Part shown: positions 1 to 64,000 of the stretch, piece by piece
Position numbering within the stretch: the first letter of the stretch is position 1
How the letters are laid out: each line of letters begins with the position of its first letter
Assembly: GCA_965224245.1 (NCBI GenBank)
Contig: OZ245046.1
Coordinates: 2,368,001 to 2,432,000 of the forward strand
Direction of reading: 5' to 3'
DNA: 64,000 nucleotides
Source: Candidatus Eiseniibacteriota bacterium
GTDB lineage: Bacteria; Eisenbacteria; RBG-16-71-46; CAZAMP01
Translations under genes and position numbers: made by a program
Notes under the pieces: generated by a model
What the model saw: the letters and a program-made list of their open reading frames with translations, nothing else
Told to the model about the DNA's origin: nothing
Database searches by the model: none

Positions 1-490
1 GTCCCTCGCGCTCGGCATGGCGGAACGCGAACCGACACACGCGCTCCATGGCCGGACGCGTGTTCACGCCGATGGCCATCGCCGACTGCCGGCCGGGGCC
101 GATCCAGTGCTCCATGCTGCTGTAGAACCCTTCGAGGTTCTCGCGGACGACCACGAGATCGAGGCCGGGAAACAGGCACGGGACGCCCTCGAACGCGCGC
201 ACCGGCCGGACGTTCGCGTAGAGGGTGAAGTGCTTCCGGAGCGCGACGTTGACGCTGCGAAAGCCCTCGCCGACCGGGGTCTCGCACGGCCCTTTCAGCG
301 CGACGCCGGTCTCGGCGATGGCGTCGAAGGTGGCCTCGGGGAGCGGATCGCCCAGACGCTCCAGCGCGCCGGAGCCCGCATGGACCTCGCGCCACTCGAC
401 GTCGACGCCGGTCGCCTCGACGACGCGGCGGGCGGCGGCCACGATCGCGGGACCGATGCCGTCACCGGGAATGACCGAGACGCGATGCAT
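1..490 (-). CDS. Isocitrate/isopropylmalate dehydrogenase family protein (NAD-dependent IDH-like), 5' part; runs off the window start
   Basis: Not in the ORF track. Manual translation from ATG 490 gives MHRVSVIPGDGIGPAIV...ALKGPCETPVGEGFRSVNVALRKHFTLYANVRP...DLVVVRENLEGFY, with the family motifs IPGDGIG, LKGP, SxNxxLR, YANVRP and RENxEG. A GGAG RBS lies upstream. Confidence 0.9.
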   Translation of the reverse strand, partial: MHRVSVIPGDGIGPAIVAAARRVVEATGVDVEWREVHAGSGALERLGDPLPEATFDAIAETGVALKGPCETPVGEGFRSVNVALRKHFTLYANVRPVRAFEGVPCLFPGLDLVVVRENLEGFYSSMEHWIGPGRQSAMAIGVNTRPAMERVCRFAFRHAEREG

Positions 491-678
491 GGAGGCTCCG
501 TTCGTGCCGGGTGGAGCGCGGCGAGTGCGAGACGCTCGGCCGACCTCGACGCCTCGACACGGGATCCGGAACTCTAGCGCATCGAGCGCGGGATCGACCA
601 GATCGCATGGACCGGCCGGCGGGTCGGTCGAACCTTCGCGTCAACGGCGGGCCCGCAGCCGATCTCCGGTGCGAGACG

Positions 679-1326
679 CTAGTCCGCCACGAAGTCGATC
701 CGGTTGTGCGTGCCATCGCAGAACGGCTTCGTCGACGAGTGGCCGCACCGGCAGAGCGCGCCCTTGCCACCGCGCGCGGTGGGCGCGCCGCCGCGCGCCG
801 CCGCCGTGAACGGACCATCCAGGAGCAACGGGCCGTTCCGAGCCGGCGAGATCTCGAGCGTCTCCCCGCCCGACCCCGCCCCGAGCGTCTTCTCGGGAAC
901 CGCCCCCGGGTCGGCGAATCCCGCGGCTCGATGCGAGCCGTCACAGTAGGGCTTCATGGCCGACGCGCCGCACCGGCAGAGCGCCACCCGTGTCTCCTCG
1001 CGAACCTCGCCCCCCGGCAGCCTCAGCCGGATCCGACCCCGGACGTACACCGGCCCGTCGGGCACGACCTCGATCGTGTTCCGGTCCGGCGCGCGTTCGG
1101 GATCTCCCCCGTCGCGACGCTCGTGGAACAGCGCGCCGCTCGGGCAGGCCTCGACGACGCGCGCGATCGCATCGGCTCCGGCCTCCGCCGGTCGGATCCA
1201 TGGCCGCGCGCCGGGGTCGAACACCGACGGCAACCTCGCGACGCACTCGGCCGCGTGAATGCATCGCGCGGTGTGGTATCCCACGACGACGGCATCGGAC
1301 TCGTAGCGCCGCGGCTTCTTCTGCAT
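679..1326 (-). CDS. Fe-S protein with a divergent ferredoxin-like domain and two CDGSH [2Fe-2S] domains
   Basis: C-terminal 215 aa of ORF 679..3027, starting MQKKPRRY after an AGGAG RBS. It contains RCIHAAEC...CPSGAL, then LCRCGASAMKPYCDGSH and LCRCGHSSTKPFCDGTH. Confidence 0.9.
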   Translation of the reverse strand: MQKKPRRYESDAVVVGYHTARCIHAAECVARLPSVFDPGARPWIRPAEAGADAIARVVEACPSGALFHERRDGGDPERAPDRNTIEVVPDGPVYVRGRIRLRLPGGEVREETRVALCRCGASAMKPYCDGSHRAAGFADPGAVPEKTLGAGSGGETLEISPARNGPLLLDGPFTAAARGGAPTARGGKGALCRCGHSSTKPFCDGTHNRIDFVAD

Positions 1327-1650
1327 GCAACACGCTCCTGGCGAGGGTCGGTGAACGCAGCCGAGCCGAGTGTGGCATCGAGTGGCCGCGGGGCCAAGCC
1401 CCGGACGGCGCATCGGCGGTCGCCCGACCGAGCCCCCGGGCGCCCTCACGCCGTGGACGACTCGACGCTCCCGGCGGCGGGCCGCGTGTGATAGTCTTGA
1501 CGGGATTCGATCGCCCATCTCGACACGATCGTCCCGGCGCCACGGTCTCCGGCACCATGGTGATCCTCCGCCCGACCTGGCGGCGCAGGATGCGGACCCG
1601 CGCTCGCGCGCGCCCCCACCGCCCGACGCCGGCCCAGAGGACCTCTTCGC

Positions 1651-3594
1651 ATGCTCTCCCTCAGCCGCCGGGGGCTCACCCTGGTCGCCCTGACCGGTCT
1701 GGTCGCGGCCCAGAGCGCCGACGCGATCCGGGTGATGACGTACAACGTCCTGAACTACTCGAGCGGGCGCACCACCGAGTTCCGCGAGGTCCTGGCCGCA
1801 ATCCAGCCGGACGTGCTGGTGCTGCAGGAGGTCCTGTCGCAGCCCGCGGTCGACACGTTCCACGTGCTGGTGCTCGAGAACGTCAACCCCGGCGAGTGGA
1901 CGGCCGGGGAGTTCGACAACGGCCCCGACACCGACAACGCGATCTTCTACCGGACCGCCCTGATCGACGAGATCGACCACTACCTGATCTCGACCTCGCT
2001 GCGCGACATCGACGAGTGGACGATCCGCCCGGACGGATACACGTCCGAGGCCGCCAAGCTCCGGGTGTACTCGGTGCATCTGAAGGCGTCGCAGGGGTTC
2101 GAGACCCAGCGTCTGGGCGAGGTGCAAGCCATGCGCGCGCGCATGGAGACGTATCCCCCGGGCCAGAGCTACCTCGTGCTCGGCGACTTCAACATCTACA
2201 CGAGCAACGAGCCGGCCTACATCTACATGCTGGGCACCACCGGCGGGTTCGCCGGAGTGGTCGAGGATCCGATCGACATGCCCGGCGACTGGCACAACGA
2301 TGCGAGCTTCGCGTCGATCCACACGCAGTCGCCGCGCACGTCGGACTTCGGCGGCGGCTCCACCGGCGGGATGGACGATCGGTTCGACATGATCCTGACC
2401 TCGCCCTCGCTCCAGCCCGACGTCGAGGAGGGCTGGTCGTTCATCACCGGCACCTACGAGGCGTTCGGCAACGACGGCTTCCACTTCAACGATGCCATCA
2501 TCGATCCCCCGGCGCACCCGACGCTGCCGGCGTCGGTCATCCAGGCGCTGCACGACGCGTCGGACCACCTTCCGGTGATCGTGGAGCTGAGCGTGCCGTC
2601 GAAGATGGTCGTGGGGCCCGCGAGCATCGACTTCGGCCCGTGGATCACGGGGTCCACCGCGTCCACCGACCTCACGGTCGAGAACCCGGCGATTCCCCCC
2701 GCCGACGTCCTCCAGTTCGACTTCTCGATCTCGGGGGCGTTCTCGGCCCCGGCCGGTGAGTGGGAGGCCGAGCCCGGCGAGGGGCCGGTGACGCACCCGA
2801 TCACGATGATCACCGACACCCCGGGCTTCATGACCGGAGACCTGTTCGTCTCCGGTGACGCACCGGACAATCCGGCGATCCTGGTGCCGGTGTCCGGCGT
2901 CGTCATCGAGCCGGCGGACCCGTCCACGTCGAGCGACGTCCTCGCCACGACCGCACCGCTCGACTTCGGCACCCACGCCACGGGCGAGTTCACCGACCAG
3001 ACCGCGACGATCTACAGCTACGGTCACTACGTCTTTCAGTCCGACACCGACATCTACGCCGCCGAGCTGACCGGCGATCCGCGCTTCTCGATCGTCGGCG
3101 GCTTCACGCCGTCCTTCGCGGGCTTCGCGCCGGCGACGTACGACGTCGCGTTCGACGACACCGGCGCCCCCGACGGCACGTACCTCGCCACGCTGACGTT
3201 CTCGACCCGTGACAACCCGGTCGCCGGTGGCGCCCAGAACCGGGCCGACATCGTCTTCGAGCTGAGCGCCACCGTCGACGGCGGCACGCTCGCGTCGGGC
3301 GACCCGGCAGGTCCCGTCCCTGCCGGGTTCGTGGGCATCGCGCCGAACCCGTTCTGGCCGTCGACGCGCATCGCGTTCGGCGTGGGGGAGCCCGGCCGGG
3401 TGGATCTCGACATCTACGACGTGTCGGGGCGCGCCCTGCGGCGCGTCGTGTCACGCGCGTTCGCCTCCGGTGTGCACACGGTCAGCTGGGACGGACGCGA
3501 TGACGCCGGACGGCGTCTGGGATCGGGCATCTACTTCGCCCGGCTGCGCACGCCCGAGTCGAGCGAGACCCGTGTCGTCATCCGCGCGCGCTAG
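1651..3594 (+). CDS. Secreted endonuclease/exonuclease/phosphatase (EEP) protein with Ig-like domains and a C-terminal FlgD-Ig-like sorting domain
   Basis: Signal peptide; motifs VMTYN, LQE, HLKA, GDFN, DDRFD and SDHLPV; C-terminus APNPF...IYDVSGR...WDGRDDAG..LGSGIYFARL. Confidence 0.85.
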   Translation: MLSLSRRGLTLVALTGLVAAQSADAIRVMTYNVLNYSSGRTTEFREVLAAIQPDVLVLQEVLSQPAVDTFHVLVLENVNPGEWTAGEFDNGPDTDNAIFYRTALIDEIDHYLISTSLRDIDEWTIRPDGYTSEAAKLRVYSVHLKASQGFETQRLGEVQAMRARMETYPPGQSYLVLGDFNIYTSNEPAYIYMLGTTGGFAGVVEDPIDMPGDWHNDASFASIHTQSPRTSDFGGGSTGGMDDRFDMILTSPSLQPDVEEGWSFITGTYEAFGNDGFHFNDAIIDPPAHPTLPASVIQALHDASDHLPVIVELSVPSKMVVGPASIDFGPWITGSTASTDLTVENPAIPPADVLQFDFSISGAFSAPAGEWEAEPGEGPVTHPITMITDTPGFMTGDLFVSGDAPDNPAILVPVSGVVIEPADPSTSSDVLATTAPLDFGTHATGEFTDQTATIYSYGHYVFQSDTDIYAAELTGDPRFSIVGGFTPSFAGFAPATYDVAFDDTGAPDGTYLATLTFSTRDNPVAGGAQNRADIVFELSATVDGGTLASGDPAGPVPAGFVGIAPNPFWPSTRIAFGVGEPGRVDLDIYDVSGRALRRVVSRAFASGVHTVSWDGRDDAGRRLGSGIYFARLRTPESSETRVVIRAR

Positions 3595-3612
3595 GCACCC
3601 CGCGGGGACCGC

Positions 3613-4770
3613 ATGGCCATCCCACCGGCGCGGAGCCGCGTGCCGATGACCCGCCCGCCCTCGTCACTGACCGATCGTCGCGTGTTCCGACCCGCGGCGA
3701 TCGGACGACTCACGCTCCGCAATCGCGTGGCCATGGCGCCCATGACGCGCCGCATGGCCGCCGAGGACGGCGTCCCCACAGCCGAGATCGCCGCCTACTA
3801 CCGCCGGCGCGCCGAAGGCGAGGTCGGCCTGATCATCAGCGAGGGCACGGCGATCGACGACGTGCACGCGTACGACACGCTCACGGTTCCCCGCTTCCAG
3901 ACCGACGAGCAGCTCCGGGGATGGACGCGCGTCGTGGACGCGGTCCACGACGCGGGCGGGGCGTTCGCGCCCCAGCTCTGGCACACCGGACGCGCCGCCG
4001 CGAACGCCATCGGCCCGTCGGCCGGATCGCGCCCGCCGCGCCCCGACGGCACGCCGCGCTCGCCGGTGCGCGAGATGACCGACGAGGACGTGGCCCAGGT
4101 GCTCGACGCATACGCCCACAGTGCCCGCGCGGCGCGGGAGATCGGCTGCGACGCGCTCGAGATCCACAGCGCGCACGGCTATCTCCTCGACTCGTTTCTG
4201 AGTGCCGCGACCAACCAGCGCGACGATCGCTACGGTGGCTCGGCCGAGGCCCGGATGCGCTTCCCGCTCGAGGTGCTCGATCGTGTGCGAGCGGCCGTGG
4301 GTCCGGCGTTCCCGATCATCTACCGCTTCAGCCAGTGGCGGATGAGCGACTACCGCGAGATGAAGTTCCGCACCCCGACCGACCTCGAGCCGTGGGTTCG
4401 CGCGCTCGGCGAGCACGGTGCCGACATCCTCCACGTCAGCACGCGCGAGGCCACCGACCCCGGCTTCCCCGACGATCCTGAACACCCGGAGTGGAGCCTC
4501 GCGGCGTGGACGCAGCACCTGTCCGGACTCCCCACGATCGCCGTGGGCAAGATCTCGGTGACGCTCGGCATGGACGAGACGCGGGGGCGGAGCGACAACC
4601 GGATCGCCGACCCCACGCCCGCGATCGAGATGGTCGAGCGCGGCGAGGTCGACATGATCGCCGTGGGGCGGGCGCTGATCGCGAACCCGGACTGGGTCCC
4701 GATCGTGCGAGCGGAGCGCTGGAGGGAGCTGACGGCCTACGAGGCGTCGCTGTTGACCGAGCTCAGGTGA
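3613..4770 (+). CDS. NADH:flavin oxidoreductase (old yellow enzyme family)
   Basis: Motifs LRNRVAMAPMTR, YYRRRA, QLWHTG, EIHSAHGYLL, TNQRDDRYGG and VGRALIANP. The start could instead be ATG 3646. Confidence 0.92.
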   Translation: MAIPPARSRVPMTRPPSSLTDRRVFRPAAIGRLTLRNRVAMAPMTRRMAAEDGVPTAEIAAYYRRRAEGEVGLIISEGTAIDDVHAYDTLTVPRFQTDEQLRGWTRVVDAVHDAGGAFAPQLWHTGRAAANAIGPSAGSRPPRPDGTPRSPVREMTDEDVAQVLDAYAHSARAAREIGCDALEIHSAHGYLLDSFLSAATNQRDDRYGGSAEARMRFPLEVLDRVRAAVGPAFPIIYRFSQWRMSDYREMKFRTPTDLEPWVRALGEHGADILHVSTREATDPGFPDDPEHPEWSLAAWTQHLSGLPTIAVGKISVTLGMDETRGRSDNRIADPTPAIEMVERGEVDMIAVGRALIANPDWVPIVRAERWRELTAYEASLLTELR

Positions 4771-4781
4771 GGGCACGAAGG

Positions 4782-4819
4782 AGCCCCCCGCTCGGCCGCA
4801 CTGGGCCGATCGAGGGGCT
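4782..4819. terminator. GC-rich hairpin between the convergent OYE gene and tRNA-Asp; possible terminator
   Basis: Imperfect inverted repeat AGCCCC..TCGGCC-loop-GGCCGA..GGGGCT with only a weak U-tract. Confidence 0.4.
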
Positions 4820-4826
4820 GACGATC

Positions 4827-4903
<77 letters not shown>

Positions 4904-5118
4904 GCGCGATTTCTGAGCGACGGGGAGGCTATCACGGGCGTTTCCGCGTCGTCAACAAGCCGATCGTCTCCCGGCCCCCGCTTGACGGTCCGCGGCGACC
5001 CGGGCGACACTCCATCCCCTCGGCCCCGCGAAGGGGCTTCGGATCTCGGTGTGTCGCCGGACGAGCCCGGCGACACCCGGCGCACCCACGCCGCGCGGCG
5101 GTCCTGCCGGAGGTTGTC

Positions 5119-5280
5119 GTGTCAGAACGAACGGGGCTCCTGGGCGAGCTGTGGGCCTTTCTGAAGGTCCGGAAGAAGTGGTGGATCGGCCCGATCGTGC
5201 TCTTCGTGGCTGCCCTGACCGTCCTCATCCTCGTGGCCGAGCGCTCGCAGAACACGCCGTTCATCTACGACATCTTCTAG
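5119..5280 (+). CDS. Small membrane protein, DUF5989-like (53 aa)
   Basis: Below the ORF-track cutoff. GGAGG RBS then GTG; MSERTGLLGELWAFLKVRKKWWIGPIVLFVAALTVLILVAERSQNTPFIYDIF matches the LWxFLxxRKKWW...PFIYxxF pattern. Confidence 0.8.
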   Translation: MSERTGLLGELWAFLKVRKKWWIGPIVLFVAALTVLILVAERSQNTPFIYDIF

Positions 5281-5323
5281 CGGCTACCCGGGGGCGTCCG
5301 GCTCGCGGACGCGCCGCCCACTC

Positions 5324-6859
5324 TCAGGAGTGCCGCCCCGCGGTCCACGCGTGGGCCAGGGCGGCGAATGCACTCTCGTGACACCCCGTCGCGCCGACGG
5401 CCCCCCATTCGGCGGGCACGGCGTCCAGGGCCGCGTGATCGGCCACCGCCAGCGCCACGGCGTTCCGGCTCGGGGCGCCGTTCGACCCCGACGACCGTCT
5501 CCACGCCTCGAGCCGGGCGATCGCATCGCGGTCGGCGTCGGAGGGGACCGCCCCCCGGACGTACAGCACGATCACCGCCGTGCCTCCGGCCTCGCCCCGG
5601 CCGCCGCCGGACGGATCGAGCGCCGAGCCGGCCCCGTAGCGGCGGATGACGACGGTCGCGGGCGCGAGCCCCGGCACGAGGGCCGCCAGACCGGTCCGCA
5701 CCGCGTCCTCCCGGAGCACGAACGCGGGCGCGGCCTCGGGGAGCCAGATCGTCAGCGGTCCCGTCGGCGGCGCCGGTGGCCGCACGACGCGGGTGAGGCG
5801 CCGGTGCGCCTCCATCGGGTCGGTCGACGGTGACGGCTGCGCGCGCTGGCGCACGAGGCCGCACCAGGTGTGGAGCGCGGCGACCGCGCCCGCCGCCCGC
5901 TCGAGCGCGTGGAGTCCCCCCGGCTCGCCGCGGGCGGCCGAGAGCGCGGCGCGGATCTCCGAGGTGACGCCCACGTCGCGCGCACGCAGGAAGAGATCGA
6001 CCCCTGCCCTCAGCGCGGCCACGACGCCGGTCCCGAGCCCCTCCTCCTCGCCGAAGCCCGCCATCTCGAGCGCGTCGGACACCACCGCGCCCCGGAAGCC
6101 GAGCCCGCCGCGGAGGAGATCGGTCAGGATCCTCGACGACCGGGTCGCCGGGCCGGGCGCCGGGTCCAGCGCGGGGACGTGGACGTGGGCGCTCATCACC
6201 AGCGGCACGTGATCGGCGAGCACGGCCCGGTAGGGTGCGAGATCCCGGCGCTCGATCTCGGCGCAATCGTCCGGCACGACCGGGAGCCCGTGGTGGCTGT
6301 CGGTCGTGGTCGCCCCGTGCCCGGGGAAGTGCTTCGGACACCCCACGACGCCCCCGGCGGCGAGGCCCCGCAGCGCCGCCCGCGCATGTCGGGCCACGCG
6401 ATCGGGCGTCGCCGCGAACGACCGTCGCCCGATGACGGGATTGTCCGGGCGGACGTTCACGTCCACGAGCGGTGCGAAGGCGACGTCGATGCCGGCGTCG
6501 GCGAGCGCGGCTCCGGCGCGATGGAAGACCCGCTCGGTCAGCGCGACGTCGTCGGCCTCGCCGAGCGCGCCCGGCGCGGGCGCCATCACGAGCCGATCCG
6601 GCCCGCCCGGGATCAGGGGCAGCCCGTCGAGCTGGCTGACCAGCCCCCCCTCCTCGTCGACGGTCACCAGGATCGGATGGGGTGAGAGCGCACGCGCGGT
6701 CTCGATCAGCGTGCGCGTCTCGGCGAGCGAGCCGAGATCCTCGCGAAAGAGGATCAGCCCCCCCAGCTCACCTCGCTCCAGCGCCCCCGCGACCGGCTCG
6801 AGCCCGCGCCCGTCGAGCCCGGACACGACGAGGCGTCCGGGGTTCGGCTCAGTACACAC
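5324..6859 (-). CDS. nagZ: Beta-N-acetylhexosaminidase, GH3
   Basis: Motifs VDEEGG, APLVDVN..PDNPVIGRRSF, KHFPGHG..TDSH, MSAH and SDALEM; lies in an operon with anmK and murQ. Confidence 0.88.
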   Translation of the reverse strand: MCTEPNPGRLVVSGLDGRGLEPVAGALERGELGGLILFREDLGSLAETRTLIETARALSPHPILVTVDEEGGLVSQLDGLPLIPGGPDRLVMAPAPGALGEADDVALTERVFHRAGAALADAGIDVAFAPLVDVNVRPDNPVIGRRSFAATPDRVARHARAALRGLAAGGVVGCPKHFPGHGATTTDSHHGLPVVPDDCAEIERRDLAPYRAVLADHVPLVMSAHVHVPALDPAPGPATRSSRILTDLLRGGLGFRGAVVSDALEMAGFGEEEGLGTGVVAALRAGVDLFLRARDVGVTSEIRAALSAARGEPGGLHALERAAGAVAALHTWCGLVRQRAQPSPSTDPMEAHRRLTRVVRPPAPPTGPLTIWLPEAAPAFVLREDAVRTGLAALVPGLAPATVVIRRYGAGSALDPSGGGRGEAGGTAVIVLYVRGAVPSDADRDAIARLEAWRRSSGSNGAPSRNAVALAVADHAALDAVPAEWGAVGATGCHESAFAALAHAWTAGRHS

Positions 6860-8150
6860 GTCGGATGTCGACGTCGCGGTAGTAGTAGCGGAGGATCTCG
6901 TCGTACGACCGGCCGCGCTCGCTCATCGCGATCGCGCCCATCTGGCACATTCCCACGCCGTGGCCGTAGCCGTGCCCGTCGGCCGTGATGGTGCGGACGC
7001 GGCCGTCCCGGCGATCCACGTTCAGGTCGAAGAGCGTGCTGAGCAACGCGCGGTGCCGGGGCCCCGGCTGGCGAATCGTCCACCGGATCGAATCGCGCTC
7101 GATCCGGTAGCGCCCCGTCGTCGTCTCGACCTCGAGAGAGACCACGCGGCCGGATGGACCGCGCTCGCGAACCCGGACGTTCGTGAGCGTCCCGAACGGG
7201 GATCCGTCGTGGGGGTGAAAGCGCGGGTAGTACGTGCGAAGGACGCTCATGAACTCCTCGGCGGTCCAGCGGACCTTCCAGTGGTAGTACTTCGACGCCT
7301 CGCACCAGTCGTGGCCGCTTCCGCGATCGCGTCGCGACCGCAGATGCTCCTGACCGTCACCGCCCCACACCTCGATCGGCGAGGCGGTGTGTCCCCCACA
7401 CGTGGACGAGTAGAGCGCGTCGGCCGGGACGTCGTCGTGTAGCAGCACCTGGCCGGCGGTCTCGACGCATGCCCGGCGAACCGCCGGGGACTCACCGTGG
7501 AGGCCCGTGTAGACCTGGTCGCCGGTCGTGCTGGCCACGTCGAAGTCGTCGTCGCGCGGGCGCGAGATCCGACGGTACGCGTACGTGCGTGCGGCCACGG
7601 CCTGGGCCTTGAGCGCTTCGGTGCGTTTGCCGCCGTCGCGTCCGAGCTCGTTGCCGACCACGCCGGCCACGTAGTCCTCCAGACGCAGGCGGTTGACCAC
7701 GGTCAGGCCCTCGGAGTCCGCCGACAGGACGAGATAGCCCCGGTACAGGCGATCGTCGAGCTGTATCGTGGCCCCCGGCGTCGCCGGGTACAGAAGGAGC
7801 CGATCGGACGCCTGGCCGCGGTCGACGCCCGCGCCGTCGACGATCCGCACGAAGGTGTCCCCGGTGTGCTGAAACCCCCAGAGGACGTTCGGGGCGATCT
7901 CGAGCGGGGCGCGATCCTGCCCGTCGAAGCCGATGCGCCACGCGTGACGCGAGCCCACCGAGACCCGATCGACACCGGTGGCGATGGCGACCCGCACCAC
8001 CGGGCCGTCGGTGGCGGGGCGCACCGTTCTCGTCGGAGCCGTGCAGGACGACGTCGAGAGGATGCCCAGGATCAGCGCCGCCGCGGCGCGGCGCGAGGTG
8101 ACGCTGTACGACACGCATGCTCCCGGGTGCATGACACGCCCGGGGCGCAT
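6849..8150 (-). CDS. SpoIID/LytB-domain lytic transglycosylase, probable lipoprotein
   Basis: Motifs YRG, VVN.L.LEDYVAGVVGNE, EALKAQAVAARTYA, DQVYTG and GHGYGHGVGMCQMGA...ILRYYY. Start codon uncertain. Confidence 0.9.
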   Translation of the reverse strand: MRPGRVMHPGACVSYSVTSRRAAAALILGILSTSSCTAPTRTVRPATDGPVVRVAIATGVDRVSVGSRHAWRIGFDGQDRAPLEIAPNVLWGFQHTGDTFVRIVDGAGVDRGQASDRLLLYPATPGATIQLDDRLYRGYLVLSADSEGLTVVNRLRLEDYVAGVVGNELGRDGGKRTEALKAQAVAARTYAYRRISRPRDDDFDVASTTGDQVYTGLHGESPAVRRACVETAGQVLLHDDVPADALYSSTCGGHTASPIEVWGGDGQEHLRSRRDRGSGHDWCEASKYYHWKVRWTAEEFMSVLRTYYPRFHPHDGSPFGTLTNVRVRERGPSGRVVSLEVETTTGRYRIERDSIRWTIRQPGPRHRALLSTLFDLNVDRRDGRVRTITADGHGYGHGVGMCQMGAIAMSERGRSYDEILRYYYRDVDIRRVY

Positions 8151-8159
8151 GCGCCCCGA

Positions 8160-9356
8160 TCACGTGTCGTTCGCTCGCTCCCGGCGACCGCTCGGCACCA
8201 CGGCGCCCAGAACCACCGGATGATGCGCTCCGGTCGCCGCCGGCAGGTTCGCCGGCCGACCTTCCAGAGTTTCGTTACCCAGGATCGCGAACGCAATGGC
8301 TTCTTTCGCGTCGGGGTGTAGACCGTATTCCCGCGAGGTGACGACCGCCGACGACTTGAACGTGGCCTGGAGCGCCCCCATCACCGCGGCGTTGTGCACC
8401 CCGCCGCCCGACACGATCACCTCGTCGGGATGCCGGAATCGCGGCGCGACGAGTGTCTCCAGCGCGTTCCCGATCGACTGCCCGACCAGCATCGCGGCCG
8501 AGGCGAGGATGTCGTTCGCGCCCAGACCGAGCTTGCGCCCCGCCGAGAGCACCGACGAGGTGAACCGGTGTCCGAACAGCTCGCGCCCGGTCGACTTCGG
8601 CGGCCTGGCGGCGTAGAACGGATGGCGCAGCACCTCCTCGACGAACCGGCGGCTGGGGCGACCCGAGGCCGCCGCCGCACCGTCTCGATCGTACGCGGTG
8701 TTCAGGAGCAGCTCGGAGAGCCCGTCGAGGATCATGTTGCACGGCCCCACGTCGAACGCGACCACGTCGTCGAGCCGCGCACCGGCGGGCACGATGGTCA
8801 GGTTGACGATCCCGCCCAGGTTGATCAGCACGCGCGAGCGCGCGTCGTCGCGGAACAGCATGTAGTCGACGTAGGGAATGAGGGGGGCCCCGGTGCCTCC
8901 GGCGGCCACGTCGCGCGCGCGGAAGTTGCAGACGACCGGACACCCGGTGCGCTCGGCGATCACGGCGGCCTCACCGATCTGAAACGTGGAGCGGTGACCG
9001 CCGGCGCCCGCGGGATCGTGGTGCACGGTCTGCCCGTGCGAGGCCACGAAGTCGACGTCGTCGATGGACACCCCGGCGCTGCCTACCACCGCGAGCACCG
9101 CGTCGCCGAACGTCTCCCCGAGCTCGTAGTTGAGCGAGGACAGGTGCCCCGTGTCCGCGCGGCCGGCCTCGAGCACCCGCTCGCGGAGCGCCGGCTCGTA
9201 GGCGATCATCTGGAACGCGACCGTCTCGACGGTCGTCTCGAGGCCCGACCCGCCGAGCCGGACCAGCGCCGCGTCGACGCCGTCGGCCGACGTGCCGCTC
9301 ATCAGTCCGACGGCCAGCCGCTGGGGCTTGGCCAGGATGGAGGGGAGCTCGCGCAT
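8160..9356 (-). CDS. anmK: Anhydro-N-acetylmuramic acid kinase
   Basis: Motifs GLMSGTSADGVD, SHGQTVHH, DVAAGGTGAPL, NLGGIVN, PPKSTGRELF and KEAIAFA. Start placed at ATG 9356. Confidence 0.96.
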   Translation of the reverse strand: MRELPSILAKPQRLAVGLMSGTSADGVDAALVRLGGSGLETTVETVAFQMIAYEPALRERVLEAGRADTGHLSSLNYELGETFGDAVLAVVGSAGVSIDDVDFVASHGQTVHHDPAGAGGHRSTFQIGEAAVIAERTGCPVVCNFRARDVAAGGTGAPLIPYVDYMLFRDDARSRVLINLGGIVNLTIVPAGARLDDVVAFDVGPCNMILDGLSELLLNTAYDRDGAAAASGRPSRRFVEEVLRHPFYAARPPKSTGRELFGHRFTSSVLSAGRKLGLGANDILASAAMLVGQSIGNALETLVAPRFRHPDEVIVSGGGVHNAAVMGALQATFKSSAVVTSREYGLHPDAKEAIAFAILGNETLEGRPANLPAATGAHHPVVLGAVVPSGRRERANDT

Positions 9357-9369
9357 CTCGGTGACCCTT

Positions 9370-10338
9370 TCAGCGGGATCGATCCCGCATCGCAAACGGT
9401 GCTCCGGCGACTCCGAACGTGCCGAGCGCGCCGCGAACCTGCCCGCCGGCCGCCGCGAGCGCCTCGTCGGCGTGCTCGGCGGTGACGCCCGCCAGCACCA
9501 TCACGATCGCTCGCTTGACGTGTCCGGACGCGGCCTCGAGCGCCGCCTCCGCGTCGTCGTAGCCGAGGCCGGTCGCCAGCATCAGGACGCGCTTCGATCG
9601 CTCGGTGAGCTTTCGGCTCGTCGCGCGCAGGTCGACCATCATGTTGCCGTAGACCTTGCCCAGTCGGACCATCGACGCCGTCGTGAGCATGTTGAGAACC
9701 ATCTTCTGCGCCGTGCCCGACTTCATGCGGGTGGACCCCATGATCGGCTCCGGACCCACGTCGGGTGCGATCAGGACGTCCACGGTGAGCTCGACGCGCT
9801 CGGGCGGATTCGTGGTCAGGAACAGCGTCTTCGCCCCGCACTCGCGGGCCCGCCGGACGGCGGCGACCGTGTAGGGCGTACGCCAGGAGGCCGCGATGCC
9901 GGCCACGACGTCGTCGGGCCCGACCGCGAGCGCGTCCATGGCCGCGCGTCCCGCGGCCGGATCGTCCTCGGCTCCCTCGACCGCGCGCACGAGGGCGCGC
10001 TCGCCCCCCGCGATGACGCCCACGATGCGATCGGGATCGGTGCCGAAGGTCGGGGGACACTCGGCGGCGTCGAGGACGCCGAGGCGGCCGCTGGTGCCGG
10101 CACCGACGTACACCAGGCGCCCCTCGCGTCGCAGCGCGGCCACCACCAGATCCACCGCGCGCGCGATCTCTGGCAGACACGCGGCGACCGCGTCGGCCAC
10201 GGACCGATCCTCGGCGTTGATCAGCGACACGACGTCCAGCGCGGACAGCGTGTCGAGATCGACCGAACGCGGGTTGATCGCCTCGGTGGTGAGCCCGGTC
10301 AGCCGGTCGAACAGCTGTCGGCCGCTCTCGTCGTGCAC
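9370..10338 (-). CDS. murQ: N-acetylmuramic acid 6-phosphate etherase
   Basis: Motifs TEAINPRS, GAGTSGRLGVLDAAECPPTFG, GSTRMKSGTAQKMVLNMLTT and GKVYGNMMVD; GGAGGAG RBS. Confidence 0.97.
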   Translation of the reverse strand: MHDESGRQLFDRLTGLTTEAINPRSVDLDTLSALDVVSLINAEDRSVADAVAACLPEIARAVDLVVAALRREGRLVYVGAGTSGRLGVLDAAECPPTFGTDPDRIVGVIAGGERALVRAVEGAEDDPAAGRAAMDALAVGPDDVVAGIAASWRTPYTVAAVRRARECGAKTLFLTTNPPERVELTVDVLIAPDVGPEPIMGSTRMKSGTAQKMVLNMLTTASMVRLGKVYGNMMVDLRATSRKLTERSKRVLMLATGLGYDDAEAALEAASGHVKRAIVMVLAGVTAEHADEALAAAGGQVRGALGTFGVAGAPFAMRDRSR

Positions 10339-10449
10339 GTCGGTCTCCTCCGCGCCGCGTGATGCCCCGGTCCCGTGATGCCGCCGTTCTCACGATGGAC
10401 GCACGCCATCGGCGCCGTCAACGCCGAAGTTCGGACCGGCACGGACACG

Positions 10450-10483
10450 AGAACGCCCCGCCGCGGCGAACCACGACGGGGCG
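10450..10483 (-). terminator. Hairpin with a UUCG loop downstream of the sigma54 activator gene; probable terminator
   Basis: Minus strand reads CGCCCCGTCGTGG-TTCG-CCGCGGCGGGGCG-TTCT. Confidence 0.5.
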
Positions 10484-10530
10484 AGCGGATCGAGCGGCCG
10501 CCCGGGGACGGCACCCGTCACCTCAACGCG

Positions 10531-11943
10531 CTAGCCGGCCTTTCGCATCGCGCGAGCGTCGTCGCGCTCGGACTCGAGACCGTGCTTGGCGATCTTGTAG
10601 CGGAGCGCCCCCCGGCCGATCTCCAGGAAGCGCGCGGCCTCCATGACGTTGCCGCGGCAGCGTTCGAGCGCGCTCTCGATCACGCGCTTCTCGATGTTGT
10701 CCAGGTTGGCGCCACCGTCGGGCAGGCGCACGCTGAACTGATCCTCGGAGAAATCGACCAGGTACAGCGGTCGGCGTGCGGACTCGATCGGGAAGTCGTC
10801 CGGACGCAGCTCGCCCCCAGACTTGCTCATGACGGCCCGCTCGACGGCGTCGTACAGCTCGCGGACGTTGCCCGGCCAGTTGTACTCGAGCAAGAGCCGC
10901 TCCGAGTCGGCGTTGAGCGTCATCGCGCTCTTGCCCAGGCGCCGCGTGGAGACGTCCACGAACTTGCGCGCGAGGTCGACGATGTCGGCCCCTCTCTCGC
11001 GAAGCGGCGGCAGGTGCACCTGCACCGATCCGAGACGGTTGTACAGGTCGGTGCGGAAGCAGCGCGTGGCCACCTCGCGCGACAGATCTCGGTGCGACGA
11101 GGCGATCACGCGCACGTTCACCGAGACCTCGGCGTCGCTCATGACCCGGCGGATCGTACCCGAGTCCATGAAGCGCAGGAGCTTCGCCTGGAGCGGAAGC
11201 TCGAGCTCCCCGATGCCCTCGATGTACAGCGTGCCGCCGCTGGACAGCTCGATGAGGCCGATCTTGCGACCGGTGGCGTCGGTGAACGCGCCCGCCTCGT
11301 GACCGAACAGCTCGCTCTCCATCAGCTCGTCCGCGATGGCGGCGCAGTCCACGTGGATGAACGGCGCGCCCCGGCGCGGCGACTGATCGTGGATCGCGCG
11401 CGCGACCAGGCTCTTGCCCGTCCCGGACTCACCCAGGATCAGCACCGGCGTGCTCGGGCTCTTGGCGGCCTGGTCGGCCACCTTCACCGCGGAGCGGAAC
11501 GCCGGGCTGGACCCGATCATCTTCGAGAAGCACTGCTCGGGTCCGTCGGTCGCCGCGGCGGCGCGCACCGGCGCCTCCTGGTTCGTCGCACGGTCCGAGA
11601 AGTGGATCAGGCGGCGCAGCACGTCGAGGTTGATCGGCCGATGCAACAGGTTGCGCACGCCCAGCTGCGGAGGGATCTCCCGCTGTCGCATGGCTTCCTG
11701 ATCGGTGATGATGATCACCTGACATCGAGGACGGTCGTCCTTCACGCGCTGGATCAGCTCGAGCGCGCGGGCCTCGCCGCGGTACTCGAGGATCATCAGG
11801 TCCGGCGCGGCGTCGGCGAGCGCGCGAAAGGCGCTCTCGGGCACCGCACGGACGTCGGTTTCGTGGCCGAATTCGGTCAGCAGCTCCAAGACCCGGTCGC
11901 GGGTCTCGGGATCCTGGAGAACGGCAAGCACTTTCAGGGCCAA
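10531..11943 (-). CDS. NtrC-like sigma54 activator with a pseudo-receiver and a degenerate AAA+ domain
   Basis: Receiver-like N-terminus; motifs GESGTGK, ESELFGH, GAFTDA and WPGNVREL; Fis-type HTH. Start placed at TTG 11943 after AAGGAGG. Confidence 0.88.
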   Translation of the reverse strand: MALKVLAVLQDPETRDRVLELLTEFGHETDVRAVPESAFRALADAAPDLMILEYRGEARALELIQRVKDDRPRCQVIIITDQEAMRQREIPPQLGVRNLLHRPINLDVLRRLIHFSDRATNQEAPVRAAAATDGPEQCFSKMIGSSPAFRSAVKVADQAAKSPSTPVLILGESGTGKSLVARAIHDQSPRRGAPFIHVDCAAIADELMESELFGHEAGAFTDATGRKIGLIELSSGGTLYIEGIGELELPLQAKLLRFMDSGTIRRVMSDAEVSVNVRVIASSHRDLSREVATRCFRTDLYNRLGSVQVHLPPLRERGADIVDLARKFVDVSTRRLGKSAMTLNADSERLLLEYNWPGNVRELYDAVERAVMSKSGGELRPDDFPIESARRPLYLVDFSEDQFSVRLPDGGANLDNIEKRVIESALERCRGNVMEAARFLEIGRGALRYKIAKHGLESERDDARAMRKAG

Positions 11944-12200
11944 AAGAGGTCCCCCTCCTTTCGAGACGCGGAGGACAGCGTGCAAGAGGACCGTGAGGCC
12001 GAGCCTCGGATGCTCTCAACGCTAGTATTTCTCGACGAGAAGGGCAGAAACTGTACCGCGAGACGCAATCGAGGGCCCGTCTGACCGAAAACCAAGGGCT
12101 TGCCGCCGCGGATGGCGCGTTTCAACCATCTCCCCTGCCGTCAGTTTCGGCAGCCGACGGTGCGTTCGGGAGCGAAACGTCGGTCGTGGGGGTGGGAGGG

Positions 12201-12242
12201 CCGGAAACGAAGACGCGCGCCACCGCTGAGCGGTGGCGCGCG
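12201..12242 (-). terminator. Intrinsic terminator of the dnaK-dnaJ-htrA operon
   Basis: Perfect 13-bp stem CGCGCGCCACCGC/GCGGTGGCGCGCG followed on the minus strand by TCTTCGTTT. Confidence 0.65.
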
Positions 12243-12354
12243 GACCGCGGGCAGGAGTGCCTGGAAGCCTCCGGTGCGGTCTCAGCGGACGGTGGATGGC
12301 TCCGCGAGCGGAGCCTCTCCGGCATCGGCCGGCCGGCGCGGCGCCGGATCCGGG

Positions 12355-13812
12355 CTAGGGCTTCTTGAGCGCCACGAACCGCGTGCGGCCGTCGCGTTCG
12401 ACCAGCAGCAGCACGGTGTCGCCGGAGTCCAGCGAGTCGACGCGCTCGCGATACTCGCTCGCCGACGAGATGGGCTCCCGCCCCATCTGCCGGATGATGT
12501 CGCCGGGCTGGAGCTGCTTGTCCTCGGCGACACTGCCGCGCTCGACCGACTCGATCACGAGCCCACCGTCGCCGAGGGTCGTGTCGAGCTCGCGCGCCAC
12601 GTCGTCGGTGAGCTCCATGACGCTCGCGCCGAACGGGTCGGACCACGCGCCGCGATCGGTGCTCGGGAAATCCTGCTGGGCCAGCTCGCTTCGCTCCATC
12701 AGGGTGACCCAGAACGTGCGCTCGGCCCCGTCGCGCGACACCACGACCTCGACCTCGGTCCCCGGGCGCGTCAGTGCCACCCGGTTGCGCAGGTGGTTCG
12801 TGTCACGGATCGTCTCGCCGTCGAACTTGACGATGACGTCGCCCGACGTGAGACCGGCGGCGCGCGCCGCCCCGTCGTTCGAGACCTCCCGGATGATCGC
12901 GCCCATCGGCCGGTCGAGCCCGATGGACTCGGCCATGTCCTGATCCAGATCCTGGATCATGACGCCGAGCCAGCCGCGGATGACCCGCCCCTCGCTCATC
13001 AGGTCGTTCATGATCGAGCGCGCCATGTTGGCCGGAATGGCGAAACCGATTCCCTGGTAGCCGCCCGATCGCGTCGCGATCGCGGTGTTGATCCCGACGA
13101 CCTCGCCGTCCAGGTTCACCAGGGGCCCGCCGGAGTTGCCGGGGTTGATCGCGCAATCGGTCTGGATGAAGTCCTCGTACTCGGTCACGACGCGTGTGGA
13201 GCGCCCCTTCGCGCTGACGATGCCCGCGGTCACGCTGTGCTCGAGGTGGAACGGACTGCCCACCGCGATGACCCACTCGCCCACGCGGAGCCGGTCGGAG
13301 TCGCCGATGATGGCCGACGGCAGATCCTCGTCCGGCTCGATCTTGATGACGGCCAGATCGCTCGCGGCGTCCGCACCGACCAGCGTGGCCTCGTACACCC
13401 GACCGCTCGAGAGGCGGACCTTCAGCTCGTCGGCCTCGCCCGCGACGTGATTGTTGGTCAGGATGAACCCGTCGGAGCTGACGATCACCCCCGAGCCGAG
13501 TCCGCGCTGCCGGTACGCCTCGTCGGAGCGGTTGCGGAACCGATCGCCGAAGAACTCCTGCAGCCCGGGAAGGTTGTGGAACCCGCTGATGTCGCGCTCG
13601 ACGTCGGTCTCGGTCGTGATGGACACCACGAACGGCTTGACCGTCTCGGAGACGTTCGCGAACGCGTCCGACATCAGATTCAGCACGCGGGCGGCATCCT
13701 CGGGGACCCCGGTGGGAGCCTCCGGACCCGCGGTCGCGACGCCGGCGTTTCCGAAGAGCAACGCGCTCGAGACGGCCGCCGCCACCGCGCGGGTGATCAG
13801 TCGGGAGCTCAT
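12355..13812 (-). CDS. htrA: Periplasmic serine protease, Do/DegP/DegQ family, with two PDZ domains
   Basis: Signal peptide; motifs GLGSGVI, TNNHV, DLAV and IQTDCAINPGNSGGPL; two PDZ domains. Confidence 0.95.
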   Translation of the reverse strand: MSSRLITRAVAAAVSSALLFGNAGVATAGPEAPTGVPEDAARVLNLMSDAFANVSETVKPFVVSITTETDVERDISGFHNLPGLQEFFGDRFRNRSDEAYRQRGLGSGVIVSSDGFILTNNHVAGEADELKVRLSSGRVYEATLVGADAASDLAVIKIEPDEDLPSAIIGDSDRLRVGEWVIAVGSPFHLEHSVTAGIVSAKGRSTRVVTEYEDFIQTDCAINPGNSGGPLVNLDGEVVGINTAIATRSGGYQGIGFAIPANMARSIMNDLMSEGRVIRGWLGVMIQDLDQDMAESIGLDRPMGAIIREVSNDGAARAAGLTSGDVIVKFDGETIRDTNHLRNRVALTRPGTEVEVVVSRDGAERTFWVTLMERSELAQQDFPSTDRGAWSDPFGASVMELTDDVARELDTTLGDGGLVIESVERGSVAEDKQLQPGDIIRQMGREPISSASEYRERVDSLDSGDTVLLLVERDGRTRFVALKKP

Positions 13813-14807
13813 TCATGTCCTCCTGGTTTCCGCGCGCGCGCGCGGCGTCGAGTGCGGGCTTCGACCCGGATCTCGACGATTTGATCTCCTCGCTTGCCGC
13901 CGAACTCGATGCCCTCGCCCTCCAGACGGATCACCGATCCGTCGGAGGTACCCGGCGGAACGACGAGCCGCTCCTTGCGGCCGCGGAGGGTCCGGACCTG
14001 GATCGTCGACCCGTTTCGAGCCGCATCGCGACTGACCGGGACCCGGCAGTGCACGTCGTGCCCGTGCCGCGTGAAGAACGGGTGCTGGGAAACCTTGGCT
14101 CGGATGAACTGCGGTCTGGATCCGGCAGCGTCTGGCTCTCGAAACCCGGGAAACGGAAGCAAAGTTCCGTCGTCGGTGCCCGATGGAATCTCGAGGTTGA
14201 CGGTGCCGAACGCCGCATGCCAGCCCTCACCGCCGCATCGCTCGCACGGCGCGGCGGTACACCATCCGCGCCCCCCGCACTCCTCGCATGGCTCCTCGCG
14301 CAGGACGCCCCTGCAGACCGGACACGCGTACGCCACCCCGGCGCTGCCGCCGGTTCCCCCGCAGCCGCCGCACGCGATGCGCACCGGCATGCGCAGCCGC
14401 GCACGCCCTCCGAGTGCCGCGATCTCGAACGGCAGCAGAATCTCGACGACCTCCGGATGATCGGATCCGGACGACAGGAACCGCCGGAGCAGCGTCTCGA
14501 CGACGCTCGGCGTGTCGGGCGGCGCATCGTCCTCGGCCGGCCAGTAGTCGTCCTCGTCGAACTCGCTCCACCACGCGGCCTCGCTCCTCAGAGCGTCATA
14601 CGACTCGCGCTGCTCCGCGTTGCTGAGAACGTGATACGCCTCGGTGGCCTCCTGCCGGAGTCGCACCAGCTCGGCGCTGTCGCCGAGAAACTCGAGCTCG
14701 TCCTCGAGCTGAGAGAGGATCTCCCGGTAGGCGCGTTCGATGGTCAGGGAGTCCGCATCCGGGTCGACGCCGAGCACTCGGTAGTAGTCCTTGGCCAGGC
14801 TGGCCAT
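13809..14807 (-). CDS. DnaJ-like co-chaperone (J-like domain without HPD, zinc finger, C-terminal domain)
   Basis: KDYYRVLGV...AYRE...EAYHVLSNAEQRESYD; four CxxC(xGxG) repeats; HPFFTRHGHD and GDQIVEI; downstream of dnaK. Confidence 0.85.
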   Translation of the reverse strand: MASLAKDYYRVLGVDPDADSLTIERAYREILSQLEDELEFLGDSAELVRLRQEATEAYHVLSNAEQRESYDALRSEAAWWSEFDEDDYWPAEDDAPPDTPSVVETLLRRFLSSGSDHPEVVEILLPFEIAALGGRARLRMPVRIACGGCGGTGGSAGVAYACPVCRGVLREEPCEECGGRGWCTAAPCERCGGEGWHAAFGTVNLEIPSGTDDGTLLPFPGFREPDAAGSRPQFIRAKVSQHPFFTRHGHDVHCRVPVSRDAARNGSTIQVRTLRGRKERLVVPPGTSDGSVIRLEGEGIEFGGKRGDQIVEIRVEARTRRRARARKPGGHE

Positions 14808-14932
14808 TCAATCTCCTTCCCGCCCGGATCGGCGAGATCGATGCTCGTACACGCGCGGCGGCGGGGCCGGCACGGGGAACGCGACTCATGGCGCGTTCCC
14901 CGTCGATTGTCGACACCTGCGCCGCGGGCGGG

Positions 14933-16864
<1,932 letters not shown>

Positions 16865-16919
16865 GATCGATTCCTTTCGAGCGGGAGCCGCGCGGGCCTC
16901 CGTTGGTTCGTATCAATCG

Positions 16920-17435
16920 TCAGCCTCGAGGGGAGTCCGTCGGCGGCACGGCATTCCACATCGACGTGGATCGACGAAGTCGCCGGTCCTCCAGGAATGC
17001 ACGCGTGCGCGCGTCCAGACGCGCACCGTCGACGCGATCCGAGAGACGATCCACCACCTGCACCGCCGCGGCGACCGGTACTTCGCTCAGCCGCTCGACG
17101 TGCAGCGCGATCCCCAGGGCCCGGGCCTCCCGGGCATCGGCGTCGGCCTCGCGTCCGGACCCACGCAGGATCTCCGCCTCGCCCACGAGCATCTTTGCGT
17201 ACAGCGCCGCGATCTCCGGGTCCTGGATCAACGTCGTGGCCGACTCGGGATCCAGCGTCGTGATGACGTCTGCATGGGGGCCGAGTAGGCCGCGCGTGGC
17301 CTCTTCGTGCAGCTCCTGCGCCTCGGACAGATTGCCCGACGCGGCCACCGCGAAGAGGGCGAGGAGTGCGACGCCGACCTCGCGCGTGAGCCGGACGATG
17401 TAGTCCTCGTGACGGGGGATGTCTTCTGGCTTCAC
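16920..17435 (-). CDS. Hypothetical alpha-helical protein, first gene of the dnaK operon
   Basis: GTG start after an AGGAG RBS; EDYIVRL...LLAL helical pattern; lies between the sigma54 promoter and dnaK. Confidence 0.65.
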   Translation of the reverse strand: MKPEDIPRHEDYIVRLTREVGVALLALFAVAASGNLSEAQELHEEATRGLLGPHADVITTLDPESATTLIQDPEIAALYAKMLVGEAEILRGSGREADADAREARALGIALHVERLSEVPVAAAVQVVDRLSDRVDGARLDARTRAFLEDRRLRRSTSMWNAVPPTDSPRG

Positions 17436-17541
17436 TCGAGTCTCCTATCTGCGATCGAGGGCGCCCGGGCCCGCGCTGGGACCCGACCCTCGTGTGCGAT
17501 CGGCCTTCGGTCCCGGACGGACCGAATCAGCCGAACGTAAC

Positions 17542-17557
17542 GCAAGCGCAGTGCCAA
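17542..17557 (-). promoter_or_regulatory. Sigma54 -24/-12 promoter of the dnaK operon
   Basis: Minus strand TTGGCAC-TGCGC-TTGC matches the consensus TGGCAC-N5-TTGC. An AT-rich IHF-like tract lies at about 17582-17610. Confidence 0.8.
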
Positions 17558-17649
17558 GGTTGCCTCGACCCTGCGAATCGGCTAAATCATTATGGATCAA
17601 TCATCTGGATAGTGACTGGCGGCCCGGGTCACGACACCTCGCGCCAGAT

Positions 17650-17666
17650 CGTCTCATCTTGAGACG
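17650..17666. promoter_or_regulatory. Candidate upstream activator sequence (7-3-7 palindrome)
   Basis: CGTCTCA-TCT-TGAGACG, about 95-110 bp upstream of the -24 element. Confidence 0.55.
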
Positions 17667-17734
17667 GTCAGGTCCGCTTCAGAACGAAACAGTGTTTGCC
17701 GGAAGGAACCGACCCCGGCTCGCCTCGGCTGACC

Positions 17735-18796
<1,062 letters not shown>

Positions 18797-18900
18797 GGAG
18801 GGTTTCCTTGCACGCGATGGTCCGGCGGGGCCGTTCTGACGCGGGGAAACTATACTGAGGCCCACGACCGGCGGCAACCGCCGGCGCTCGCCCAATTCGC

Positions 18901-19581
18901 CTACTCGGTCGCCTCCGTGCTCTCCGGCGCGGGACGCGGTGCGGCCAAGAGCGGCGTGATGGCGGTCACGAGCGCATTCTTCGGCTGATAGCCCTGGATC
19001 ATCTTGACGACGTAGCCGTCGCGATCGATCAGGAACGCGGTCGGGATGGATCGGATGCCGCCATACGCCTCCTGCACCGCGCCGGTGCCCATCACGACCG
19101 GGTAGTTGATGCCCGCCTTCTCCACGAACCTGGACACGACGTCTCGCCCCGCCCGATCGAGCGACACGCCGAGCACCGTGAAGCCGTCGTCGGCGTACTC
19201 GTTCTGAAGCTCGATGAGGTGCGGGATCGACATCCGACACGGTCCGCACCACGTGGCCCAGAAGTCGAGCAGAACGACGTCGCCGCGGTAGTCGCTCAGA
19301 CGAACCGTACGTCCCTCCAGCTCGGCGAGCGTGAAGTTGGGAGCCGGATTGCCGCGCGGCTTGGCACTCGGCACGGGCGTGCGGACGGTCCGGGGCGTGC
19401 GATCCGCCGAGGCGTCGGAGACGACCGCGTCGCCGCCGGCGTCCGACGTCGTGGGCACGACGCTCGGGGTCGCGTCCGCGGAGATGGCGGCGTCCGCCTG
19501 GCCCGATCCGTCGCATCCCAGCGAGACGCTGATCACGACGAGCGCCATCGCGCGAATCCAGTGGAGATGTGTGGCCTTCAT
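18901..19581 (-). CDS. TlpA/ResA-type thiol:disulfide oxidoreductase, probable lipoprotein
   Basis: Motifs APNFTL, LLDFWATWCGPC and IPTAFLIDRDG; lipobox-like SLGC. Confidence 0.9.
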   Translation of the reverse strand: MKATHLHWIRAMALVVISVSLGCDGSGQADAAISADATPSVVPTTSDAGGDAVVSDASADRTPRTVRTPVPSAKPRGNPAPNFTLAELEGRTVRLSDYRGDVVLLDFWATWCGPCRMSIPHLIELQNEYADDGFTVLGVSLDRAGRDVVSRFVEKAGINYPVVMGTGAVQEAYGGIRSIPTAFLIDRDGYVVKMIQGYQPKNALVTAITPLLAAPRPAPESTEATE

Positions 19582-19868
19582 GCTCGCGGTCTTCCTTCCC
19601 ATCGGTGTGGACGGACGGCGTCGTCTCGACATCGGCGGGAGCATACCGCATGGCTTCGGGCGTACCCAACGCGACCGCTCCCCTCTCGGATTCTCGGTTT
19701 GGATGCCCGAGGCGCTCATCGGGTTCCCGTCCCGTACGGGACACCGCCGGTGCCGCGGCTGATCCTCGAGGGACAGCCCATCGCGCCGGTGGACGTCAGG
19801 CCGGGCATCCCCCGCCATAAACGACACGAATACAACGACCTACAATTCCGTACACACCTGGCCGTCGT

Positions 19869-19884
19869 TGGCATGCGCGTTGCA
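19869..19884 (+). promoter_or_regulatory. Sigma54 -24/-12 promoter
   Basis: TGGCAT-GCGCG-TTGCA about 110 bp upstream of ATG 19992, with an A-rich tract upstream. Confidence 0.75.
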
Positions 19885-19991
19885 AATCCCAGGGGCATGG
19901 TCGGCGGCGGGTCGAACTCGACCGGCCCCGCCGGACCGACGACCGTCTCCGACACGACGACGTGCACCCGGATGGTGGAGGGATACTCACG

Positions 19992-21128
19992 ATGAAATCC
20001 ACGAAGCGCGCCACACTGGCATCCACGCTGGGACTCGGCGCCCTGATTGGCGCCACGATGGTGGGGTGCGACTCCTCGACGAACGCGCCCGGTACGAACG
20101 ACGACTCGCTGACGCAGGTCGAGGACCTGAACGATCCATACGGCGGCTACAACCGCTCGGCCGAGCCTGCGGGCTTCGGCGATCCCTTCCTGTTGAGCGA
20201 CCAGGGCGAGGTCACGTACGTCGACCCGATGGCCGACGAGCCCGGCATCCTCGACTTGATGGGCGGCGCCGAGAACGATCTGTACGCGGTCCGTCTGACC
20301 TGGGGGTTCCTCGCCCGCGACGAGGCCTTCGGCGGCGGCGACCCGGTCGACTGGTCGGGCGGCGCGACCGTCGGCGAGGGCGCGGTGCTCGCCGTCCGGA
20401 CGATCCACTTCGAACAGGCACAGAACGACCACATCGTCCGGCCGCGCGAGGATCGCAAGGTGCTCGAGTGGGTGTCCACGACGAGCGGCGGGCTGGACGG
20501 CGTCCAGCTGCTCGTGCTGGATCCGCCCACCGTCGCCGACGGGGGTCGCGCCGAGGGCAACACACTCAGCATCGAAATGCCGCTCGTCTCCGAGTCCTTC
20601 GAGGTGGCTCTGATGGACGGTCTGGACATGACCCTCGCCGTCGACGGCGACGGACACCAGTTCCGCATCCAGGCCCGCAAGGTCGAGCTCCTCGCCGAGT
20701 GTCGCCGCGGCTGGATGAGCGGACGCTGGCACAGTCGCGCCAACACCGACGATCTCGGGGACGATCTCGCCGAGGGCCGTCGCGGTGAGTTCCGCGGTCA
20801 CTGGGTCAACGCCCGGGGCGAGATCGGCGGGTCCATGAAGGGGTTCTATGGCGTGAACGCGCGGGGACACCGCGTGTTGTTCGGGAAGCTCATCGATTCG
20901 AACGGGAACTTCCGGGGTCTCGTGCGCGGGACGTGGAACACCGCGGAGTCGCTGGGAGTGGGCAGCTTCAGGGCACACTGGCTCGATGCCGATCACAACG
21001 TCGTTGGAGGCATGCGAGGCGTCTGGGAACGTCGCGATCGCAACGGAGCCGGCCTGTTCCATGGAGCGTGGGCCACGAACTGCGACTCGAGTGAGGACGA
21101 GGTGGAGATCGACGAGTCGATCTTCTAG
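19992..21128 (+). CDS. Putative lipoprotein of unknown function with Gly/aromatic beta-hairpin repeats
   Basis: GGAGG RBS; lipoprotein signal MKSTKR...ATMVGC; C-terminal GxFxGxW-type repeats. Confidence 0.8.
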   Translation: MKSTKRATLASTLGLGALIGATMVGCDSSTNAPGTNDDSLTQVEDLNDPYGGYNRSAEPAGFGDPFLLSDQGEVTYVDPMADEPGILDLMGGAENDLYAVRLTWGFLARDEAFGGGDPVDWSGGATVGEGAVLAVRTIHFEQAQNDHIVRPREDRKVLEWVSTTSGGLDGVQLLVLDPPTVADGGRAEGNTLSIEMPLVSESFEVALMDGLDMTLAVDGDGHQFRIQARKVELLAECRRGWMSGRWHSRANTDDLGDDLAEGRRGEFRGHWVNARGEIGGSMKGFYGVNARGHRVLFGKLIDSNGNFRGLVRGTWNTAESLGVGSFRAHWLDADHNVVGGMRGVWERRDRNGAGLFHGAWATNCDSSEDEVEIDESIF

Positions 21129-21152
21129 CTCCGACTCGCCTCACGGCCCCAT

Positions 21153-21187
21153 GGGGACGCCTCCGCGAGAGGCGTCCCCTCTTTTTT
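21153..21187 (+). terminator. Intrinsic terminator
   Basis: GGGGACGCCTC-CGCGA-GAGGCGTCCCC-TCTTTTTT. Confidence 0.9.
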
Positions 21188-21426
21188 CTCCACGCGCGAG
21201 ACTTCGGCGACCCCCCGGGGATGATGCACTTGCATCATCGACGCCTCCATCACTACACACCATACTTCGTCATGATTGAGGCCGTTTCCCATGAATCGGC
21301 CACGTGCCGTTCCGTGATCGCTCTCGGTGAGAACGATCGCTCGGGAGACGATCGGGCGTGGTCCGGCGACCAACATTCGAGTACGGCCGATCCTGGAAGA
21401 CGAATTCAGCAGTAAAGGAGCATCTC

Positions 21427-22110
21427 ATGAAGTGGCTCGCCACAATCCTCGTCATCAGCACGACTGCCGCCGTCCCCGTCCATGGGGAGGTCGAGCTGAA
21501 CTCCCCTTCGTTTGCGCCCGACCTCGACGGCCTCGATGCCTTCGACTGCGATGGCCAGATCCGGTGGGTACAGGATCCCGACGGCGCCAGTGGTCTCGCA
21601 GCGCAGGACGACGTCTGCTATCCGTTTCTGGCCCAGACAGCCGACAACTTCGTCGGCACCGGTTACGACATCATCGGAGCCGGCTGGTACGGCGTCTACT
21701 GGAATGGCAGCCCGCTTCCTCCCGACCGTTTTCGGATCGAGATCTACGATTGCAGCACGTCGTGCATCGGTGCGCTCCTTTATTCGGCAACGACGACCGA
21801 CTACAACGAGACGCTCGGCGCACCCAACGGCTACTGTTCCAACATTCCCGCGTTCAGTACGACCGACGGCATGTGCTATGGGATCTCAATGACGGCCGAG
21901 TTCTGCTTCCCACCCCAGTACGGCGCCGCGACCGGCGTCGGCGATGGTAGCGAAGCGTGCTTTCGCTCGGCCTTCTTCGGATTCTCGAGCTGGACGCCCG
22001 CCAGTGATGTGTTCGGGCTGCCGTATGAGCTCGCGTTCCTGCTGTACTACGACGAGCCCACACCGACGACGGCGACCTCGTGGTCGACGATCAAGAGGAT
22101 GTATCAGTAG
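21427..22110 (+). CDS. Secreted Cys-rich hypothetical protein with a C-terminal TPTTATSWSTIKRMYQ tail
   Basis: AAAGGAG RBS, a signal peptide and several Cys residues; visibly lower GC than its neighbours. Confidence 0.85.
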   Translation: MKWLATILVISTTAAVPVHGEVELNSPSFAPDLDGLDAFDCDGQIRWVQDPDGASGLAAQDDVCYPFLAQTADNFVGTGYDIIGAGWYGVYWNGSPLPPDRFRIEIYDCSTSCIGALLYSATTTDYNETLGAPNGYCSNIPAFSTTDGMCYGISMTAEFCFPPQYGAATGVGDGSEACFRSAFFGFSSWTPASDVFGLPYELAFLLYYDEPTPTTATSWSTIKRMYQ

Positions 22111-22216
22111 GTTCCGGGGCTGCTCGATTGACGAGGGTCGATTCGGTCGCTGGATCGACCGCCGGTGCTTCAGGCGAGATGAGACCCTGCGAAAGGGCTC
22201 CGACGTCCGCGCGGCG

Positions 22217-22684
22217 CTAGGCCGATTCCAGCCGGACGAGCAGGCGATCGATGCCATCGCCGATGAGCTCCAGCGAACCGGTCACCGTTTCGTGTCGATC
22301 GAGTCGATCACAGATCTCGGCCAACGCCGCCATCACGTTCAACAAGAACGCCCTCTCGTCTCCGCTCAGCTCGAGGGACGAGCGGGCCAGCGCCGCGAAG
22401 ACGGCCTCGCACGACTCGGCGATCTCGGCCAGCGCGTAGAGCCGTCGCAATCCGGCGTCCTCGGAGACCGTCGCGAACGCCCCGCGCAGCGCCTCCGCAT
22501 CGGTGGTCCGGCGGCTCGGCGTTTCGCCCGTCGACTCGACCGCCAGCTCGGCTCGCGCGAGCGCGATCGCCTCGCGGGCGTCGTCCAGCAGGATCGACAG
22601 TCGATCATCATGGTCGTCGTGCCCGGCCCGCCCGGCTGCGTCGGCGCCGAGCCGGGGTCGATCGTGCGGATTCGACAGCGCCAT
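22217..22684 (-). CDS. Hpt/CheA-P1-like helical bundle protein without the phospho-His
   Basis: LLDDAREAIALARAEL...DAEALRGAFATVSEDAGLRRLYALAEIAESCEAVFAALARSSL resembles the Hpt pattern. Start uncertain. Confidence 0.55.
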   Translation of the reverse strand: MALSNPHDRPRLGADAAGRAGHDDHDDRLSILLDDAREAIALARAELAVESTGETPSRRTTDAEALRGAFATVSEDAGLRRLYALAEIAESCEAVFAALARSSLELSGDERAFLLNVMAALAEICDRLDRHETVTGSLELIGDGIDRLLVRLESA

Positions 22685-23072
22685 CGGGGAACCGCTCCTG
22701 CGGTGAGAAGACACGGACCACCACGAGCCTCCAACACGAGGATTATCGGCCCGGGTGGATACGGCTTGAGCCGGCGCCGGCTGGACTGATCCGCCAGGCG
22801 GCACCGGCGCCGGGGCATCCGGGATCCGCGGCCACATCCTCCGGCCGTGAGGTGATCCGGTACCGCGCCGGTCGATCACTCGACGGCGTCGGCGCGGTCC
22901 TCGGCCAGGGCGTAGCGCTGCCGGAGCGGTACGAAGTGGTCGGCGGTCCGCGTCAGCTCGACCCGGATCGACGGGCGACCGCGTGCGAGCCGGTCACGCA
23001 CGGCGTGTGCCACCGACAGCGTCGACGATCACGCGGGCGAGAAGCACCGAGAATCCGCGCCGGACCGGGCGT

Positions 23073-24026
23073 CTAGTCGACGACGACATCCTCGGGCAGG
23101 ATGTAGCCGAACGGATTGACGTGCTTCTCGTCGACGACGACCGCGTAGTGGAGATGGGGCCCCGTGGAGCGTCCCGTCGATCCCACGGTCGCGATGACGT
23201 CGCCGCGTTCGACACGTTGACCCTTCTTGACGAGGTTCGATTCGTTGTGCGCGTAGACCGTCACGATGCCGTTGCCGTGATCGATCTTGACCGACTTCCC
23301 GTAGAAGCCGTTGCGGCCGGCCTGGATGACGACGCCGTCGGCCGTGGCGTGCACCGGCGTTCCGGTGGGGGCCGAGATGTCGACGCCGGCGTGGAACGCG
23401 CGCCGCCCGGTGAACGGGTCGTTTCGATGTCCATACCCCGACGAGTACCAGCCGTTCCCTTCCAGCGGGTGGATGGACGGGACCTGGCTCAGGGACTCGT
23501 TCCGCGCGCCCAGCTTCTCGACGATGGCCTGATAGCTGCGGCGACGGTCCTCGGCGCCGCGGATCATCTGATTGAGCTCGACCTCCGCATCGACGACGAG
23601 CTGGTGCAGCGGGGTACCGAGCGCGCCGCTCTCGCGCGGGCCGTCCTCCAGGCCGCCGAGTCCGAGCGGGCTCGTGTCCTCGTCGCCGTCGTGGAGCCCC
23701 GCCAGGGCCCTCGCGCGCAGCTCGTACTCGGCGAGCTTGTCCATCGACGAGCGCAGCACGTCGATCTCGCCGTCCATCTGGTACAGCTCCGCCCGGAGCC
23801 GCTCGTTCTGATCGGAGACCGCGGCCAGGTCGCGCCCGCGCTCGGCCGCGACCACGAACACGCGCAGGGACACCATCAGCAGCAGCAACGTGACCCCGAG
23901 CCCGCAGGCGACCGATCGTGACACGCCCCGCCGTACGCGAAACGATGCGATCTCCGCACCGCTCTCGGGAATCAGCAGGATGTTGAGGTTCTCGCGAAAC
24001 AGCTTTCGCGGGATCTTTTGCAACAT
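23073..24026 (-). CDS. M23 family metallopeptidase (murein endopeptidase) with a TM helix and coiled coil
   Basis: Motifs PSIHP, SSGYGHRNDPF, HAGVD, YAH and TGRSTGPHLHY. Start placed at ATG 24026 after GAGGA. Confidence 0.93.
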   Translation of the reverse strand: MLQKIPRKLFRENLNILLIPESGAEIASFRVRRGVSRSVACGLGVTLLLLMVSLRVFVVAAERGRDLAAVSDQNERLRAELYQMDGEIDVLRSSMDKLAEYELRARALAGLHDGDEDTSPLGLGGLEDGPRESGALGTPLHQLVVDAEVELNQMIRGAEDRRRSYQAIVEKLGARNESLSQVPSIHPLEGNGWYSSGYGHRNDPFTGRRAFHAGVDISAPTGTPVHATADGVVIQAGRNGFYGKSVKIDHGNGIVTVYAHNESNLVKKGQRVERGDVIATVGSTGRSTGPHLHYAVVVDEKHVNPFGYILPEDVVVD

Positions 24027-24325
24027 GAACCCGTCCTCGGGTTGCGGACTCGATCGCGTGCACGTCCGACCGGTTTTCGCGACGCCGGTGGGACACGGGC
24101 GCCACGGGCTGGATCGACCGACGCCGTACGGAGCCACGTCGATCCGAAGGCCGGGAAGCTTAACAAGCGATCGGATCGTCCGCAACCCGACCCCAGATCG
24201 CATCGCCGGCCGGGCCGAGGTCCGCCGGGGACGTGTGTCATTTCGGCCGCGACCACGCCTTCCTTTGGCTTTCCCGGCGAAAACGAGCCTCGCGCGGCCC
24301 CCGACGATCCCGTAGGCTGGCGCCC

Positions 24326-25135
24326 ATGTCGAACGCCATGTCCCTCGGCGAGAAGCCGATCTTCTTCCTCGCAGATGCCCATTTGACGACGAGGCGCGTT
24401 CCCGAGGAGATGGCACGAGAGCGACGGGTGGCCGGTTTCCTGGCGTACGCCCGCGACCACGCGTCGCACGTGTACATCCTGGGGGACCTCTTCGACTTCT
24501 GGTTCGAATACCGCCACGCGTTGCCGGGTGGTCACTTCCAGCTCTACCGCCGGCTCTACGAGCTGGCCGAGGCCGGGGTGCGAACGACCTTCCTGGCCGG
24601 GAATCACGATTTCTGGTGCCTGCAGTTTCTCGCCCGGGAGTTCGGGATCGAGACGCATCCCGATCCGATCGAGGTGACCCACCAGGGCCGGCGCATCTGG
24701 CTCGCCCACGGCGACGGGCTCATCCGCAAGGACTGGGGCTATCGCGCGCTGCGCCGGATCCTGCGAAACCGCCTCTGCATCGCGGCCTACCGGATCGTGC
24801 ACCCGGACCTGGGAATCCCGCTGGCCCACGACAGTTCCACGACCAGCCGGAACTACACCGAGGAGCGCGACATCGACTGGTCGGCGTACTGGGACGAGGT
24901 CGTGATCCCCAGGTTTTCGGAGGGCTACGACGCGGTACTGATGGGCCACATCCACGTCCCCACGCATCGGCAACGCGACGGGAAGGACTTCTTCTTCGTC
25001 GGCGACTGGATGGGGCCGTGCACGTTCGTGTCGCTCAGCGGGGGCCGGTTCCAACACCTACGTTGGGAGACGACCGGACCGGAGCCGTACGTGGAGACCG
25101 GCTCGAGGGCCCCGGCGTCGCGTGGACGCACCTGA
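24326..25135 (+). CDS. lpxH: UDP-2,3-diacylglucosamine diphosphatase
   Basis: Calcineurin-like motifs ADAH, LGDLFDFWFEY, GNHD, HGDG and MGHIH, in LpxH-style context. Confidence 0.85.
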   Translation: MSNAMSLGEKPIFFLADAHLTTRRVPEEMARERRVAGFLAYARDHASHVYILGDLFDFWFEYRHALPGGHFQLYRRLYELAEAGVRTTFLAGNHDFWCLQFLAREFGIETHPDPIEVTHQGRRIWLAHGDGLIRKDWGYRALRRILRNRLCIAAYRIVHPDLGIPLAHDSSTTSRNYTEERDIDWSAYWDEVVIPRFSEGYDAVLMGHIHVPTHRQRDGKDFFFVGDWMGPCTFVSLSGGRFQHLRWETTGPEPYVETGSRAPASRGRT

Positions 25136-25158
25136 CCGCGGCGACGTCACCACGATTT

Positions 25159-25181
25159 AATGGACCCACATGGCCACAAAT
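25159..25181. promoter_or_regulatory. Candidate Rrf2 operator, copy 1
   Basis: AATGGA-CCCACATG-GCCACAAAT. The same TGGA-N8-GCCACAA motif recurs at 25787. A -10-like TATGAT lies at 25186-25191. Confidence 0.5.
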
Positions 25182-25242
25182 ACCCTATGATGCGGATGCA
25201 CACGGGCGAGGTCGTTCCCGCCGTCGCAGGAGCTCGACCATC

Positions 25243-25731
25243 ATGATCACGCAGACCGGCGAGTACGCGTTGAGGGCAATCGTCCACCTCGCCGCTCGGC
25301 CCGAGCGTGGGCCGGCTACCGCGCAGGACATCGCCTCCGCCACGCAAGTGCCCGTGGGGTACCTGCAGAAGATCCTCCGGATGCTGGCCAAGGCCCGGAT
25401 CCTCTCCGCCCAGCGCGGCAGCGGCGGGGGGTTCGCGCTGGCCAAGGTCCCGACCGCCATCAGCGTGATGGACATCCTGCTGGCCGTGGATGCGCGCCCG
25501 GTGCGAATCGAGCGGTGTCCGCTGGGACTCGACGGACACGCCCGTCTGTGCGCGCTCCATCGCCTTCTGGACGAGCAGATCGCGAACGCCGAGAGGGCGT
25601 TCGCCGTGACGTCCGTGGCGGATCTGGCCAGCGGGCTCGTCGACGGCGAGGTGGGTCCGCTCTGTGACGCGCCCTCGCCCCGGAGACGGTCCGCGCGCCC
25701 CGGCAGCTCCGGCAGCTCCGGCAGCCGGTAA
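25243..25731 (+). CDS. Rrf2 family transcriptional regulator
   Basis: MITQTGEYALRAIVHLA, YLQKIL, SAQRGSGGGFALA and RCPLG...LCALH; AGGAG RBS. Confidence 0.93.
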   Translation: MITQTGEYALRAIVHLAARPERGPATAQDIASATQVPVGYLQKILRMLAKARILSAQRGSGGGFALAKVPTAISVMDILLAVDARPVRIERCPLGLDGHARLCALHRLLDEQIANAERAFAVTSVADLASGLVDGEVGPLCDAPSPRRRSARPGSSGSSGSR

Positions 25732-25744
25732 GTAGGATCCCCTA

Positions 25745-25773
25745 TTGACCGGACGCCAGAAGTGCTCTAGCGT
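25745..25773 (+). promoter_or_regulatory. Sigma70-type promoter of the nos operon
   Basis: TTGACC-N17-TAGCGT. Confidence 0.55.
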
Positions 25774-25783
25774 GCCGATCGTA

Positions 25784-25806
25784 AAGTGGAGTTGTGGAGC
25801 CACAAT
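25784..25806. promoter_or_regulatory. Candidate Rrf2 operator, copy 2
   Basis: AAGTGGA-GTTGTGGA-GCCACAAT just downstream of the -10 element. Confidence 0.5.
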
Positions 25807-25839
25807 GACACTATGATCGTCCCCGCAGGAGCCGTCACC

Positions 25840-26760
25840 GTGGAGCAGCCGGATCCCTACAAGTGGCATGCGATCACGGCCAGCGCCCTCGCGATCCTGA
25901 CGCTTCCCGCGATCGTCGCGATCGTGAGCCTGGCCAAGCCCGCACCCCCCGTCGATCCCTGGGCGGCCGACGCCGAGAGGCTGGGCGTCTACCCCATGAC
26001 CCTCGCGCGCGGACAGGCGCTGTTCGGCGAGACCTGCGCCACCTGCCACGGCCCGGACGGGAACGGCGTCATGCGCCTGGGCAAGCCGCTCCGGAACAGC
26101 GCCTACGTGCAGGCGCACACCGACGAGGAGCTCTTCGCCTTGATCGCCCGCGGGCGGCGACCCACGGACCCGGAGAACACCACCGGGATCGACATGCCGC
26201 CCCGCGGCGCGCGCGCTCTCTCGGACCATCAGATCCACGCCATCGTGCCCTATCTCCGAACCCTCCAGGACACGACGGCCCCGTTCGCGTCGGTCGAGCC
26301 GTGGCTCACCCCGGTCGTGGCCGCGATCGCCCCGGCGCAGGCGGCGGGAACGAGTCCGACCGGCGCCGCGGCGCCAAACGGGTCCTCAACGCTGACGACG
26401 GCCCCCGATACGCCGCCGGTGGCGTCGGGAGACGCCCAGGATCACGACGTGGACACGGCCGCCGGGAGCGGAGCGGCGCCGGTCCCGGTCGCAGGCCACC
26501 AGGCGTTCGTCTCGTTCTGCTCCTCCTGCCACGGCCCCGACGGCGGAGGCTTGCCGAACCTGGGGAAGCCGCTGAGGTCGAGCGAGTTCGTGCAAGGGAA
26601 GACGGACGCCGAGCTCATGACGTTCATCAAGACCGGCCGGCCGATCTGGGACGCCGAGAACACCACGGGGATCGACATGCCGCCGAAGGGCGGCAACCCG
26701 GCGCTCACGGACGACCAGATCGCCGACATCATCACGTACATTCGGGCGATTCAGCCGTGA
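25840..26760 (+). CDS. Membrane-anchored diheme c-type cytochrome associated with nos
   Basis: N-terminal TM helix; CATCH and CSSCH motifs in two internally duplicated domains, each with ENTTGIDMPP. Start placed at GTG 25840 after AGGAG. Confidence 0.88.
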   Translation: MEQPDPYKWHAITASALAILTLPAIVAIVSLAKPAPPVDPWAADAERLGVYPMTLARGQALFGETCATCHGPDGNGVMRLGKPLRNSAYVQAHTDEELFALIARGRRPTDPENTTGIDMPPRGARALSDHQIHAIVPYLRTLQDTTAPFASVEPWLTPVVAAIAPAQAAGTSPTGAAAPNGSSTLTTAPDTPPVASGDAQDHDVDTAAGSGAAPVPVAGHQAFVSFCSSCHGPDGGGLPNLGKPLRSSEFVQGKTDAELMTFIKTGRPIWDAENTTGIDMPPKGGNPALTDDQIADIITYIRAIQP

Positions 26761-26834
26761 GTCGCTCAGGAGACGGATACGGCCCCCGTTCCCGGCGGGC
26801 CCAACCCGGTAACTCGAGCCAGGACGATGCCACC

Positions 26835-28817
26835 ATGCAAGGGAAACGGACGGTGTTCGGAGCGAGCATCGCGCTCGCGGGACTGCTCTTCGGGACCGGT
26901 TTCATCGTGCCAGCGTGGGGCCAGTCCATGAGCGACGTGCAGCGCGTGGCGACCGAGCGCGGGCTGAGCACGGCGGATCTGCTCGCGGCCGCGAAGACGT
27001 ACACCCCCAGCGGGGTCAAGGACCCCTACATCATCTTCTCCTCCGGCGGCCACGCGGGCCAGGTGTTCGCGATCGGCGTTCCGTCGATGCGGATTCTCCG
27101 GTCGATCGGCGTGTTCACTCCCGAGCCCTGGCAAGGCTGGGGATACGGCGTCGGCAACGACGTGCTGGCCGAGGGCTTTCCCGATGGCAAGCCCAACCTC
27201 TGGGGCGACACGCACCATCCCGCGCTGTCCGAGACGGCGGGTGACTACGACGGCCAGTGGCTCTTCATCAACGACAAGATCAATGCCCGCGTCGCCGTCA
27301 TCGACCTCCGGGACTGGGAGACCAAGCAGATCCTGAAGAACCCGCTCACGGTCAGTGATCACGGCGGTACGTTCGTCACGCCGAACACCGAGTACGTGAT
27401 CGAAGGCGGCCAGTACGCGACGCCGTGGGGCTCCGAGTTCGCCCCGATCAGCGAGTACAAGACCCGCTACAAGGGATCGGTCACGCTCTGGAAGTTCGAT
27501 CGGAAGCGCGGGCGCATCGATCCGTCGAAGTCGTTCGCCATCGAGCTTCCCCCGTACTGGCACGACATCGCCGACGCAGGAAAGCTCGTCAGTGACGGCT
27601 ATCTCTTCATGAACTCGCTGAACTCCGAGCTCGCCACCGGCGGCATCCAGGACCAGAAGCCGCCCTTCGAGGCCGGCGTCAGCCGGAACGCGACGGACTT
27701 CCTGCACGTCATCGACTGGCGAAAGGCCGAGAGCGTGTTCCAGGCCGGTGGCGTCGAGACCATCCAGGGCTTCCCCGTGATCACCCTGGGCACCGCCATC
27801 GCCGAGAAGCTTCTGTACATCACGCCCGAGCCGCGGAGCCCACACGGCGTGGACGTGGCGCCTCGGGGCGAGTTCATCGTCGTATCCGGGAAGCTCGACC
27901 CCCACACCACCGTCTACTCGTTCACGAAGATCAAGGCCGCGATCGACGCGGGCACGTTCAGTGGAAACGACGAGTTCGGCGTCCCGATCCTGGACTTCGA
28001 TGCGGTCGTCGAGGCTCAGGTGGAGGTCGGGCTCGGCCCGTTGCACACGCAGTTCAGCTCGGACGGGTATGCGTACACGTCGCTGTTCCTCGACTCCGCC
28101 GTGGCCCGGTGGACGCTCGGCGGTGACTACGGCCCGAGCACGCCGGAGCCCGACTGGACGCTCGTCCACAAGACGCCGGTGCACTACAACGTCGGTCACA
28201 TCGGAACGCTCGAGGGCGACACCGTCAGTCCGGACGGCAAGTTCCTCGTCTCGTTCAACAAGTGGTCGGTGGACCGCTTCTTCCAGACCGGCCCGCTGCT
28301 TCCTCAGAACTTCCAGCTCATCGACATCTCCCAGGGCGGCACCAACATGCCGGTCATCTACGACATGCCGATGGGCCTCGGGGAGCCGCACTACGCGCAG
28401 ATCATCAAGGCCGACAAGCTCGAGCCGTGGACGGTGTATCCCGAGGTGGGCTGGGACGCGCACGAGCAGCGTCTGGATCCGATGGCGCCGAAGGCCAGCG
28501 CCGAGCGGATCGTCAGGAACGGCAACACCGTCGAGGTGTACATGACCGCCATTCGCAGCCACTTCAATCCGGAGCACGTGACGGTCAAGGCGGGCGACCG
28601 GGTCGTGTGGCGGATCACGAACACCGAGCGCGCCGCCGACGCGACGCACGGCTTCGCGATTCCGGTCTACAACGTGAACGCCAGCCTGGAGCCGGGCGAG
28701 ACCGCCACCATCGAGTTCGTCGCGGACACGCCGGGCACGTTCCCGTTCTACTGCTCGGAGTTCTGCTCCGCGCTTCATCTGGAGATGATGGGGTACCTGA
28801 TGGTCGAGCCGAGCTGA
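26835..28817 (+). CDS. nosZ: Nitrous-oxide reductase, clade II (Sec-dependent)
   Basis: Sec-type signal with no twin-Arg motif; motifs AAAKTYTPSG, SSGGHAGQ, GDTHHP, SPHGVD, GLGPLHTQF and GEPHY; CuA site FYCSEFCSALHLEM. Confidence 0.97.
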   Translation: MQGKRTVFGASIALAGLLFGTGFIVPAWGQSMSDVQRVATERGLSTADLLAAAKTYTPSGVKDPYIIFSSGGHAGQVFAIGVPSMRILRSIGVFTPEPWQGWGYGVGNDVLAEGFPDGKPNLWGDTHHPALSETAGDYDGQWLFINDKINARVAVIDLRDWETKQILKNPLTVSDHGGTFVTPNTEYVIEGGQYATPWGSEFAPISEYKTRYKGSVTLWKFDRKRGRIDPSKSFAIELPPYWHDIADAGKLVSDGYLFMNSLNSELATGGIQDQKPPFEAGVSRNATDFLHVIDWRKAESVFQAGGVETIQGFPVITLGTAIAEKLLYITPEPRSPHGVDVAPRGEFIVVSGKLDPHTTVYSFTKIKAAIDAGTFSGNDEFGVPILDFDAVVEAQVEVGLGPLHTQFSSDGYAYTSLFLDSAVARWTLGGDYGPSTPEPDWTLVHKTPVHYNVGHIGTLEGDTVSPDGKFLVSFNKWSVDRFFQTGPLLPQNFQLIDISQGGTNMPVIYDMPMGLGEPHYAQIIKADKLEPWTVYPEVGWDAHEQRLDPMAPKASAERIVRNGNTVEVYMTAIRSHFNPEHVTVKAGDRVVWRITNTERAADATHGFAIPVYNVNASLEPGETATIEFVADTPGTFPFYCSEFCSALHLEMMGYLMVEPS

Positions 28818-28841
28818 TCGGGCACCGGTCCCACCCGCCGC

Positions 28842-28905
28842 GATGACGATCGCGTGTGATCACCGATCGCGCGCGATCACTGATCGCGCGCGATCACTGA
28901 TCGCG
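28842..28905. repeat. Tandem 17-bp repeat (about 3.8 copies) of GATCACTGATCGCGCGC
   Basis: gatgacgatcgcgtgt / gatcaccgatcgcgcgc / gatcactgatcgcgcgc / gatcactgatcgcg, in the nosZ-nosB spacer. Confidence 0.85.
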
Positions 28906-28949
28906 GCGGGCGACTCCACCTCTCCCCACCACATCCAGTCAGGACGTTC

Positions 28950-29639
28950 GTGATGAGTCGTACGTTTCTCGATCGGGTACTGGGTCCGCGCGTCGATCCG
29001 GCCGAGCAGTCCCGCCACGGGCTTCGCTACGGCGCCCCGAGCGCGGTCCTTCTGATCGCACGCGTGCTTCTGCTCGTGTCGCTCTTCATGCCCTACTGGC
29101 ACATGGAGCTGATCGCGCCCCAGTACCCGGACAACCTGCATCTCACGGCCTACGTCACCCACCTCACGGGCGACGTGGCCGAGATCGACGGACTCAATCA
29201 CTACATCGGCATGCGGTCGCTGGAGGAGGCCGCCCAGTTCGAGCGCCACGTCGGCGTCTACGTGTTGATCGGCTTCGTGGTGCTGCTCGAGATCGCCAGC
29301 GTCGTGCACACCCGGTGGGCGTCGCTGATGGCCGCCCCGGTGGTGCTCTTTCCGGCCGCGTTCCTGATCGATCTGCACCTCTGGATGAGTCACTTCGGGA
29401 CGAACCTGGACCCCGACGCCCCCCTGTCGTCGGCCATTCAGCCGTTCGTCCCTCCCATCCTGGGGACGGGTGTCGTCGGCCAGTTCAAGACGATCGCGAC
29501 GCCCGGAGCGGGTCTCGTGATGGCGGCGGTCACATCGTGTCTCGTCCTGGTGGCGCTCTTCCTGCATCGACGCGCCTACCGGCCACTGGTCGAGGCGGCG
29601 GGCGCGGCGCGGGCCGCGGACGCATCGAGCCCACGATGA
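28950..29639 (+). CDS. nosB: Clade II nos membrane protein NosB
   Basis: PYWHMELIAPQYP..L, EIDGLNHYIGM and FGTNLDPDAP..IQPFVPPILG; four TM segments; directly after nosZ. Confidence 0.85.
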   Translation: MMSRTFLDRVLGPRVDPAEQSRHGLRYGAPSAVLLIARVLLLVSLFMPYWHMELIAPQYPDNLHLTAYVTHLTGDVAEIDGLNHYIGMRSLEEAAQFERHVGVYVLIGFVVLLEIASVVHTRWASLMAAPVVLFPAAFLIDLHLWMSHFGTNLDPDAPLSSAIQPFVPPILGTGVVGQFKTIATPGAGLVMAAVTSCLVLVALFLHRRAYRPLVEAAGAARAADASSPR

Positions 29640-31051
29640 ACGCCGGACGGCCCGTGACCCTCGCGCTCGGGCTCCTGGCCGCGGCGGGAACGTCTCACGC
29701 CGAGCCTCCCGGAGCGGCGGACACCCTCGATGCGCTCTTCCGAGGCGCCGAGCCGGGGGCGATCGTCCACGTGCCCCCGGGCGTCTATCACGGGCACCTG
29801 ATCGTGGATCGTCCGGTGACCCTGGACGGCGGCGGCGCCGTGACGATCGACGGCGACGGCGAGGGCACCGTGGTCACGCTGGCCTCCGCCGACGTCACGT
29901 TCCGGGGCTTCACGGTGCGCGGTTCGGGCTCCACGGTCGGCGACGAACCCGCGGGGATTCGTGTGACCGCCGGGCCGGTGGTGGTGGAGGCCAATCGCGT
30001 CGAGGACACGCTCTTCGGCATCGACCTCCGCGAGTCGTGGGGGTCGGTCGTGCGCGACAACGTCGTGATCGGGAAGGACCTCTCGCTCGGGCGCCGCGGC
30101 GACGGGATCCGGCTCTGGTGGAGCCACGACTGCCTGGTGACCGGCAACGAGGTCAGCGGGGTTCGGGACATGGTCTTCTGGTACTCCGAACGGCTCTCCA
30201 TCACCGGCAACCGCGTGACGGACAGCCGCTACGGACTCCACTTCATGTACAGCCACGACACGACCCTCGCCGACAACACGCTGATCGCGAACTCCGTGGG
30301 CATCTACCTGATGTACAGCAATCACATCGTCCTGCACCGGAATCGCCTGCGCAGCAACCGGGGCGCCAGCGGGTACGGCATCGGCCTCAAGGATTGCGAC
30401 GACATCACCGTGGACGAGAACGTGATCCTGGCAAACCGGGTCGGCGTGTACGTGGACAACAGTCCGTCCTCGATCGGCAGTGCGGGGCTGATCCGCGCGA
30501 ACCTCGTCGCCTTCAACGAGATCGGTGTCCTGGCCACGCCCAACACGCACGACAACGTCGTGACGGGCAACGGCTTCGTGGAGAACGAGGAGCAGGTGGC
30601 GGTGCACGGACGAGGATCGCTGGAGGCCAACCGATTCTCCGACGGCGGCACCGGCAACTTCTGGTCCGACTATGCCGGGTTCGACGGGAACGGGGACGGT
30701 CGGGGTGATCTGCCGTACGAGCCGAGGAGCCTGTTCGAGAGCCTTCTGGCCCGGGAGCCCAATCTCCGCTTCTTTCTTCACAGTCCGGCCGAGCAGGCGA
30801 TCGAGTTCACGGCCAGGGCTTTCCCCGAGATCCGACCCGAGCCGAACTTCGTGGACGCCCACCCGCTCGTCACCCCGGTCGAGGTTCGCGTCGCCATGGC
30901 CGACGACCGGGCCGGCGGCCTTCCCATGGCCGCCTTCGCGGCGGGCCTCGTCGCCATCGCCGCCGGCGCGTCCCGGTGGCTCGGACGCGAGCGATCCCTC
31001 ACCCCGTGCGGCGGTGACGCGAGCACCGTCTCGAGGAGGCTCCGGTCGTGA
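29636..31051 (+). CDS. nosD: Nitrous oxide reductase maturation protein NosD
   Basis: Beta-helix repeats; motifs RRGDGIRLWWS, RYGLHFMYS and GNFWSDYAGFDGNGDGRGDLPY; ATGA overlap with nosB. Confidence 0.95.
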   Translation: MNAGRPVTLALGLLAAAGTSHAEPPGAADTLDALFRGAEPGAIVHVPPGVYHGHLIVDRPVTLDGGGAVTIDGDGEGTVVTLASADVTFRGFTVRGSGSTVGDEPAGIRVTAGPVVVEANRVEDTLFGIDLRESWGSVVRDNVVIGKDLSLGRRGDGIRLWWSHDCLVTGNEVSGVRDMVFWYSERLSITGNRVTDSRYGLHFMYSHDTTLADNTLIANSVGIYLMYSNHIVLHRNRLRSNRGASGYGIGLKDCDDITVDENVILANRVGVYVDNSPSSIGSAGLIRANLVAFNEIGVLATPNTHDNVVTGNGFVENEEQVAVHGRGSLEANRFSDGGTGNFWSDYAGFDGNGDGRGDLPYEPRSLFESLLAREPNLRFFLHSPAEQAIEFTARAFPEIRPEPNFVDAHPLVTPVEVRVAMADDRAGGLPMAAFAAGLVAIAAGASRWLGRERSLTPCGGDASTVSRRLRS

Positions 31052-31929
31052 TCCACATCCACACCGTCACCAAGCGATACGGCCGCGTCACCGCGCTCCA
31101 CGACGTCAGCGCGCGGATCCGTCCCGGTGAGGCGCTCGCCCTCTGGGGGCACAACGGCGCCGGAAAGACCACGTTGATCCGCTGCCTCCTCGGTGTCATC
31201 CGGTACGAGGGCGAGGTGACGATCGCCGGCGTCGACGTTCGCCGGGACGGCAAGCGCGCGCGTGCGCTCGTCGGGTACGTCCCCCAGGAGCTCGCGTTCC
31301 ACGACGACACGCAGCTGGGCGCGGCGATGGCGTTCTTCGCCGAGCTCCGACGGGTCGGACGCCGGGATGCCGCGGCCGCGCTGCGGGCGGTCGGCCTCGA
31401 GGGCCACGACTCGAAGCGGCTGCGCGAGCTGTCGGGCGGCATGAAGCAGCGTCTCGCGATGGCGATCGCGCTGCTGTCGGATCCGCCGGTGATCGTCCTC
31501 GACGAGCCCACGTCCAACCTCGATGCCGCCGGTCGGCGCGCCGTGGTCGAGATGCTCCGCGACCTTCGTACCGGCGGCAAGACCATCGTGTTCGCGTCCC
31601 ACCGATCGGACGAGGTACTCGCCCTCGCCGATCGCGTGCTCGTCCTCGACGACGGACGCCTCGTCGAGGATCGCGTGCCCGGAGAGCTCTGGCCGGGAGA
31701 GGGCCCGGGCCAGCGGCTCCGACTTCACGTGGCCGAGGGGCAGGAGACCTCGGCGCTCGCGGTGCTGGACCGAGGCGGTCACGTCGCCGAGCTGAACGGC
31801 AACGGTCTGTGTGTCACGACGCCGCGGAACCGAAAGGGTGACCCGATCACGCTCCTGGTGCGCTCCGAGATCGACGTGCGCGACTTCGAGGTGCTGGCGG
31901 ATCCGTCGCCGCACGGGGAGGGATCATGA
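31048..31929 (+). CDS. nosF: ABC transporter ATP-binding protein NosF
   Basis: Motifs GHNGAGKTT, LSGGMKQR and VLDEPT; position in the nos operon. Confidence 0.9.
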   Translation: MIHIHTVTKRYGRVTALHDVSARIRPGEALALWGHNGAGKTTLIRCLLGVIRYEGEVTIAGVDVRRDGKRARALVGYVPQELAFHDDTQLGAAMAFFAELRRVGRRDAAAALRAVGLEGHDSKRLRELSGGMKQRLAMAIALLSDPPVIVLDEPTSNLDAAGRRAVVEMLRDLRTGGKTIVFASHRSDEVLALADRVLVLDDGRLVEDRVPGELWPGEGPGQRLRLHVAEGQETSALAVLDRGGHVAELNGNGLCVTTPRNRKGDPITLLVRSEIDVRDFEVLADPSPHGEGS

Positions 31930-32804
31930 CGACCTCGACCCCCTCCTGGGTCGCCGTCCCCGGGGCCAGGCTCTCGTGGCGGCGTGGTGTGCTCGCGTTC
32001 GCCCGGAGAGAGTTCCGTGAGTGCGTGGCCCGCCGCTGGTTCGCGCTCCAGACGCTGGCGTTCGCGGTGCTCGCGGTCGCCGTATCGTTCGTGTCCCTCG
32101 CGGGCGTCGGCTCGTACGGGTTCGCCGGCTTCGGCCGCACCACCGCCGGCGTCCTGAACCTCGTGATGCTGGTGGTCCCTCTGATGTCGCTCACCGCCGG
32201 CGCGGGGACGATCGCCGGCGAGCGGGAGCGCGGAACGCTCCTCTACCTGCTCGCCCAGCCGGTGTCCCGATCCGAGATCCTGGTCGGGAAGATCGTCGGA
32301 CTGGGAGCCGCGCTGTGCGCCTCGCTGTGCCTCGGCTTCGGCTTCAGCGCGGTGGTGCTGGTCTGGCGGACCGGGGGAACCGGGCTGGCCGCGTTTGCCC
32401 TCCTCGTCGCGTTCTCGTGCATGCTCGCGATCGCCATGCTCTCGCTGGGGATCCTGGTCTCGGTGATCTCGAGAAGCAGCGGCATGGCGACCGGCCTCAG
32501 CCTCTTCGCGTGGCTGGGTCTGGTGTTTCTGAGCGACCTCGGGCTCATGGCGGGGACGCTCCTGTTCCGCCTCCGCGTGCGCGAGGTGTTCCTGTGCGGG
32601 CTGATGAATCCCCTCCAGGCGTTCAAGATGAGCGTGCTGACGGCCATGAACGCATCGCTCGACGTCCTGGGACCGGTCGGGGTCTACGCGTCCCAGACGG
32701 TCGGCGATCACGGCCTGGCGGTGTTCGCGTCGGTGCTCGCGGTGTGGATCGTGGTGCCGCTCACTGTCTCGAGCGTGCTCTTCATCCGACGGGGGCAGGC
32801 ATGA
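31926..32804 (+). CDS. nosY: ABC transporter permease NosY
   Basis: GFGRTTAGVLNLV..VPL, GERERGTLLYLLAQPVSR and NPLQAF; multiple TM segments. Confidence 0.9.
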   Translation: MTTSTPSWVAVPGARLSWRRGVLAFARREFRECVARRWFALQTLAFAVLAVAVSFVSLAGVGSYGFAGFGRTTAGVLNLVMLVVPLMSLTAGAGTIAGERERGTLLYLLAQPVSRSEILVGKIVGLGAALCASLCLGFGFSAVVLVWRTGGTGLAAFALLVAFSCMLAIAMLSLGILVSVISRSSGMATGLSLFAWLGLVFLSDLGLMAGTLLFRLRVREVFLCGLMNPLQAFKMSVLTAMNASLDVLGPVGVYASQTVGDHGLAVFASVLAVWIVVPLTVSSVLFIRRGQA

Positions 32805-33256
32805 CGCTTCCCGCGACCGGCAGAGGGTCCATGGTGATCCTCGTCCTCGCGATCGGGATGAGCTGCGCGGGGGAGCCGGCCGACGGTCCGCCCGACGTCC
32901 GGTACGGCGAGAGCGTGTGCGCACACTGCAACATGATCGTCAGCGACGAGCGATTCGCCACCGCGTCGGTGGTCGACGGCCCGCGAGGACCCGAGCCCCG
33001 CGTCTTCGACGACTTCAACTGTCAGATCGACTTCGAGCGGGACCACCCCGACGTGTCCGTTTCGGGGCGGTGGGTGCACGACCACGGCACGCTCGCGTGG
33101 GTTCCGGCCGCCGCGGCGCTCTACGTGAGGGCCGCGACGCTCCACACGCCGATGGCCTCCGGCGTGGCCGCGTTCGCCGGACGTCCGGCCGCCGATGCGT
33201 TCGCCGGCGACGTCGGCGGGGACGTGCTGTCGTTCGACGAGCTGTGGGGACGGTGA
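32801..33256 (+). CDS. nosL: Copper chaperone lipoprotein NosL
   Basis: Lipobox-like GMSC; motifs CAHCNMIVSDERFA, FDDFNC and TPMASGVAAF. Confidence 0.92.
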   Translation: MTLPATGRGSMVILVLAIGMSCAGEPADGPPDVRYGESVCAHCNMIVSDERFATASVVDGPRGPEPRVFDDFNCQIDFERDHPDVSVSGRWVHDHGTLAWVPAAAALYVRAATLHTPMASGVAAFAGRPAADAFAGDVGGDVLSFDELWGR

Positions 33257-33338
33257 TCGCCGGACGTGGGTGACCCGGGACGATCGCGCGGCGGCGCCCG
33301 TGTCTCGCGCCGCCGGGACGAGCCCCCCGCGGCGCCGT

Positions 33339-34337
33339 TTACGGGATGTGGTACCCGACCGAGATCCGGTGGCTCTGACCGAGATCGTCCGAGTACGGTA
33401 CGAACGCGTAGCCGACCCGGAGCTGATCGCGATCCACGCGGAGCCCGAAGCTCAGGTCCTCGGTATCGAGCCCCGTGCGGTAGCCCATGCTGAGCGCCGC
33501 GAGATCCCGGTAGAGGTAACGCGCGCCCATCAGCACGCTGAAGTCCTCTCCGGAGACCTGGCGCCCCTCCAGAGAGACCTCCACCGCCCCGTTGGCGATC
33601 ATCGCCGCCGGGCGGTAGCTGACCCCTCCCTGGACCGTGGTGGGCAGCGAGAAGCTCTCGCCTCCGGCGATGGGACCGGCACCGGACTGGTTGACGATCT
33701 GGACCTGGTTGAACGCGATGTCGTTCGAGAGGTTCTGGACGGATGCACCGAACGAGAACCGCTCCCACCGATACTGCGCCCCGAGATCGGTCGCGATCGT
33801 CTGGGCCACGTGATCCTCGTCGGCGGCGGGGTCTCCGATGAACTCGCGCACGTACTTGAACCCCACGCCCACGCTCAGATCCTCGTTCACCGCATATGCG
33901 TAGCCGAGCGTCAGCGCGAGATCGTAGAAGCCCACGTCGCCGGTGATCTCACCGTTCTCGTCGCGTCCCTCGAGATCGCTCGTGAACAGACCGTTGAACG
34001 AGAGCCCGAGCCCGTGCCGCCCGAACGATCGCGCGACGCCCGCGTACTCCAGGCGCAGGTCGGCGATGTACTCGTTGTGCATCAGATACACGTCGGTGCC
34101 GCCCACGCGCGTCAGCCCCGCCGGATTCCAGTACAGCGCCGTGGCATCGCGGGCCTGGCTCGTGTACGCCTGGCCCATCCCCATCGCGTCGGTCCCGACA
34201 CCGATCTTCAGGAACGCCAGGCCGTTCTCGCCGGCACCGGCCAGCGCCGTCGACGCGCCCAGGGCGAGCGCCGGGAACAAACCGATCGCGACCCGCGCCG
34301 CGGACCGTGCAGTGGCCGTCTGTCGTGTTGCGTTCAT
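33339..34337 (-). CDS. PorV/PorQ-family outer-membrane beta-barrel (FadL-like)
   Basis: Signal peptide; N-terminal motif FLKIGVGTDAMGMGQAY..DATALYWNPAGL; C-terminal LGQSHRISVGY. Confidence 0.85.
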   Translation of the reverse strand: MNATRQTATARSAARVAIGLFPALALGASTALAGAGENGLAFLKIGVGTDAMGMGQAYTSQARDATALYWNPAGLTRVGGTDVYLMHNEYIADLRLEYAGVARSFGRHGLGLSFNGLFTSDLEGRDENGEITGDVGFYDLALTLGYAYAVNEDLSVGVGFKYVREFIGDPAADEDHVAQTIATDLGAQYRWERFSFGASVQNLSNDIAFNQVQIVNQSGAGPIAGGESFSLPTTVQGGVSYRPAAMIANGAVEVSLEGRQVSGEDFSVLMGARYLYRDLAALSMGYRTGLDTEDLSFGLRVDRDQLRVGYAFVPYSDDLGQSHRISVGYHIP

Positions 34338-34401
34338 CGCGCTACTCTTCCCCATCGGTTCGACCGCCGGACGAGGCCCGCCCCGTCGGGCGGAGCCCGC
34401 T

Positions 34402-37400
34402 CTAACGGATCAAGGCCAGCTTTCCGACCTCGGAGTCGGCTCTCCCCCCGGTCGACGCGACCCGGTAGACGTACAGGCCGGGCGCCACCGGCGTCCCGGA
34501 CTCGTTCAGGCCATCCCAGCGCACGAGGTTGTCGACGCCACCATAGACGGTGCCGTCCAGGCGGCGGACCTCGATCCCGGCGGCATCGTAGATCGTGATC
34601 GTCACGCGTGAGACGTCCATCGCCGGCCGGTAGTGGAACGACGTGCCGTCCGGACGCGCCGGATTCGGCTGGCAGTATACGTCGGCGAGCCCGCTGGCCG
34701 CATCGGGCACGTCGGACTCGCTGGCCGCCGTGACCGCGTTTCGCGTGGGTCCGCGACGGAACATGCCCCACTCGTCGCCGCGCGGGCGGTACGGCGCATC
34801 CAGGTTCCAGAGCACCGCGCGCGTCCACAGGACCTCGTCGCGCGATCCGCGTCCCACGTCGAGCGCGAAGACGTCGGTGCGAGCGTCCCCGTCGAAGTCG
34901 CCCACCACCGGGACGGTGCCCGAGCCGACCTGGAGCGGCCACCCGCGAAGCACGCGCGCGTGGGCGTCGTCCCCGCGCAACCCCACCACGAGCCCGTCGC
35001 CGAAGACCGGGATCACGTCGAGACGCCCGTCCCCGGTCACGTCGGCCGCGAGCGGCCCCCGATGCGGCGGCGACAGGTCGTAGTACGTGTCCTGCGGGAC
35101 GTCGAACGTCCGCGGCCAGCCGGCGTCGACCACGCCGTTCAGGTTGATCACGAAGGCCGCGCCGCTGGTGCCGATGGCCAGCACCTCGGCGAAGCCGTCC
35201 GAGTCGACGTCGGCGATCGACACCTCGCTCCCGATCGGACCGCCCACGAACACCGGCCACCCCGCGCGCGGCGAGAGGTGTGAGACGTCACCGTCGTGCC
35301 CGAGCTCCCACGCGAACACGGTGCCGTCCTCGGCCACGGCGACCACGTCGGGGGTGTCGTCGCCGTCCAGATCCCCCCACACCGGCGAGCCGAAGCGCCG
35401 ATCGGGCTCGGTGGGCGCGCGCTCGCGCTGGTCGGTGTCGAGGTCCAGATCCACGAGTAGCATGCCGCCCAGGAGTCCCGCCTGCACGACGACCGGGATG
35501 GTGGCTGCGCCGCCCTGCGTGACCGGCGCCCCGGCGATCCGCCCGACCACCGGGGCCCCGGCGACCGGCCCGGCGATGCGGTACTCGCGGCCGGCGGCCG
35601 CATCGAGATCCCAGCGCCACATCGCGCCCTCGGTCGAATCGGCGCCCGCATCGCGGGAGCCCACGATCAGCTCCAGCGCGGCGTCGTCGTCGACGTCGGC
35701 GAGCACACCCTCCACGCGTCCCAGCGAGTCGACGGCGCCGGCGGGTCGCCGGCGCAGCGCGGTGGCGGTCATCTCGAAGACCGAGATGCCGCCGCGCTCG
35801 CCGATCGTCACGATCGACTGGCCGCCGTCCCCCAGCACGTCACCGACGAGCGGGGATCCGGCCGGCGTGTCGCCGATGTCGCGGTCTCCCCCGATCGCGC
35901 GTCCGTCGGTGTCGAGGACGGTCAGGAGCCCGCTCTCGCCCAGCACCACGAACTCGCTCTCGCGGTCGCCGTCGAGATCGGCCGCCAGCGGATGCGCGCC
36001 GGAGATGGGCTGATCCAGCGTGACCGGAAAGCCGTCGGCGAGCGTGGCCGCGGCGCCGTCGGGCTCCACGAACTCGACCCGGAACGACTGCGTCTCCCCG
36101 GGAGGCCCGATGTCGCTGATGAGCACGCGCCCCGGCGCGCCGAACGAGCTCTCGGAGGAGGGGTTCGTCCAGGGTCCGAACTCGGTGGCGGTGCCTGGAC
36201 GGAACGCGTCGTCCGGGGACCCGAACGACAGGATCGTGTAGGCGTCGAACTCCAGATCCTGGACCCCGTCGGCCTCCTCGAGGTCGATGCCGAGGTGATG
36301 CGGGTCGGCGTTGACCAGGTTGTAGTCGAACGCGAACCGCACCACGGAGTCGTCGATGTGCCAGACGTACAGCCCCTCGGACTCGCGGTACGTGGCGGTG
36401 GGGCTCGTCGGCAAGAGGTTCGGGGTGAAGTAGTCGAACTCGGAGCCTGCGAACGTGTCGCCCCAGAAGTTGAACGAGACGTCGTCCTCGCTTCGACGCG
36501 CCCAGTCGAACGTCCGGTTGTCGTTGGGATCGGGTTGTCGGGCCTCGACCAGGAAGTACTCGTCGGCCGAGATCGGGATGCGGACCGCGAGCGTGTCGGT
36601 GGCCGCGGGGCGATCGGTCTCGATCGGGGTCAGCGTGACCGCGCGCCCGCCCGGCGGCGTGTCGGCGATCGTGACCGGATCGAGCCATCCCGCGTAGTAG
36701 CGCGACCACACGCATGGCTCGCCGGGGACGAAGCCGTTGCCGTTCCACGTGCCGGCGGCCATCAGGCAGAACGCCCCGACGCCCTGCGACGGATCCCCAG
36801 GCGTGGTGTCGTACAGATCGGGCCAGCCGATCATCACGTGACCGAGCTCGTGCGTGAACACGCCCATGAGCCCGAACCGCCACCCGTCCTGTACCTCGTT
36901 CTCGGGGAGGAGCGCGGCCCCGCGCACGTAGACGGTGTCGCCCTCGGCGGTCAGATCGTCGGTCGGGATCCCGGGCACTTCGTAGCCGAGCGAGTCGTTC
37001 AGCACGAACGAGAGCAGATCGCCCGGGAAGAACGCGGACCAGATCTGTGACTTGCTGTCCCGCGCCACGTCGGACTCCTGACCGGAGCCCGAGTGCACGA
37101 CCGCGAAGCCGTTGTAGTCACCGAAGTCCACGTCGGCGTCGGCGCCCGCGACGGCGTCCCAGATCAGCTTCGTGCCGCGTTCGGAGAAGAGATCGTCGTC
37201 TCCGTAGTACGCCATCGGGGCGGGAAGCTTGACCACCGCGTCGTGAACCGTGGCCTCCATCACGTGCTGGCCGAACGACACGTCCTCGTAGTACTGGCGC
37301 ACGTGCTCGAGGTGACGATCGAAGTAGGCCACCAGGAGCTCGTCCTCGGGGATCGGGCCCGCGCCCGTCGTGTCGATGGCCAGCGTGTCGAAGGGCACGT

Positions 37401-37713
37401 CGGCGAACTCGGCCAGCAGGAAGAGTACGCGCGAGGTGTCGGACGGCGCGCCGACCCGGTCGGTGTCGTGATCGAAGTAGCCGAGCGCCAGCTCGGGCGC
37501 CGGCTCGCGAAAGACGGGCCAGTCGGTCTTCTGGGGCACCGGCGGCGCCATGCAGAAGATCGGCCCGCCCACCGGCCCGGCGTGGACGGCCGGTCGAGGT
37601 TCGGGCGCGTCGCCGGCGCGCGGAAGAGGTGTGATCCGGTCCGTGGACGTCAACCAGCCCAGCGCCGAGAGCACGGCGAGCGCCGACGTCAGTAACGTGC
37701 GTCGAAGCATCAT
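34402..37713 (-). CDS. Secreted M6 (immune inhibitor A-like) metalloprotease with FG-GAP/VCBS repeats and a FlgD-Ig-like C-terminal domain
   Basis: HSGSGQES, IWS, GVFTHELGH...PDLYD and LMAAGTWNG; repeated DLDGD/DVDSDG; C-terminus YCQPNP...IYDAAG...WDGLNESG.PVAPGLYVYRV. Confidence 0.88.
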   Translation of the reverse strand: MMLRRTLLTSALAVLSALGWLTSTDRITPLPRAGDAPEPRPAVHAGPVGGPIFCMAPPVPQKTDWPVFREPAPELALGYFDHDTDRVGAPSDTSRVLFLLAEFADVPFDTLAIDTTGAGPIPEDELLVAYFDRHLEHVRQYYEDVSFGQHVMEATVHDAVVKLPAPMAYYGDDDLFSERGTKLIWDAVAGADADVDFGDYNGFAVVHSGSGQESDVARDSKSQIWSAFFPGDLLSFVLNDSLGYEVPGIPTDDLTAEGDTVYVRGAALLPENEVQDGWRFGLMGVFTHELGHVMIGWPDLYDTTPGDPSQGVGAFCLMAAGTWNGNGFVPGEPCVWSRYYAGWLDPVTIADTPPGGRAVTLTPIETDRPAATDTLAVRIPISADEYFLVEARQPDPNDNRTFDWARRSEDDVSFNFWGDTFAGSEFDYFTPNLLPTSPTATYRESEGLYVWHIDDSVVRFAFDYNLVNADPHHLGIDLEEADGVQDLEFDAYTILSFGSPDDAFRPGTATEFGPWTNPSSESSFGAPGRVLISDIGPPGETQSFRVEFVEPDGAAATLADGFPVTLDQPISGAHPLAADLDGDRESEFVVLGESGLLTVLDTDGRAIGGDRDIGDTPAGSPLVGDVLGDGGQSIVTIGERGGISVFEMTATALRRRPAGAVDSLGRVEGVLADVDDDAALELIVGSRDAGADSTEGAMWRWDLDAAAGREYRIAGPVAGAPVVGRIAGAPVTQGGAATIPVVVQAGLLGGMLLVDLDLDTDQRERAPTEPDRRFGSPVWGDLDGDDTPDVVAVAEDGTVFAWELGHDGDVSHLSPRAGWPVFVGGPIGSEVSIADVDSDGFAEVLAIGTSGAAFVINLNGVVDAGWPRTFDVPQDTYYDLSPPHRGPLAADVTGDGRLDVIPVFGDGLVVGLRGDDAHARVLRGWPLQVGSGTVPVVGDFDGDARTDVFALDVGRGSRDEVLWTRAVLWNLDAPYRPRGDEWGMFRRGPTRNAVTAASESDVPDAASGLADVYCQPNPARPDGTSFHYRPAMDVSRVTITIYDAAGIEVRRLDGTVYGGVDNLVRWDGLNESGTPVAPGLYVYRVASTGGRADSEVGKLALIR

Positions 37714-37828
37714 GTTGAGTCCCGCTTCACGAGATGGGCATCGGGGAGCGCCCGGCCGCGGCGCCGGGACACCTTCCCGGTGTCCGGCGCAATCGCAACG
37801 TGAGCAAGCGCTTACCTAGGCCTGGGCG

Positions 37829-37857
37829 AGTCTAGAGAGGCATACACCGGGGGTCAA
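37829..37857 (-). promoter_or_regulatory. Sigma70-type promoter of the M6 protease-PorV operon
   Basis: Minus strand TTGACC-N17-TAGACT. Confidence 0.55.
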
Positions 37858-37909
37858 CGTTTTGCTCCGGCGGGACGGGAGTAAATCGGGGGTGGAAGGG
37901 GCGGCCCCG

Positions 37910-39310
37910 TCAGCGACGGGACCGACCACCGGACGAGCGATCGCGCCCCGAGGACTTCGATCGCCCGCTGCGTCCGCGATCCCCGCTCTTGCGATCGTCC
38001 CGCCGCGGGGGCGTGGCCGACTTTCGCGGCTTGTCCCCCCGGGAGTTCCGGGGTCGATCGCCGACGTTTCGTGGACGATCGTCCCGCGACGGCTGCACGT
38101 CTCGACCGGAATCGTCGCGCTTGGGACGTGCTCCGCGATCCCGCTTGCCCCGCCCGGCATCCCGATCACGGTCGTCACGATCGCCGCGGTCCACGTCTCG
38201 TGCGCCGCGATCGCCGCGATCTCCCCGGTCGACGTTCCGGTCGCCCCGATCTCCCCGATCGGGCCGGGTTCCGCGGTCATCCCGGCCACGCGAGTCCAGA
38301 GCGCCGTCGCGATCGCGAACCGGCTTCGTGGTGCCCCGTACGTCGTGCGCGTCGGACACGTGGTCGCCGCGTGTCCACGAGGGATGGTCCTTGCGGTCCT
38401 TCAGATGATCGCGCTCCCTGGGCGACTTGCCTGCGAACGTCCGGATCAGACGATCCGGACGACCGTCCTCCCACCGATCCTTGGACGACCACTTGGTCTT
38501 GTAGGAGCGGTAGCGGTGCGGCGCGTTCGCGCGCTTCCAGTAGTAGAAGCGCGGCTGGCAGCGTGCCGGATAGAGCGCGTCGGTCCACCAGACGTCCACG
38601 CGCACGTCGAACACCCGGCACGCGTCCCGGTACGGGTCGTACCATCCGCCGTAATGACAGTCGTTGCACACGTAGCGCGGATAGTACCGGTGCGTGCGGA
38701 CGCCCCAGTACACGGTCCGGAAGCCCACCCGGTGCGGCGCGCACCCGCGGGGCAGAATCGAGGCCCGGAGCTCGGCGAACGCCAGGTACGGGTCGCCGGT
38801 GACGAACCCGAACTGCACGATGGGGCTGCGAGAGGCGCCGAGGTAGTACGGCCTGGTGCGGTGGCCGTGCGCGTAGAACCAGTCGGGAAAGTACGGGTCC
38901 AGCGGATAGGCGCACGCCAGCGCCTGCACGTACACCATGCCCTCCAGCGGTCCCACCTCGAGAAACGGCGCGTTGACCACGTACGACCGTCCGCCCCGGA
39001 GGTAGTGCGGGTCGTGCGGATGGTACGGGTAGATCAGATGCGCCATGCCGTCCACGTCGACGCCGTAGACGACGACGTACGAGTCGCGATGGGGACGGAC
39101 GGTCAGCTGGACCACGTCACCGGTGTCGTAGGTCGGATCCTCGCCGCCCGCGTCGACCCAGACGTCGACGCCGTACGCGTCGCCGTAGCCGCGGTCGTGA
39201 ACGGCATCCTGATAGCCGATGCCGGCCATCGCCGGCGCGGCGCCCGCCACGAGTGCGAGCGCGGCGGCCAGCGTGCCGGCCGCCCTCGAGAGCGTCGGAG
39301 TGCGCATCAT
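37910..39310 (-). CDS. Secreted DUF4384-like protein with a Tyr/Cys-rich middle and an Arg/Asp/Gly-rich low-complexity tail
   Basis: Signal peptide; VDVWVD..YDTGDVVQL...YVVVYGVDVDG..HLIYP resembles DUF4384; CNDCH; DRGDRGD repeats. Confidence 0.75.
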   Translation of the reverse strand: MMRTPTLSRAAGTLAAALALVAGAAPAMAGIGYQDAVHDRGYGDAYGVDVWVDAGGEDPTYDTGDVVQLTVRPHRDSYVVVYGVDVDGMAHLIYPYHPHDPHYLRGGRSYVVNAPFLEVGPLEGMVYVQALACAYPLDPYFPDWFYAHGHRTRPYYLGASRSPIVQFGFVTGDPYLAFAELRASILPRGCAPHRVGFRTVYWGVRTHRYYPRYVCNDCHYGGWYDPYRDACRVFDVRVDVWWTDALYPARCQPRFYYWKRANAPHRYRSYKTKWSSKDRWEDGRPDRLIRTFAGKSPRERDHLKDRKDHPSWTRGDHVSDAHDVRGTTKPVRDRDGALDSRGRDDRGTRPDRGDRGDRNVDRGDRGDRGARDVDRGDRDDRDRDAGRGKRDRGARPKRDDSGRDVQPSRDDRPRNVGDRPRNSRGDKPRKSATPPRRDDRKSGDRGRSGRSKSSGRDRSSGGRSRR

Positions 39311-40128
39311 GATGCACCTCCTCCGAAGTCGCGCAGCGGCCGCTTGTGCGTGGCCCCGCTCTTGCGCAGCTCGGGATTGCCGCGATCGGTCTGGTAGCCC
39401 CAGTCCAGCTCGATGAAGTCCTCGTCCAGATCGACGACGCGGACCTTCGCGTAGTTGTTGTCGCGCGTCCAGACCACGTAGACGTGCCCCACGATCGCCT
39501 CCACGATCCCCGACGGGCTCCAGCCCTCGTCGGGCGCCCAGGTGATCGCGTCGAAGGACGCGTAGCCTGCATCCTGGATGTCGGTCGCGTAGTCGGGAAC
39601 GGCCAGGTAGCCGACACCGTCGATCCAGTCGAAGTAGACGTCGGCGCGCTCGTCGTCCCAGCCGACTCGCTGCTCGCGCGAGAAGTCGAACGCCGAGTCC
39701 TCGGGGTAGTCGCCGTCGGCCTCTTCCAGCTGAAGGCCGAACCCCTCGGGCCGCGGCGTGTCGTAGATGATGCGGTTGTTGAGGTCGCTCTCGTTGCCGG
39801 CGTAGTCGATGGCGGTGACTCCGTAGTAGTACGTGTCTCCGTTGTCGAGGTCGTCGTGCACGAAGTCGGCGTCCTCGGTGAACCCGAGCAGGTCGTACGG
39901 CCCGTGCGGCTCGCGACTCACGTAGACGCGATAGCCGTCCAGGTCGGGCTCCTGGTTCTCGATCCAGTCCAGATAGACGACCCGGTCACCGGTCGTCGAC
40001 GTCACACCGACCGGCGGCAGCGGCGCGCGGCGGTCGGACTCGTGATGGTGGTCGGTACCGGTGTGATTGATCTCGCAGCCGAGCGCGAGCACCGCACCCA
40101 CGAGTGTCAGATGGAGTCGCGTGTTCAT
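39307..40128 (-). CDS. Lipoprotein with a fibronectin type III domain
   Basis: Lipobox LALGC; PLPPVGV..GDRVVYLDW...DLDGYRVY...TYYYGVTAIDYAGNESD; AAGGAGG RBS; ATGA overlap with the next gene. Confidence 0.85.
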   Translation of the reverse strand: MNTRLHLTLVGAVLALGCEINHTGTDHHHESDRRAPLPPVGVTSTTGDRVVYLDWIENQEPDLDGYRVYVSREPHGPYDLLGFTEDADFVHDDLDNGDTYYYGVTAIDYAGNESDLNNRIIYDTPRPEGFGLQLEEADGDYPEDSAFDFSREQRVGWDDERADVYFDWIDGVGYLAVPDYATDIQDAGYASFDAITWAPDEGWSPSGIVEAIVGHVYVVWTRDNNYAKVRVVDLDEDFIELDWGYQTDRGNPELRKSGATHKRPLRDFGGGAS

Positions 40129-40289
40129 CGGGGTGCCTCCTTTCGGGTTCGAAGAACGAAAGGATGCAGGGGCATCGTCGGCCTGCCTCCACCGTTGAAC
40201 GAAACCCTTACGCCATCACCGCCGAGGCGGCGATGGAGGGTGGGTAAGTGTTTCGCGAAATGCCCCTGCATCCTTGTGCCCGGGTGCAT

Positions 40290-40305
40290 TGCAGGGGGCA
40301 TGCCA
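40290..40305 (-). promoter_or_regulatory. Sigma54 -24/-12 promoter of the lipoprotein-DUF4384 operon
   Basis: Minus strand TGGCAT-GCCCC-CTGCA (GG-N10-GC); IHF-like TTCAATCGATTG at about 40350-40361. Confidence 0.65.
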
Positions 40306-40564
40306 GTGGGGCGAGAGCGGACTTCTCAGGCTTGCAACTAACTATGTGCCAATCGATTGAACGAAACGGGACTGCTCCGGGGACCGCTCCGGGAGAGGTG
40401 GGTCGAGCCTGGATCCGTGACCGTCGCGCCTCGGTGTCGCACCGCCGCCACAGGCGTGCCTGCAACACACCCACCCGCCGATACGCGAGCCACTACCGTG
40501 GACGACGAGGACGCGGGGCGCGGGCCGCAGGGCGTTCGGGCGAAGGGCGAGGAGCACGGAGGGC

Positions 40565-40817
40565 AAAAAACAAGGGACCCGATCCGCGGCGGCCACAGCC
40601 TGGACATCCCCCATCTCGCTGGTCATAACCGCCTGGATCAGATCCCTCGCAAATCGTGCCGAGGTATGTCGTGTCTGCGCCGAAGAATTCGAACCGGCCG
40701 GCCGCAACGAACATCTGGACGCTCAATCCGTCGCTCGCCGCGTGTAATCGGGGCCTGATCAGCGTTGACCGGCCGGTCCGAAGTCCATCTTCGGAGGTTC
40801 CCAGCTCCACAGACGTT
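40565..40817 (-). ncRNA. Putative sigma54-transcribed structured small RNA (about 250 nt)
   Basis: Starts about 12 nt after a sigma54 motif. A long rod pairs 40814-40808 with 40679-40673 and includes a 16-bp helix 40782-40767/40703-40688. A second long hairpin (40648-40572) ends in GTTTTTT. No convincing ORF with an RBS. Confidence 0.6.
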
Positions 40818-40827
40818 CTCTGATCAT

Positions 40828-40843
40828 TGCATCCGGCATGCCA
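40828..40843 (-). promoter_or_regulatory. Sigma54 -24/-12 promoter of the putative sRNA
   Basis: Minus strand TGGCAT-GCCGG-ATGCA (GG-N10-GC). Confidence 0.65.
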
Positions 40844-41047
40844 GGTGCGCCGATCGCGCCGAGACACATCGAACACAACGCTAACGCATTCGAAACGGGC
40901 ACGTTACACGTGGGTTTCATTCCGCTGCGAGGGGCTCGATCTCCGGCTCTTCCGGGCACGAATTCGCAAGGAAGTTTCCAGCCACATCTCGACGCCGGCA
41001 ACGTGCGCGTTTGCAGCGTCTTGGGTTGGAAAGATTCTTTAGAGGCG

Positions 41048-41064
41048 TATCAAGAGACTTGATA
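41048..41064. promoter_or_regulatory. 7-3-7 palindrome, candidate activator-binding site
   Basis: TATCAAG-AGA-CTTGATA in the AT-rich spacer about 205 bp upstream of the 40843 promoter. Confidence 0.4.
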
Positions 41065-41076
41065 GCTCCAGGGGGG

Positions 41077-44000
41077 TCAGTCGATGGCGAACGTGCGGAC
41101 CTTGGCCAGCAGGGTGGGATACGAGATGGCCAGACGCCTCGCCGCGGCGCTCTTGTTCCCACGGCACTCGCGGAGCGCGTCCACGATCATCTGCCGCTCG
41201 AGACGCTGCACGGCCGATCGCATCGAGCCGTTCGTGGCGCCGTTCGCGACGCCGGCCGGCCCGACCAGCTCGGGCGGCAGGTGCGCGACACCGACCGGCT
41301 CTCCCTCGTCGGCCAGGACGAGCATCCGGCGGACAGCCTTCTCCAGCTCGCGTACGTTGCCCGGCCATGCGTAGTCGTGGAGCAGTCGCATCACGTCGGG
41401 CGACAGGCGCGGCACGTCTCGTGACATCTCGGCCGAGAACGTCGCCATGAAGTGGTCCACGAGAGCGTCGATGTCCTGGCGCCGCTCTCGAAGCGGCGGG
41501 ATCACGATGGAGATGTCGTTGAGCCGGTAGTAGAGATCCTCCAGGAACGCGTTCTCCGCGATCAGCGTCTTCAGGTTGGCGTTCGTGGCGGACACGATCC
41601 GCACGTCGACGCGCTTCCAGCGCGTGGCCCCGACCGGTCGGATCTCGTGGTGATCGAGCACGTGCAAGAGCTTGGCCTGCACCGCGCGCGTCGTCTTGTC
41701 CACCTCGTCTAGGAACACGGTCCCGCCTTCGGCCTCTTCGAAGAGCCCGCGCTTCTCGCGTATCGCACCGGTGAACGCGCCCGCCATGTGCCCGAACAGC
41801 TCGCTCTCCAGGAGATGCTCGGGTATCGCGGCGCAGCTGATCGGTACGAACGGGGCCTCTCTTCGCCTGCCCGTATCGTGCACCGCGCGCGCGATCAGGC
41901 CCTTGCCGGTGCCGGTCTCGCCGCGGACGAGCACGCTCGCCGGGCTGTCGGACACCTTGCGTACGGTCTGGAGCAGCGCCTCGAACGCCGGGCTGGCCGA
42001 CACGATCGGCCGCGTGAGGCGGCTCGCGTCGATGCCGCTCTCCAGCCGGGCGCGCTCGGAGAGCATCTGCGTGCGTTCGAGCGCCAGCGCCGAGATCGAC
42101 GCCAGCTCGGCCAGGAGCGCGATCAGCTTCAGATCGGCCTGTCGGTAGGCGCCCACCACGTGCTGCGCGCGGCGGTCCACGTAGAGGAGCCCCCAGATGT
42201 CCTGGGGCAGGCACAGCGGCGCGATCGCCAGGCCGGACACGTCCTCGACGTCCCCAACGTCGGCGTCGCCGGGAGCGCGGATCGCCGGGTACCCCGACGC
42301 CATCGACGCGGCGACCGCCGGCTGGATGCGCCCGAGCAGCTCGCTGGCCTGCGCGGCGGTCGTCCCGATCGCACCCACCACCGTCAGGTCCTCGGTGGTC
42401 GGCCCCTGAGCCAGAAACGCGCGATCGGAGCTGGTGCGGCGAAGCACCATTCGCAGGAGGGCATCGACGGCGCTCTCCGGGCTTTCGGACGTCTTCAGGA
42501 GCCGATGGAGCTCGCGCGTCGGGCTGAGGATGTCCGAGCCCTCGAGCGACGTCCGCGCGCGCTGGTCGAGCCGAGCCTTCAGACGCATCTGCTCCTCGAG
42601 CAGCGGGCTCTCCTCTGAGGCCTCGACGTATCGTGCGGCCGACCGGAGGAGGTTCTCGGCATCGTCGAGGGGACCGGTCCGGATGCGGTCCTCGACCGCC
42701 GCCAGCGCCACCTCGGCGAGGTGTCCGGGGACGTCGAGCGTCTCGAAGATCGCGCGCGCCTCCGTCAGGTGATGCTGGATCTCCGGATGAGCGTCGGTCG
42801 ACTCGCGGGCCACGTCGAGGCACACGCGCGCCATCGACAGGTGCGTGCGGCCGACCTCATACCGGGCGCCGAGCTTGCGGAACGTCTCGAGAACCGCGCC
42901 CAGCATCGCGTGGCCGTCCTCGCAACGTCCCGCGCGGGCCCGGCACAGACCCAGCACGCGCCGGGCGGCGGCCGCCTCGGTCAGGTCTCCGAGGCTCTCG
43001 GCGATCTCGATCGTGCGCTCGGCCGTCTCGGTGGCCGCGTCCAGATCCCCCAGTGCGAAGTGGGCTTCGGCCAGGCGCCGGCCGATCTCCGAGACAAGAT
43101 CGCCCGCCGGAGCCAGCTCTCGAGCGTCGGCGAGCGCTACGAGCAGCCGATCACGCCCGCGCTCGGGCTGGCCGGTGGCCACCTCGAGCTCGCCGCGGAA
43201 CTCTTCGACGAGGATGCGCTCGCGCGTGTAGCCGTTGGCCTCGGCGATCGCGTCCGCCTCCTCCAGGGTGGCGCGGGCGGCGCCGAACCGCCGCGACCGC
43301 ATGTCGAGGACGCCACGCGCGATCAGCGACTTGACCAGTCGACCGCGATGATCGATCTCGCGCGCGATCTGCGTGGCGCGCTCGAGCTGGCGCCGCGCCT
43401 CGGGCCAGTCTCCCAGACGCGAGTGAATGATGCCGAGATTGAGGCAGATCGAGGCCTTTCGCCCGTAGTCGCCCACGTCCTCGAGTATGTCGAGCGCACG
43501 GTGCAGGAACGATAGGGCATCGCGAAGGTGGTTCGACTGCTTCCGATTGAGTCCGAGGTTGTTGTACGCGTGCGCGATACCGCGGCGATCTCCGACCCGC
43601 TCGTACAGACCCAGCGCCAGATCGAACGACTGCTCGGCATCGCCGGTTCGCCCCTGTCGCTCGAGGGCGTGACCGATCGCCAGGTAGAGTCGCGCCTGGA
43701 ATCGCACGACCTCGGAGCTGGTCGTCTCCCGCAGGAGACTGAGCGCCTCGCGTGCCGCGTCGATGGCCGCCTGGTACTGGCCCGACATGGATCCCACGAT
43801 GGCATGGCGGCCGATGATGCGGGCACGGGTGACGTCGTCTGGATGAGGGCCGGCGAAGGCCTCGGCCTCCGCGATCGCGGCGCGCGCCATCCCGAGCTCG
43901 CCCCGGGAGGCGTGGCAATCGACGATGCGCAGCACGACGTCGACGCCGTCGGGGTTCGGGCCCTCGGGGGCGCCCAGCGGCTCGCGAGCGGCCAGGTAGT

Positions 44001-44145
44001 GGCCCAGCGCCTCGCCGTGATTGTCGGCGGACCGGTGGAGATCACCCAGACGCAGGAGGTGATCGAACGTGCTGGGGTCGACGGCACGCTCGCGCGTCGC
44101 TCCCTCGCCCGCCGCTTCGGTTGGGAAACCCCTCCCGACATCCAT
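41077..44145 (-). CDS. Sigma54 enhancer-binding protein with N-terminal TPR repeats, a GAF-like domain, AAA+ and HTH (1022 aa)
   Basis: About 500 aa of TPR-like helices (AHAYNNLG, ASICLNLGIIH, YEVGRTHL); GAF-like APL...WGLLYVD; motifs GETGTGK, ESELFGH, GAFTGA, FLDEVD, DLYYRL and WPGNVREL; HTH. Confidence 0.93.
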   Translation of the reverse strand: MDVGRGFPTEAAGEGATRERAVDPSTFDHLLRLGDLHRSADNHGEALGHYLAAREPLGAPEGPNPDGVDVVLRIVDCHASRGELGMARAAIAEAEAFAGPHPDDVTRARIIGRHAIVGSMSGQYQAAIDAAREALSLLRETTSSEVVRFQARLYLAIGHALERQGRTGDAEQSFDLALGLYERVGDRRGIAHAYNNLGLNRKQSNHLRDALSFLHRALDILEDVGDYGRKASICLNLGIIHSRLGDWPEARRQLERATQIAREIDHRGRLVKSLIARGVLDMRSRRFGAARATLEEADAIAEANGYTRERILVEEFRGELEVATGQPERGRDRLLVALADARELAPAGDLVSEIGRRLAEAHFALGDLDAATETAERTIEIAESLGDLTEAAAARRVLGLCRARAGRCEDGHAMLGAVLETFRKLGARYEVGRTHLSMARVCLDVARESTDAHPEIQHHLTEARAIFETLDVPGHLAEVALAAVEDRIRTGPLDDAENLLRSAARYVEASEESPLLEEQMRLKARLDQRARTSLEGSDILSPTRELHRLLKTSESPESAVDALLRMVLRRTSSDRAFLAQGPTTEDLTVVGAIGTTAAQASELLGRIQPAVAASMASGYPAIRAPGDADVGDVEDVSGLAIAPLCLPQDIWGLLYVDRRAQHVVGAYRQADLKLIALLAELASISALALERTQMLSERARLESGIDASRLTRPIVSASPAFEALLQTVRKVSDSPASVLVRGETGTGKGLIARAVHDTGRRREAPFVPISCAAIPEHLLESELFGHMAGAFTGAIREKRGLFEEAEGGTVFLDEVDKTTRAVQAKLLHVLDHHEIRPVGATRWKRVDVRIVSATNANLKTLIAENAFLEDLYYRLNDISIVIPPLRERRQDIDALVDHFMATFSAEMSRDVPRLSPDVMRLLHDYAWPGNVRELEKAVRRMLVLADEGEPVGVAHLPPELVGPAGVANGATNGSMRSAVQRLERQMIVDALRECRGNKSAAARRLAISYPTLLAKVRTFAID

Positions 44146-44163
44146 CGTTGCATGGCCCCTTGC

Positions 44164-44237
44164 TCGATGAGGTTCGCGGTGCCCCCGGCCGGGGCATCGA
44201 TCTCGGGCGGCTCCCCCGCGAACCTCGGGAGCCGCCC
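44164..44237 (-). promoter_or_regulatory. Candidate RNA pseudoknot or switch in the peptide-activator intergenic region
   Basis: An 11-bp stem (44205-44215/44227-44237) has an 11-nt loop (44216-44226) that is the exact complement of 44169-44179. A nested hairpin lies at 44180-44196. Confidence 0.55.
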
Positions 44238-44299
44238 CGCACCGGGTCCGACGCTCACCCCGAGTTGAGCGAACGCGCGACCACCGGTGCGGACCTGCG

Positions 44300-44626
44300 T
44301 CAGAGCGTCAGCAAGCTCATCTCCGCCAGCGTGATCACGATCCCCACGATCTCCGGGCACGGATCATCGACCGCCTCGATCGTGTTGCCCTCCGGCATCA
44401 GATCGTAGTCGTCGGGATCCCCGCTGCCGCCGGTGGGCTGCTGGAGTACGCCCGCGCCTGGCGTGACGACCGTGCAGTTGACGTCGTCGCCAGAGTTCGT
44501 GGCAGGGTCGTCGCCGGCGCCGGCCGGGGTGATCCACAGGAACAGCGCGAGGAGTGCGAGGAACACACACGATCGGATCGACGACGGGGTGCGCAGGCAC
44601 GCAGGCAAGTTTCCACGAAGCTCCAC
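44300..44626 (-). CDS. Small secreted acidic pre-peptide (108 aa) with GDD/GDPDD motifs and a hydrophobic C-terminus
   Basis: GGGAGGA RBS then GTG 44626. The signal-like VFLALLALFLWITPAGA is followed by GDDPATNSGDDVNC...GGSGDPDDYDLMP...IVGIVITLAEMSLLTL. Has its own sigma70 promoter. Confidence 0.7.
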   Translation of the reverse strand: MELRGNLPACLRTPSSIRSCVFLALLALFLWITPAGAGDDPATNSGDDVNCTVVTPGAGVLQQPTGGSGDPDDYDLMPEGNTIEAVDDPCPEIVGIVITLAEMSLLTL

Positions 44627-44726
44627 TGAGTCCTCCCTGGCGGAATCCGACACGTATGTCGACTGGCTCCCGGATCGCCTTAACCCCGCTGAGGCGGCCG
44701 AGATCGTGGAGTTGGGAACACTGTCG

Positions 44727-44755
44727 ACTTTACCAGCAACGCCGAAATCCGTCAA
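44727..44755 (-). promoter_or_regulatory. Sigma70-type promoter of the peptide-activator operon
   Basis: Minus strand TTGACG-N17-TAAAGT. Confidence 0.7.
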
Positions 44756-44999
44756 TTCCCGGCGTTTGGGCCGCCCTGTATGATCGTCGGCAGACGGGCG
44801 GGACTTCCAGAGATCCCCGCCGAGTGGGGACCGTGCGCACGCGCGCACGGATGTGGTACACCTCCCGCCGCGAGGATCCGGGGACTCGGGCCGCGGGACA
44901 CCCGCCGGCGCGAGCGTCCAGGACGACCCCTGAACGCACACGGACGCCGAGAGGCGCCAGGACAGGAGCTTCGCCGGCCCGCGCCGGAGAGACCCCACG

Positions 45000-47246
45000 A
45001 TGAGTACGAACATCTACGACCGAGCCCAGGCCGTCGACCGCCGGTTCACGGACTTCGTCGAGCGCTGGAGCGGGTCCCCCCGCCCCCGGCCCGACCTGGA
45101 CGCTCCGGTCCGGTCTCCCTCGCCGCTGACCGGGCGAGAGCTTCTGGAGCTCTTCGAGTCGCAGATCATCTCGCGCCATCTGGACCTGATGTCCCGCATC
45201 CTGCGCGCGCGTGACGCCAGCTTCTACACGATCGGGAGCTCGGGACACGAGGGCAACGCCGCGCTCGGGCGCCTGACGCGTCCGACCGACCCCGCATTCC
45301 TGCACTACCGGAGCGGCGGGTTCATGGCGGAGCGGTCACGGCGCAACCAGCACGCCGACGCCGTGTACGACGTGCTGCTGGCACTCGTGGCGAGCTCGGA
45401 CGATCCGGTCGCCGGCGGGCGCCACAAGGTGTGGGGCAGCGTCGAGCTGTGGGCGATTCCGCAGACGAGCACGATCGCCAGCCATCTGCCAAAGGCGGTG
45501 GGCATGGCCATCGGCGTGCGCCGTGCGCTCAAGATGGGGATCACGCCGCCGGTGCCGCGCGACAGCATCGTCGTGTGCTCGTTCGGCGACGCGAGCGTGA
45601 ACCACTCCACCGCGCTCGGTGCGTTCAGCGCGGCGGCACGCGCGGTGTACCAGCAGATCGCGTGTCCGATCCTGTTCGTGTGCGAGGACAACGGGCTGGG
45701 CATCTCGGTGGCCACGCCGTCCCGGTGGGTCGAGGACGCCTTCGGACCCCGTCCCGGTCTGGAGTACTTCCAGGCCGACGGGCTGGACATCGTGGACATG
45801 CACCGGGTGACCGCCGAGGCCGTATCGGTATGCCGGTCACGGGCCACGCCCGTGTTCCTGCACGTGAGGTGCGTGCGGCTGATGGGCCACGCCGGGAGCG
45901 ACGTCGAGCTGGAGTACCGCTCCCTGGCCGACGTCGAGGCGACCGAGGCGCGCGATCCGATCCTCGCCACCGCACGCATCGTGCTCGAGGCGGGTCTCTG
46001 CCAGCCGTCCGAGGTGACCGCGATGTACGAGCGCATCCGCGCGCGTGTCGAGCTGGCGGCCGAGCGCGCGCTGGCGCGCCCCCGGCTCACCGACCGCCGG
46101 ACGATCATCGCGCCGCTCGCACCGTACACACCCGACGCGGTCGCGGCCGAGGCCACGCGCAAGGCCGCGCCGGAACGGCGCGAGGAGGCGTTCGGCGGCG
46201 AGGAGAAGCTGCCCGAGGCGGCCGGCCCCAGGACGATGGCCATGCAGATCAACAGCGCACTCACGGATCTTCTGGCCAAGCATCCCGAGGCGGTCCTGTT
46301 CGGTGAGGACGTGGCACGAAAGGGTGGGGTCTACCACGTGACCGCCCGGCTTCTCGCGCGCTTCGGGGCTTCGCGCGTGTTCGACACGATCCTCGACGAG
46401 CAGACCATCCTCGGGCTGGCCCAGGGGTTCGGCTACTCCGGGCTGTTGCCGTTTCCGGAGATCCAGTACCTCGCCTACTTTCACAATGCGTGCGATCAGA
46501 TCCGCGGAGAAGCCTGCTCGATGCAGTTCTTCTCGAACGGCCAGTTCCGAAACCCGATGGTGCTCCGGATCGCATCCCTGGGCTACCAGAAGGGGTTCGG
46601 CGGACACTTTCACAACGACAACAGCATCGCGGCGCTGCGCGACATCCCGGGGCTCGTGATCGCGTGTCCGTCCCGGGGCGACGACGCGGCCGCGATGCTG
46701 CGCACCTGTGCGGCCCTGGCCAAGGTCGACGGACGCGTGGTCGCCTTCCTGGAGCCGATCGCCCTCTACCACCGCAAGGATCTCCACGAGCCCCGGGACG
46801 GCGCGTGGCAGTTCCCGTATCCCGCACCCGGCACCGCCGTCCCCCTCGGGTCGAGCCGCGTGTACGACGAGGAGGCGACCGACCTCGTGTTCGTGACCTA
46901 CGGCAACGGGGTGCCGCTCTCGCTTCAGGCCGCACGCACGCTCGGCGAGCGTCACGGCGTGGCCGCCCGCGTCGTGGACCTGCGCTGGCTGAACCCGCTC
47001 GACGGCGGAGTGATCGCCGAGCATGCGCGCGCGTGCGGCAACGTCGTCGTCGTGGACGAGGGACGGCGCACCGGCGGCGTCAGCGAGGCCATCATCACCG
47101 CGATCGTGGAGGCGGGCGTCGAGGGCGTCCGGGTCCGTCGCGTCGTCGGCGAGGACACCTACATCCCGCTGGGACCGGCCGCGAGCCTGGTCCTGCCGTC
47201 GGTGGAGGAGATCGTGGCCGCGGCGCTGGCGCTCGGGGAACGCTGA
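45000..47246 (+). CDS. Fused E1 alpha/beta ThDP-dependent 2-oxoacid dehydrogenase (branched-chain-like)
   Basis: Motifs YTIGSSGHEG, LHYRS, GDAS..N, GHAGSD, GEDVARKGGVY, EIQY and GGHFH. Substrate uncertain. Confidence 0.9.
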   Translation: MSTNIYDRAQAVDRRFTDFVERWSGSPRPRPDLDAPVRSPSPLTGRELLELFESQIISRHLDLMSRILRARDASFYTIGSSGHEGNAALGRLTRPTDPAFLHYRSGGFMAERSRRNQHADAVYDVLLALVASSDDPVAGGRHKVWGSVELWAIPQTSTIASHLPKAVGMAIGVRRALKMGITPPVPRDSIVVCSFGDASVNHSTALGAFSAAARAVYQQIACPILFVCEDNGLGISVATPSRWVEDAFGPRPGLEYFQADGLDIVDMHRVTAEAVSVCRSRATPVFLHVRCVRLMGHAGSDVELEYRSLADVEATEARDPILATARIVLEAGLCQPSEVTAMYERIRARVELAAERALARPRLTDRRTIIAPLAPYTPDAVAAEATRKAAPERREEAFGGEEKLPEAAGPRTMAMQINSALTDLLAKHPEAVLFGEDVARKGGVYHVTARLLARFGASRVFDTILDEQTILGLAQGFGYSGLLPFPEIQYLAYFHNACDQIRGEACSMQFFSNGQFRNPMVLRIASLGYQKGFGGHFHNDNSIAALRDIPGLVIACPSRGDDAAAMLRTCAALAKVDGRVVAFLEPIALYHRKDLHEPRDGAWQFPYPAPGTAVPLGSSRVYDEEATDLVFVTYGNGVPLSLQAARTLGERHGVAARVVDLRWLNPLDGGVIAEHARACGNVVVVDEGRRTGGVSEAIITAIVEAGVEGVRVRRVVGEDTYIPLGPAASLVLPSVEEIVAAALALGER

Positions 47247-47297
47247 CCGGCGGCGATCACGGCACCGGGTCGGACGAGCCGGGTCGGAGTAGCCGGA

Positions 47298-47663
47298 TCA
47301 GAGAAGATAGTCCTCGAGTTCGTCACTGACGACCCGTGTCCGCGGGCGCGATGCCGGCGACCCGTCCGCCGCCGCGCGAGACGGTGGCGGAAGCGCCGCG
47401 AGCCGCCGACCGGACAGGATGGCCAGGATGCTCGCAACCTCGGGCGAGGCGTCCGGCGGCGGGCATCGCACGAGGGTCTTGCGCCCGTCGCGCACGGCGG
47501 ACACGAGGCCGGTCGCTTCGAGCTGCCGGATGTGGCGGGAGACGGCGGGCTGGGTGATTCCCAGCTCGTCGGCCAGGGCCTGTACGTGACGATCCCCGCC
47601 GAGCAGGAGCTTCACGATCGCGAAGCGGTGCGGATCGCCGAGCGCCTTGAAGAGACGATGCAT
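47298..47663 (-). CDS. ArsR/SmtB family transcriptional regulator
   Basis: FKALGDPHRFAIV...LGITQPAVSRHIRQLEATGLV...RDGRK. Confidence 0.88.
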   Translation of the reverse strand: MHRLFKALGDPHRFAIVKLLLGGDRHVQALADELGITQPAVSRHIRQLEATGLVSAVRDGRKTLVRCPPPDASPEVASILAILSGRRLAALPPPSRAAADGSPASRPRTRVVSDELEDYLL

Positions 47664-47815
47664 GAGCGGAGTCTAGGGTGCCCGATCCCCCGCCCGCAAG
47701 CGCCGCCGGGGACGTCCAGCGGCCCCGGCGCCGGTTTGACCGCCAAAAAACGCGCGTGGTACCGTCCGGTTCGCGCGCCGGCCGCGCCGAGCACCACCCC
47801 CGCCACGGATCCGGA

Positions 47816-48874
47816 ATGACGTCACCCGCACCGACCGCCGACCTCCTCGGCCTGTATCCCGAGGAGCTGTCCGAGATGATGCCCGAGGACGTGCGTGAGC
47901 CCTATCGCGTCGCGCAGCTCCTCTCCTGGATGTACGACCACGGCGTCCGGCGCTTCGCGGACATGACGAACCTGCCCAGGTCGTTCCGGCGGCGGGCACA
48001 GGAAGCCTGGCGCGTGGGCTCGCTCGAACGCGAACGCGAGACCACCTCCGCCGACGGCGACGCCACCAAGTACCTGTGGCGCCTGGAGGACGGCCAGCGC
48101 ATCGAGTCGGTCTACCTCGTCTTGCCCACGCGCGAGACGTTCTGCATCTCCTCGCAGGTCGGCTGCGCGTACGGGTGCACGTTCTGTGCGACCGCGCGGA
48201 TGGGATTCCGGCGCAATCTGACCAGCCGGGAGATCCTCGAGCAGGTCTACTGGATGCGCGAGGAGCTCCGGCGTCGCCGCGGTGCCGACCGCCCTCCGTA
48301 CAACGTCGTCTTCATGGGCATGGGCGAGCCGCTGGCGAACTACGACGCCGTGGTCGACGGCGTCCGCCGTCTCACCCATCCGAAGCTCCTGGGCCTGAGC
48401 GAGCGGCGAATCACGATCTCGACCTGCGGGCTGGCCAACCAGATCCGGCGCCTGGCCGACGAGGGACTCCGCGTGGGCCTGGCCATCTCGCTGAACGCCA
48501 CGACCGACGAGACGCGGGTCCGCACGATGCCGGTCACCCGGAAGCACGGCATCGACGAGCTCTGCGACGCGGCGGCCACGTACGCCGGGAAGACCGGGCG
48601 GCGCGTGACGTTCGAGTACGTCCTCTTGCGTGGCACCAACGACGGCACCGACGACATCGCGCGCCTGAGCGCGATCGCCGCGCGTGTGCCGTGCAAGCTG
48701 AACGTGATTCCGTTCAATCCGTTCCCCGACGCCGGACACGAGCGCCCGGACGATCGGTGGGTGACCACGTTCCTGGAGCGACTGATGGGGAGCACCGATC
48801 GCGCGGTGACGATGCGCACGACGCGCGGGCTCGACATCGCGGCCGCGTGCGGACAGCTGGCGACCGGCACCTGA
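47816..48874 (+). CDS. rlmN: 23S rRNA (A2503-C2) methyltransferase RlmN, radical SAM
   Basis: Motifs CISSQVGCAYGCTFCAT, MGMGEP, SLNA, FEYVLL and DIAAACGQL. Confidence 0.96.
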   Translation: MTSPAPTADLLGLYPEELSEMMPEDVREPYRVAQLLSWMYDHGVRRFADMTNLPRSFRRRAQEAWRVGSLERERETTSADGDATKYLWRLEDGQRIESVYLVLPTRETFCISSQVGCAYGCTFCATARMGFRRNLTSREILEQVYWMREELRRRRGADRPPYNVVFMGMGEPLANYDAVVDGVRRLTHPKLLGLSERRITISTCGLANQIRRLADEGLRVGLAISLNATTDETRVRTMPVTRKHGIDELCDAAATYAGKTGRRVTFEYVLLRGTNDGTDDIARLSAIAARVPCKLNVIPFNPFPDAGHERPDDRWVTTFLERLMGSTDRAVTMRTTRGLDIAAACGQLATGT

Positions 48875-48954
48875 TCGGTCGAGGAGCGCGCGAACGGGAC
48901 ATCGGTGGCATTCGACTCGTGCCCCTCACCTGATCGCTGGCGCCCGGGCGCCCG

Positions 48955-50604
48955 GTGACGCAAGATGTGGCCATGAAGGACTCCCGTCGCCCCTGGCAGC
49001 GTTCGCTCAGGACGCGCCTCACCCTGCTGTTCGCCGCCCTCGGGCTGGCGCCGGCGATCATGGTCGGCTACTCGGTGCTGCGCAACCTCACCCGTTCGAT
49101 CGACGTGTGGGAGAACCCCGGCGTGACCGACACGATGGAGAGCGTGCGCATGGTCGCGCGCACGTCGGTGAACAAGCTCGTGAGCAACCTCGCGGTGCAT
49201 GCCCGCGATCTCGTCGACGTGGTCGCACGAACGTCCGACGAGGACGCGGAGGCCGAGCTGGCCGACTTCCAGCGCACGACCGAGGTCGACCTCGTGGGGC
49301 TGTACCGGGCGCTCGACGACGACTGGCTGCCGATCACGATCGTCTGCGACGACCCCGTCAGCTTCACCGCCGACGACATCGACCTGGCCCTGCAGCTGAC
49401 CAGCCTCCAGACCGACGAACACGGCTACCTCGTGTCGGCGTTTCCGTACCAGACCGACGACGCTCACTACGCGATCCTCCTCGGCTACCGGCTGGGACCG
49501 GAGTACCTGCCGTACCTGGAGTCCATCGCGGCCGGTCTCACGTACTACAGCCAGCTCCGCCTGGCCAAGCAGGCCACGCGCCAGTCGGCCATCCTGACCG
49601 CCGTCGTGGTCACGCTGGTGGCGCTCGGGCTCGCGCTGTTCCTGGGCCGGAAGGTGGCCCGGGGTGTGAGCCGGCCGGTGGAGGACCTCGTGGGGGGCAT
49701 GCAGCGCCTGGCCCGCGGCGAGGTCGTGCAGGTCACCCCCAAGGGCACCGACGAGCTGCGCTTCCTGTCCGACACGTTCAACCGCATGGCGCGCGAGCTC
49801 GAGGTGACCCGCCGCGAGCTGGCCAAGGCCGAGCGTCTGGCCGCCTGGCAGGAGATGGCCCGCCGGATCGCCCACGAGATCCGGAACCCGCTGACCCCGA
49901 TCCAGTTCGCGCTGCACCGCCTGTCTCGAAAGGCGGCGCGAGGAGAATCCCCCGAGCCCGTGGTCATCACCGAGTCGGTCAACGCCATCCTCGAGGAGCT
50001 GGACGGGCTGAAGACGCTGGCCGCCACGTTCAGCGAGTTCGCCAAGCTACCCGATCCCGAGCCCAGCCCCATCGCGCTCAACGACCTCGTGGAGAGCGTG
50101 GCCGGGCTCGTCGAGAGCCAGGGACGGCTCGTCCATCGCGAGCTGGACCCCGAGCTGCCCGAGATCGTCGGCGATCGGCGGGGTCTCCGCCGCGTCCTGA
50201 CGAACCTCCTGAAGAACGCGCTGGAGACCGGCGCCGAGACGCTCACGGTCCGGAGCCGGTGCGTCGGTCCCGAGGGCGTCAGGTACTCGTCCGAGGACGC
50301 GCGACTGGGCCCCGGCTCGACACGCTCGCTCCTGGCCGTCCCGCACGTCGTCATCACCGTCGAGGACGACGGCCCGGGCTTCGCGTCCGCCGACCTGGAC
50401 AGCATCTTCCTTCCCGACTACTCGACCAAGCCCACCGGCAGCGGACTGGGACTGGCCATCGTCTGTCGCATCATCGCGCAGCACGGCGGCGTACTCGTCG
50501 TGGAGCGCGCGGCCGATCACGGTGCGAAGCTGCACGTCCATCTACCGCTGGAGATCCCGGCGCTCGACGAGGCGGCCGGCGACCGCGACGCCGACACCCT
50601 CTGA
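48955..50604 (+). CDS. Membrane sensor histidine kinase, NtrY-like (HAMP, HisKA, HATPase)
   Basis: Two TM segments; AERLAAWQEMARRIAHEIRNPLTPIQ, NLLKNA, DDGPG and TKPTGSGLGL. The start may be 48973. Confidence 0.92.
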   Translation: MTQDVAMKDSRRPWQRSLRTRLTLLFAALGLAPAIMVGYSVLRNLTRSIDVWENPGVTDTMESVRMVARTSVNKLVSNLAVHARDLVDVVARTSDEDAEAELADFQRTTEVDLVGLYRALDDDWLPITIVCDDPVSFTADDIDLALQLTSLQTDEHGYLVSAFPYQTDDAHYAILLGYRLGPEYLPYLESIAAGLTYYSQLRLAKQATRQSAILTAVVVTLVALGLALFLGRKVARGVSRPVEDLVGGMQRLARGEVVQVTPKGTDELRFLSDTFNRMARELEVTRRELAKAERLAAWQEMARRIAHEIRNPLTPIQFALHRLSRKAARGESPEPVVITESVNAILEELDGLKTLAATFSEFAKLPDPEPSPIALNDLVESVAGLVESQGRLVHRELDPELPEIVGDRRGLRRVLTNLLKNALETGAETLTVRSRCVGPEGVRYSSEDARLGPGSTRSLLAVPHVVITVEDDGPGFASADLDSIFLPDYSTKPTGSGLGLAIVCRIIAQHGGVLVVERAADHGAKLHVHLPLEIPALDEAAGDRDADTL

Positions 50605-50617
50605 AAGGAACCCCGGC

Positions 50618-52000
50618 ATGAACGACCGCGCGCCCCGACCGTACGTGATCCTCGTCGTGGACGACGAGGCGTCGGTGCGTCGATCGGTGATCGGTTTCCT
50701 CGAGGACGAGGGATACCGAACCCTCGACACCGAATCCGGACCCGAGGCCCTGGCCGCGCTCGAGAGCAACCAGGTCGACCTGGCGCTGCTCGACGTGTGG
50801 ATGGAGGGCATGGACGGTCTCACGCTTCTGGACGAGATCCAGCAGCGGCAGCCCGAGCTGCCGGTCATCATGATGAGCGGCCACGGCTCGATCGACCTCG
50901 CCGTTCGCGCGACGCGCCGGGGCGCCTACGACTTTCTCGAGAAGCCGCTCTCCCCCGAGAAGCTCGCGATCACCCTCAACCGCGCGCTCGACCACCAGAC
51001 GACGCGCCGCGCCCAGGCGATCCTCCGCGAGGAGCTCGGCGCCACGCGCGTGCTGATCGGCGAGAGCCCCGCGATGACGAAGCTGAAGGAGGACATCCAC
51101 CGCGTGGGCGGCACGGACGGGCGCGTCCTGATCAGCGGCGAGAACGGAACCGGCAAGGAGCTCGTGGCCCGCGCGATCCACGAGCTCAGCGTTCGCCGCT
51201 CCGGGCCGTTCGTGCGCATGAACTCCGCGGCCATCCCGCGCGATCTCGTCGAGAGCGAGATGTTCGGGCACGAGAAGGGCGCATTCACCGGCGCCACGGC
51301 GCGCAAGCTCGGGAAGTTCGAGATCGCCGATCGCGGCACGCTATTCCTGGACGAGATCGGCGACATGGAGGCGTCGGCCCAGGCGAAGCTCCTGCGCGCG
51401 CTGGAGACCGGCGAGGTCGAGCGCGTGGGCGGCACGCAGCCCGTTCGCTTCGACGTGCGCGTGCTCGCGGCCACGAACAAGGACCTCAAGCGCGAGATCG
51501 CCGAGGGTCGGTTCCGGGAGGACCTGTACTATCGCCTCGCGGTCGTCCCGCTGGTGGTGCCGCCGCTGCGTGAGCGCGGCGACGACGTCGTCGTGCTGGC
51601 GCGACACTTCCTGACGCACTACTGTCAGGAAGCCGGCGGCGTGGTGAAGCGCTTCTCGGAGTCCGCACTCGACTATCTGCGCCAGCACCGCTGGCCCGGC
51701 AACGTGCGCGAGCTCCGGAACCTCATCGAGCGGCTGTCGATCATGGTGGATCACGACGAGGTCGACACACGTGACCTCGAGCCCCTGCTGGACCCGATCG
51801 GGATCGATGCACCCGACGTCGCCCCGGTCACGAACGGAGACGGTACGCTGAAAGAGCGACTGGAAACCGAGGAGCGGCGCATCCTGCGCGACGAGCTCAT
51901 GCGGACGGGCTGGAACGTCTCACAGGCCGCGCGGCAGCTGGGCATCGATCGCGCGAGCCTGCACCGCAAGATCAAGCGGTTCGGACTCTCCAAGCCATGA
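50618..52000 (+). CDS. Sigma54-dependent response regulator, NtrX-like
   Basis: Motifs VVDDE, LLDVWM, MMSGHG, EKP, GENGTGKE, GAFTGA and FLDEIGD; HTH. Confidence 0.94.
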   Translation: MNDRAPRPYVILVVDDEASVRRSVIGFLEDEGYRTLDTESGPEALAALESNQVDLALLDVWMEGMDGLTLLDEIQQRQPELPVIMMSGHGSIDLAVRATRRGAYDFLEKPLSPEKLAITLNRALDHQTTRRAQAILREELGATRVLIGESPAMTKLKEDIHRVGGTDGRVLISGENGTGKELVARAIHELSVRRSGPFVRMNSAAIPRDLVESEMFGHEKGAFTGATARKLGKFEIADRGTLFLDEIGDMEASAQAKLLRALETGEVERVGGTQPVRFDVRVLAATNKDLKREIAEGRFREDLYYRLAVVPLVVPPLRERGDDVVVLARHFLTHYCQEAGGVVKRFSESALDYLRQHRWPGNVRELRNLIERLSIMVDHDEVDTRDLEPLLDPIGIDAPDVAPVTNGDGTLKERLETEERRILRDELMRTGWNVSQAARQLGIDRASLHRKIKRFGLSKP

Positions 52001-53250
52001 CGGTCCCGTTCCCGGCCCGTGCCGTGATCACGCTGACGGCGCTCGGCGCCCTCGCGCCGCCCACCGGTGCGGCGCCCGCGCCGCCGGACTCGTTGCGGAC
52101 CGAGGCCCCGACCGTCATCGTGTACGAGAACCCCGACACCGACTCCGAGGCCGACCGTCGCGCGCTCGAGGACCGCCTGTGGGTGGACGAGTCGGAGCTG
52201 CAGTACCGGCTCGAGGATCGTCAGGGCAAGGCGATCCAGCTCGGCTTCCTCGCGGCCTACAACCGCGTGGACGAGCTCGCGCTGACCCTCACCGAGCGGT
52301 TCGAGAACCGGCGCCAGCTCACGCCGCGCGTGACGCTTCGCGAGACGTTCTCCACCGGCCTCGAGAAGTGGCGCTACCGATTCGAGTTCGAGCAGCCCCT
52401 CTCGCGCCGCCATCGCCTCACCATCGGCGCCGCCGCGTTCGACGAGACCACCGTCTTCGACGACCTGCGGGGACGGGTCGGCGAGGCCGAGAACACGCTC
52501 GCGAGCCTGTTTTTTCGCGAGGACTTCCGGCACTACTACGCTGCGGAGGGCTTCGAGGCGTTCGTGACCGCCGGGGTCAGCGGACGTCCCGAGCTGCGCG
52601 TGGCCTACGTCGACTCGCGGGACGAGCCCCTCGGCGCCACCACCAACGGCAGTCTGTTCCGGCCCCGGTCCTCGTTTCGCGACAACCCGCGCGCGGACGG
52701 CGGACGGCGACGCGCCTGGAACGCGGTTCTGACCTACGACTCCGAGCGAGATCGCCGCGGCGACGGCTTCGCTCACCGGCACGAGCTCGCGTTCGAGTCC
52801 GCTGGCGGGGCGCTCGGAGGAGCCTTCGACTACGACCGGTGGGTCTACCAGGCCGTCCTCGCCCAGTACCTCGGGCCCGAGCAGCGGCTACGGTTCCGCG
52901 TGCGGGCCGGGTCGGTCGCCGGGGGAACGCTCCCGGTCCAGAACCGCTTCTACCTCGGGGGGATCGGCACGCTCCGCGCCGAGGACTACGCCCGCATCGA
53001 GGGCGAACGCATGTACCTCGTGAACCTCGAGTACGTGTTCACGATCTTCTGGCAGCTTGAAGGCGTGATCTTCGAGGACCTGGGCGCTGCGTGGGACCGC
53101 CCGCTCGAGACGCGGAAGACGCAGCCGGCCTTCGACGCCGGCTTCGGGATCCAGAACCGAACCGGGACGTTTCGTGTGAATCTCGCGCGCGACCTCCGAG
53201 CCGAGAACGCGCCCCTGGTGGCGACGGTCAGACTCAACCAGCCGTTCTGA
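51997..53250 (+). CDS. Outer-membrane beta-barrel protein (Omp85/BamA-TamA-like C-terminus)
   Basis: Signal peptide; YNRVD, LPVQNRFYLGGIGTLR and FEDLGAAW; terminal Phe (LNQPF). Confidence 0.7.
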   Translation: MTVPFPARAVITLTALGALAPPTGAAPAPPDSLRTEAPTVIVYENPDTDSEADRRALEDRLWVDESELQYRLEDRQGKAIQLGFLAAYNRVDELALTLTERFENRRQLTPRVTLRETFSTGLEKWRYRFEFEQPLSRRHRLTIGAAAFDETTVFDDLRGRVGEAENTLASLFFREDFRHYYAAEGFEAFVTAGVSGRPELRVAYVDSRDEPLGATTNGSLFRPRSSFRDNPRADGGRRRAWNAVLTYDSERDRRGDGFAHRHELAFESAGGALGGAFDYDRWVYQAVLAQYLGPEQRLRFRVRAGSVAGGTLPVQNRFYLGGIGTLRAEDYARIEGERMYLVNLEYVFTIFWQLEGVIFEDLGAAWDRPLETRKTQPAFDAGFGIQNRTGTFRVNLARDLRAENAPLVATVRLNQPF

Positions 53251-53255
53251 GTGAC

Positions 53256-54128
53256 ATGCGCGTTTCGACCCGATCACAGCTCGTCGCTCGTCTGACCCGC
53301 GCGACCCTCGGCGCGCTGGTCTCACTCGCGGCGCTCTCGGCGTCGTCGGATCGCTCGGTGGCCGGCGACGCCTTCGAGGCCGCGATCGATCGCGTGTGGA
53401 TCCGGAGCGACAGCCTGCACGTCGACTTCCGGATTCAGGGCCTCCTGTCCGAACGCATCCGCGACGGACTGGGGCGGGGCCTGCCGATGACGATGAACTA
53501 CGACATCGCCCTCTGGCGCTCGAGGTCGGGCTGGTGGGATGCGCTCGAGTCACGGGTCGTCCGGCGATTCAAGATCCAGCGAAACGTGTGGGACGATCGC
53601 TACTTCGTGGACAACGAGGCCGGCGGCCGCCTCTGGCTGAGCGACGTCGACGAGCTCGAGTGGCACCTGTGCCGTCGCTCGGCCGAGTTCGTGACCTCCA
53701 TCGAGGACCTGAACCCGGACAAGTCGTACTACGTGGTCGTGAGTCCGTCGCTGCGGCCGCTCACGATCGAGGACGTACGCGAGGTCGAGGCGTGGCTGAC
53801 CGGCGAGATCGAGGAAGGGCGCGAGCGCGGCGGGGTCCTGTCGGTCATCGCGAGCATGCCGCGCGTGTTCTTCGGCGTGTTCGTGGACCTGGCCGGGCTC
53901 GGCGACAAGTCCACGCTCGCGCGCAGCGGGACGTTCCGGATCGACGGCATGGCCCCGACCGAGGCGTCGCGCCAGAACGCCGGCGACGACGCGGGCGCGC
54001 CCGCATCCGACGAGGAATCCCGGGGCGAGCCCGCCGCACCGGGGTCGGCGCCGGACGGCGCTCAGCGGATGCGAACGACGCGTTCCGCCGGGGGCGCTCC
54101 CGCCACGCCCGCGACGCGCGCGAAGTAG
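53256..54128 (+). CDS. DUF4390-like exported protein
   Basis: Signal peptide; IRDGLGRGLPMTMNYDIALWRSRSGWWD pattern; downstream of the NtrYX-like pair. Confidence 0.65.
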   Translation: MRVSTRSQLVARLTRATLGALVSLAALSASSDRSVAGDAFEAAIDRVWIRSDSLHVDFRIQGLLSERIRDGLGRGLPMTMNYDIALWRSRSGWWDALESRVVRRFKIQRNVWDDRYFVDNEAGGRLWLSDVDELEWHLCRRSAEFVTSIEDLNPDKSYYVVVSPSLRPLTIEDVREVEAWLTGEIEEGRERGGVLSVIASMPRVFFGVFVDLAGLGDKSTLARSGTFRIDGMAPTEASRQNAGDDAGAPASDEESRGEPAAPGSAPDGAQRMRTTRSAGGAPATPATRAK

Positions 54129-55048
54129 AGGCCGGTGCCGGCCTCCGCGCCCGCGTCGGTACGTCCGTCCCACTCGAAGCGCACCTCGGTGGCGGTCTCG
54201 GTGATCGGCTCCAGCGAGCGCACGTGCCTGCCCCGGGCGCCGTGGATCTCCAGCGCCCGGGGTCCGGGGACCTCGGGCGAGGCAAGCCGGACCGTGATGG
54301 ACGTCACCCCGCGCGAGGGTTGAGGACTCACCGTGACCACCAGAGGCGCGCTCGGCGTGCCGACGAGCGCCAGGAACAGCCGCTCCAGCCCGGGTACGTC
54401 ACCGGGCAGGGCGAGATCGGTGTTCTCGATGCTGCCGGAGTAGTTCGCGTCTGCGCCGCCGAAGAGGTACCGGAAGTCCTCGGCGAAGATCTCGCGGGGG
54501 CGGTTCGCGTGTTCGGCCCACGCGCCGAACGTGGTGGGGTCGTCCACGCCGCGCAGCGCGCAGTACGAGTCCCACGCCTCGCCCGTCACCAGGGCGCGCT
54601 GGACCACGTGTCCGAACTCGTGGGCGACCAGGAAGTGGACCTGCCGGCGGGTGTAGGCACGTCCGACGCCGGGGCTGAGGTAGACCAGCCCATCCTCGGC
54701 GGACGAGATCGGCAGCTCGACCCGCGGCGCCGGGAGCACGACGATCAACACCTCGACCGCCGACCGGAACGGCTCGGCGATCGCGGCCACCGCCTGCACG
54801 ACGACGGCCGGATCCACGGGCACCGACGCCGGATCCTCGTCGAGGCGCCAGCTCCGGCGCCCCGGGACCTCGAGCCACGCATCGCCCCGGTCGTCCCGGT
54901 AGACGTACCGTGCCTCGACGTCCTCGGGAGTGAGGATACGGATGCCCGGACGCGGGATGATCTCGGCCACGGCGGGCACGGCGGTGCCGATCAGGGTCGT
55001 GACCAGGATCCATCGGAGGAAGCCGGGGCCGAGGGCGTCACATCGCAT
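54062..55048 (-). CDS. Secreted zincin metallopeptidase with a FlgD-Ig-like C-terminal domain
   Basis: Signal peptide; VAHEFGHVV and EIFAEDF; C-terminus SPQP...GRHVRSL...WDGRTDAG..AGTGLYFARV. Confidence 0.8.
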   Translation of the reverse strand: MRCDALGPGFLRWILVTTLIGTAVPAVAEIIPRPGIRILTPEDVEARYVYRDDRGDAWLEVPGRRSWRLDEDPASVPVDPAVVVQAVAAIAEPFRSAVEVLIVVLPAPRVELPISSAEDGLVYLSPGVGRAYTRRQVHFLVAHEFGHVVQRALVTGEAWDSYCALRGVDDPTTFGAWAEHANRPREIFAEDFRYLFGGADANYSGSIENTDLALPGDVPGLERLFLALVGTPSAPLVVTVSPQPSRGVTSITVRLASPEVPGPRALEIHGARGRHVRSLEPITETATEVRFEWDGRTDAGAEAGTGLYFARVAGVAGAPPAERVVRIR

Positions 55049-55101
55049 CGTCGTCGTACCTCGTTGTCAGGCAAGGCGTTCTGGCTCGATAACTCCTTTC
55101 G

Positions 55102-55117
55102 CGCAAGGCACGTGCCG
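55102..55117 (-). promoter_or_regulatory. Sigma54 -24/-12 promoter of the metallopeptidase
   Basis: Minus strand CGGCAC-GTGCC-TTGCG; AT-rich IHF-like AATCGATTTATTA at about 55169-55181. Confidence 0.65.
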
Positions 55118-55353
55118 TGGGTCCGCGGGTCCGTCACGAGTACCCGAGCCCGGCCCGGCTAATCCCGTAATCGATTTATTATGAATGTTTTACGTCTACG
55201 ACCGAACGCCCGGAGCACGGAGGGTCCGCCGCGAGCCGAAGAACGCACCGGACGCTCGGGGAGCACGGCTGGGGGATTTGGCCCGGAACGCGACCGCTCG
55301 GTGCGCGGTCCGCGGCGTCAAGACGTTGGCGAGAAGCCAGATGTGCGGGTGGG

Positions 55354-56622
55354 TCAGGTCGCGCGGCTCACGTCGGGTGCCGGGCCAACCAGCCCGCCGG
55401 CCTGGACGTCGTCGACCTCGTCGTCCGTGCGGGTTCCGAGGCGCGTCCGGGCGAGCGCACCGGCTCCCACGAGCCCGACGATGATCTCCGCCCCGCGGCC
55501 CAGCACGTGCAGCGCGATCCCGAGGAGCCGGAAGCCTGCGGGAACCGACTCGGACGCGGCCAGGAGGACTCCGCCGATGATGGCCGCGTACAGGATCAGG
55601 CCGCCCACGAGGGCGAACCGACCCGCGCCCGCATCACGGCCGGGCGAGAGCGCCCGGCCCATGCGGGCGGCGCCCACGATGACGGCCCACGCCCAGAAGA
55701 GGCCCGCCACGAGAATCGCGATCGGGATCCCGATCAGCGTGATCGACAGCACCGCGGACGCGAGCAGCATCCCGAGCCCGAGCAGGAGTCCGGCCCCGAA
55801 GGATCGGCCGGGATGCTCGACGGCCTCCTCCAGCGCGGCCTGGGTCTGGCGGCCCAGGATCGCGGTGACCAGGAGCGTCATCAGCAGGTAGAACACGAAC
55901 CCGAACACGACCACGCGCAGCGCGAAGCGCGTGATCGAGGACCAGCTCACGGTGTCGCCGAGAAAGCTCAGCGACACGGCGTCCCCATCCACCTGGGCGC
56001 CGAAGTCGTCGATGCGGCCCCCGATCGAGACGACGTCGGCACCGCATCGCGCGAGCGCATCCAGCTCGATGCCGCCGAGCACGGCCACCAGGTTGCCCTC
56101 GACCTCCCCGGTGACCTCGATGTTGCCGGCGATCGTGACGACGTTGCCCTCCACGGTCCCGTCGACGAAGACGTCGCCGTCCATCACGATCACCGAACCC
56201 AGCACGACGTCGCCCCGGCTCACCTCGACGTCGGTCCCGATCCGGACGATCTCGGCGGTGTCGGTCGTGCGGCGCGTCCATCGCTCGACGTCCCCGCGCC
56301 GCCGATCCGCTTCGCGAGCGGGACCCGGGCGACGGCCACCGGGCGTGGTCTCCTCGTCGAAGACGATGATCCCGCCCTCGTCGTCGAACGTGATCGTGAT
56401 CCCCTCGTCCGAGCCCCCCTGCACGGCGGTGGCCGGGGCCTCGGGTGTCTCGGGTGTCTCGGTCGCCGCGCCGGGATCCGGGTCGGGGTCGGCCGATCCG
56501 GCCGCCGTGGCATCGAGCAGGGAGAGGGGTCCGATCACGAGAGCCGCGAATCCGAGCGTCCGGAGTGCCCGGCGAGCCGTCTGGACGAGCCCGGCGGCGA
56601 TGTGGGGTCGGTGAGCTGTCAT
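55354..56622 (-). CDS. Membrane protein with a bactofilin-like beta-helix domain and a multi-TM C-terminus
   Basis: Signal or TM segment; repeats GDVFVDGTVEGNVVTIAGNIEVTGEVEGNLV; LSITLIGIPIA TM cluster. Confidence 0.8.
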   Translation of the reverse strand: MTAHRPHIAAGLVQTARRALRTLGFAALVIGPLSLLDATAAGSADPDPDPGAATETPETPEAPATAVQGGSDEGITITFDDEGGIIVFDEETTPGGRRPGPAREADRRRGDVERWTRRTTDTAEIVRIGTDVEVSRGDVVLGSVIVMDGDVFVDGTVEGNVVTIAGNIEVTGEVEGNLVAVLGGIELDALARCGADVVSIGGRIDDFGAQVDGDAVSLSFLGDTVSWSSITRFALRVVVFGFVFYLLMTLLVTAILGRQTQAALEEAVEHPGRSFGAGLLLGLGMLLASAVLSITLIGIPIAILVAGLFWAWAVIVGAARMGRALSPGRDAGAGRFALVGGLILYAAIIGGVLLAASESVPAGFRLLGIALHVLGRGAEIIVGLVGAGALARTRLGTRTDDEVDDVQAGGLVGPAPDVSRAT

Positions 56623-56793
56623 GGTCGGTTCTCTCGGATCGTCTGGATGGGTCTCGGTGCGCGCGCACGCGGCCAGGCGCCCGTGCTCGGTGTCCCCGTT
56701 CGTGGCCCGGACCTCGTACACCGCACCCTCTCGTCGACTACGACCGGGCCGCGCCGCGTGTTGCCTCCACGCTCCGGGGTCCGGCTCGCTCGC

Positions 56794-57399
56794 TCAGTCG
56801 TCGCCGGCCTCGGCCGCATCGTCGAACACGTCCTCGCCCTCGTCGACCATCTTGGTGCGCAGAAGCCGATGCGCTCGGTGCAGCCGCGCCTTGACGGTGC
56901 CGATCGGGATCTCCAGCTGATCGGCGATCTCCTCGTAGGACAGGTCTTCCTTGTGCCGCAGGAGCACGACCACGCGGTAGCGCGGTGGCAGCGACAGGAG
57001 AAGCCGGTCCAGGCGGTCACGCTGACTGCCGGTCTGGAACGTCTCCTCGGGATCGGGCCCCGGGTCCACCAGCTCGATGCGCGGCCGCTCGTCCTCGCCA
57101 TCGTACGTCTCGTGGATCGAGACGGTCGACAGACGTTTCTTCCGATAGAAGTCGATGCAGAGGTTGGACGTGATCTTGAAGATCCAGCTGGAGAACGGTC
57201 GCGACGGATCGTAGCGGTGCAGCGAGCGGAACGCGCGGATGAAGACCTCCTGCGCCAGATCGCGCGCCTCTTCCCGGTGGCCGACCATCCGGTACGTGAT
57301 CGAGTACACCGAACGACGGTAGCGACGGAGGAGCTCCTGATAGGCACGCTGATCACCATCGAGACATCGCTTCACGATGGCCGCATCGTCAGCCGGCAA
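56794..57399 (-). CDS. ECF RNA polymerase sigma factor (SigW/RpoE-like)
   Basis: EARDLAQEVFIRAF, FSSWIFKITSNLCID and LSYEEIA..LEIPIGTVKARLHRA; TTG start after GAGGGGGAG. Confidence 0.93.
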   Translation of the reverse strand: MPADDAAIVKRCLDGDQRAYQELLRRYRRSVYSITYRMVGHREEARDLAQEVFIRAFRSLHRYDPSRPFSSWIFKITSNLCIDFYRKKRLSTVSIHETYDGEDERPRIELVDPGPDPEETFQTGSQRDRLDRLLLSLPPRYRVVVLLRHKEDLSYEEIADQLEIPIGTVKARLHRAHRLLRTKMVDEGEDVFDDAAEAGDD

Positions 57400-57508
57400 C
57401 GCTCCCCCTCAAGCTGGGTTTCCAACGCCTCGGGCGCATCCGAGACAGAATCCAATCGAGGTTACGGCGCATCCCGACGGCACGTCAAGGCGACCCATTT
57501 CCGGTTGA

Positions 57509-58864
<1,356 letters not shown>

Positions 58865-58867
58865 GCC

Positions 58868-59308
58868 GTGGCGAGGCGCGCTCCCCTCCTGGCGCCGACC
58901 CCGATGGCGCGGCTGCGTCGGCGGCTCCGGACCTCGCCGGTGCTCACGCGCCTCGGAGGAGGCGGGTCGTCGGACGAGCCGGAGACGGACGGCGGTGACT
59001 TCCTCCGGGCACGGCTCCGCCGCCGCTCGATTCCGCTCCCGCTCGTCCTGGGCCTCGCCGGCGGATGCTGGATCCTCGTCACGCTGATCGCCGGCGATCA
59101 CGGCTGGCTCCGGATCCGCGCGCTTCGCCGCGAGCACGCGCGCGTCGAGCAGCAGATCGGCGAGGCGGAGACCCAGATCGCGTCCCTCCGTCGCCAGCTC
59201 GCGCGGACCGGCGATCCGGTGCACCTCGAGCGCGTCGCGCGCGAGGAGTTCGGCCTGGCTCGCCCGGGCGAGGTCGTCTACCGCCGCCCGGCCGCCCCCG
59301 AGCCGTAG
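58868..59308 (+). CDS. ftsB: Septum formation initiator FtsB/DivIC
   Basis: TM segment, GDHG and a coiled coil; LERVAREEFGLARPGEVVY; conserved position after eno. Start uncertain. Confidence 0.85.
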   Translation: MARRAPLLAPTPMARLRRRLRTSPVLTRLGGGGSSDEPETDGGDFLRARLRRRSIPLPLVLGLAGGCWILVTLIAGDHGWLRIRALRREHARVEQQIGEAETQIASLRRQLARTGDPVHLERVAREEFGLARPGEVVYRRPAAPEP

Positions 59309-59378
59309 CGTTCGGCGCGCGCCGCGGCTGCCCGCCCCACGTTCGTCCGGGACCGCGCCGTCGTGCGCGGAGCGGTGC

Positions 59379-59407
59379 TTGACACGGGCTGCGGCCGGCG
59401 CTAACGT
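59379..59407 (+). promoter_or_regulatory. Sigma70 promoter of tRNA-fMet
   Basis: TTGACA-N17-TAACGT. Confidence 0.75.
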
Positions 59408-59420
59408 TCGGCCTCGCGAT

Positions 59421-59495
<75 letters not shown>

Positions 59496-59502
59496 GGTTT
59501 CG

Positions 59503-59531
59503 AGCGCGCCCGGAGCCCGGGCGCGCTTTTT
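59503..59531 (+). terminator. Intrinsic terminator after tRNA-fMet
   Basis: AGCGCGCCCGG-AGC-CCGGGCGCGCT-TTTT. Confidence 0.88.
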
Positions 59532-59703
59532 CGTACCCCCGAGTTTTTCTGGGTCCGTGGCGCCGCTAGCCCTTCCCTCGTCTCGAGACACCCGGTACCA
59601 TCGTCCGTCGATCGAACGACGGCCGTGTCCCCACGAGGTGGCGGTGGTGCTTCCGGCGACCCGACCGAGGTCGCATCCGGGGCCGCCGAACGAGGAGAGC
59701 GCG

Positions 59704-61518
59704 ATGGAGGAAGTCGTCATCCGGTTCGCCGGAGATTCCGGCGATGGCATCCAGCTAACCGGAGACCAGTTCACGAGTTCGACGGCGCTCTTCGGGAATG
59801 ACCTGAGCACGCTGCCGGACTTCCCGGCCGAGATCCGGGCCCCGGCGGGCACGCTGCCGGGCGTCAGCGGCTTCCAGATCAAGCTGGCCAGTCACGACAT
59901 CCACACGCCCGGCGACGAATCGGACGTCCTGGTGGCCATGAACCCGGCCGCGCTGAAGGTGAGCCTGGAGGAGGTCGTGGACGGCGGGCTCATCATCGTG
60001 AACGCCGACGCCTTCACCGAGCGCGAGCTCCAGAAGGCCGGCTACGAGTCCGATCCGCTCAGCGACGACTCCCTCGCGGGATACCGCGTCATCCGGGTCG
60101 AGCTGACCCGGCTGACCCGCAAGGCCCTCGAGTCCACGGGACTCAACACGCGCACGGTCGACCGGTGCCGGAACTTCTTCGCGCTCGGGATGATGCTGCA
60201 CCTGTTCGAGCGCCCCGTCGAGCCCGTCATCTCGTTCATCGAGTCGAAGTTCAAGTCGAAGCCCGAGATCGTCGAGGCCAACAAACTGGCGCTCAAGGGC
60301 GGGCTGGCCTACTGCGACGCCACCGAGGCGTTCCAGGGCGACCACACACGCTTTCGCGTGTCGCCGGCCAGGCTGCCCGCCGGCACGTATCGCAACATCA
60401 ACGGCAACCGCGCGATCGCGATCGGTCTCCTGGCCGGCGCCCGGCAGGCCCAGCTTCCGCTCTACCTGGCCGGCTATCCGATCACGCCGGCCAGCGACGT
60501 GCTGCACGACGTCAGCGCGTACAAGAACTTCGGCGTCATCTCGTTCCAGGCCGAGGACGAGATCGCCGCGATCTGCGCCGCCATCGGCGCGTCGTACGCC
60601 GGCCATCTCGGCGCGACCGTCACCAGCGGCCCCGGGCTCGACCTGAAGGCCGAGGCGATCGGCCTGGCGGCCACCGCCGAGCTGCCGCTGATCATCCTCG
60701 ACATCCAGCGCGCGGGACCGTCGACCGGTCTGCCCACCAAGACCGAGCAATCCGACCTGATGCTCGCCCTGTACGGCCGGCACGGCGAGGGCCCGCTGCC
60801 GATCCTCGCGCCGTCGACGCCCGGGGATTGCTTCTGGACCGTCGTCGAGGCGGCCCGTATCGCAACGACGTACGTGACGCCGGTGATCGTCCTCTCCGAC
60901 TCGTTTCTCGCGAACGGCTCGGAGCCCTGGCGCATCCCGACGATCGAGGATCTGCCGAGCTTCCCGGTCACCCACGCCAGCGACCCCGCCTCGTTCGTCC
61001 CGTACGAGCGCGACGCGAGGACCCTGGCTCGTCCCTGGGCGCGCCCCGGCACCCCGGGGCTCGAGCACCGCATCGGCGGGCTCGAGAAGGCCGCCGTCAC
61101 CGGACACGTGTCGTACGATCCGACCAACCACGAGGCGATGACGCATCTGCGCTACGAGCGCATCCAGCGAATCGCGGCCGACATCCCGAAGACCCGGATC
61201 CACGGAGACGCCGACGGCGACATGCTCATCGTGGGCTGGGGCTCGACCGAGGGCGCCATCACCGACGCGGTCAACCGGCTCCGTCGCGACGGACATCGCG
61301 TGGGCTCGGTCCATCTCAGATACCTCAACCCGCTCCCCTCCGATCTCGGTGACATCCTGCGCGCGGCAAAGCGCGTCGTGGTGCCGGAGATCAACATGGG
61401 GCAGCTCGTGAAGGTGCTGCGCGACAAGTACCTGGTCGACGCCGAATCGCTCTCGCGCGTGCGCGGAAAGCCGCTGCGCGTGTCGTACCTGGTCGACGAA
61501 GTCAAGCGACGCATCTGA
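59704..61518 (+). CDS. korA: 2-oxoacid:ferredoxin oxidoreductase, alpha subunit
   Basis: Motifs RFAGDSGDG, FPAEIRAPAGT, YPITPAS, QAEDEIAA and QRAGPSTGLPTKTEQ; GAGGAG RBS. Substrate inferred. Confidence 0.92.
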   Translation: MEEVVIRFAGDSGDGIQLTGDQFTSSTALFGNDLSTLPDFPAEIRAPAGTLPGVSGFQIKLASHDIHTPGDESDVLVAMNPAALKVSLEEVVDGGLIIVNADAFTERELQKAGYESDPLSDDSLAGYRVIRVELTRLTRKALESTGLNTRTVDRCRNFFALGMMLHLFERPVEPVISFIESKFKSKPEIVEANKLALKGGLAYCDATEAFQGDHTRFRVSPARLPAGTYRNINGNRAIAIGLLAGARQAQLPLYLAGYPITPASDVLHDVSAYKNFGVISFQAEDEIAAICAAIGASYAGHLGATVTSGPGLDLKAEAIGLAATAELPLIILDIQRAGPSTGLPTKTEQSDLMLALYGRHGEGPLPILAPSTPGDCFWTVVEAARIATTYVTPVIVLSDSFLANGSEPWRIPTIEDLPSFPVTHASDPASFVPYERDARTLARPWARPGTPGLEHRIGGLEKAAVTGHVSYDPTNHEAMTHLRYERIQRIAADIPKTRIHGDADGDMLIVGWGSTEGAITDAVNRLRRDGHRVGSVHLRYLNPLPSDLGDILRAAKRVVVPEINMGQLVKVLRDKYLVDAESLSRVRGKPLRVSYLVDEVKRRI

Positions 61519-61553
61519 GCGCCGACGAACCCCGCACGGAGGAGAACCCCGAC

Positions 61554-62573
61554 ATGTCCACGAACGGCGCCACGACCACGCTGACGAAGAAGGACTTCGA
61601 ATCCGACCAGGAAGTGCGCTGGTGTCCCGGCTGCGGTGACTACGCCATCCTGAAGGCCGTGCAGTCGGTGCTCCCCACGCTCGGCATTCCCAAGGAGAAG
61701 TTCGTCTTCGTGTCCGGGATCGGTTGCTCCAGCCGCTTCCCCTACTACATGGGCACCTACGGCTTCCACACGATCCACGGGCGCGCGATGCCGGTGGCCA
61801 CCGGCATCAAGACCGCCAATCCCGACCTGTCGGTGTGGGTGATCACCGGAGACGGCGACGCGCTCTCGATCGGCGGCAATCACTTCATCCATCTGATGCG
61901 GCGCAACCTGGACGTGAACGTCCTCCTGTTCAACAACCGCATCTACGGCCTCACGAAGGGGCAGGCCTCGCCTACCTCCGAGCTCGGCAAGCGGACGAAG
62001 TCCACGCCGTTCGGCAGCGTGGACGCGCCGTTCAATCCGCTGGCGGTCGCGCTCGGCTCGGGCGCGAGCTTCGTGGCGCGGTCGGTCGACATCTACGGCA
62101 AGCACCTGCAGGAGGTGCTGAGGCGCGCGGCCCTGCACAAGGGCACGTCGTTCGTCGAGATCTACCAGAACTGCAACATCTTCAACGACGGGGCCTTCGA
62201 GTACATGACGGCCAAGACCGTGCGCGGCGACGAGGAGATCGCGCTCGAGCACGGCAAGCCGATCGTGTTCGGCAAGGACCTCGACCGCGGCCTGCGGCTG
62301 TGCGACGCGCTGGGGCTCGAGGTCGTGAACCTCGCCGACGTCGACGAGAGCGAGCTCCTGGTGCACGACGAGCGGGAGCCCTCGTCGACGCTGCCGTATC
62401 TCCTGGCGCAGATGCAGCCGCCGCTCCCGACCCCGATCGGCGTGTACCGGGCGGTCGAGCGAGACACCATCGAGGCCCGCATCCACGCTCAGCTGAGCGA
62501 GATCACGACCACCAAGGGCGCGGGAGACTTCTCGAAGGTGCTTCGGGGGACCGACGTGTGGACGGTGTCCTAG
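61554..62573 (+). CDS. korB: 2-oxoacid:ferredoxin oxidoreductase, beta subunit
   Basis: Motifs WCPGCGD, SGIGCSS, HGRA, GDGD and YGLTKGQ. Confidence 0.93.
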   Translation: MSTNGATTTLTKKDFESDQEVRWCPGCGDYAILKAVQSVLPTLGIPKEKFVFVSGIGCSSRFPYYMGTYGFHTIHGRAMPVATGIKTANPDLSVWVITGDGDALSIGGNHFIHLMRRNLDVNVLLFNNRIYGLTKGQASPTSELGKRTKSTPFGSVDAPFNPLAVALGSGASFVARSVDIYGKHLQEVLRRAALHKGTSFVEIYQNCNIFNDGAFEYMTAKTVRGDEEIALEHGKPIVFGKDLDRGLRLCDALGLEVVNLADVDESELLVHDEREPSSTLPYLLAQMQPPLPTPIGVYRAVERDTIEARIHAQLSEITTTKGAGDFSKVLRGTDVWTVS

Positions 62574-62592
62574 GTCACCGAGACACATCGCC

Positions 62593-63795
62593 GTGACGAT
62601 CGCCGTCAGCCGGATCACGGCGCTGACCTGGGCGATCGCCGGACTGGGCGCCGGTGCGTTCGTGTCGACGGCGGACGCGAGCACGCCGCTCCCCCCCTCC
62701 GAGGTGGACATCGCGCAGCTCGTGCGCGAGCTCCAGTGGACCTCGCCCGACCCCCGGAACCTGTCGATGGTGTGGGTCTTCCCGCGCGAGCTGATGCATG
62801 CCCTGGTCGCCCAGGGCGGCATCGCGGAGCTCGACGAGGAGATGGCCGCGATCGCGGTCTTCGATCCGTATCTCCCCATCGGAATCGTGCGCGGCGGCTT
62901 CGACGCGTCCGGCGCCCCGTTCTTCGAGAACGCGAACGTGATCCGGAGCTCGGTGCGCCTGGAGACCGACCGTGGCCATCGCCTGGGAGCCGTGAGCCGA
63001 CCGGACTCCCTGGCCCAGCTCGCGCTGGCGCAGATGCAGGAGACGCTCTCGGCCGCCCTCGGTGACCTGGGGGCGCACACGACGTTTCTGCTGTTCGACG
63101 CACTGGATCCCGATGGCGACCCGATCTTCCCCCTGAACCGGCGCGCCACGCTGACGGTGGACCTCGCGGCGGTCGGCCCGCTTCCGTCCGAGCGCGTCAC
63201 GTATCACCTGCCGGCGAGCTCGCTCCTTCGCGGACGCCGCTGCCCGGCCTGCGGCTCCACGTTCAACGGCGCGTGGGTGTTCTGCCCGTGGGATGGCCGT
63301 CACCTCGTCGACGAGGACGGGGACCTCGCCGGCACCGACGAGGGAGCCACCGACGAGGGAGCCACCGACGCGGGAGCCGCCGATGCCGGAGCCGCCGATG
63401 CCGGAGCCGCCGATGCCGGAGCCGCCGATGCCGGAGCCGCCGACGTCGCGGCGACCGCGACGCCGGGTACGCCGACACCGGACGTGGCCGCGATCGAGAC
63501 ACCCGCGCCTCCGGCGGCCGCGGCCGACACGACCGGGGTCGCCGAGCGCCGTCCCCGGGATGGCGCCGGCGACCGCGCCACGAGCCCGGACAGCGGATCG
63601 ACGCCGGGAGTGCGACCCGCCGACGCCGCCGTCTCGGACGCGGGGGCCGACTCCACGGCCGGTGCACGCGAGGTTCCCGCCGACCGCGACCGGGCGGAGA
63701 CCGGGGCTCCTCCGGAGTCCGTGCGTCCCGAGCGAACGCCGCCCGAGCGGCACTACCCGCGTCGCCCACCCACCTGGAAGGGACCGCGCCCCTGA
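62593..63795 (+). CDS. Exported hypothetical protein with a zinc-ribbon motif and a repetitive acidic, Ala-rich tail
   Basis: Signal-like N-terminus; CPACG...FCPWDG; (TDEGA/ADAGA)n. Confidence 0.7.
   Translation: MTIAVSRITALTWAIAGLGAGAFVSTADASTPLPPSEVDIAQLVRELQWTSPDPRNLSMVWVFPRELMHALVAQGGIAELDEEMAAIAVFDPYLPIGIVRGGFDASGAPFFENANVIRSSVRLETDRGHRLGAVSRPDSLAQLALAQMQETLSAALGDLGAHTTFLLFDALDPDGDPIFPLNRRATLTVDLAAVGPLPSERVTYHLPASSLLRGRRCPACGSTFNGAWVFCPWDGRHLVDEDGDLAGTDEGATDEGATDAGAADAGAADAGAADAGAADAGAADVAATATPGTPTPDVAAIETPAPPAAAADTTGVAERRPRDGAGDRATSPDSGSTPGVRPADAAVSDAGADSTAGAREVPADRDRAETGAPPESVRPERTPPERHYPRRPPTWKGPRP
63334..63444 (+). repeat. Coding 15-bp tandem repeat (about 7.5 copies)
   Basis: accgacgagggagcc x2, accgacgcgggagcc x1, gccgatgccggagcc x4. 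Confidence 0.9.
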
Positions 63796-63802
63796 CCGCC
63801 GG

Positions 63803-64000
63803 TCAGGTCGTAGCGGCGGCGTCCCGCGCCACGAGCGTGACCGCCCGGCGGAGACGTCCCGCGCGGCTCGACGTCACCATCAGCTCGACCGAGGCGCCCT
63901 CCGGAGCGCGGACGATCCACTCCGCCGACCCCCGGTTGTCGGTGACCGATCGCCCCGAGGAACGATCGGTCTTGTTCGATCGGCCCTCGAGATGTCCCAG
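63803..64000 (-). CDS. 3' end of a gene entering from beyond the window; possibly an M14 carboxypeptidase C-terminus
   Basis: Open frame LGHLEGRSNK...TDNRGSAEWIVRAPEGASVELMVTSSRAGRLRRAVTL ending at TGA. The family assignment is from recollection only. Confidence 0.55.
   Translation of the reverse strand: MGHLEGRSNKTDRSSGRSVTDNRGSAEWIVRAPEGASVELMVTSSRAGRLRRAVTLVARDAAATT

Follow-up and report, generated by a model that had tools for sequence, protein, structure and literature searches.

Several regulatory RNAs of proteobacteria are produced in the same general way: an enhancer-binding protein activates a sigma-54 promoter, from which a terminated regulatory RNA is transcribed, as is the case for Qrr1-4/LuxO, GlmY/GlrR and CrcZ/CbrB. 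These RNAs use Hfq, or sequester either RapZ or Hfq/Crc. A further example is Pxr, from Myxococcus xanthus and other myxobacteria, which its published description (PMC5568312) presents as an RNA of about 108 nt with three stable stem-loops, confined to the myxobacteria, encoded directly downstream of the sigma-54 activator gene nla19 (the activator being a response regulator) and apparently transcribed from a sigma-54 promoter of its own. Literature searches combining Eisenbacteria with sigma-54 or small RNA returned no RNA regulators for this group, with only CsrA being treated. To our knowledge, Candidatus Eisenbacteria has no cultured member.

Here, we analyze a 64-kb stretch of DNA (referred to as the window, and to which all coordinates refer unless otherwise indicated) from a Candidatus Eisenbacteria genome of 6.94 Mb and 68.6% G+C. 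The window contains a single-copy ncRNA gene of about 253 nt (40565-40817, minus strand), recognized by its fold, by contigs from RNA libraries that fall on 40608-40802 and by the lack of an Rfam match. Judging from sequence comparison, the RNA belongs to an RNA family found in Candidatus Eisenbacteria. The family is new and of a known kind, that of the sRNAs whose transcription relies on sigma-54 together with an enhancer-binding protein. It differs from Qrr1-4, GlmY and CrcZ in that it shows no homology to them and that Hfq was not found in the genome, which is 97% complete. With Pxr, as described in PMC5568312, the RNA shares the gene layout and the presumed logic, with an activator gene followed in the same orientation by a sigma-54 sRNA that has its own promoter. 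However, the activator encoded here has a TPR N-terminus and no receiver domain among its Pfam matches, and the RNA is modular and of 230-460 nt, in contrast to the approximately 108 nt given for Pxr. In view of these differences in length and architecture, and of the absence of an Rfam match to the Eisenbacteria RNA, Pxr is considered an analogue and not a member of the same family; the occurrence of a similar layout in an unrelated lineage would suggest convergent use of an 'activator gene, then sigma-54 sRNA' cassette. The locus represents the first candidate riboregulator of the phylum, with a defined promoter, a probable activator and a co-regulated operon for secreted/surface proteins.

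Gene organization of the locus

On the minus strand, the end of a gene for a 1022-aa protein (41077) is followed by the sigma-54 promoter P1 (TGGCATGCCGGATGCA), a 5' hairpin, a rod, a 77-nt hairpin and the U-tract UUGUUUUUUG. The 1022-aa protein (41077-44145, minus strand), examined with Pfam and NCBIfam, is built of N-terminal TPR repeats (TPR_12, 1.2e-27), a AAA+ domain at residues 714-880 (Sigma54_activat, 1.1e-62), a AAA lid and a Fis-type HTH (HTH_8, 1.2e-09). The combination of these domains, with the AAA+ domain being of the sigma-54-interaction type, identifies it as an enhancer-binding activator. Sigma-54 itself (rpoN) is also encoded in the genome. P1 (40828-40843, minus strand) displays the GG-N10-GC spacing, and its predicted start lies at about 40817, 12 nt past the C of the -12 GC at 40829. 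Sites of the form TGGCAYN6TGCA occur three times in the window versus 0.11 expected, and none of 100 shuffles gave three. In addition, an inverted repeat of 13 nt and 92% complementarity (AAACGGGCACGTT / AACGTGCGCGTTT, repeat pair I4, 40893-40905 and 41000-41012) is located 50-170 bp upstream of P1 and is put forward as a candidate activator-binding site.

Downstream of the RNA lies p273 (39307-40128, minus strand), a conserved neighbor that encodes a 273-aa lipoprotein-like protein with no Pfam or NCBIfam match, followed in the operon by genes for a DUF4384 protein and for an M6-like protease bearing a C-terminal domain for type IX secretion. Upstream of this operon is a second sigma-54 promoter, P2 (TGGCATGCCCCCTGCA, 40290-40305, minus strand), which is 85% identical to P1 over 20 nt (repeat D1). 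The p273 gene also has a structured 5' leader (40126-40280, minus strand; -71.9 kcal/mol, z -4.92), which gave no Rfam match and exposes a C-rich internal loop (CCACCCU). The p273 leaders of two related genomes (G001 and G004) are similar by eye. A 58-aa ORF at 40125-40301 is read as spurious because it overlaps both P2 and the p273 leader and starts inside P2.

Structure of the RNA

The first-pass annotation, made from the sequence of this locus, had proposed a structured RNA that possesses a sigma-54 promoter and a terminator of its own and folds on the minus strand with many G-U pairs. Its reading as a stand-alone RNA is supported by the present analysis. The RNAfold minimum free energy (MFE) of 40560-40820 on the minus strand is -123 kcal/mol (z -3.77), a value equaled by none of 200 shuffles, versus -97.7 kcal/mol on the plus strand (z -1.39), which 17 of 200 shuffles matched, and the difference in stability between the strands is due to the G-U pairs. 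The six helices listed in that annotation are all on the minus strand and all within the MFE structure. For the exact 253-nt RNA (40565-40817) the folding energy is -116.5 kcal/mol.

The rod extends over about 142 nt (40673-40814, minus strand), as delimited by RNAfold, inverted-repeat pair I2 and comparison with genome G001, and has a core of 15 bp in which 40768-40782 pairs with 40688-40702. The 3' domain (40572-40648, minus strand), defined by RNAfold, by an alignment of 35 homologues (A1) and by covariation, consists of an outer stem (40635-40648 with 40572-40585), an inner stem (40624-40633 with 40588-40597) and an apical loop that holds the invariant core UGGGGGAUGUCCAGGCUG (40596-40613). 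At the other end of the RNA, the 5' hairpin GGAG-CUGGGAA-CCUCC (40793-40808, minus strand; family consensus GGAGGGGGGGACCUCC) is the most conserved 5' element and is missing from the list of helices in the first-pass annotation. In the MFE fold this hairpin and the base of the rod are competing pairings. The window copy of the RNA carries both modules, its 5' hairpin being somewhat divergent from the consensus. The hairpin stem resembles a Shine-Dalgarno/anti-Shine-Dalgarno pair.

Direct reading of the sequence reveals an intrinsic terminator, in which the stem GAGGGAUCUGAUCC/GGAUCGGGUCCCUU is followed by the U-tract (40564-40573, minus strand) 3' of the outer stem. A simple terminator scan made no call at the 3' end of the RNA because it accepts only loops of 3-8 nt. 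The ORFs that overlap the RNA have no Pfam match, the core is invariant at every codon position and the downstream frame is not conserved; the RNA region is thus predicted to be non-coding.

Comparison with Rfam, which had been proposed as a check on the novelty of the RNA, retrieved no known family at the locus: only two tRNAs were found in the whole window at the gathering threshold, and no match was obtained on 40200-41200 at E<=10. The same search on 12 homologous loci returned two sub-threshold matches to 3' domains, ncS01 (RF02865) at L022, with 37.6 bits against a gathering score of 58, and BjrC68 (RF02353) at L008, with 25.2 bits against a gathering score of 39. In both cases the aligned identity is mainly in the terminator hairpins and not in the invariant core, and the window copy has no match to either family.

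Conservation and covariation

In the MAFFT alignment A1 of 35 3' domains, 14 columns are invariant. Double changes are observed in six of the eight pairs of the outer stem, amounting to 48 double-change cells versus 15.7 +/- 4.5 in shuffles (0 of 500 as high) and 2-25 when the partner strand is slid, all on alignments built from sequence. As the sequences are interrelated, the shuffle counts overstate significance and the slid controls are the fairer comparison. Taken together in a single register, the outer and inner stems give 123 such cells versus 67.3 in shuffles (0 of 500). In this single-register model only 59.5% of the cells of the inner stem pair, because the register differs between families. 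G-U intermediates are common among the covarying pairs.

In comparison with G001, the one same-family genome on which the analysis of the rod rests, the 15-bp rod core shows three double and two single changes and none of its 15 pairs is broken. The two helices GTCTGTG/CGCAGAC and CCGAAGA/TCTTCGG of the outer rod do not occur in G001, where the partner segment is deleted, and are therefore considered lineage-specific. Genome G004 has a 16-bp rod of unrelated sequence in the same place. Covariation, by which the first-pass annotation had proposed that its reading be judged, is hence present both in the outer stem of the 3' domain and in the rod core. RNAalifold analysis of 10 full-length RNAs of family f16 proposed a pairing of the 5' CCUCC with the 3' GGGGG, which was set aside. 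Both of its sides are invariant, and the families without a 3' domain keep the 5' hairpin.

Distribution and modular architecture of the family

A BLAST-type search of 41 related genomes with the whole RNA recovered a conserved stretch of only about 40 nt, corresponding to the apical loop of the 3' hairpin. The 18-mer TGGGGGATGTCCAGGCTG (40596-40613), with at most one mismatch, was found in 58 of the 206 genomes of the class, representing 33 of 83 genera and mostly in one copy each, while the reversed 18-mer used as control had no match in any of the 206. The core occurs once in the source genome. A wider scan of 185,579 species genomes gave at least 116 matches to the core, and 26 of the matches listed have RNA context. 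Titles are visible for 80 of the 116 matches listed; among those with RNA context and a visible title (n=17), 11 are Candidatus Eisenbacteria/Eiseniibacteriota, five are unlabelled and one is labelled Methylomirabilota. The other 90 matches listed are scattered over unrelated phyla and lack RNA context.

Two further leads were set aside. The pattern GGAGGGGGGGACCTCCA with two mismatches was found in 188 of the 206 class genomes and was considered too loose, since the reversed control also matches many genomes. A BLAST match at L004, inside prfB, was taken as a coincidence, since it is restricted to a single genome and the closest similar sequence of the source genome (G000) is not prfB. Locus L032 derives from an unpublished genome (G083) and enters the core, linkage, alignment and covariation counts, with no claim being made on L032 alone.

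The common architecture comprises a TGGCAY-N5-NTGC promoter, the 5' hairpin, the rod, the 3' domain and the terminator. The loop of the 3' domain has the consensus ACCA-N4-7-UGGGGGAUGUCCAGG, closed by CAG(A)CC/GGCUG. Where a rod is present in other families it occupies the same place, with sequences that are unrelated between families, and the predicted length of the RNA varies from about 230 nt (f16) to about 460 nt (f17). Families f8, f5 and f13, represented by one locus each, have the promoter, the 5' hairpin and the rod without the 3' core, the f8 and f5 loci also showing a U-tract. Families f7 and f14 have the 3' domain alone, downstream of an ordinary AAA ATPase gene. Overall, the 3' domain is present in f1, f4, f6, f7, f9, f14, f16 and f17 and missing in f5, f8, f13 and f15. 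Because each module occurs without the other in these families, the RNA can be described, at the level of sequence, as modular. The 5' hairpin and rod are found in every sampled family with the activator-p273 arrangement, the 3' domain being optional and reused elsewhere. Because of its modular build, the RNA lends itself well to determining the binding partner of each conserved element, and addition of the family to RNA libraries would allow its annotation in metagenomes.

Linkage to the activator and to the p273 operon

Of the 29 oriented loci, 20 have an activator homologue, encoded on the same strand, whose gene stops 400-800 nt before the RNA core. All 20 activator-linked loci have a sigma-54 promoter of the form TGGCAY-N5-NTGC, with the 5' hairpin following 28-35 nt after the promoter start; the hairpins of L007 and L018 are variant, and at L031 and L032 the promoter and hairpin were found only with a wider search window. 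Among five core-less genomes chosen for comparison, four, from other families, have the activator-p273 arrangement with the promoter and 5' hairpin in between; in the fifth (f15), p273 is preceded by no activator gene and no copy of the RNA. No upstream activator, P1 or 5' hairpin was detected at the seven loci of f7 and f14 (L020-L023, L025-L027), of which L025 offers only 38 nt of upstream sequence. The 3' module may thus work outside the regulon in these two families.

Homologues of p273 were detected by tblastn 270-570 nt downstream of the RNA on the same strand in 22 of the 29 loci, f14 included, so that a conserved three-part module can be recognized, consisting of the TPR-AAA+ activator gene, the RNA and the p273 surface-protein operon. 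The first-pass annotation had suggested that the RNA is the direct output of the adjacent activator. The linkage of promoter and hairpin to the activator, in 20 of 20 loci with the core and in four of four core-less loci with the activator, backs this suggestion well, and the RNA is accordingly best read as a predicted output of its upstream neighbor.

Representation in public sequencing runs

Part of the window is contained in 16 public runs. In four of them, 94-100% of the sampled words of the window are present, and the assembly may derive from these runs. Among the contigs of the public runs placed on 40100-41300 are two of 196 nt, one from each of two sediment metatranscriptomes of different studies, both lying wholly on 40608-40802 (or 40801), each with about 97% identity, six differing letters and no loose ends. 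The stop at 40608 is probably a branch in the assembly graph and not a true end, because it falls inside the invariant core. Neither metatranscriptome has a contig on 40223-40591 or 40838-41165, where a DNA-type run is continuous, and these gaps do not show that those parts are silent. One of the two (X10) also has a contig that matches the beginning of p273 (40100-40210) without differences. The contigs give a weak hint of a discrete transcript, being assemblies, from a relative of about 97% identity, that show neither strand nor true ends and to which DNA carry-over may contribute.

Proposed role of the RNA

Taken together, these results are best accounted for by a real, activator-linked and independently terminated ncRNA that acts in trans. 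We place the probability of this reading at roughly 0.6, a figure that excludes the identity of the pairing partner. According to the model proposed here, the activator, once switched on, would drive sigma-54 RNA polymerase at two similar promoters, with P1 giving rise to the RNA and P2 to the mRNA of the p273 operon. Because P2, a second sigma-54 promoter resembling P1, serves a conserved lipoprotein operon, the activator probably controls both the RNA and this operon, and the RNA would constitute the riboregulatory arm of a small two-output regulon. Both the dependence of P1 on the activator and a regulatory role of the RNA are presumed from this organization.

The RNA would act in trans without Hfq, by way of two G-rich apical elements, the loop of the 5' hairpin and the 3' loop GAUGGGGGAUGUCC, which could pair with C/U-rich single-stranded stretches of mRNAs. 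Such base pairing is the mechanism we favor, tentatively and at rather less than even odds. Only one concrete target can be named as a candidate, the C-rich internal loop in the leader of p273, where CCUCCAUC could form 8 bp with GAUGGGGG of the RNA, a pairing that is not statistically distinct from chance. The target searches covered the source genome and the neighboring p273 leaders. Duplexes between the RNA loop and the p273 leaders of 22 loci were no better than shuffles (z about 0, range -2.57 to +1.42), and 6799 ORF starts with a Shine-Dalgarno sequence, taken genome-wide, yielded no coherent target set, the top match being a spurious ORF. No complement matching at least 16 of 19 nt was found anywhere in the genome, and the 11-14-nt complements retrieved are inside coding sequence. 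A genomic excess of CCTGGACATCC was also noticed, which probably stems from Leu-Asp-Ile codons.

These null results for base pairing, and the failure to find Hfq in a 97%-complete genome, speak for a second explanation, which we consider rather unlikely: a sponge or RNP scaffold whose 3' loop and 5' hairpin bind a conserved protein or the 30S subunit, the partner being titrated while the activator is on. The near-invariance of an 18-nt loop (14 columns) across families, in 35 sequences, is seen more typically at protein-binding or RNP sites than in sRNA seeds, and the core could form UGGG/UCCA closing a GGAUG loop. The textbook partner of such a sponge would be CsrA. As in CsrB/RsmZ, the RNA is structured and terminated and has GGA in a conserved apical loop, the GGAUGU of which fits the CsrA consensus, and CsrA is encoded in 179 of the 206 class genomes, that of the window included. 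However, unlike what is expected of CsrB/RsmZ, GGA is not enriched (8 versus 5.2 +/- 2.0 in shuffles, p 0.13, with four of the eight unpaired in the fold) and the occurrence of the RNA does not track that of CsrA. Family f7 has the 3' core in six of eight genomes and CsrA in none of the eight, G004 and G039 (86% and 93% complete) have the core and no CsrA match, and families f8 and f15 have CsrA without the core. A 2026 NAR paper (PMC13443453) also predicts few functional CsrA homologues in Eisenbacteria. A CsrA sponge was consequently dropped as the main reading, and there is no alternative candidate for the partner.

A modular RNP is a related and improbable form of this explanation. In this case the RNA would not be a seed-pairing sRNA. 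Its 3' domain, with a loop of roughly 18 nt that hardly varies throughout the phylum and recurs behind AAA ATPase genes outside the regulon, would serve as a self-contained RNA domain recognized by the ribosome or a conserved protein, and the 5' hairpin would mimic a Shine-Dalgarno/anti-Shine-Dalgarno helix. If so, a sigma-54 activator would control a global factor of translation or RNA metabolism through an undescribed kind of RNA decoy.

It is likewise doubtful that the P1 transcript is the 5' part of the p273 mRNA, with the 3' domain as a conditional terminator of the attenuator or riboswitch type. That p273 follows the RNA in the same orientation in 22 of 29 loci would fit such a cis-acting leader, and the 10 loci of f16 have no second sigma-54 promoter before p273, so that read-through from P1 could matter there. 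Yet 10 of 22 loci have a separate sigma-54-like site in the interval from the RNA to p273, P2 being that of the window, and the terminator is 270-570 nt away from the start of p273. Moreover, the RNA-library contigs fall on the body of the RNA and, in X10, on the start of p273, with none on the 40223-40591 spacer; no Rfam riboswitch or leader was matched at the locus, at the 12 homologous loci or at the p273 leader; and f7 has the 3' module with p273 absent within 1.5 kb.

A trans-acting RNA also has to be set against the very improbable case of a functionless transcript from an element that works as DNA, in which the arms would be palindromic protein-binding sites, for instance activator sites for P2. 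Each arm of the rod is indeed palindromic (GACCGGCCGGTC in the window, CCGATCGG in G001 and GACCCGGGTC in G004), a property that is not required for transcribing an RNA. Nevertheless, the complementarity runs past the palindromes, the G-U pairs make the minus strand much the more stable and recur as intermediates in covarying pairs, the distance between promoter and hairpin is fixed, the U-tracts are on one strand only, and the element is covered by contigs from RNA libraries.

Finally, the divergent 6S-like RNA binding RNA polymerase holoenzyme that the first-pass annotation had offered as its alternative, on account of the rod-like shape and the length of about 250 nt, is rejected, given that 6S RNA (RF00013) is a long rod in which a large central bubble imitates an open promoter, whereas the RNA described here has a sigma-54 type promoter, a near-continuous helix with small loops and no large central bubble, a separate 3' hairpin and no RF00013 match at E<=10 over 40200-41200, and that the canonical 6S RNA of this genome is encoded elsewhere (G000:C1:1389857-1390043), with 66.2 bits against a cut-off of 46.4.

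Structure and family variants of the RNA

Each arm of the rod of the predicted sigma-54 sRNA is itself palindromic, reading GACCGGCCGGTC in the window (40768-40782 and 40688-40702). Beyond this locus, at L018, L028 and L152, palindromic arms occur as well: in the same-family genome G001 (CCGATCGG), in genome G004 (GACCCGGGTC) and in family f5 (TACCCGGGTA). Palindromic arms are not needed for the RNA pairing of the rod, and they could constitute a site for a dimeric protein, on either double-stranded RNA or DNA.

Other families of the class carry variants of the RNA. In f7 (L020-L023) and f14 (L026-L027), a classical AAA ATPase gene (PF00004) precedes the 3' domain, and neither the gene for the sigma-54 activator nor the RNA's own sigma-54 promoter is present there. 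The f7 copies have in common one more conserved stretch, GGUGGAGGUGCA ... GAGCGCAGGC, some 100-330 nt before the core. The RNAs of f9 (L033-L035, L154) are longer: an extra conserved domain (CUGGGCUAGCCGG ... GGUCGAGGGUACGAGCCCCGUCU ... ACCGGCUAGCUUGGAG) follows the 5' hairpin and precedes the 3' domain, after which comes another conserved hairpin region (... UUGCACACCUGAG ... GCGCACACC).

The p273 leader and operon products

Downstream of the second sigma-54 promoter (P2), the 5' leader of the gene for the lipoprotein-like protein p273 (40126-40280, minus strand) is strongly structured (-71.9 kcal/mol, z -4.92): a long stem closes it, an internal loop is rich in C, and GGAGGCAGGC is conserved. 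No match to this leader was found in Rfam; leaders resembling it were recognized by eye in G001 and G004. A 58-aa ORF (40125-40301, minus strand) is read as spurious, since its start falls within P2 (TGGCATG), it overlaps the leader and it has no homologues beyond the window's own locus.

The last gene of the apparent p273 operon (34402-37713, minus strand) encodes an M6-like metalloprotease relative that contains FG-GAP repeats and, at its C-terminus, a FlgD-Ig-like domain of the type IX secretion system. This protein and the lipoprotein-like p273 together suggest that the products of the regulon are secreted or surface proteins.

Additional promoter sites and similar sequences

The second sigma-54 promoter is absent from the f16 loci (L007-L017), most of which share a GTGTAGTAG-like motif 60-150 nt upstream of p273, possibly a promoter of a different type. 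Within the window, pattern matching returned a third sigma-54-type promoter match, TGGCATGCGCGTTGCA (19869-19884, plus strand).

At L004 (G021:C14, ~1948116-1948144), a 30-nt stretch that matches the RNA core at 93% falls inside a gene for release factor 2, at its 3' end (...HHEMGDVQAVMDG). This match occurred in a single genome and is taken for a coincidence. The canonical 6S RNA of the window's genome is encoded outside the window (G000:C1:1389857-1390043, plus strand; 66.2 bits).

Follow-up and report, generated by a model that had tools for sequence, protein, structure and literature searches.

A small gene with a predicted export signal accompanies TPR-containing sigma54 activators throughout the phylum of Candidatus Eiseniibacteriota

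Phosphorylation, binding of a small ligand and interaction with a partner protein are known ways of controlling sigma54 activators. In Vibrio, the sigma54 activator LuxO integrates a cell-cell signal and drives adjacent sigma54-dependent genes for the Qrr small RNAs. The ZraP/ZraSR, CpxP/CpxAR and PspA/PspF systems each have, beside the regulator, a gene for a small protein, located in the envelope or peripheral, that feeds back on the regulator, ZraR and PspF being sigma54 activators. A different arrangement is that of SecM, MifM and VemP, where a short reading frame beginning with an export signal lies ahead of the gene that it controls; the arrest motif lies at the very C terminus and the downstream gene encodes a component of Sec, YidC or SecDF. 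PMC10075063 ascribes peptide signalling through cytoplasmic TPR proteins to Gram-positive Firmicutes and the mobile elements that they carry. The RRNPP signature given in that source comprises a Sec-secreted pro-peptide (10-100 aa by default, 21-50 aa in validated cases), a TPR receptor of 250-500 aa and genes lying -50 to 191 bp apart (PMC10075063), and tandem motif copies in some RRNPP-type pro-peptides are described in PMC11343458. Among eukaryotic TPR proteins, LGN is described as taking the extended Insc peptide in its inner groove via Asn residues, with invariant Arg residues contacting a Glu-X-Glu (EPE) motif (PMC3438535), and the TPRs of kinesin light chain (KLC) as recognising 'Y-acidic' short motifs (PMC6214655).

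The window analysed here, a stretch of 64,000 nucleotides of contig OZ245046.1 from a Candidatus Eiseniibacteriota bacterium, contains a small gene followed directly by the gene of a sigma54 activator with a TPR domain. The elements of the pair are the following:

44300..44626, minus strand: coding sequence of a 108-aa small protein of predicted exported type (P0001), with a GC3 of 0.85 and positional homologues at 83/83 loci
44631..44637, minus strand: ribosome-binding site GGGAGGA, 4 nt 5′ of the GTG start
44727..44755, minus strand: sigma70-like promoter TTGACG-N17-TAAAGT with a TG-extended -10, inside a 237-aa ORF
44146..44299, minus strand: spacer of 154 nt between the small gene and the activator gene, with an 11-bp GC hairpin at about 44237-44205 that has no T-run
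41077..44145, minus strand: sigma54 activator of 1022 aa, with TPR at about 24-510, a GAF-like region at about 556-681, an AAA+ module with GAFTGA, and HTH_8

A first-pass annotation of this DNA had described a strong ribosome-binding site and a GTG start, and both hold up: GGGAGGA stands before the GTG at 44626-44624, and a GGAG-type site precedes the chosen start at all of the 27 loci compared. The stop codon lies at 44302-44300, after the C-terminal residues EIVGIVITLAEMSLLTL. GC content per codon position is 0.65/0.50/0.85 in the small gene, as against 0.75/0.48/0.88 in the adjoining activator gene, while the 387 nt upstream that belong to the 237-aa ORF give values that are not coding-like (0.61/0.65/0.77). 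The 237-aa ORF enclosing the small gene is spurious and, as had been claimed, hides the gene by spanning its promoter, the sigma70-like site at 44755-44727 lying inside it. The search for such promoters returned this one site, against a mean of 0.0 in 50 shuffles, and TTGAC-N16-18-TAnnnT is found 129-274 nt 5′ of the small ORF at 22/27 loci; a sigma54-like box 5′ of the small ORF was found at none of the 27. The dN/dS of the small ORF ranges from 0.19 to 0.54 (12 pairs), that is, below 1 across its whole length, and that of the activator N terminus from 0.025 to 0.21 (8 of those same 12 pairs). By these coding signals, the minus-strand segment 44626..44300 is a real gene of the expressed type. 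No terminator-like site was found in the 154-nt spacer, whose fold is only marginally better than that of shuffled sequences (z = -1.96), and the small gene and the activator gene are probably co-transcribed.

An ORF of 85-126 aa lies just 5′ of a TPR-GAF-sigma54 activator, on the same strand, at 83/83 loci from 67 genomes, with 43-288 nt between the small ORF and the start of the activator match. These loci consist of 27 with enough upstream DNA, 40 further ones and 16 paralogous 'type B' activators, and they cover all 18 families of the phylum, family f2 being represented by L032 alone. Each of the paralogous activators has a small ORF of its own (16/16), as had been predicted before looking. 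When applied to 3000 random places in the genome of the window, the same detector with the motif accepted none. That genome has 36 sigma54 activator genes; such an ORF is found at the two of the TPR-GAF type and at 0/34 others, and an HMM built from the 83 sequences and run against the 59396 ORFs of the genome matched exactly those two small ORFs. A profile search of 1.84 billion representatives gave 51 matches, 50 of them 88-165 aa long; the matching entries had been called as genes by other pipelines, and the only name among them is 'hypothetical protein'. The sensitivity of the A3 profile is low: it found 89/206 genomes and missed most of family f9, in which the motif is GEPD and whose members were located by position instead.

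No family of Pfam-A or NCBIfam matches P0001 at E up to 1, and for 27 members of the family these libraries gave stray matches alone, in one or two members each and with E of at least 0.013. A single-sequence search with P0001 returned nothing beyond itself in its own genome (next best E 0.28), and against 60 relatives the best E was 0.008, all matches being at chance level and not syntenic. A word search of 5.8 billion proteins returned P0001 only, and a related-locus search of genome contigs gave one weak, unrelated TPR match. The nearest clusters in the ESM atlas are hypothetical proteins of 111-112 aa (score 0.86) with Candidatus Eiseniibacteriota as the commonest taxon, which we take as a lead only. 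The gene escapes single-sequence searches and family libraries because its conservation is limited to four residues and the general architecture. That the ORF arose by chance in GC-rich DNA and is not a gene has next to no probability: its location within a longer spurious ORF and the single-sequence searches that returned it alone would agree with such an origin, but codon-position GC, ribosome-binding site, promoter, purifying selection and positional homologues at 83/83 loci, against 0/3000 controls, lead us to reject it.

Judged from these comparisons, the small protein belongs to an unannotated, fast-evolving family, and the small gene and the activator gene have been inherited and duplicated as a unit throughout the 206-species phylum. 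The presence of the small gene ahead of every TPR-containing sigma54 activator examined suggests a signal-and-receptor pair. We found no description of such a pair in print. Because the adjacency is strict, phylum-wide and paralogue-specific, it strongly supports the functional link to the downstream activator that had been put forward at first pass; adjacency and co-duplication could be expected, too, of a purely cis-acting or co-regulated partner. Pairwise distances of the small protein and of the activator are correlated (mirror tree, r = 0.89), a value that we judge uninformative, since shared ancestry alone would yield it.

Three parts of the small protein can be placed on the DNA:

44516..44626, minus strand: predicted Sec signal peptide, residues 1-37, with putative cleavage after A-G-A (heuristic)
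44411..44422, minus strand: core motif G69-D70-P71-D72 in the disordered middle (family alignments)
44306..44356, minus strand: C-terminal helix, residues 91-107 (AF2 model)

At the N terminus of P0001, a basic n-region is followed by a hydrophobic stretch, and ...PAGA occupies residues 34-37, in agreement with the Sec-like signal ending in AGA at about residue 37 that the first-pass annotation had read there. By our own heuristic, a net-positive n-region, an h-region and small residues at -3/-1 are present in 83/83 members, a count that is partly circular, as the n-region and h-region had also served to select members. The AF2 model shows helices at 14-32 and 91-107 only. The acidic segments that had been listed (AGDDP, SGDDV, SGDPDDY and VDDP) are all found in the middle of the protein; among them, G69-D70-P71-D72 alone is conserved across the family, so the repeated GDD motifs, proposed as the functional core, do not stand as such. 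The two cysteines that had been pointed out are present in the mature part (Cys51 and Cys90, with Cys 10 and 20 in the signal region) but not kept in the family, 49/65 members being without any. The motif G, D and D are invariant in alignments A1 (27 sequences) and A3 (65 sequences). A core of the form [GASN]-[DE]-[PNGSA]-[DNI] is found at 82/83 loci, the third residue being P in 70 and the fourth D in 75 of those 82, and the family consensus reads G-[DE]-P-D, then mostly acidic, then an aromatic or aliphatic residue. Tandem copies occur in 12/65 members, and in family f8 the proline is swapped (GDNDG, GDGDG). As far as the alignments go, this motif is the one constant sequence feature of the family besides the signal peptide.

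A hydrophobic C terminus, also claimed at first pass, is a property of P0001 itself (Kyte-Doolittle mean of 1.64 in its C-terminal 18-residue window) but not of the family, in which this segment is TM-like in 8/65 members and otherwise an amphipathic, aromatic/Arg-rich helix; it contains charged residues in 61/65, and the last 22 residues include at least two aromatic ones in 70/83 members and are net positive in 63/83. On these predictions the small protein is a pre-protein, with a Sec signal, a disordered acidic body rich in Gly, Pro, Ser and Thr, and an amphipathic C-terminal helix. PEP-CTERM, lipoprotein and Tat signals were looked for by eye and dropped: the C-terminal helix is not followed by a basic tail, and neither a lipobox nor a twin-arginine consensus was seen.

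The hydrophobic N terminus and C-terminal window of P0001 would suit a membrane-tethered anti-activator, holding or releasing the activator at the inner membrane via one or both of these segments with PspA/PspBC-like logic. We give this very little credence, and the membrane-tethered modulator offered by the first-pass annotation fares poorly with it: the segments exist in P0001, but the C-terminal one is seldom TM-like among the members and contains charged residues in most of them, a (-3,-1) cleavage-type site is present in 83/83, and an N-in topology, following the positive-inside rule, would place the motif in the periplasm and leave at most a few residues in the cytoplasm. The 'processed signal precursor' is our leading reading; it fits the Sec-type signal, the disordered body, the single short motif, the fast evolution and the motif-binding TPR next door.

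A signal peptide together with a short conserved internal motif could also be expected of a cis-acting upstream ORF, a secretion monitor in the manner of SecM, MifM and VemP, whose peptide would have no function in trans; translation and co-translational export, possibly with pausing at Asp-Pro-Asp, would then control translation of the activator or read-through into it. The constant position of the small ORF directly 5′ on the same strand, 43-288 nt from the activator match, the GC hairpin in the spacer and the separate copy at each paralogous activator speak for this. It seems quite improbable all the same, as the motif stands 25-60 codons from the stop across the family, a distance too great for a ribosome arrested there to open up the following ribosome site, the spacer folds barely better than shuffles, and both a conserved C-terminal helix character and a dN/dS below 1 over the whole length are found. 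To our knowledge, the genes behind secretion monitors encode Sec, YidC or SecDF components and no transcription factor.

Returning to the signal precursor, its presumed receptor has the features of a sigma54 enhancer-binding protein: a Sigma54_activat AAA+ module (PF00158, 1.1e-62) with the GAFTGA loop, and a C-terminal Fis-type HTH (HTH_8, PF02954, 1.2e-9). GAFTGA and GETGTGKG are both present in the translation, and rpoN is present in the genome. TPR_12 is matched in six stretches (1.2e-27), and the GAF match (0.022) is below cut-off. The AF2 model of the TPR domain (pLDDT 88.4) contains about 12 helix pairs, and its best folds in a Foldseek search of the PDB are LGN/Pins in complex with Insc, NuMA or Frmpd4 peptides (E of about 1e-9, target-normalised TM of 0.65-0.71). 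When the PDB was searched with hmmsearch, Pins/LGN gave 5e-24 to 1e-21, kinesin light chain about 1e-20 and Rap 3e-9. Conserved Asn residues occur in the repeats of the activator (NNLG, LNLG), and these are also generic TPR_12 consensus residues. We propose tentatively, at a little under an even chance, that the small protein is a modulator or pro-peptide of exported type and that the TPR groove of its own activator reads the acidic-proline motif, in an RRNPP-like manner yet not as a member of that family; the binding itself we infer.

Downstream of the activator gene the window contains:

40565..40843, minus strand: sigma54-like box TGGCATGCCGGATGC at 40843-40829, then, at 40817-40565, a conserved putative structured RNA (about 250 nt) with a T-run at its end
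40291..40305, minus strand: second sigma54-like box TGGCATGCCCCCTGC, 163 nt 5′ of the lipoprotein gene
33339..40128, minus strand: candidate target operon, from the conserved neighbourhood, with the four genes that follow
39307-40128, minus strand: lipoprotein gene
37910-39310, minus strand: DUF4384 protein gene
34402-37713, minus strand: M6-type metalloprotease with a FlgD_ig end
33339-34355, minus strand: PorV/PorQ-family outer-membrane protein

The region of the structured RNA includes a 23-nt block that is identical in the genome of the window and in G001 and G004; in the RNAalifold consensus, compensatory changes are seen at 10 of 62 pairs, and Rfam has no match at E up to 1 on 40000-45100. 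The second box is kept in G001 as TGGCACGGGAGGTGC, and a perfect TGGCAC-N5-TTGC occurs 3′ of the activator in L026, L029, L031 and L032. As the count of TGGCAC-N5-TTGC with up to two mismatches is at chance level in the window (41, against 40.0 expected), the downstream boxes are meaningful only through their position and conservation. The segment 33339..40128 is likely to be the target operon of the activator. In a by-eye comparison, a lipoprotein homologue was found 3′ of the activator, on the same contig and strand, in 43/55 best rows; for main-copy activators the distance is 0.7-4.5 kb, with the lipoprotein's own sigma54-type boxes in between.

In the mechanism that we favour, the small protein would signal to, or modulate, the activator with which it is paired. 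Transcribed together with the activator from the sigma70-type promoter, it would be exported by Sec and then processed. Its motif would be recognised in extended form within the concave groove of an LGN/kinesin-light-chain-type TPR superhelix, which it would reach by peptide re-import or as precursor that failed export. Binding would determine how active the AAA+ module is at the nearby downstream sigma54 promoters, those preceding the structured RNA and the PorV/M6-protease envelope operon. The overall logic would be that of an RRNPP-like pro-peptide and TPR receptor with a sigma54 output in a diderm host. Several points weigh against it. Judged by signal peptide and positive-inside rule, the motif would end up in the periplasm, away from the cytoplasmic activator, so the model has to assume re-import or some precursor that stays behind in the cytoplasm; the locus has no conserved gene for a peptide importer, a processing protease or an exporter. 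The motif does not lie at an end of the protein, and the model leaves the conservation of the C-terminal helix unexplained. The parallel with Glu-Pro-Glu is imperfect, because family f8 replaces the motif proline.

A complete peptide-pheromone circuit, in which a short acidic peptide around G-D-P-D-D-Y is re-imported, docks in the TPR groove and fires the small RNA and the operon, is clearly unlikely; the four genes for Opp/Dpp-type binding proteins (SBP_bac_5) in the genome are permissive for re-import and no more. If true, it would combine RRNPP-type sensing with LuxO/Qrr-type output, the paralogous pairs would be two or three private channels per genome, and the output through the PorV/M6-protease operon would be type IX secretion-like.

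The nature of the downstream genes also allows the small protein to be an envelope component that never contacts the activator, working after export in the periplasm or outer membrane, for instance as partner, plug, chaperone, substrate or inhibitor of the PorV-family protein or of the M6-type protease, and placed ahead of the regulator solely for co-expression. This reading, which we regard as possible though rather unlikely, is free of the topology problem, and it agrees with the predicted Sec-type signal of 83/83 members, with an amphipathic C-terminal helix rich in Trp, Phe and Arg, as is typical of binding to membrane interfaces, and with the lipoprotein, PorV-family and M6 genes of the conserved neighbourhood. 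It accounts less well for a one-to-one pairing that is strict for the paralogous activators too (16/16), and for the main-copy lipoprotein lying kilobases away behind boxes of its own. As a sigma70-type promoter, and not the sigma54 boxes (0/27), drives the small gene, this gene is outside the regulated operon. A structural envelope protein would, moreover, not be expected to keep merely a 4-residue motif.

Almost all genomes of the phylum keep a strictly paired small protein of exported type and TPR-bearing sigma54 activator, often as several private pairs. The pair offers a concrete candidate, open to testing, for a novel way of feeding signals into sigma54 transcription, and perhaps for communication by peptides in a diderm. 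It further illustrates that a phylum-wide gene can escape single-sequence homology searches and standard family libraries.

When compared with the described systems, the locus differs from the secretion monitors in the distance of the motif from the stop codon and in having a transcription activator gene downstream. ZraP, CpxP and PspA act via a membrane histidine kinase or are cytoplasmic, whereas no kinase is present in this module, and they have no sequence similarity to the small protein. LuxO is a phosphorylated response regulator without TPR or adjacent pro-peptide gene, in which it differs from the activator described here; the likeness to LuxO/Qrr lies in the sigma54-type box and the structured RNA of about 250 nt after the activator, the RNA and its dependence on the activator being putative. 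LGN/Pins (with Insc and NuMA) and KLC (with W-/Y-acidic motifs) are closest to the activator TPR in fold and sequence, and their grooves, as described in the sources cited above, take extended acidic short motifs (Glu-Pro-Glu, or Tyr flanked by acidic residues) that resemble G-D-P-D-D-Y; unlike the activator, they are eukaryotic cytoplasmic scaffolds without transcription output. This resemblance would tell which kind of ligand the groove takes, not that the motif of the small protein is bound.

As for the RRNPP signature, P0001 has 108 aa and its family 85-126 aa, some members being below 100 aa and all above the validated range, and the activator, at 1022 aa with GAF, AAA+ sigma54 and HTH_8 modules, exceeds the receptor size. 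Its TPR is nearer LGN/KLC than Rap (1e-22 vs 3e-9). The small protein is unlike RRNPP pro-peptides in its internal motif and C-terminal helix, and the host, unlike Firmicutes, is diderm (the window contains Omp85 and PorV genes); re-import would be hypothetical here. In agreement with the signature, the receptor candidate has a TPR domain (TPR_12, 1.2e-27), and the two genes are direct neighbours (154 nt apart in the window, 43-288 nt to the activator match over 83 loci). On Sec secretion, our own, partly circular heuristic assigned a signal to 83/83 members. As in the RRNPP(A) pairs of Firmicutes (Rap-Phr, NprR-NprX, PlcR-PapR and AimR-AimP), a small gene, here for a protein of predicted exported type, adjoins a TPR-regulator gene, tandem motif copies occur in some of the small proteins (here 12/65), and the pairs diversify and duplicate together.

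The first-pass annotation had placed a small ORF, with an RBS and a GTG start, inside a 237-aa ORF spanning the promoter of the small gene. Both points are borne out by the features located:

44755-44727, minus strand: sigma70-like promoter TTGACG-17-TAAAGT, the sole such site in 43900-45200
44637-44631, minus strand: RBS GGGAGGA, preceding the GTG
44626..44300, minus strand: CDS of the small protein (P0001), GTG start at 44626, 108 codons

The promoter falls within the 387-nt upstream extension that leads to the 237-aa ORF, and shuffled sequences contain a mean of 0.0 such sites. GC content by codon position is 0.65/0.50/0.85 in the small gene, 0.75/0.48/0.88 in the neighbouring activator gene and 0.61/0.65/0.77 in the extension; the small gene hence fits real adjoining genes and the extension does not. 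The product also reads as annotated: a basic N terminus is followed by a hydrophobic stretch and by P-A-G-A at residues 34-37 (the signal-like segment had been described as ending in AGA), the acidic, Gly/Pro-rich middle contains AGDDP, SGDDV, SGDPDDY and VDDP, two cysteines are present (Cys51 and Cys90), and the end is hydrophobic (Kyte-Doolittle 1.64 over 18 residues). Searches with P0001 itself returned no family in Pfam and NCBIfam, no second copy in its own genome, chance-level matches only in 60 relatives, and only itself in a collection of 5.8 billion proteins.

Relatives of the small protein were found by position. The activator (44145..41077, minus strand) is a sigma54 enhancer-binding protein of 1022 aa, in which TPRs are combined with a GAF-like domain, a GAFTGA-containing AAA+ module and HTH_8. 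Full-length relatives of it are present in 21/21 genomes of the first set searched, and its N-terminal 682 residues match in 191/206 genomes of the class (E up to 1e-30); the phylum comprises the same 206 genomes, 196 of which match at E up to 1e-25. The DNA upstream of activator genes was inspected at 30 loci, and L036, L059 and L062, being cut off upstream, were dropped. All 27 remaining loci, our own included, contain a same-strand ORF of 95-126 aa ending 78-185 nt before the activator match. These ORFs start with ATG (GTG in our own) after a GGAG-type site, and their products carry 1-4 Lys/Arg along with a hydrophobic stretch and a cleavage-type site of small residues. When aligned, their mean column identity is 22%, and the three invariant columns are G69, D70 and D72. 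Searching 1.84 billion representatives with the 27-sequence profile (E up to 1e-3) gave 51 proteins, 50 of them of 88-165 aa and the other a weak match of 2483 aa; G-D-x-D is found in 48 of the 49 retrieved, the truncated P0023 having V-D-N-D. We combined 39 of these proteins with 26 loci in a 65-sequence alignment, omitting repeats of locus sequences (P0002-P0006, P0016, P0035), truncated proteins (P0021, P0023, P0039), P0048 with its long N terminus, P0050, and locus L040, near-identical to L039. Conservation of the GDPD core among relatives, raised as a check in the first-pass annotation, was thus confirmed, as G69, D70 and D72 alone are invariant in 27 and still so in 65 sequences. A family of small proteins with export-type N termini therefore exists.

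A small-protein profile search gave matches in 89/206 genomes, the strong ones all adjoining an activator by coordinates. As the profile misses whole families, 40 more upstream stretches were taken from families of the phylum still unseen. All 40 contain a signal-bearing ORF of 85-124 aa, whose end lies 58-288 nt ahead of the activator match. Their motif varies by family: GEPD (once SEPD) in f9, GVPDE or ADPD in f10, GDPN or GDPID in f15, and GDSDQY in f18; f12 and f5 carry it twice. Tandem duplication (GDPDQYAN...GDPDQYA) was observed in f7, f12 and f5, e.g., at L038, L039 and L093-L095, and in f12 and f5 one copy lies directly at the predicted signal-peptide cleavage site.

Two of the 40 loci proved to be paralogous activators, one from G005 and one from our own genome (G000:C1:3028081-3031167), each with a small ORF. 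The latter module lies outside the window:

G000:C1:3028081-3031543 (L105:570-4044), minus strand: second, paralogous module, with a 1032-aa TPR-GAF-sigma54 activator

This activator is 31% identical to the main copy, and its small ORF (100-109 aa, signal-bearing, GEPDE) lies 46 nt upstream. Since both paralogous activators are preceded by a small ORF, we predicted that other paralogues carry one too. The N terminus of our own paralogue matches a second locus set in 24/206 genomes, and from this set we took the 16 loci that belong to genomes other than our own and do not coincide with the main copy. As predicted, 16/16 have a signal-bearing ORF, of 98-123 aa, with the motif [GA]DP[DN]x[FI] (e.g., ADPDTFQID, GDPDDIAIN; NPDDF at one locus). 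In total, the small ORF is present in 83/83 loci from 67 genomes, covering all 18 families (f2 through L032 only), and the core [GASN]-[DE]-[PNGSA]-[DNI] in 82 of them, with G 66 times and A 12 times at the first position, D 65 times and E 17 times at the second, P 70 times at the third and D 75 times at the fourth. The small gene is thus coupled to the TPR-GAF-sigma54 activator as a heritable, duplicable unit.

The same detector applied to 3000 random places on our own chromosome gave 26 signal-like ORFs of 80-130 aa, none with the motif. Among the 36 sigma54 activator genes of this genome, a small ORF with the motif precedes just two, those whose TPR-GAF N terminus spans 710 aa; a third gene is preceded by a signal-like ORF that lacks the motif. 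An HMM of the 83 sequences, run against 59396 ORFs of the genome, recovered the two known members only (E 9e-9 and 7e-7; next 0.03). The small gene is a real gene, and we give practically no credence to a chance ORF.

The small protein is constrained, yet evolves several times faster than the neighbouring activator: dN/dS is 0.19-0.54 in 12 pairs, in 8 of which the N terminus of the activator was also compared and gave 0.025-0.21. That the ORF serves as a cis-acting monitor ORF appears improbable beside this constraint on the protein. Heuristic signal-peptide criteria hold for 83/83 members, two of the three having also served to pick the ORFs. AF2, run with the 65-sequence alignment, predicts helices at 14-32 (the signal) and 91-107, with 33-90 lacking structure (mean pLDDT 65.5). 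In the middle, Gly accounts for 17% of residues, Pro for 12%, Asp for 10%, Ser for 9% and Thr for 8%, and the net charge is negative in 62/83 members. Leu, Arg, Trp and Phe are abundant among the last 22 residues, which include at least two aromatic residues in 70/83 members and have a net positive charge in 63/83. Two motif copies occur in 12/65 members, and mature Cys is absent from 49/65. Only 8/65 members, P0001 among them, have a TM-like window at the C terminus (18 residues with a Kyte-Doolittle value of at least 1.6), and a membrane tether is accordingly a reading to which we attach very little probability.

The activator offers a plausible partner for the motif. Residues 1-682 are predicted to fold (pLDDT 88.4) into about 12 TPR-like helix pairs at 24-510 and, at 556-681, a GAF-like domain. 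Among PDB folds, the best matches are LGN/Pins TPR domains complexed with peptides from Inscuteable, NuMA or Frmpd4 (E ~1e-9, TM 0.65-0.71 on target); among natural profile matches, Pins/LGN (5e-24 to 1e-21) and kinesin light chains (~1e-20) rank highest, and a Rap phosphatase reaches 3e-9. According to PMC3438535, LGN takes up the Insc peptide in extended form along its inner groove, where Asn side chains hold the peptide and invariant Arg side chains hold its Glu-X-Glu (EPE) motif; kinesin light chain TPRs recognise Tyr with acidic flanks (PMC6214655). By resemblance, which is not proof, G-[DE]-P-D-[DE]-[YF] of the small proteins may be the same kind of ligand. The coupling would then be physical, the acidic-proline motif binding the TPR groove. 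Topology is the weak point of this model: the motif is predicted to be exported and must reach the cytoplasm. Either the exported motif would return, which the four Opp/Dpp-type binding proteins of our own genome only make possible, or the non-exported precursor would be the ligand, so that export itself is sensed. An envelope role for the small protein, without activator contact, is a less likely reading that we nevertheless take seriously.

In 22/27 loci the small gene has a sigma70-type promoter upstream, and in 0/27 a sigma54 box. Further upstream on the same strand is an ArsR-family HTH gene (47298-47663, minus strand). A similar ORF is seen in G001 (L025) and G004 (L026), and a Ppx/GppA-like one in L028, L031 and L033, so conservation does not extend to the upstream neighbour. 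Downstream of the activator, perfect TGGCAC-N5-TTGC boxes are present in 4/9 loci and near-perfect ones in two more, the window included, where the following was found:

40565-40843, minus strand: candidate structured RNA, about 250 nt, directly downstream of the activator, beginning with a -24/-12-like box
40305-40291, minus strand: second sigma54-like box, in the lipoprotein-gene leader (40129-40560)
39307-40128, minus strand: 273-aa lipoprotein gene, first of the downstream operon
33339-40128, minus strand: downstream operon (lipoprotein, DUF4384 protein, M6-type metalloprotease, PorV/PorQ-family outer-membrane protein)

The RNA has counterparts at L025:1009-1258 (minus) and L026:4728-4970 (plus), so that three genomes, from families f1 and f4, are represented, and all three have the same 23-nt block without any difference. 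A long helix with compensatory changes in 10/62 pairs is predicted (RNAalifold), and the RNA ends in a hairpin and T-run; it matches no Rfam family. It is a candidate sigma54-dependent structured RNA, and its arrangement with the activator recalls LuxO with Qrr. The lipoprotein gene may have a structured 5′ leader, with complementary blocks GGATGCAGGGGCAT ... ATGCCCCTGCATCC and CTTACC ... GGTAAG conserved with G001. Lipoprotein homologues occur in 59/61 genomes. Coordinates were compared by eye for the best 55 matches (G053 left out): 43 follow the activator on the same contig and strand, 9 are on other contigs or in genomes without a main-copy activator match, 1 is at 14 kb, and 2 have no listed activator place. 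The M6-type protein matches TIGR03296 (129.5 bits, cut-off 110.8) and has FG-GAP and a FlgD_ig end, its nearest NCBIfam model, below cut-off, being the T9SS-dependent M6-like inactivated metalloprotease; the PorV/PorQ-family protein scores 153 bits (cut-off 90). The operon resembles a set of type IX secretion-like cargo and shuttle proteins. It is probably the activator's target. The genome contains rpoN. Elsewhere in the window, the sole perfect TGGCAC-N5-TTGC is at 17542-17556 (minus strand, TGGCACTGCGCTTGC), and genes for a HAMP histidine kinase, a response-regulator sigma54 activator and an Omp85-family protein stand in a row at 48955-53250 (plus strand).

Among the papers searched, judged by title and abstract, none was relevant to TPR-bearing sigma-54 enhancer-binding proteins, with or without a GAF domain, and none dealt with sigma-54 in Eisenbacteria. 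The nearest known arrangement is that of RRNPP pairs, in which the gene of a Sec-secreted pro-peptide stands beside a TPR receptor gene, a logic that the module would share. Of the RRNPP signature, as given in PMC10075063, the receptor TPRs and gene adjacency are found here, but the lengths of receptor and pro-peptide fall outside it; Sec secretion, also part of the signature, is predicted here by the heuristic signal-peptide criteria. RRNPP systems are treated there as Gram-positive, whereas the module of small protein and activator belongs to a diderm host.
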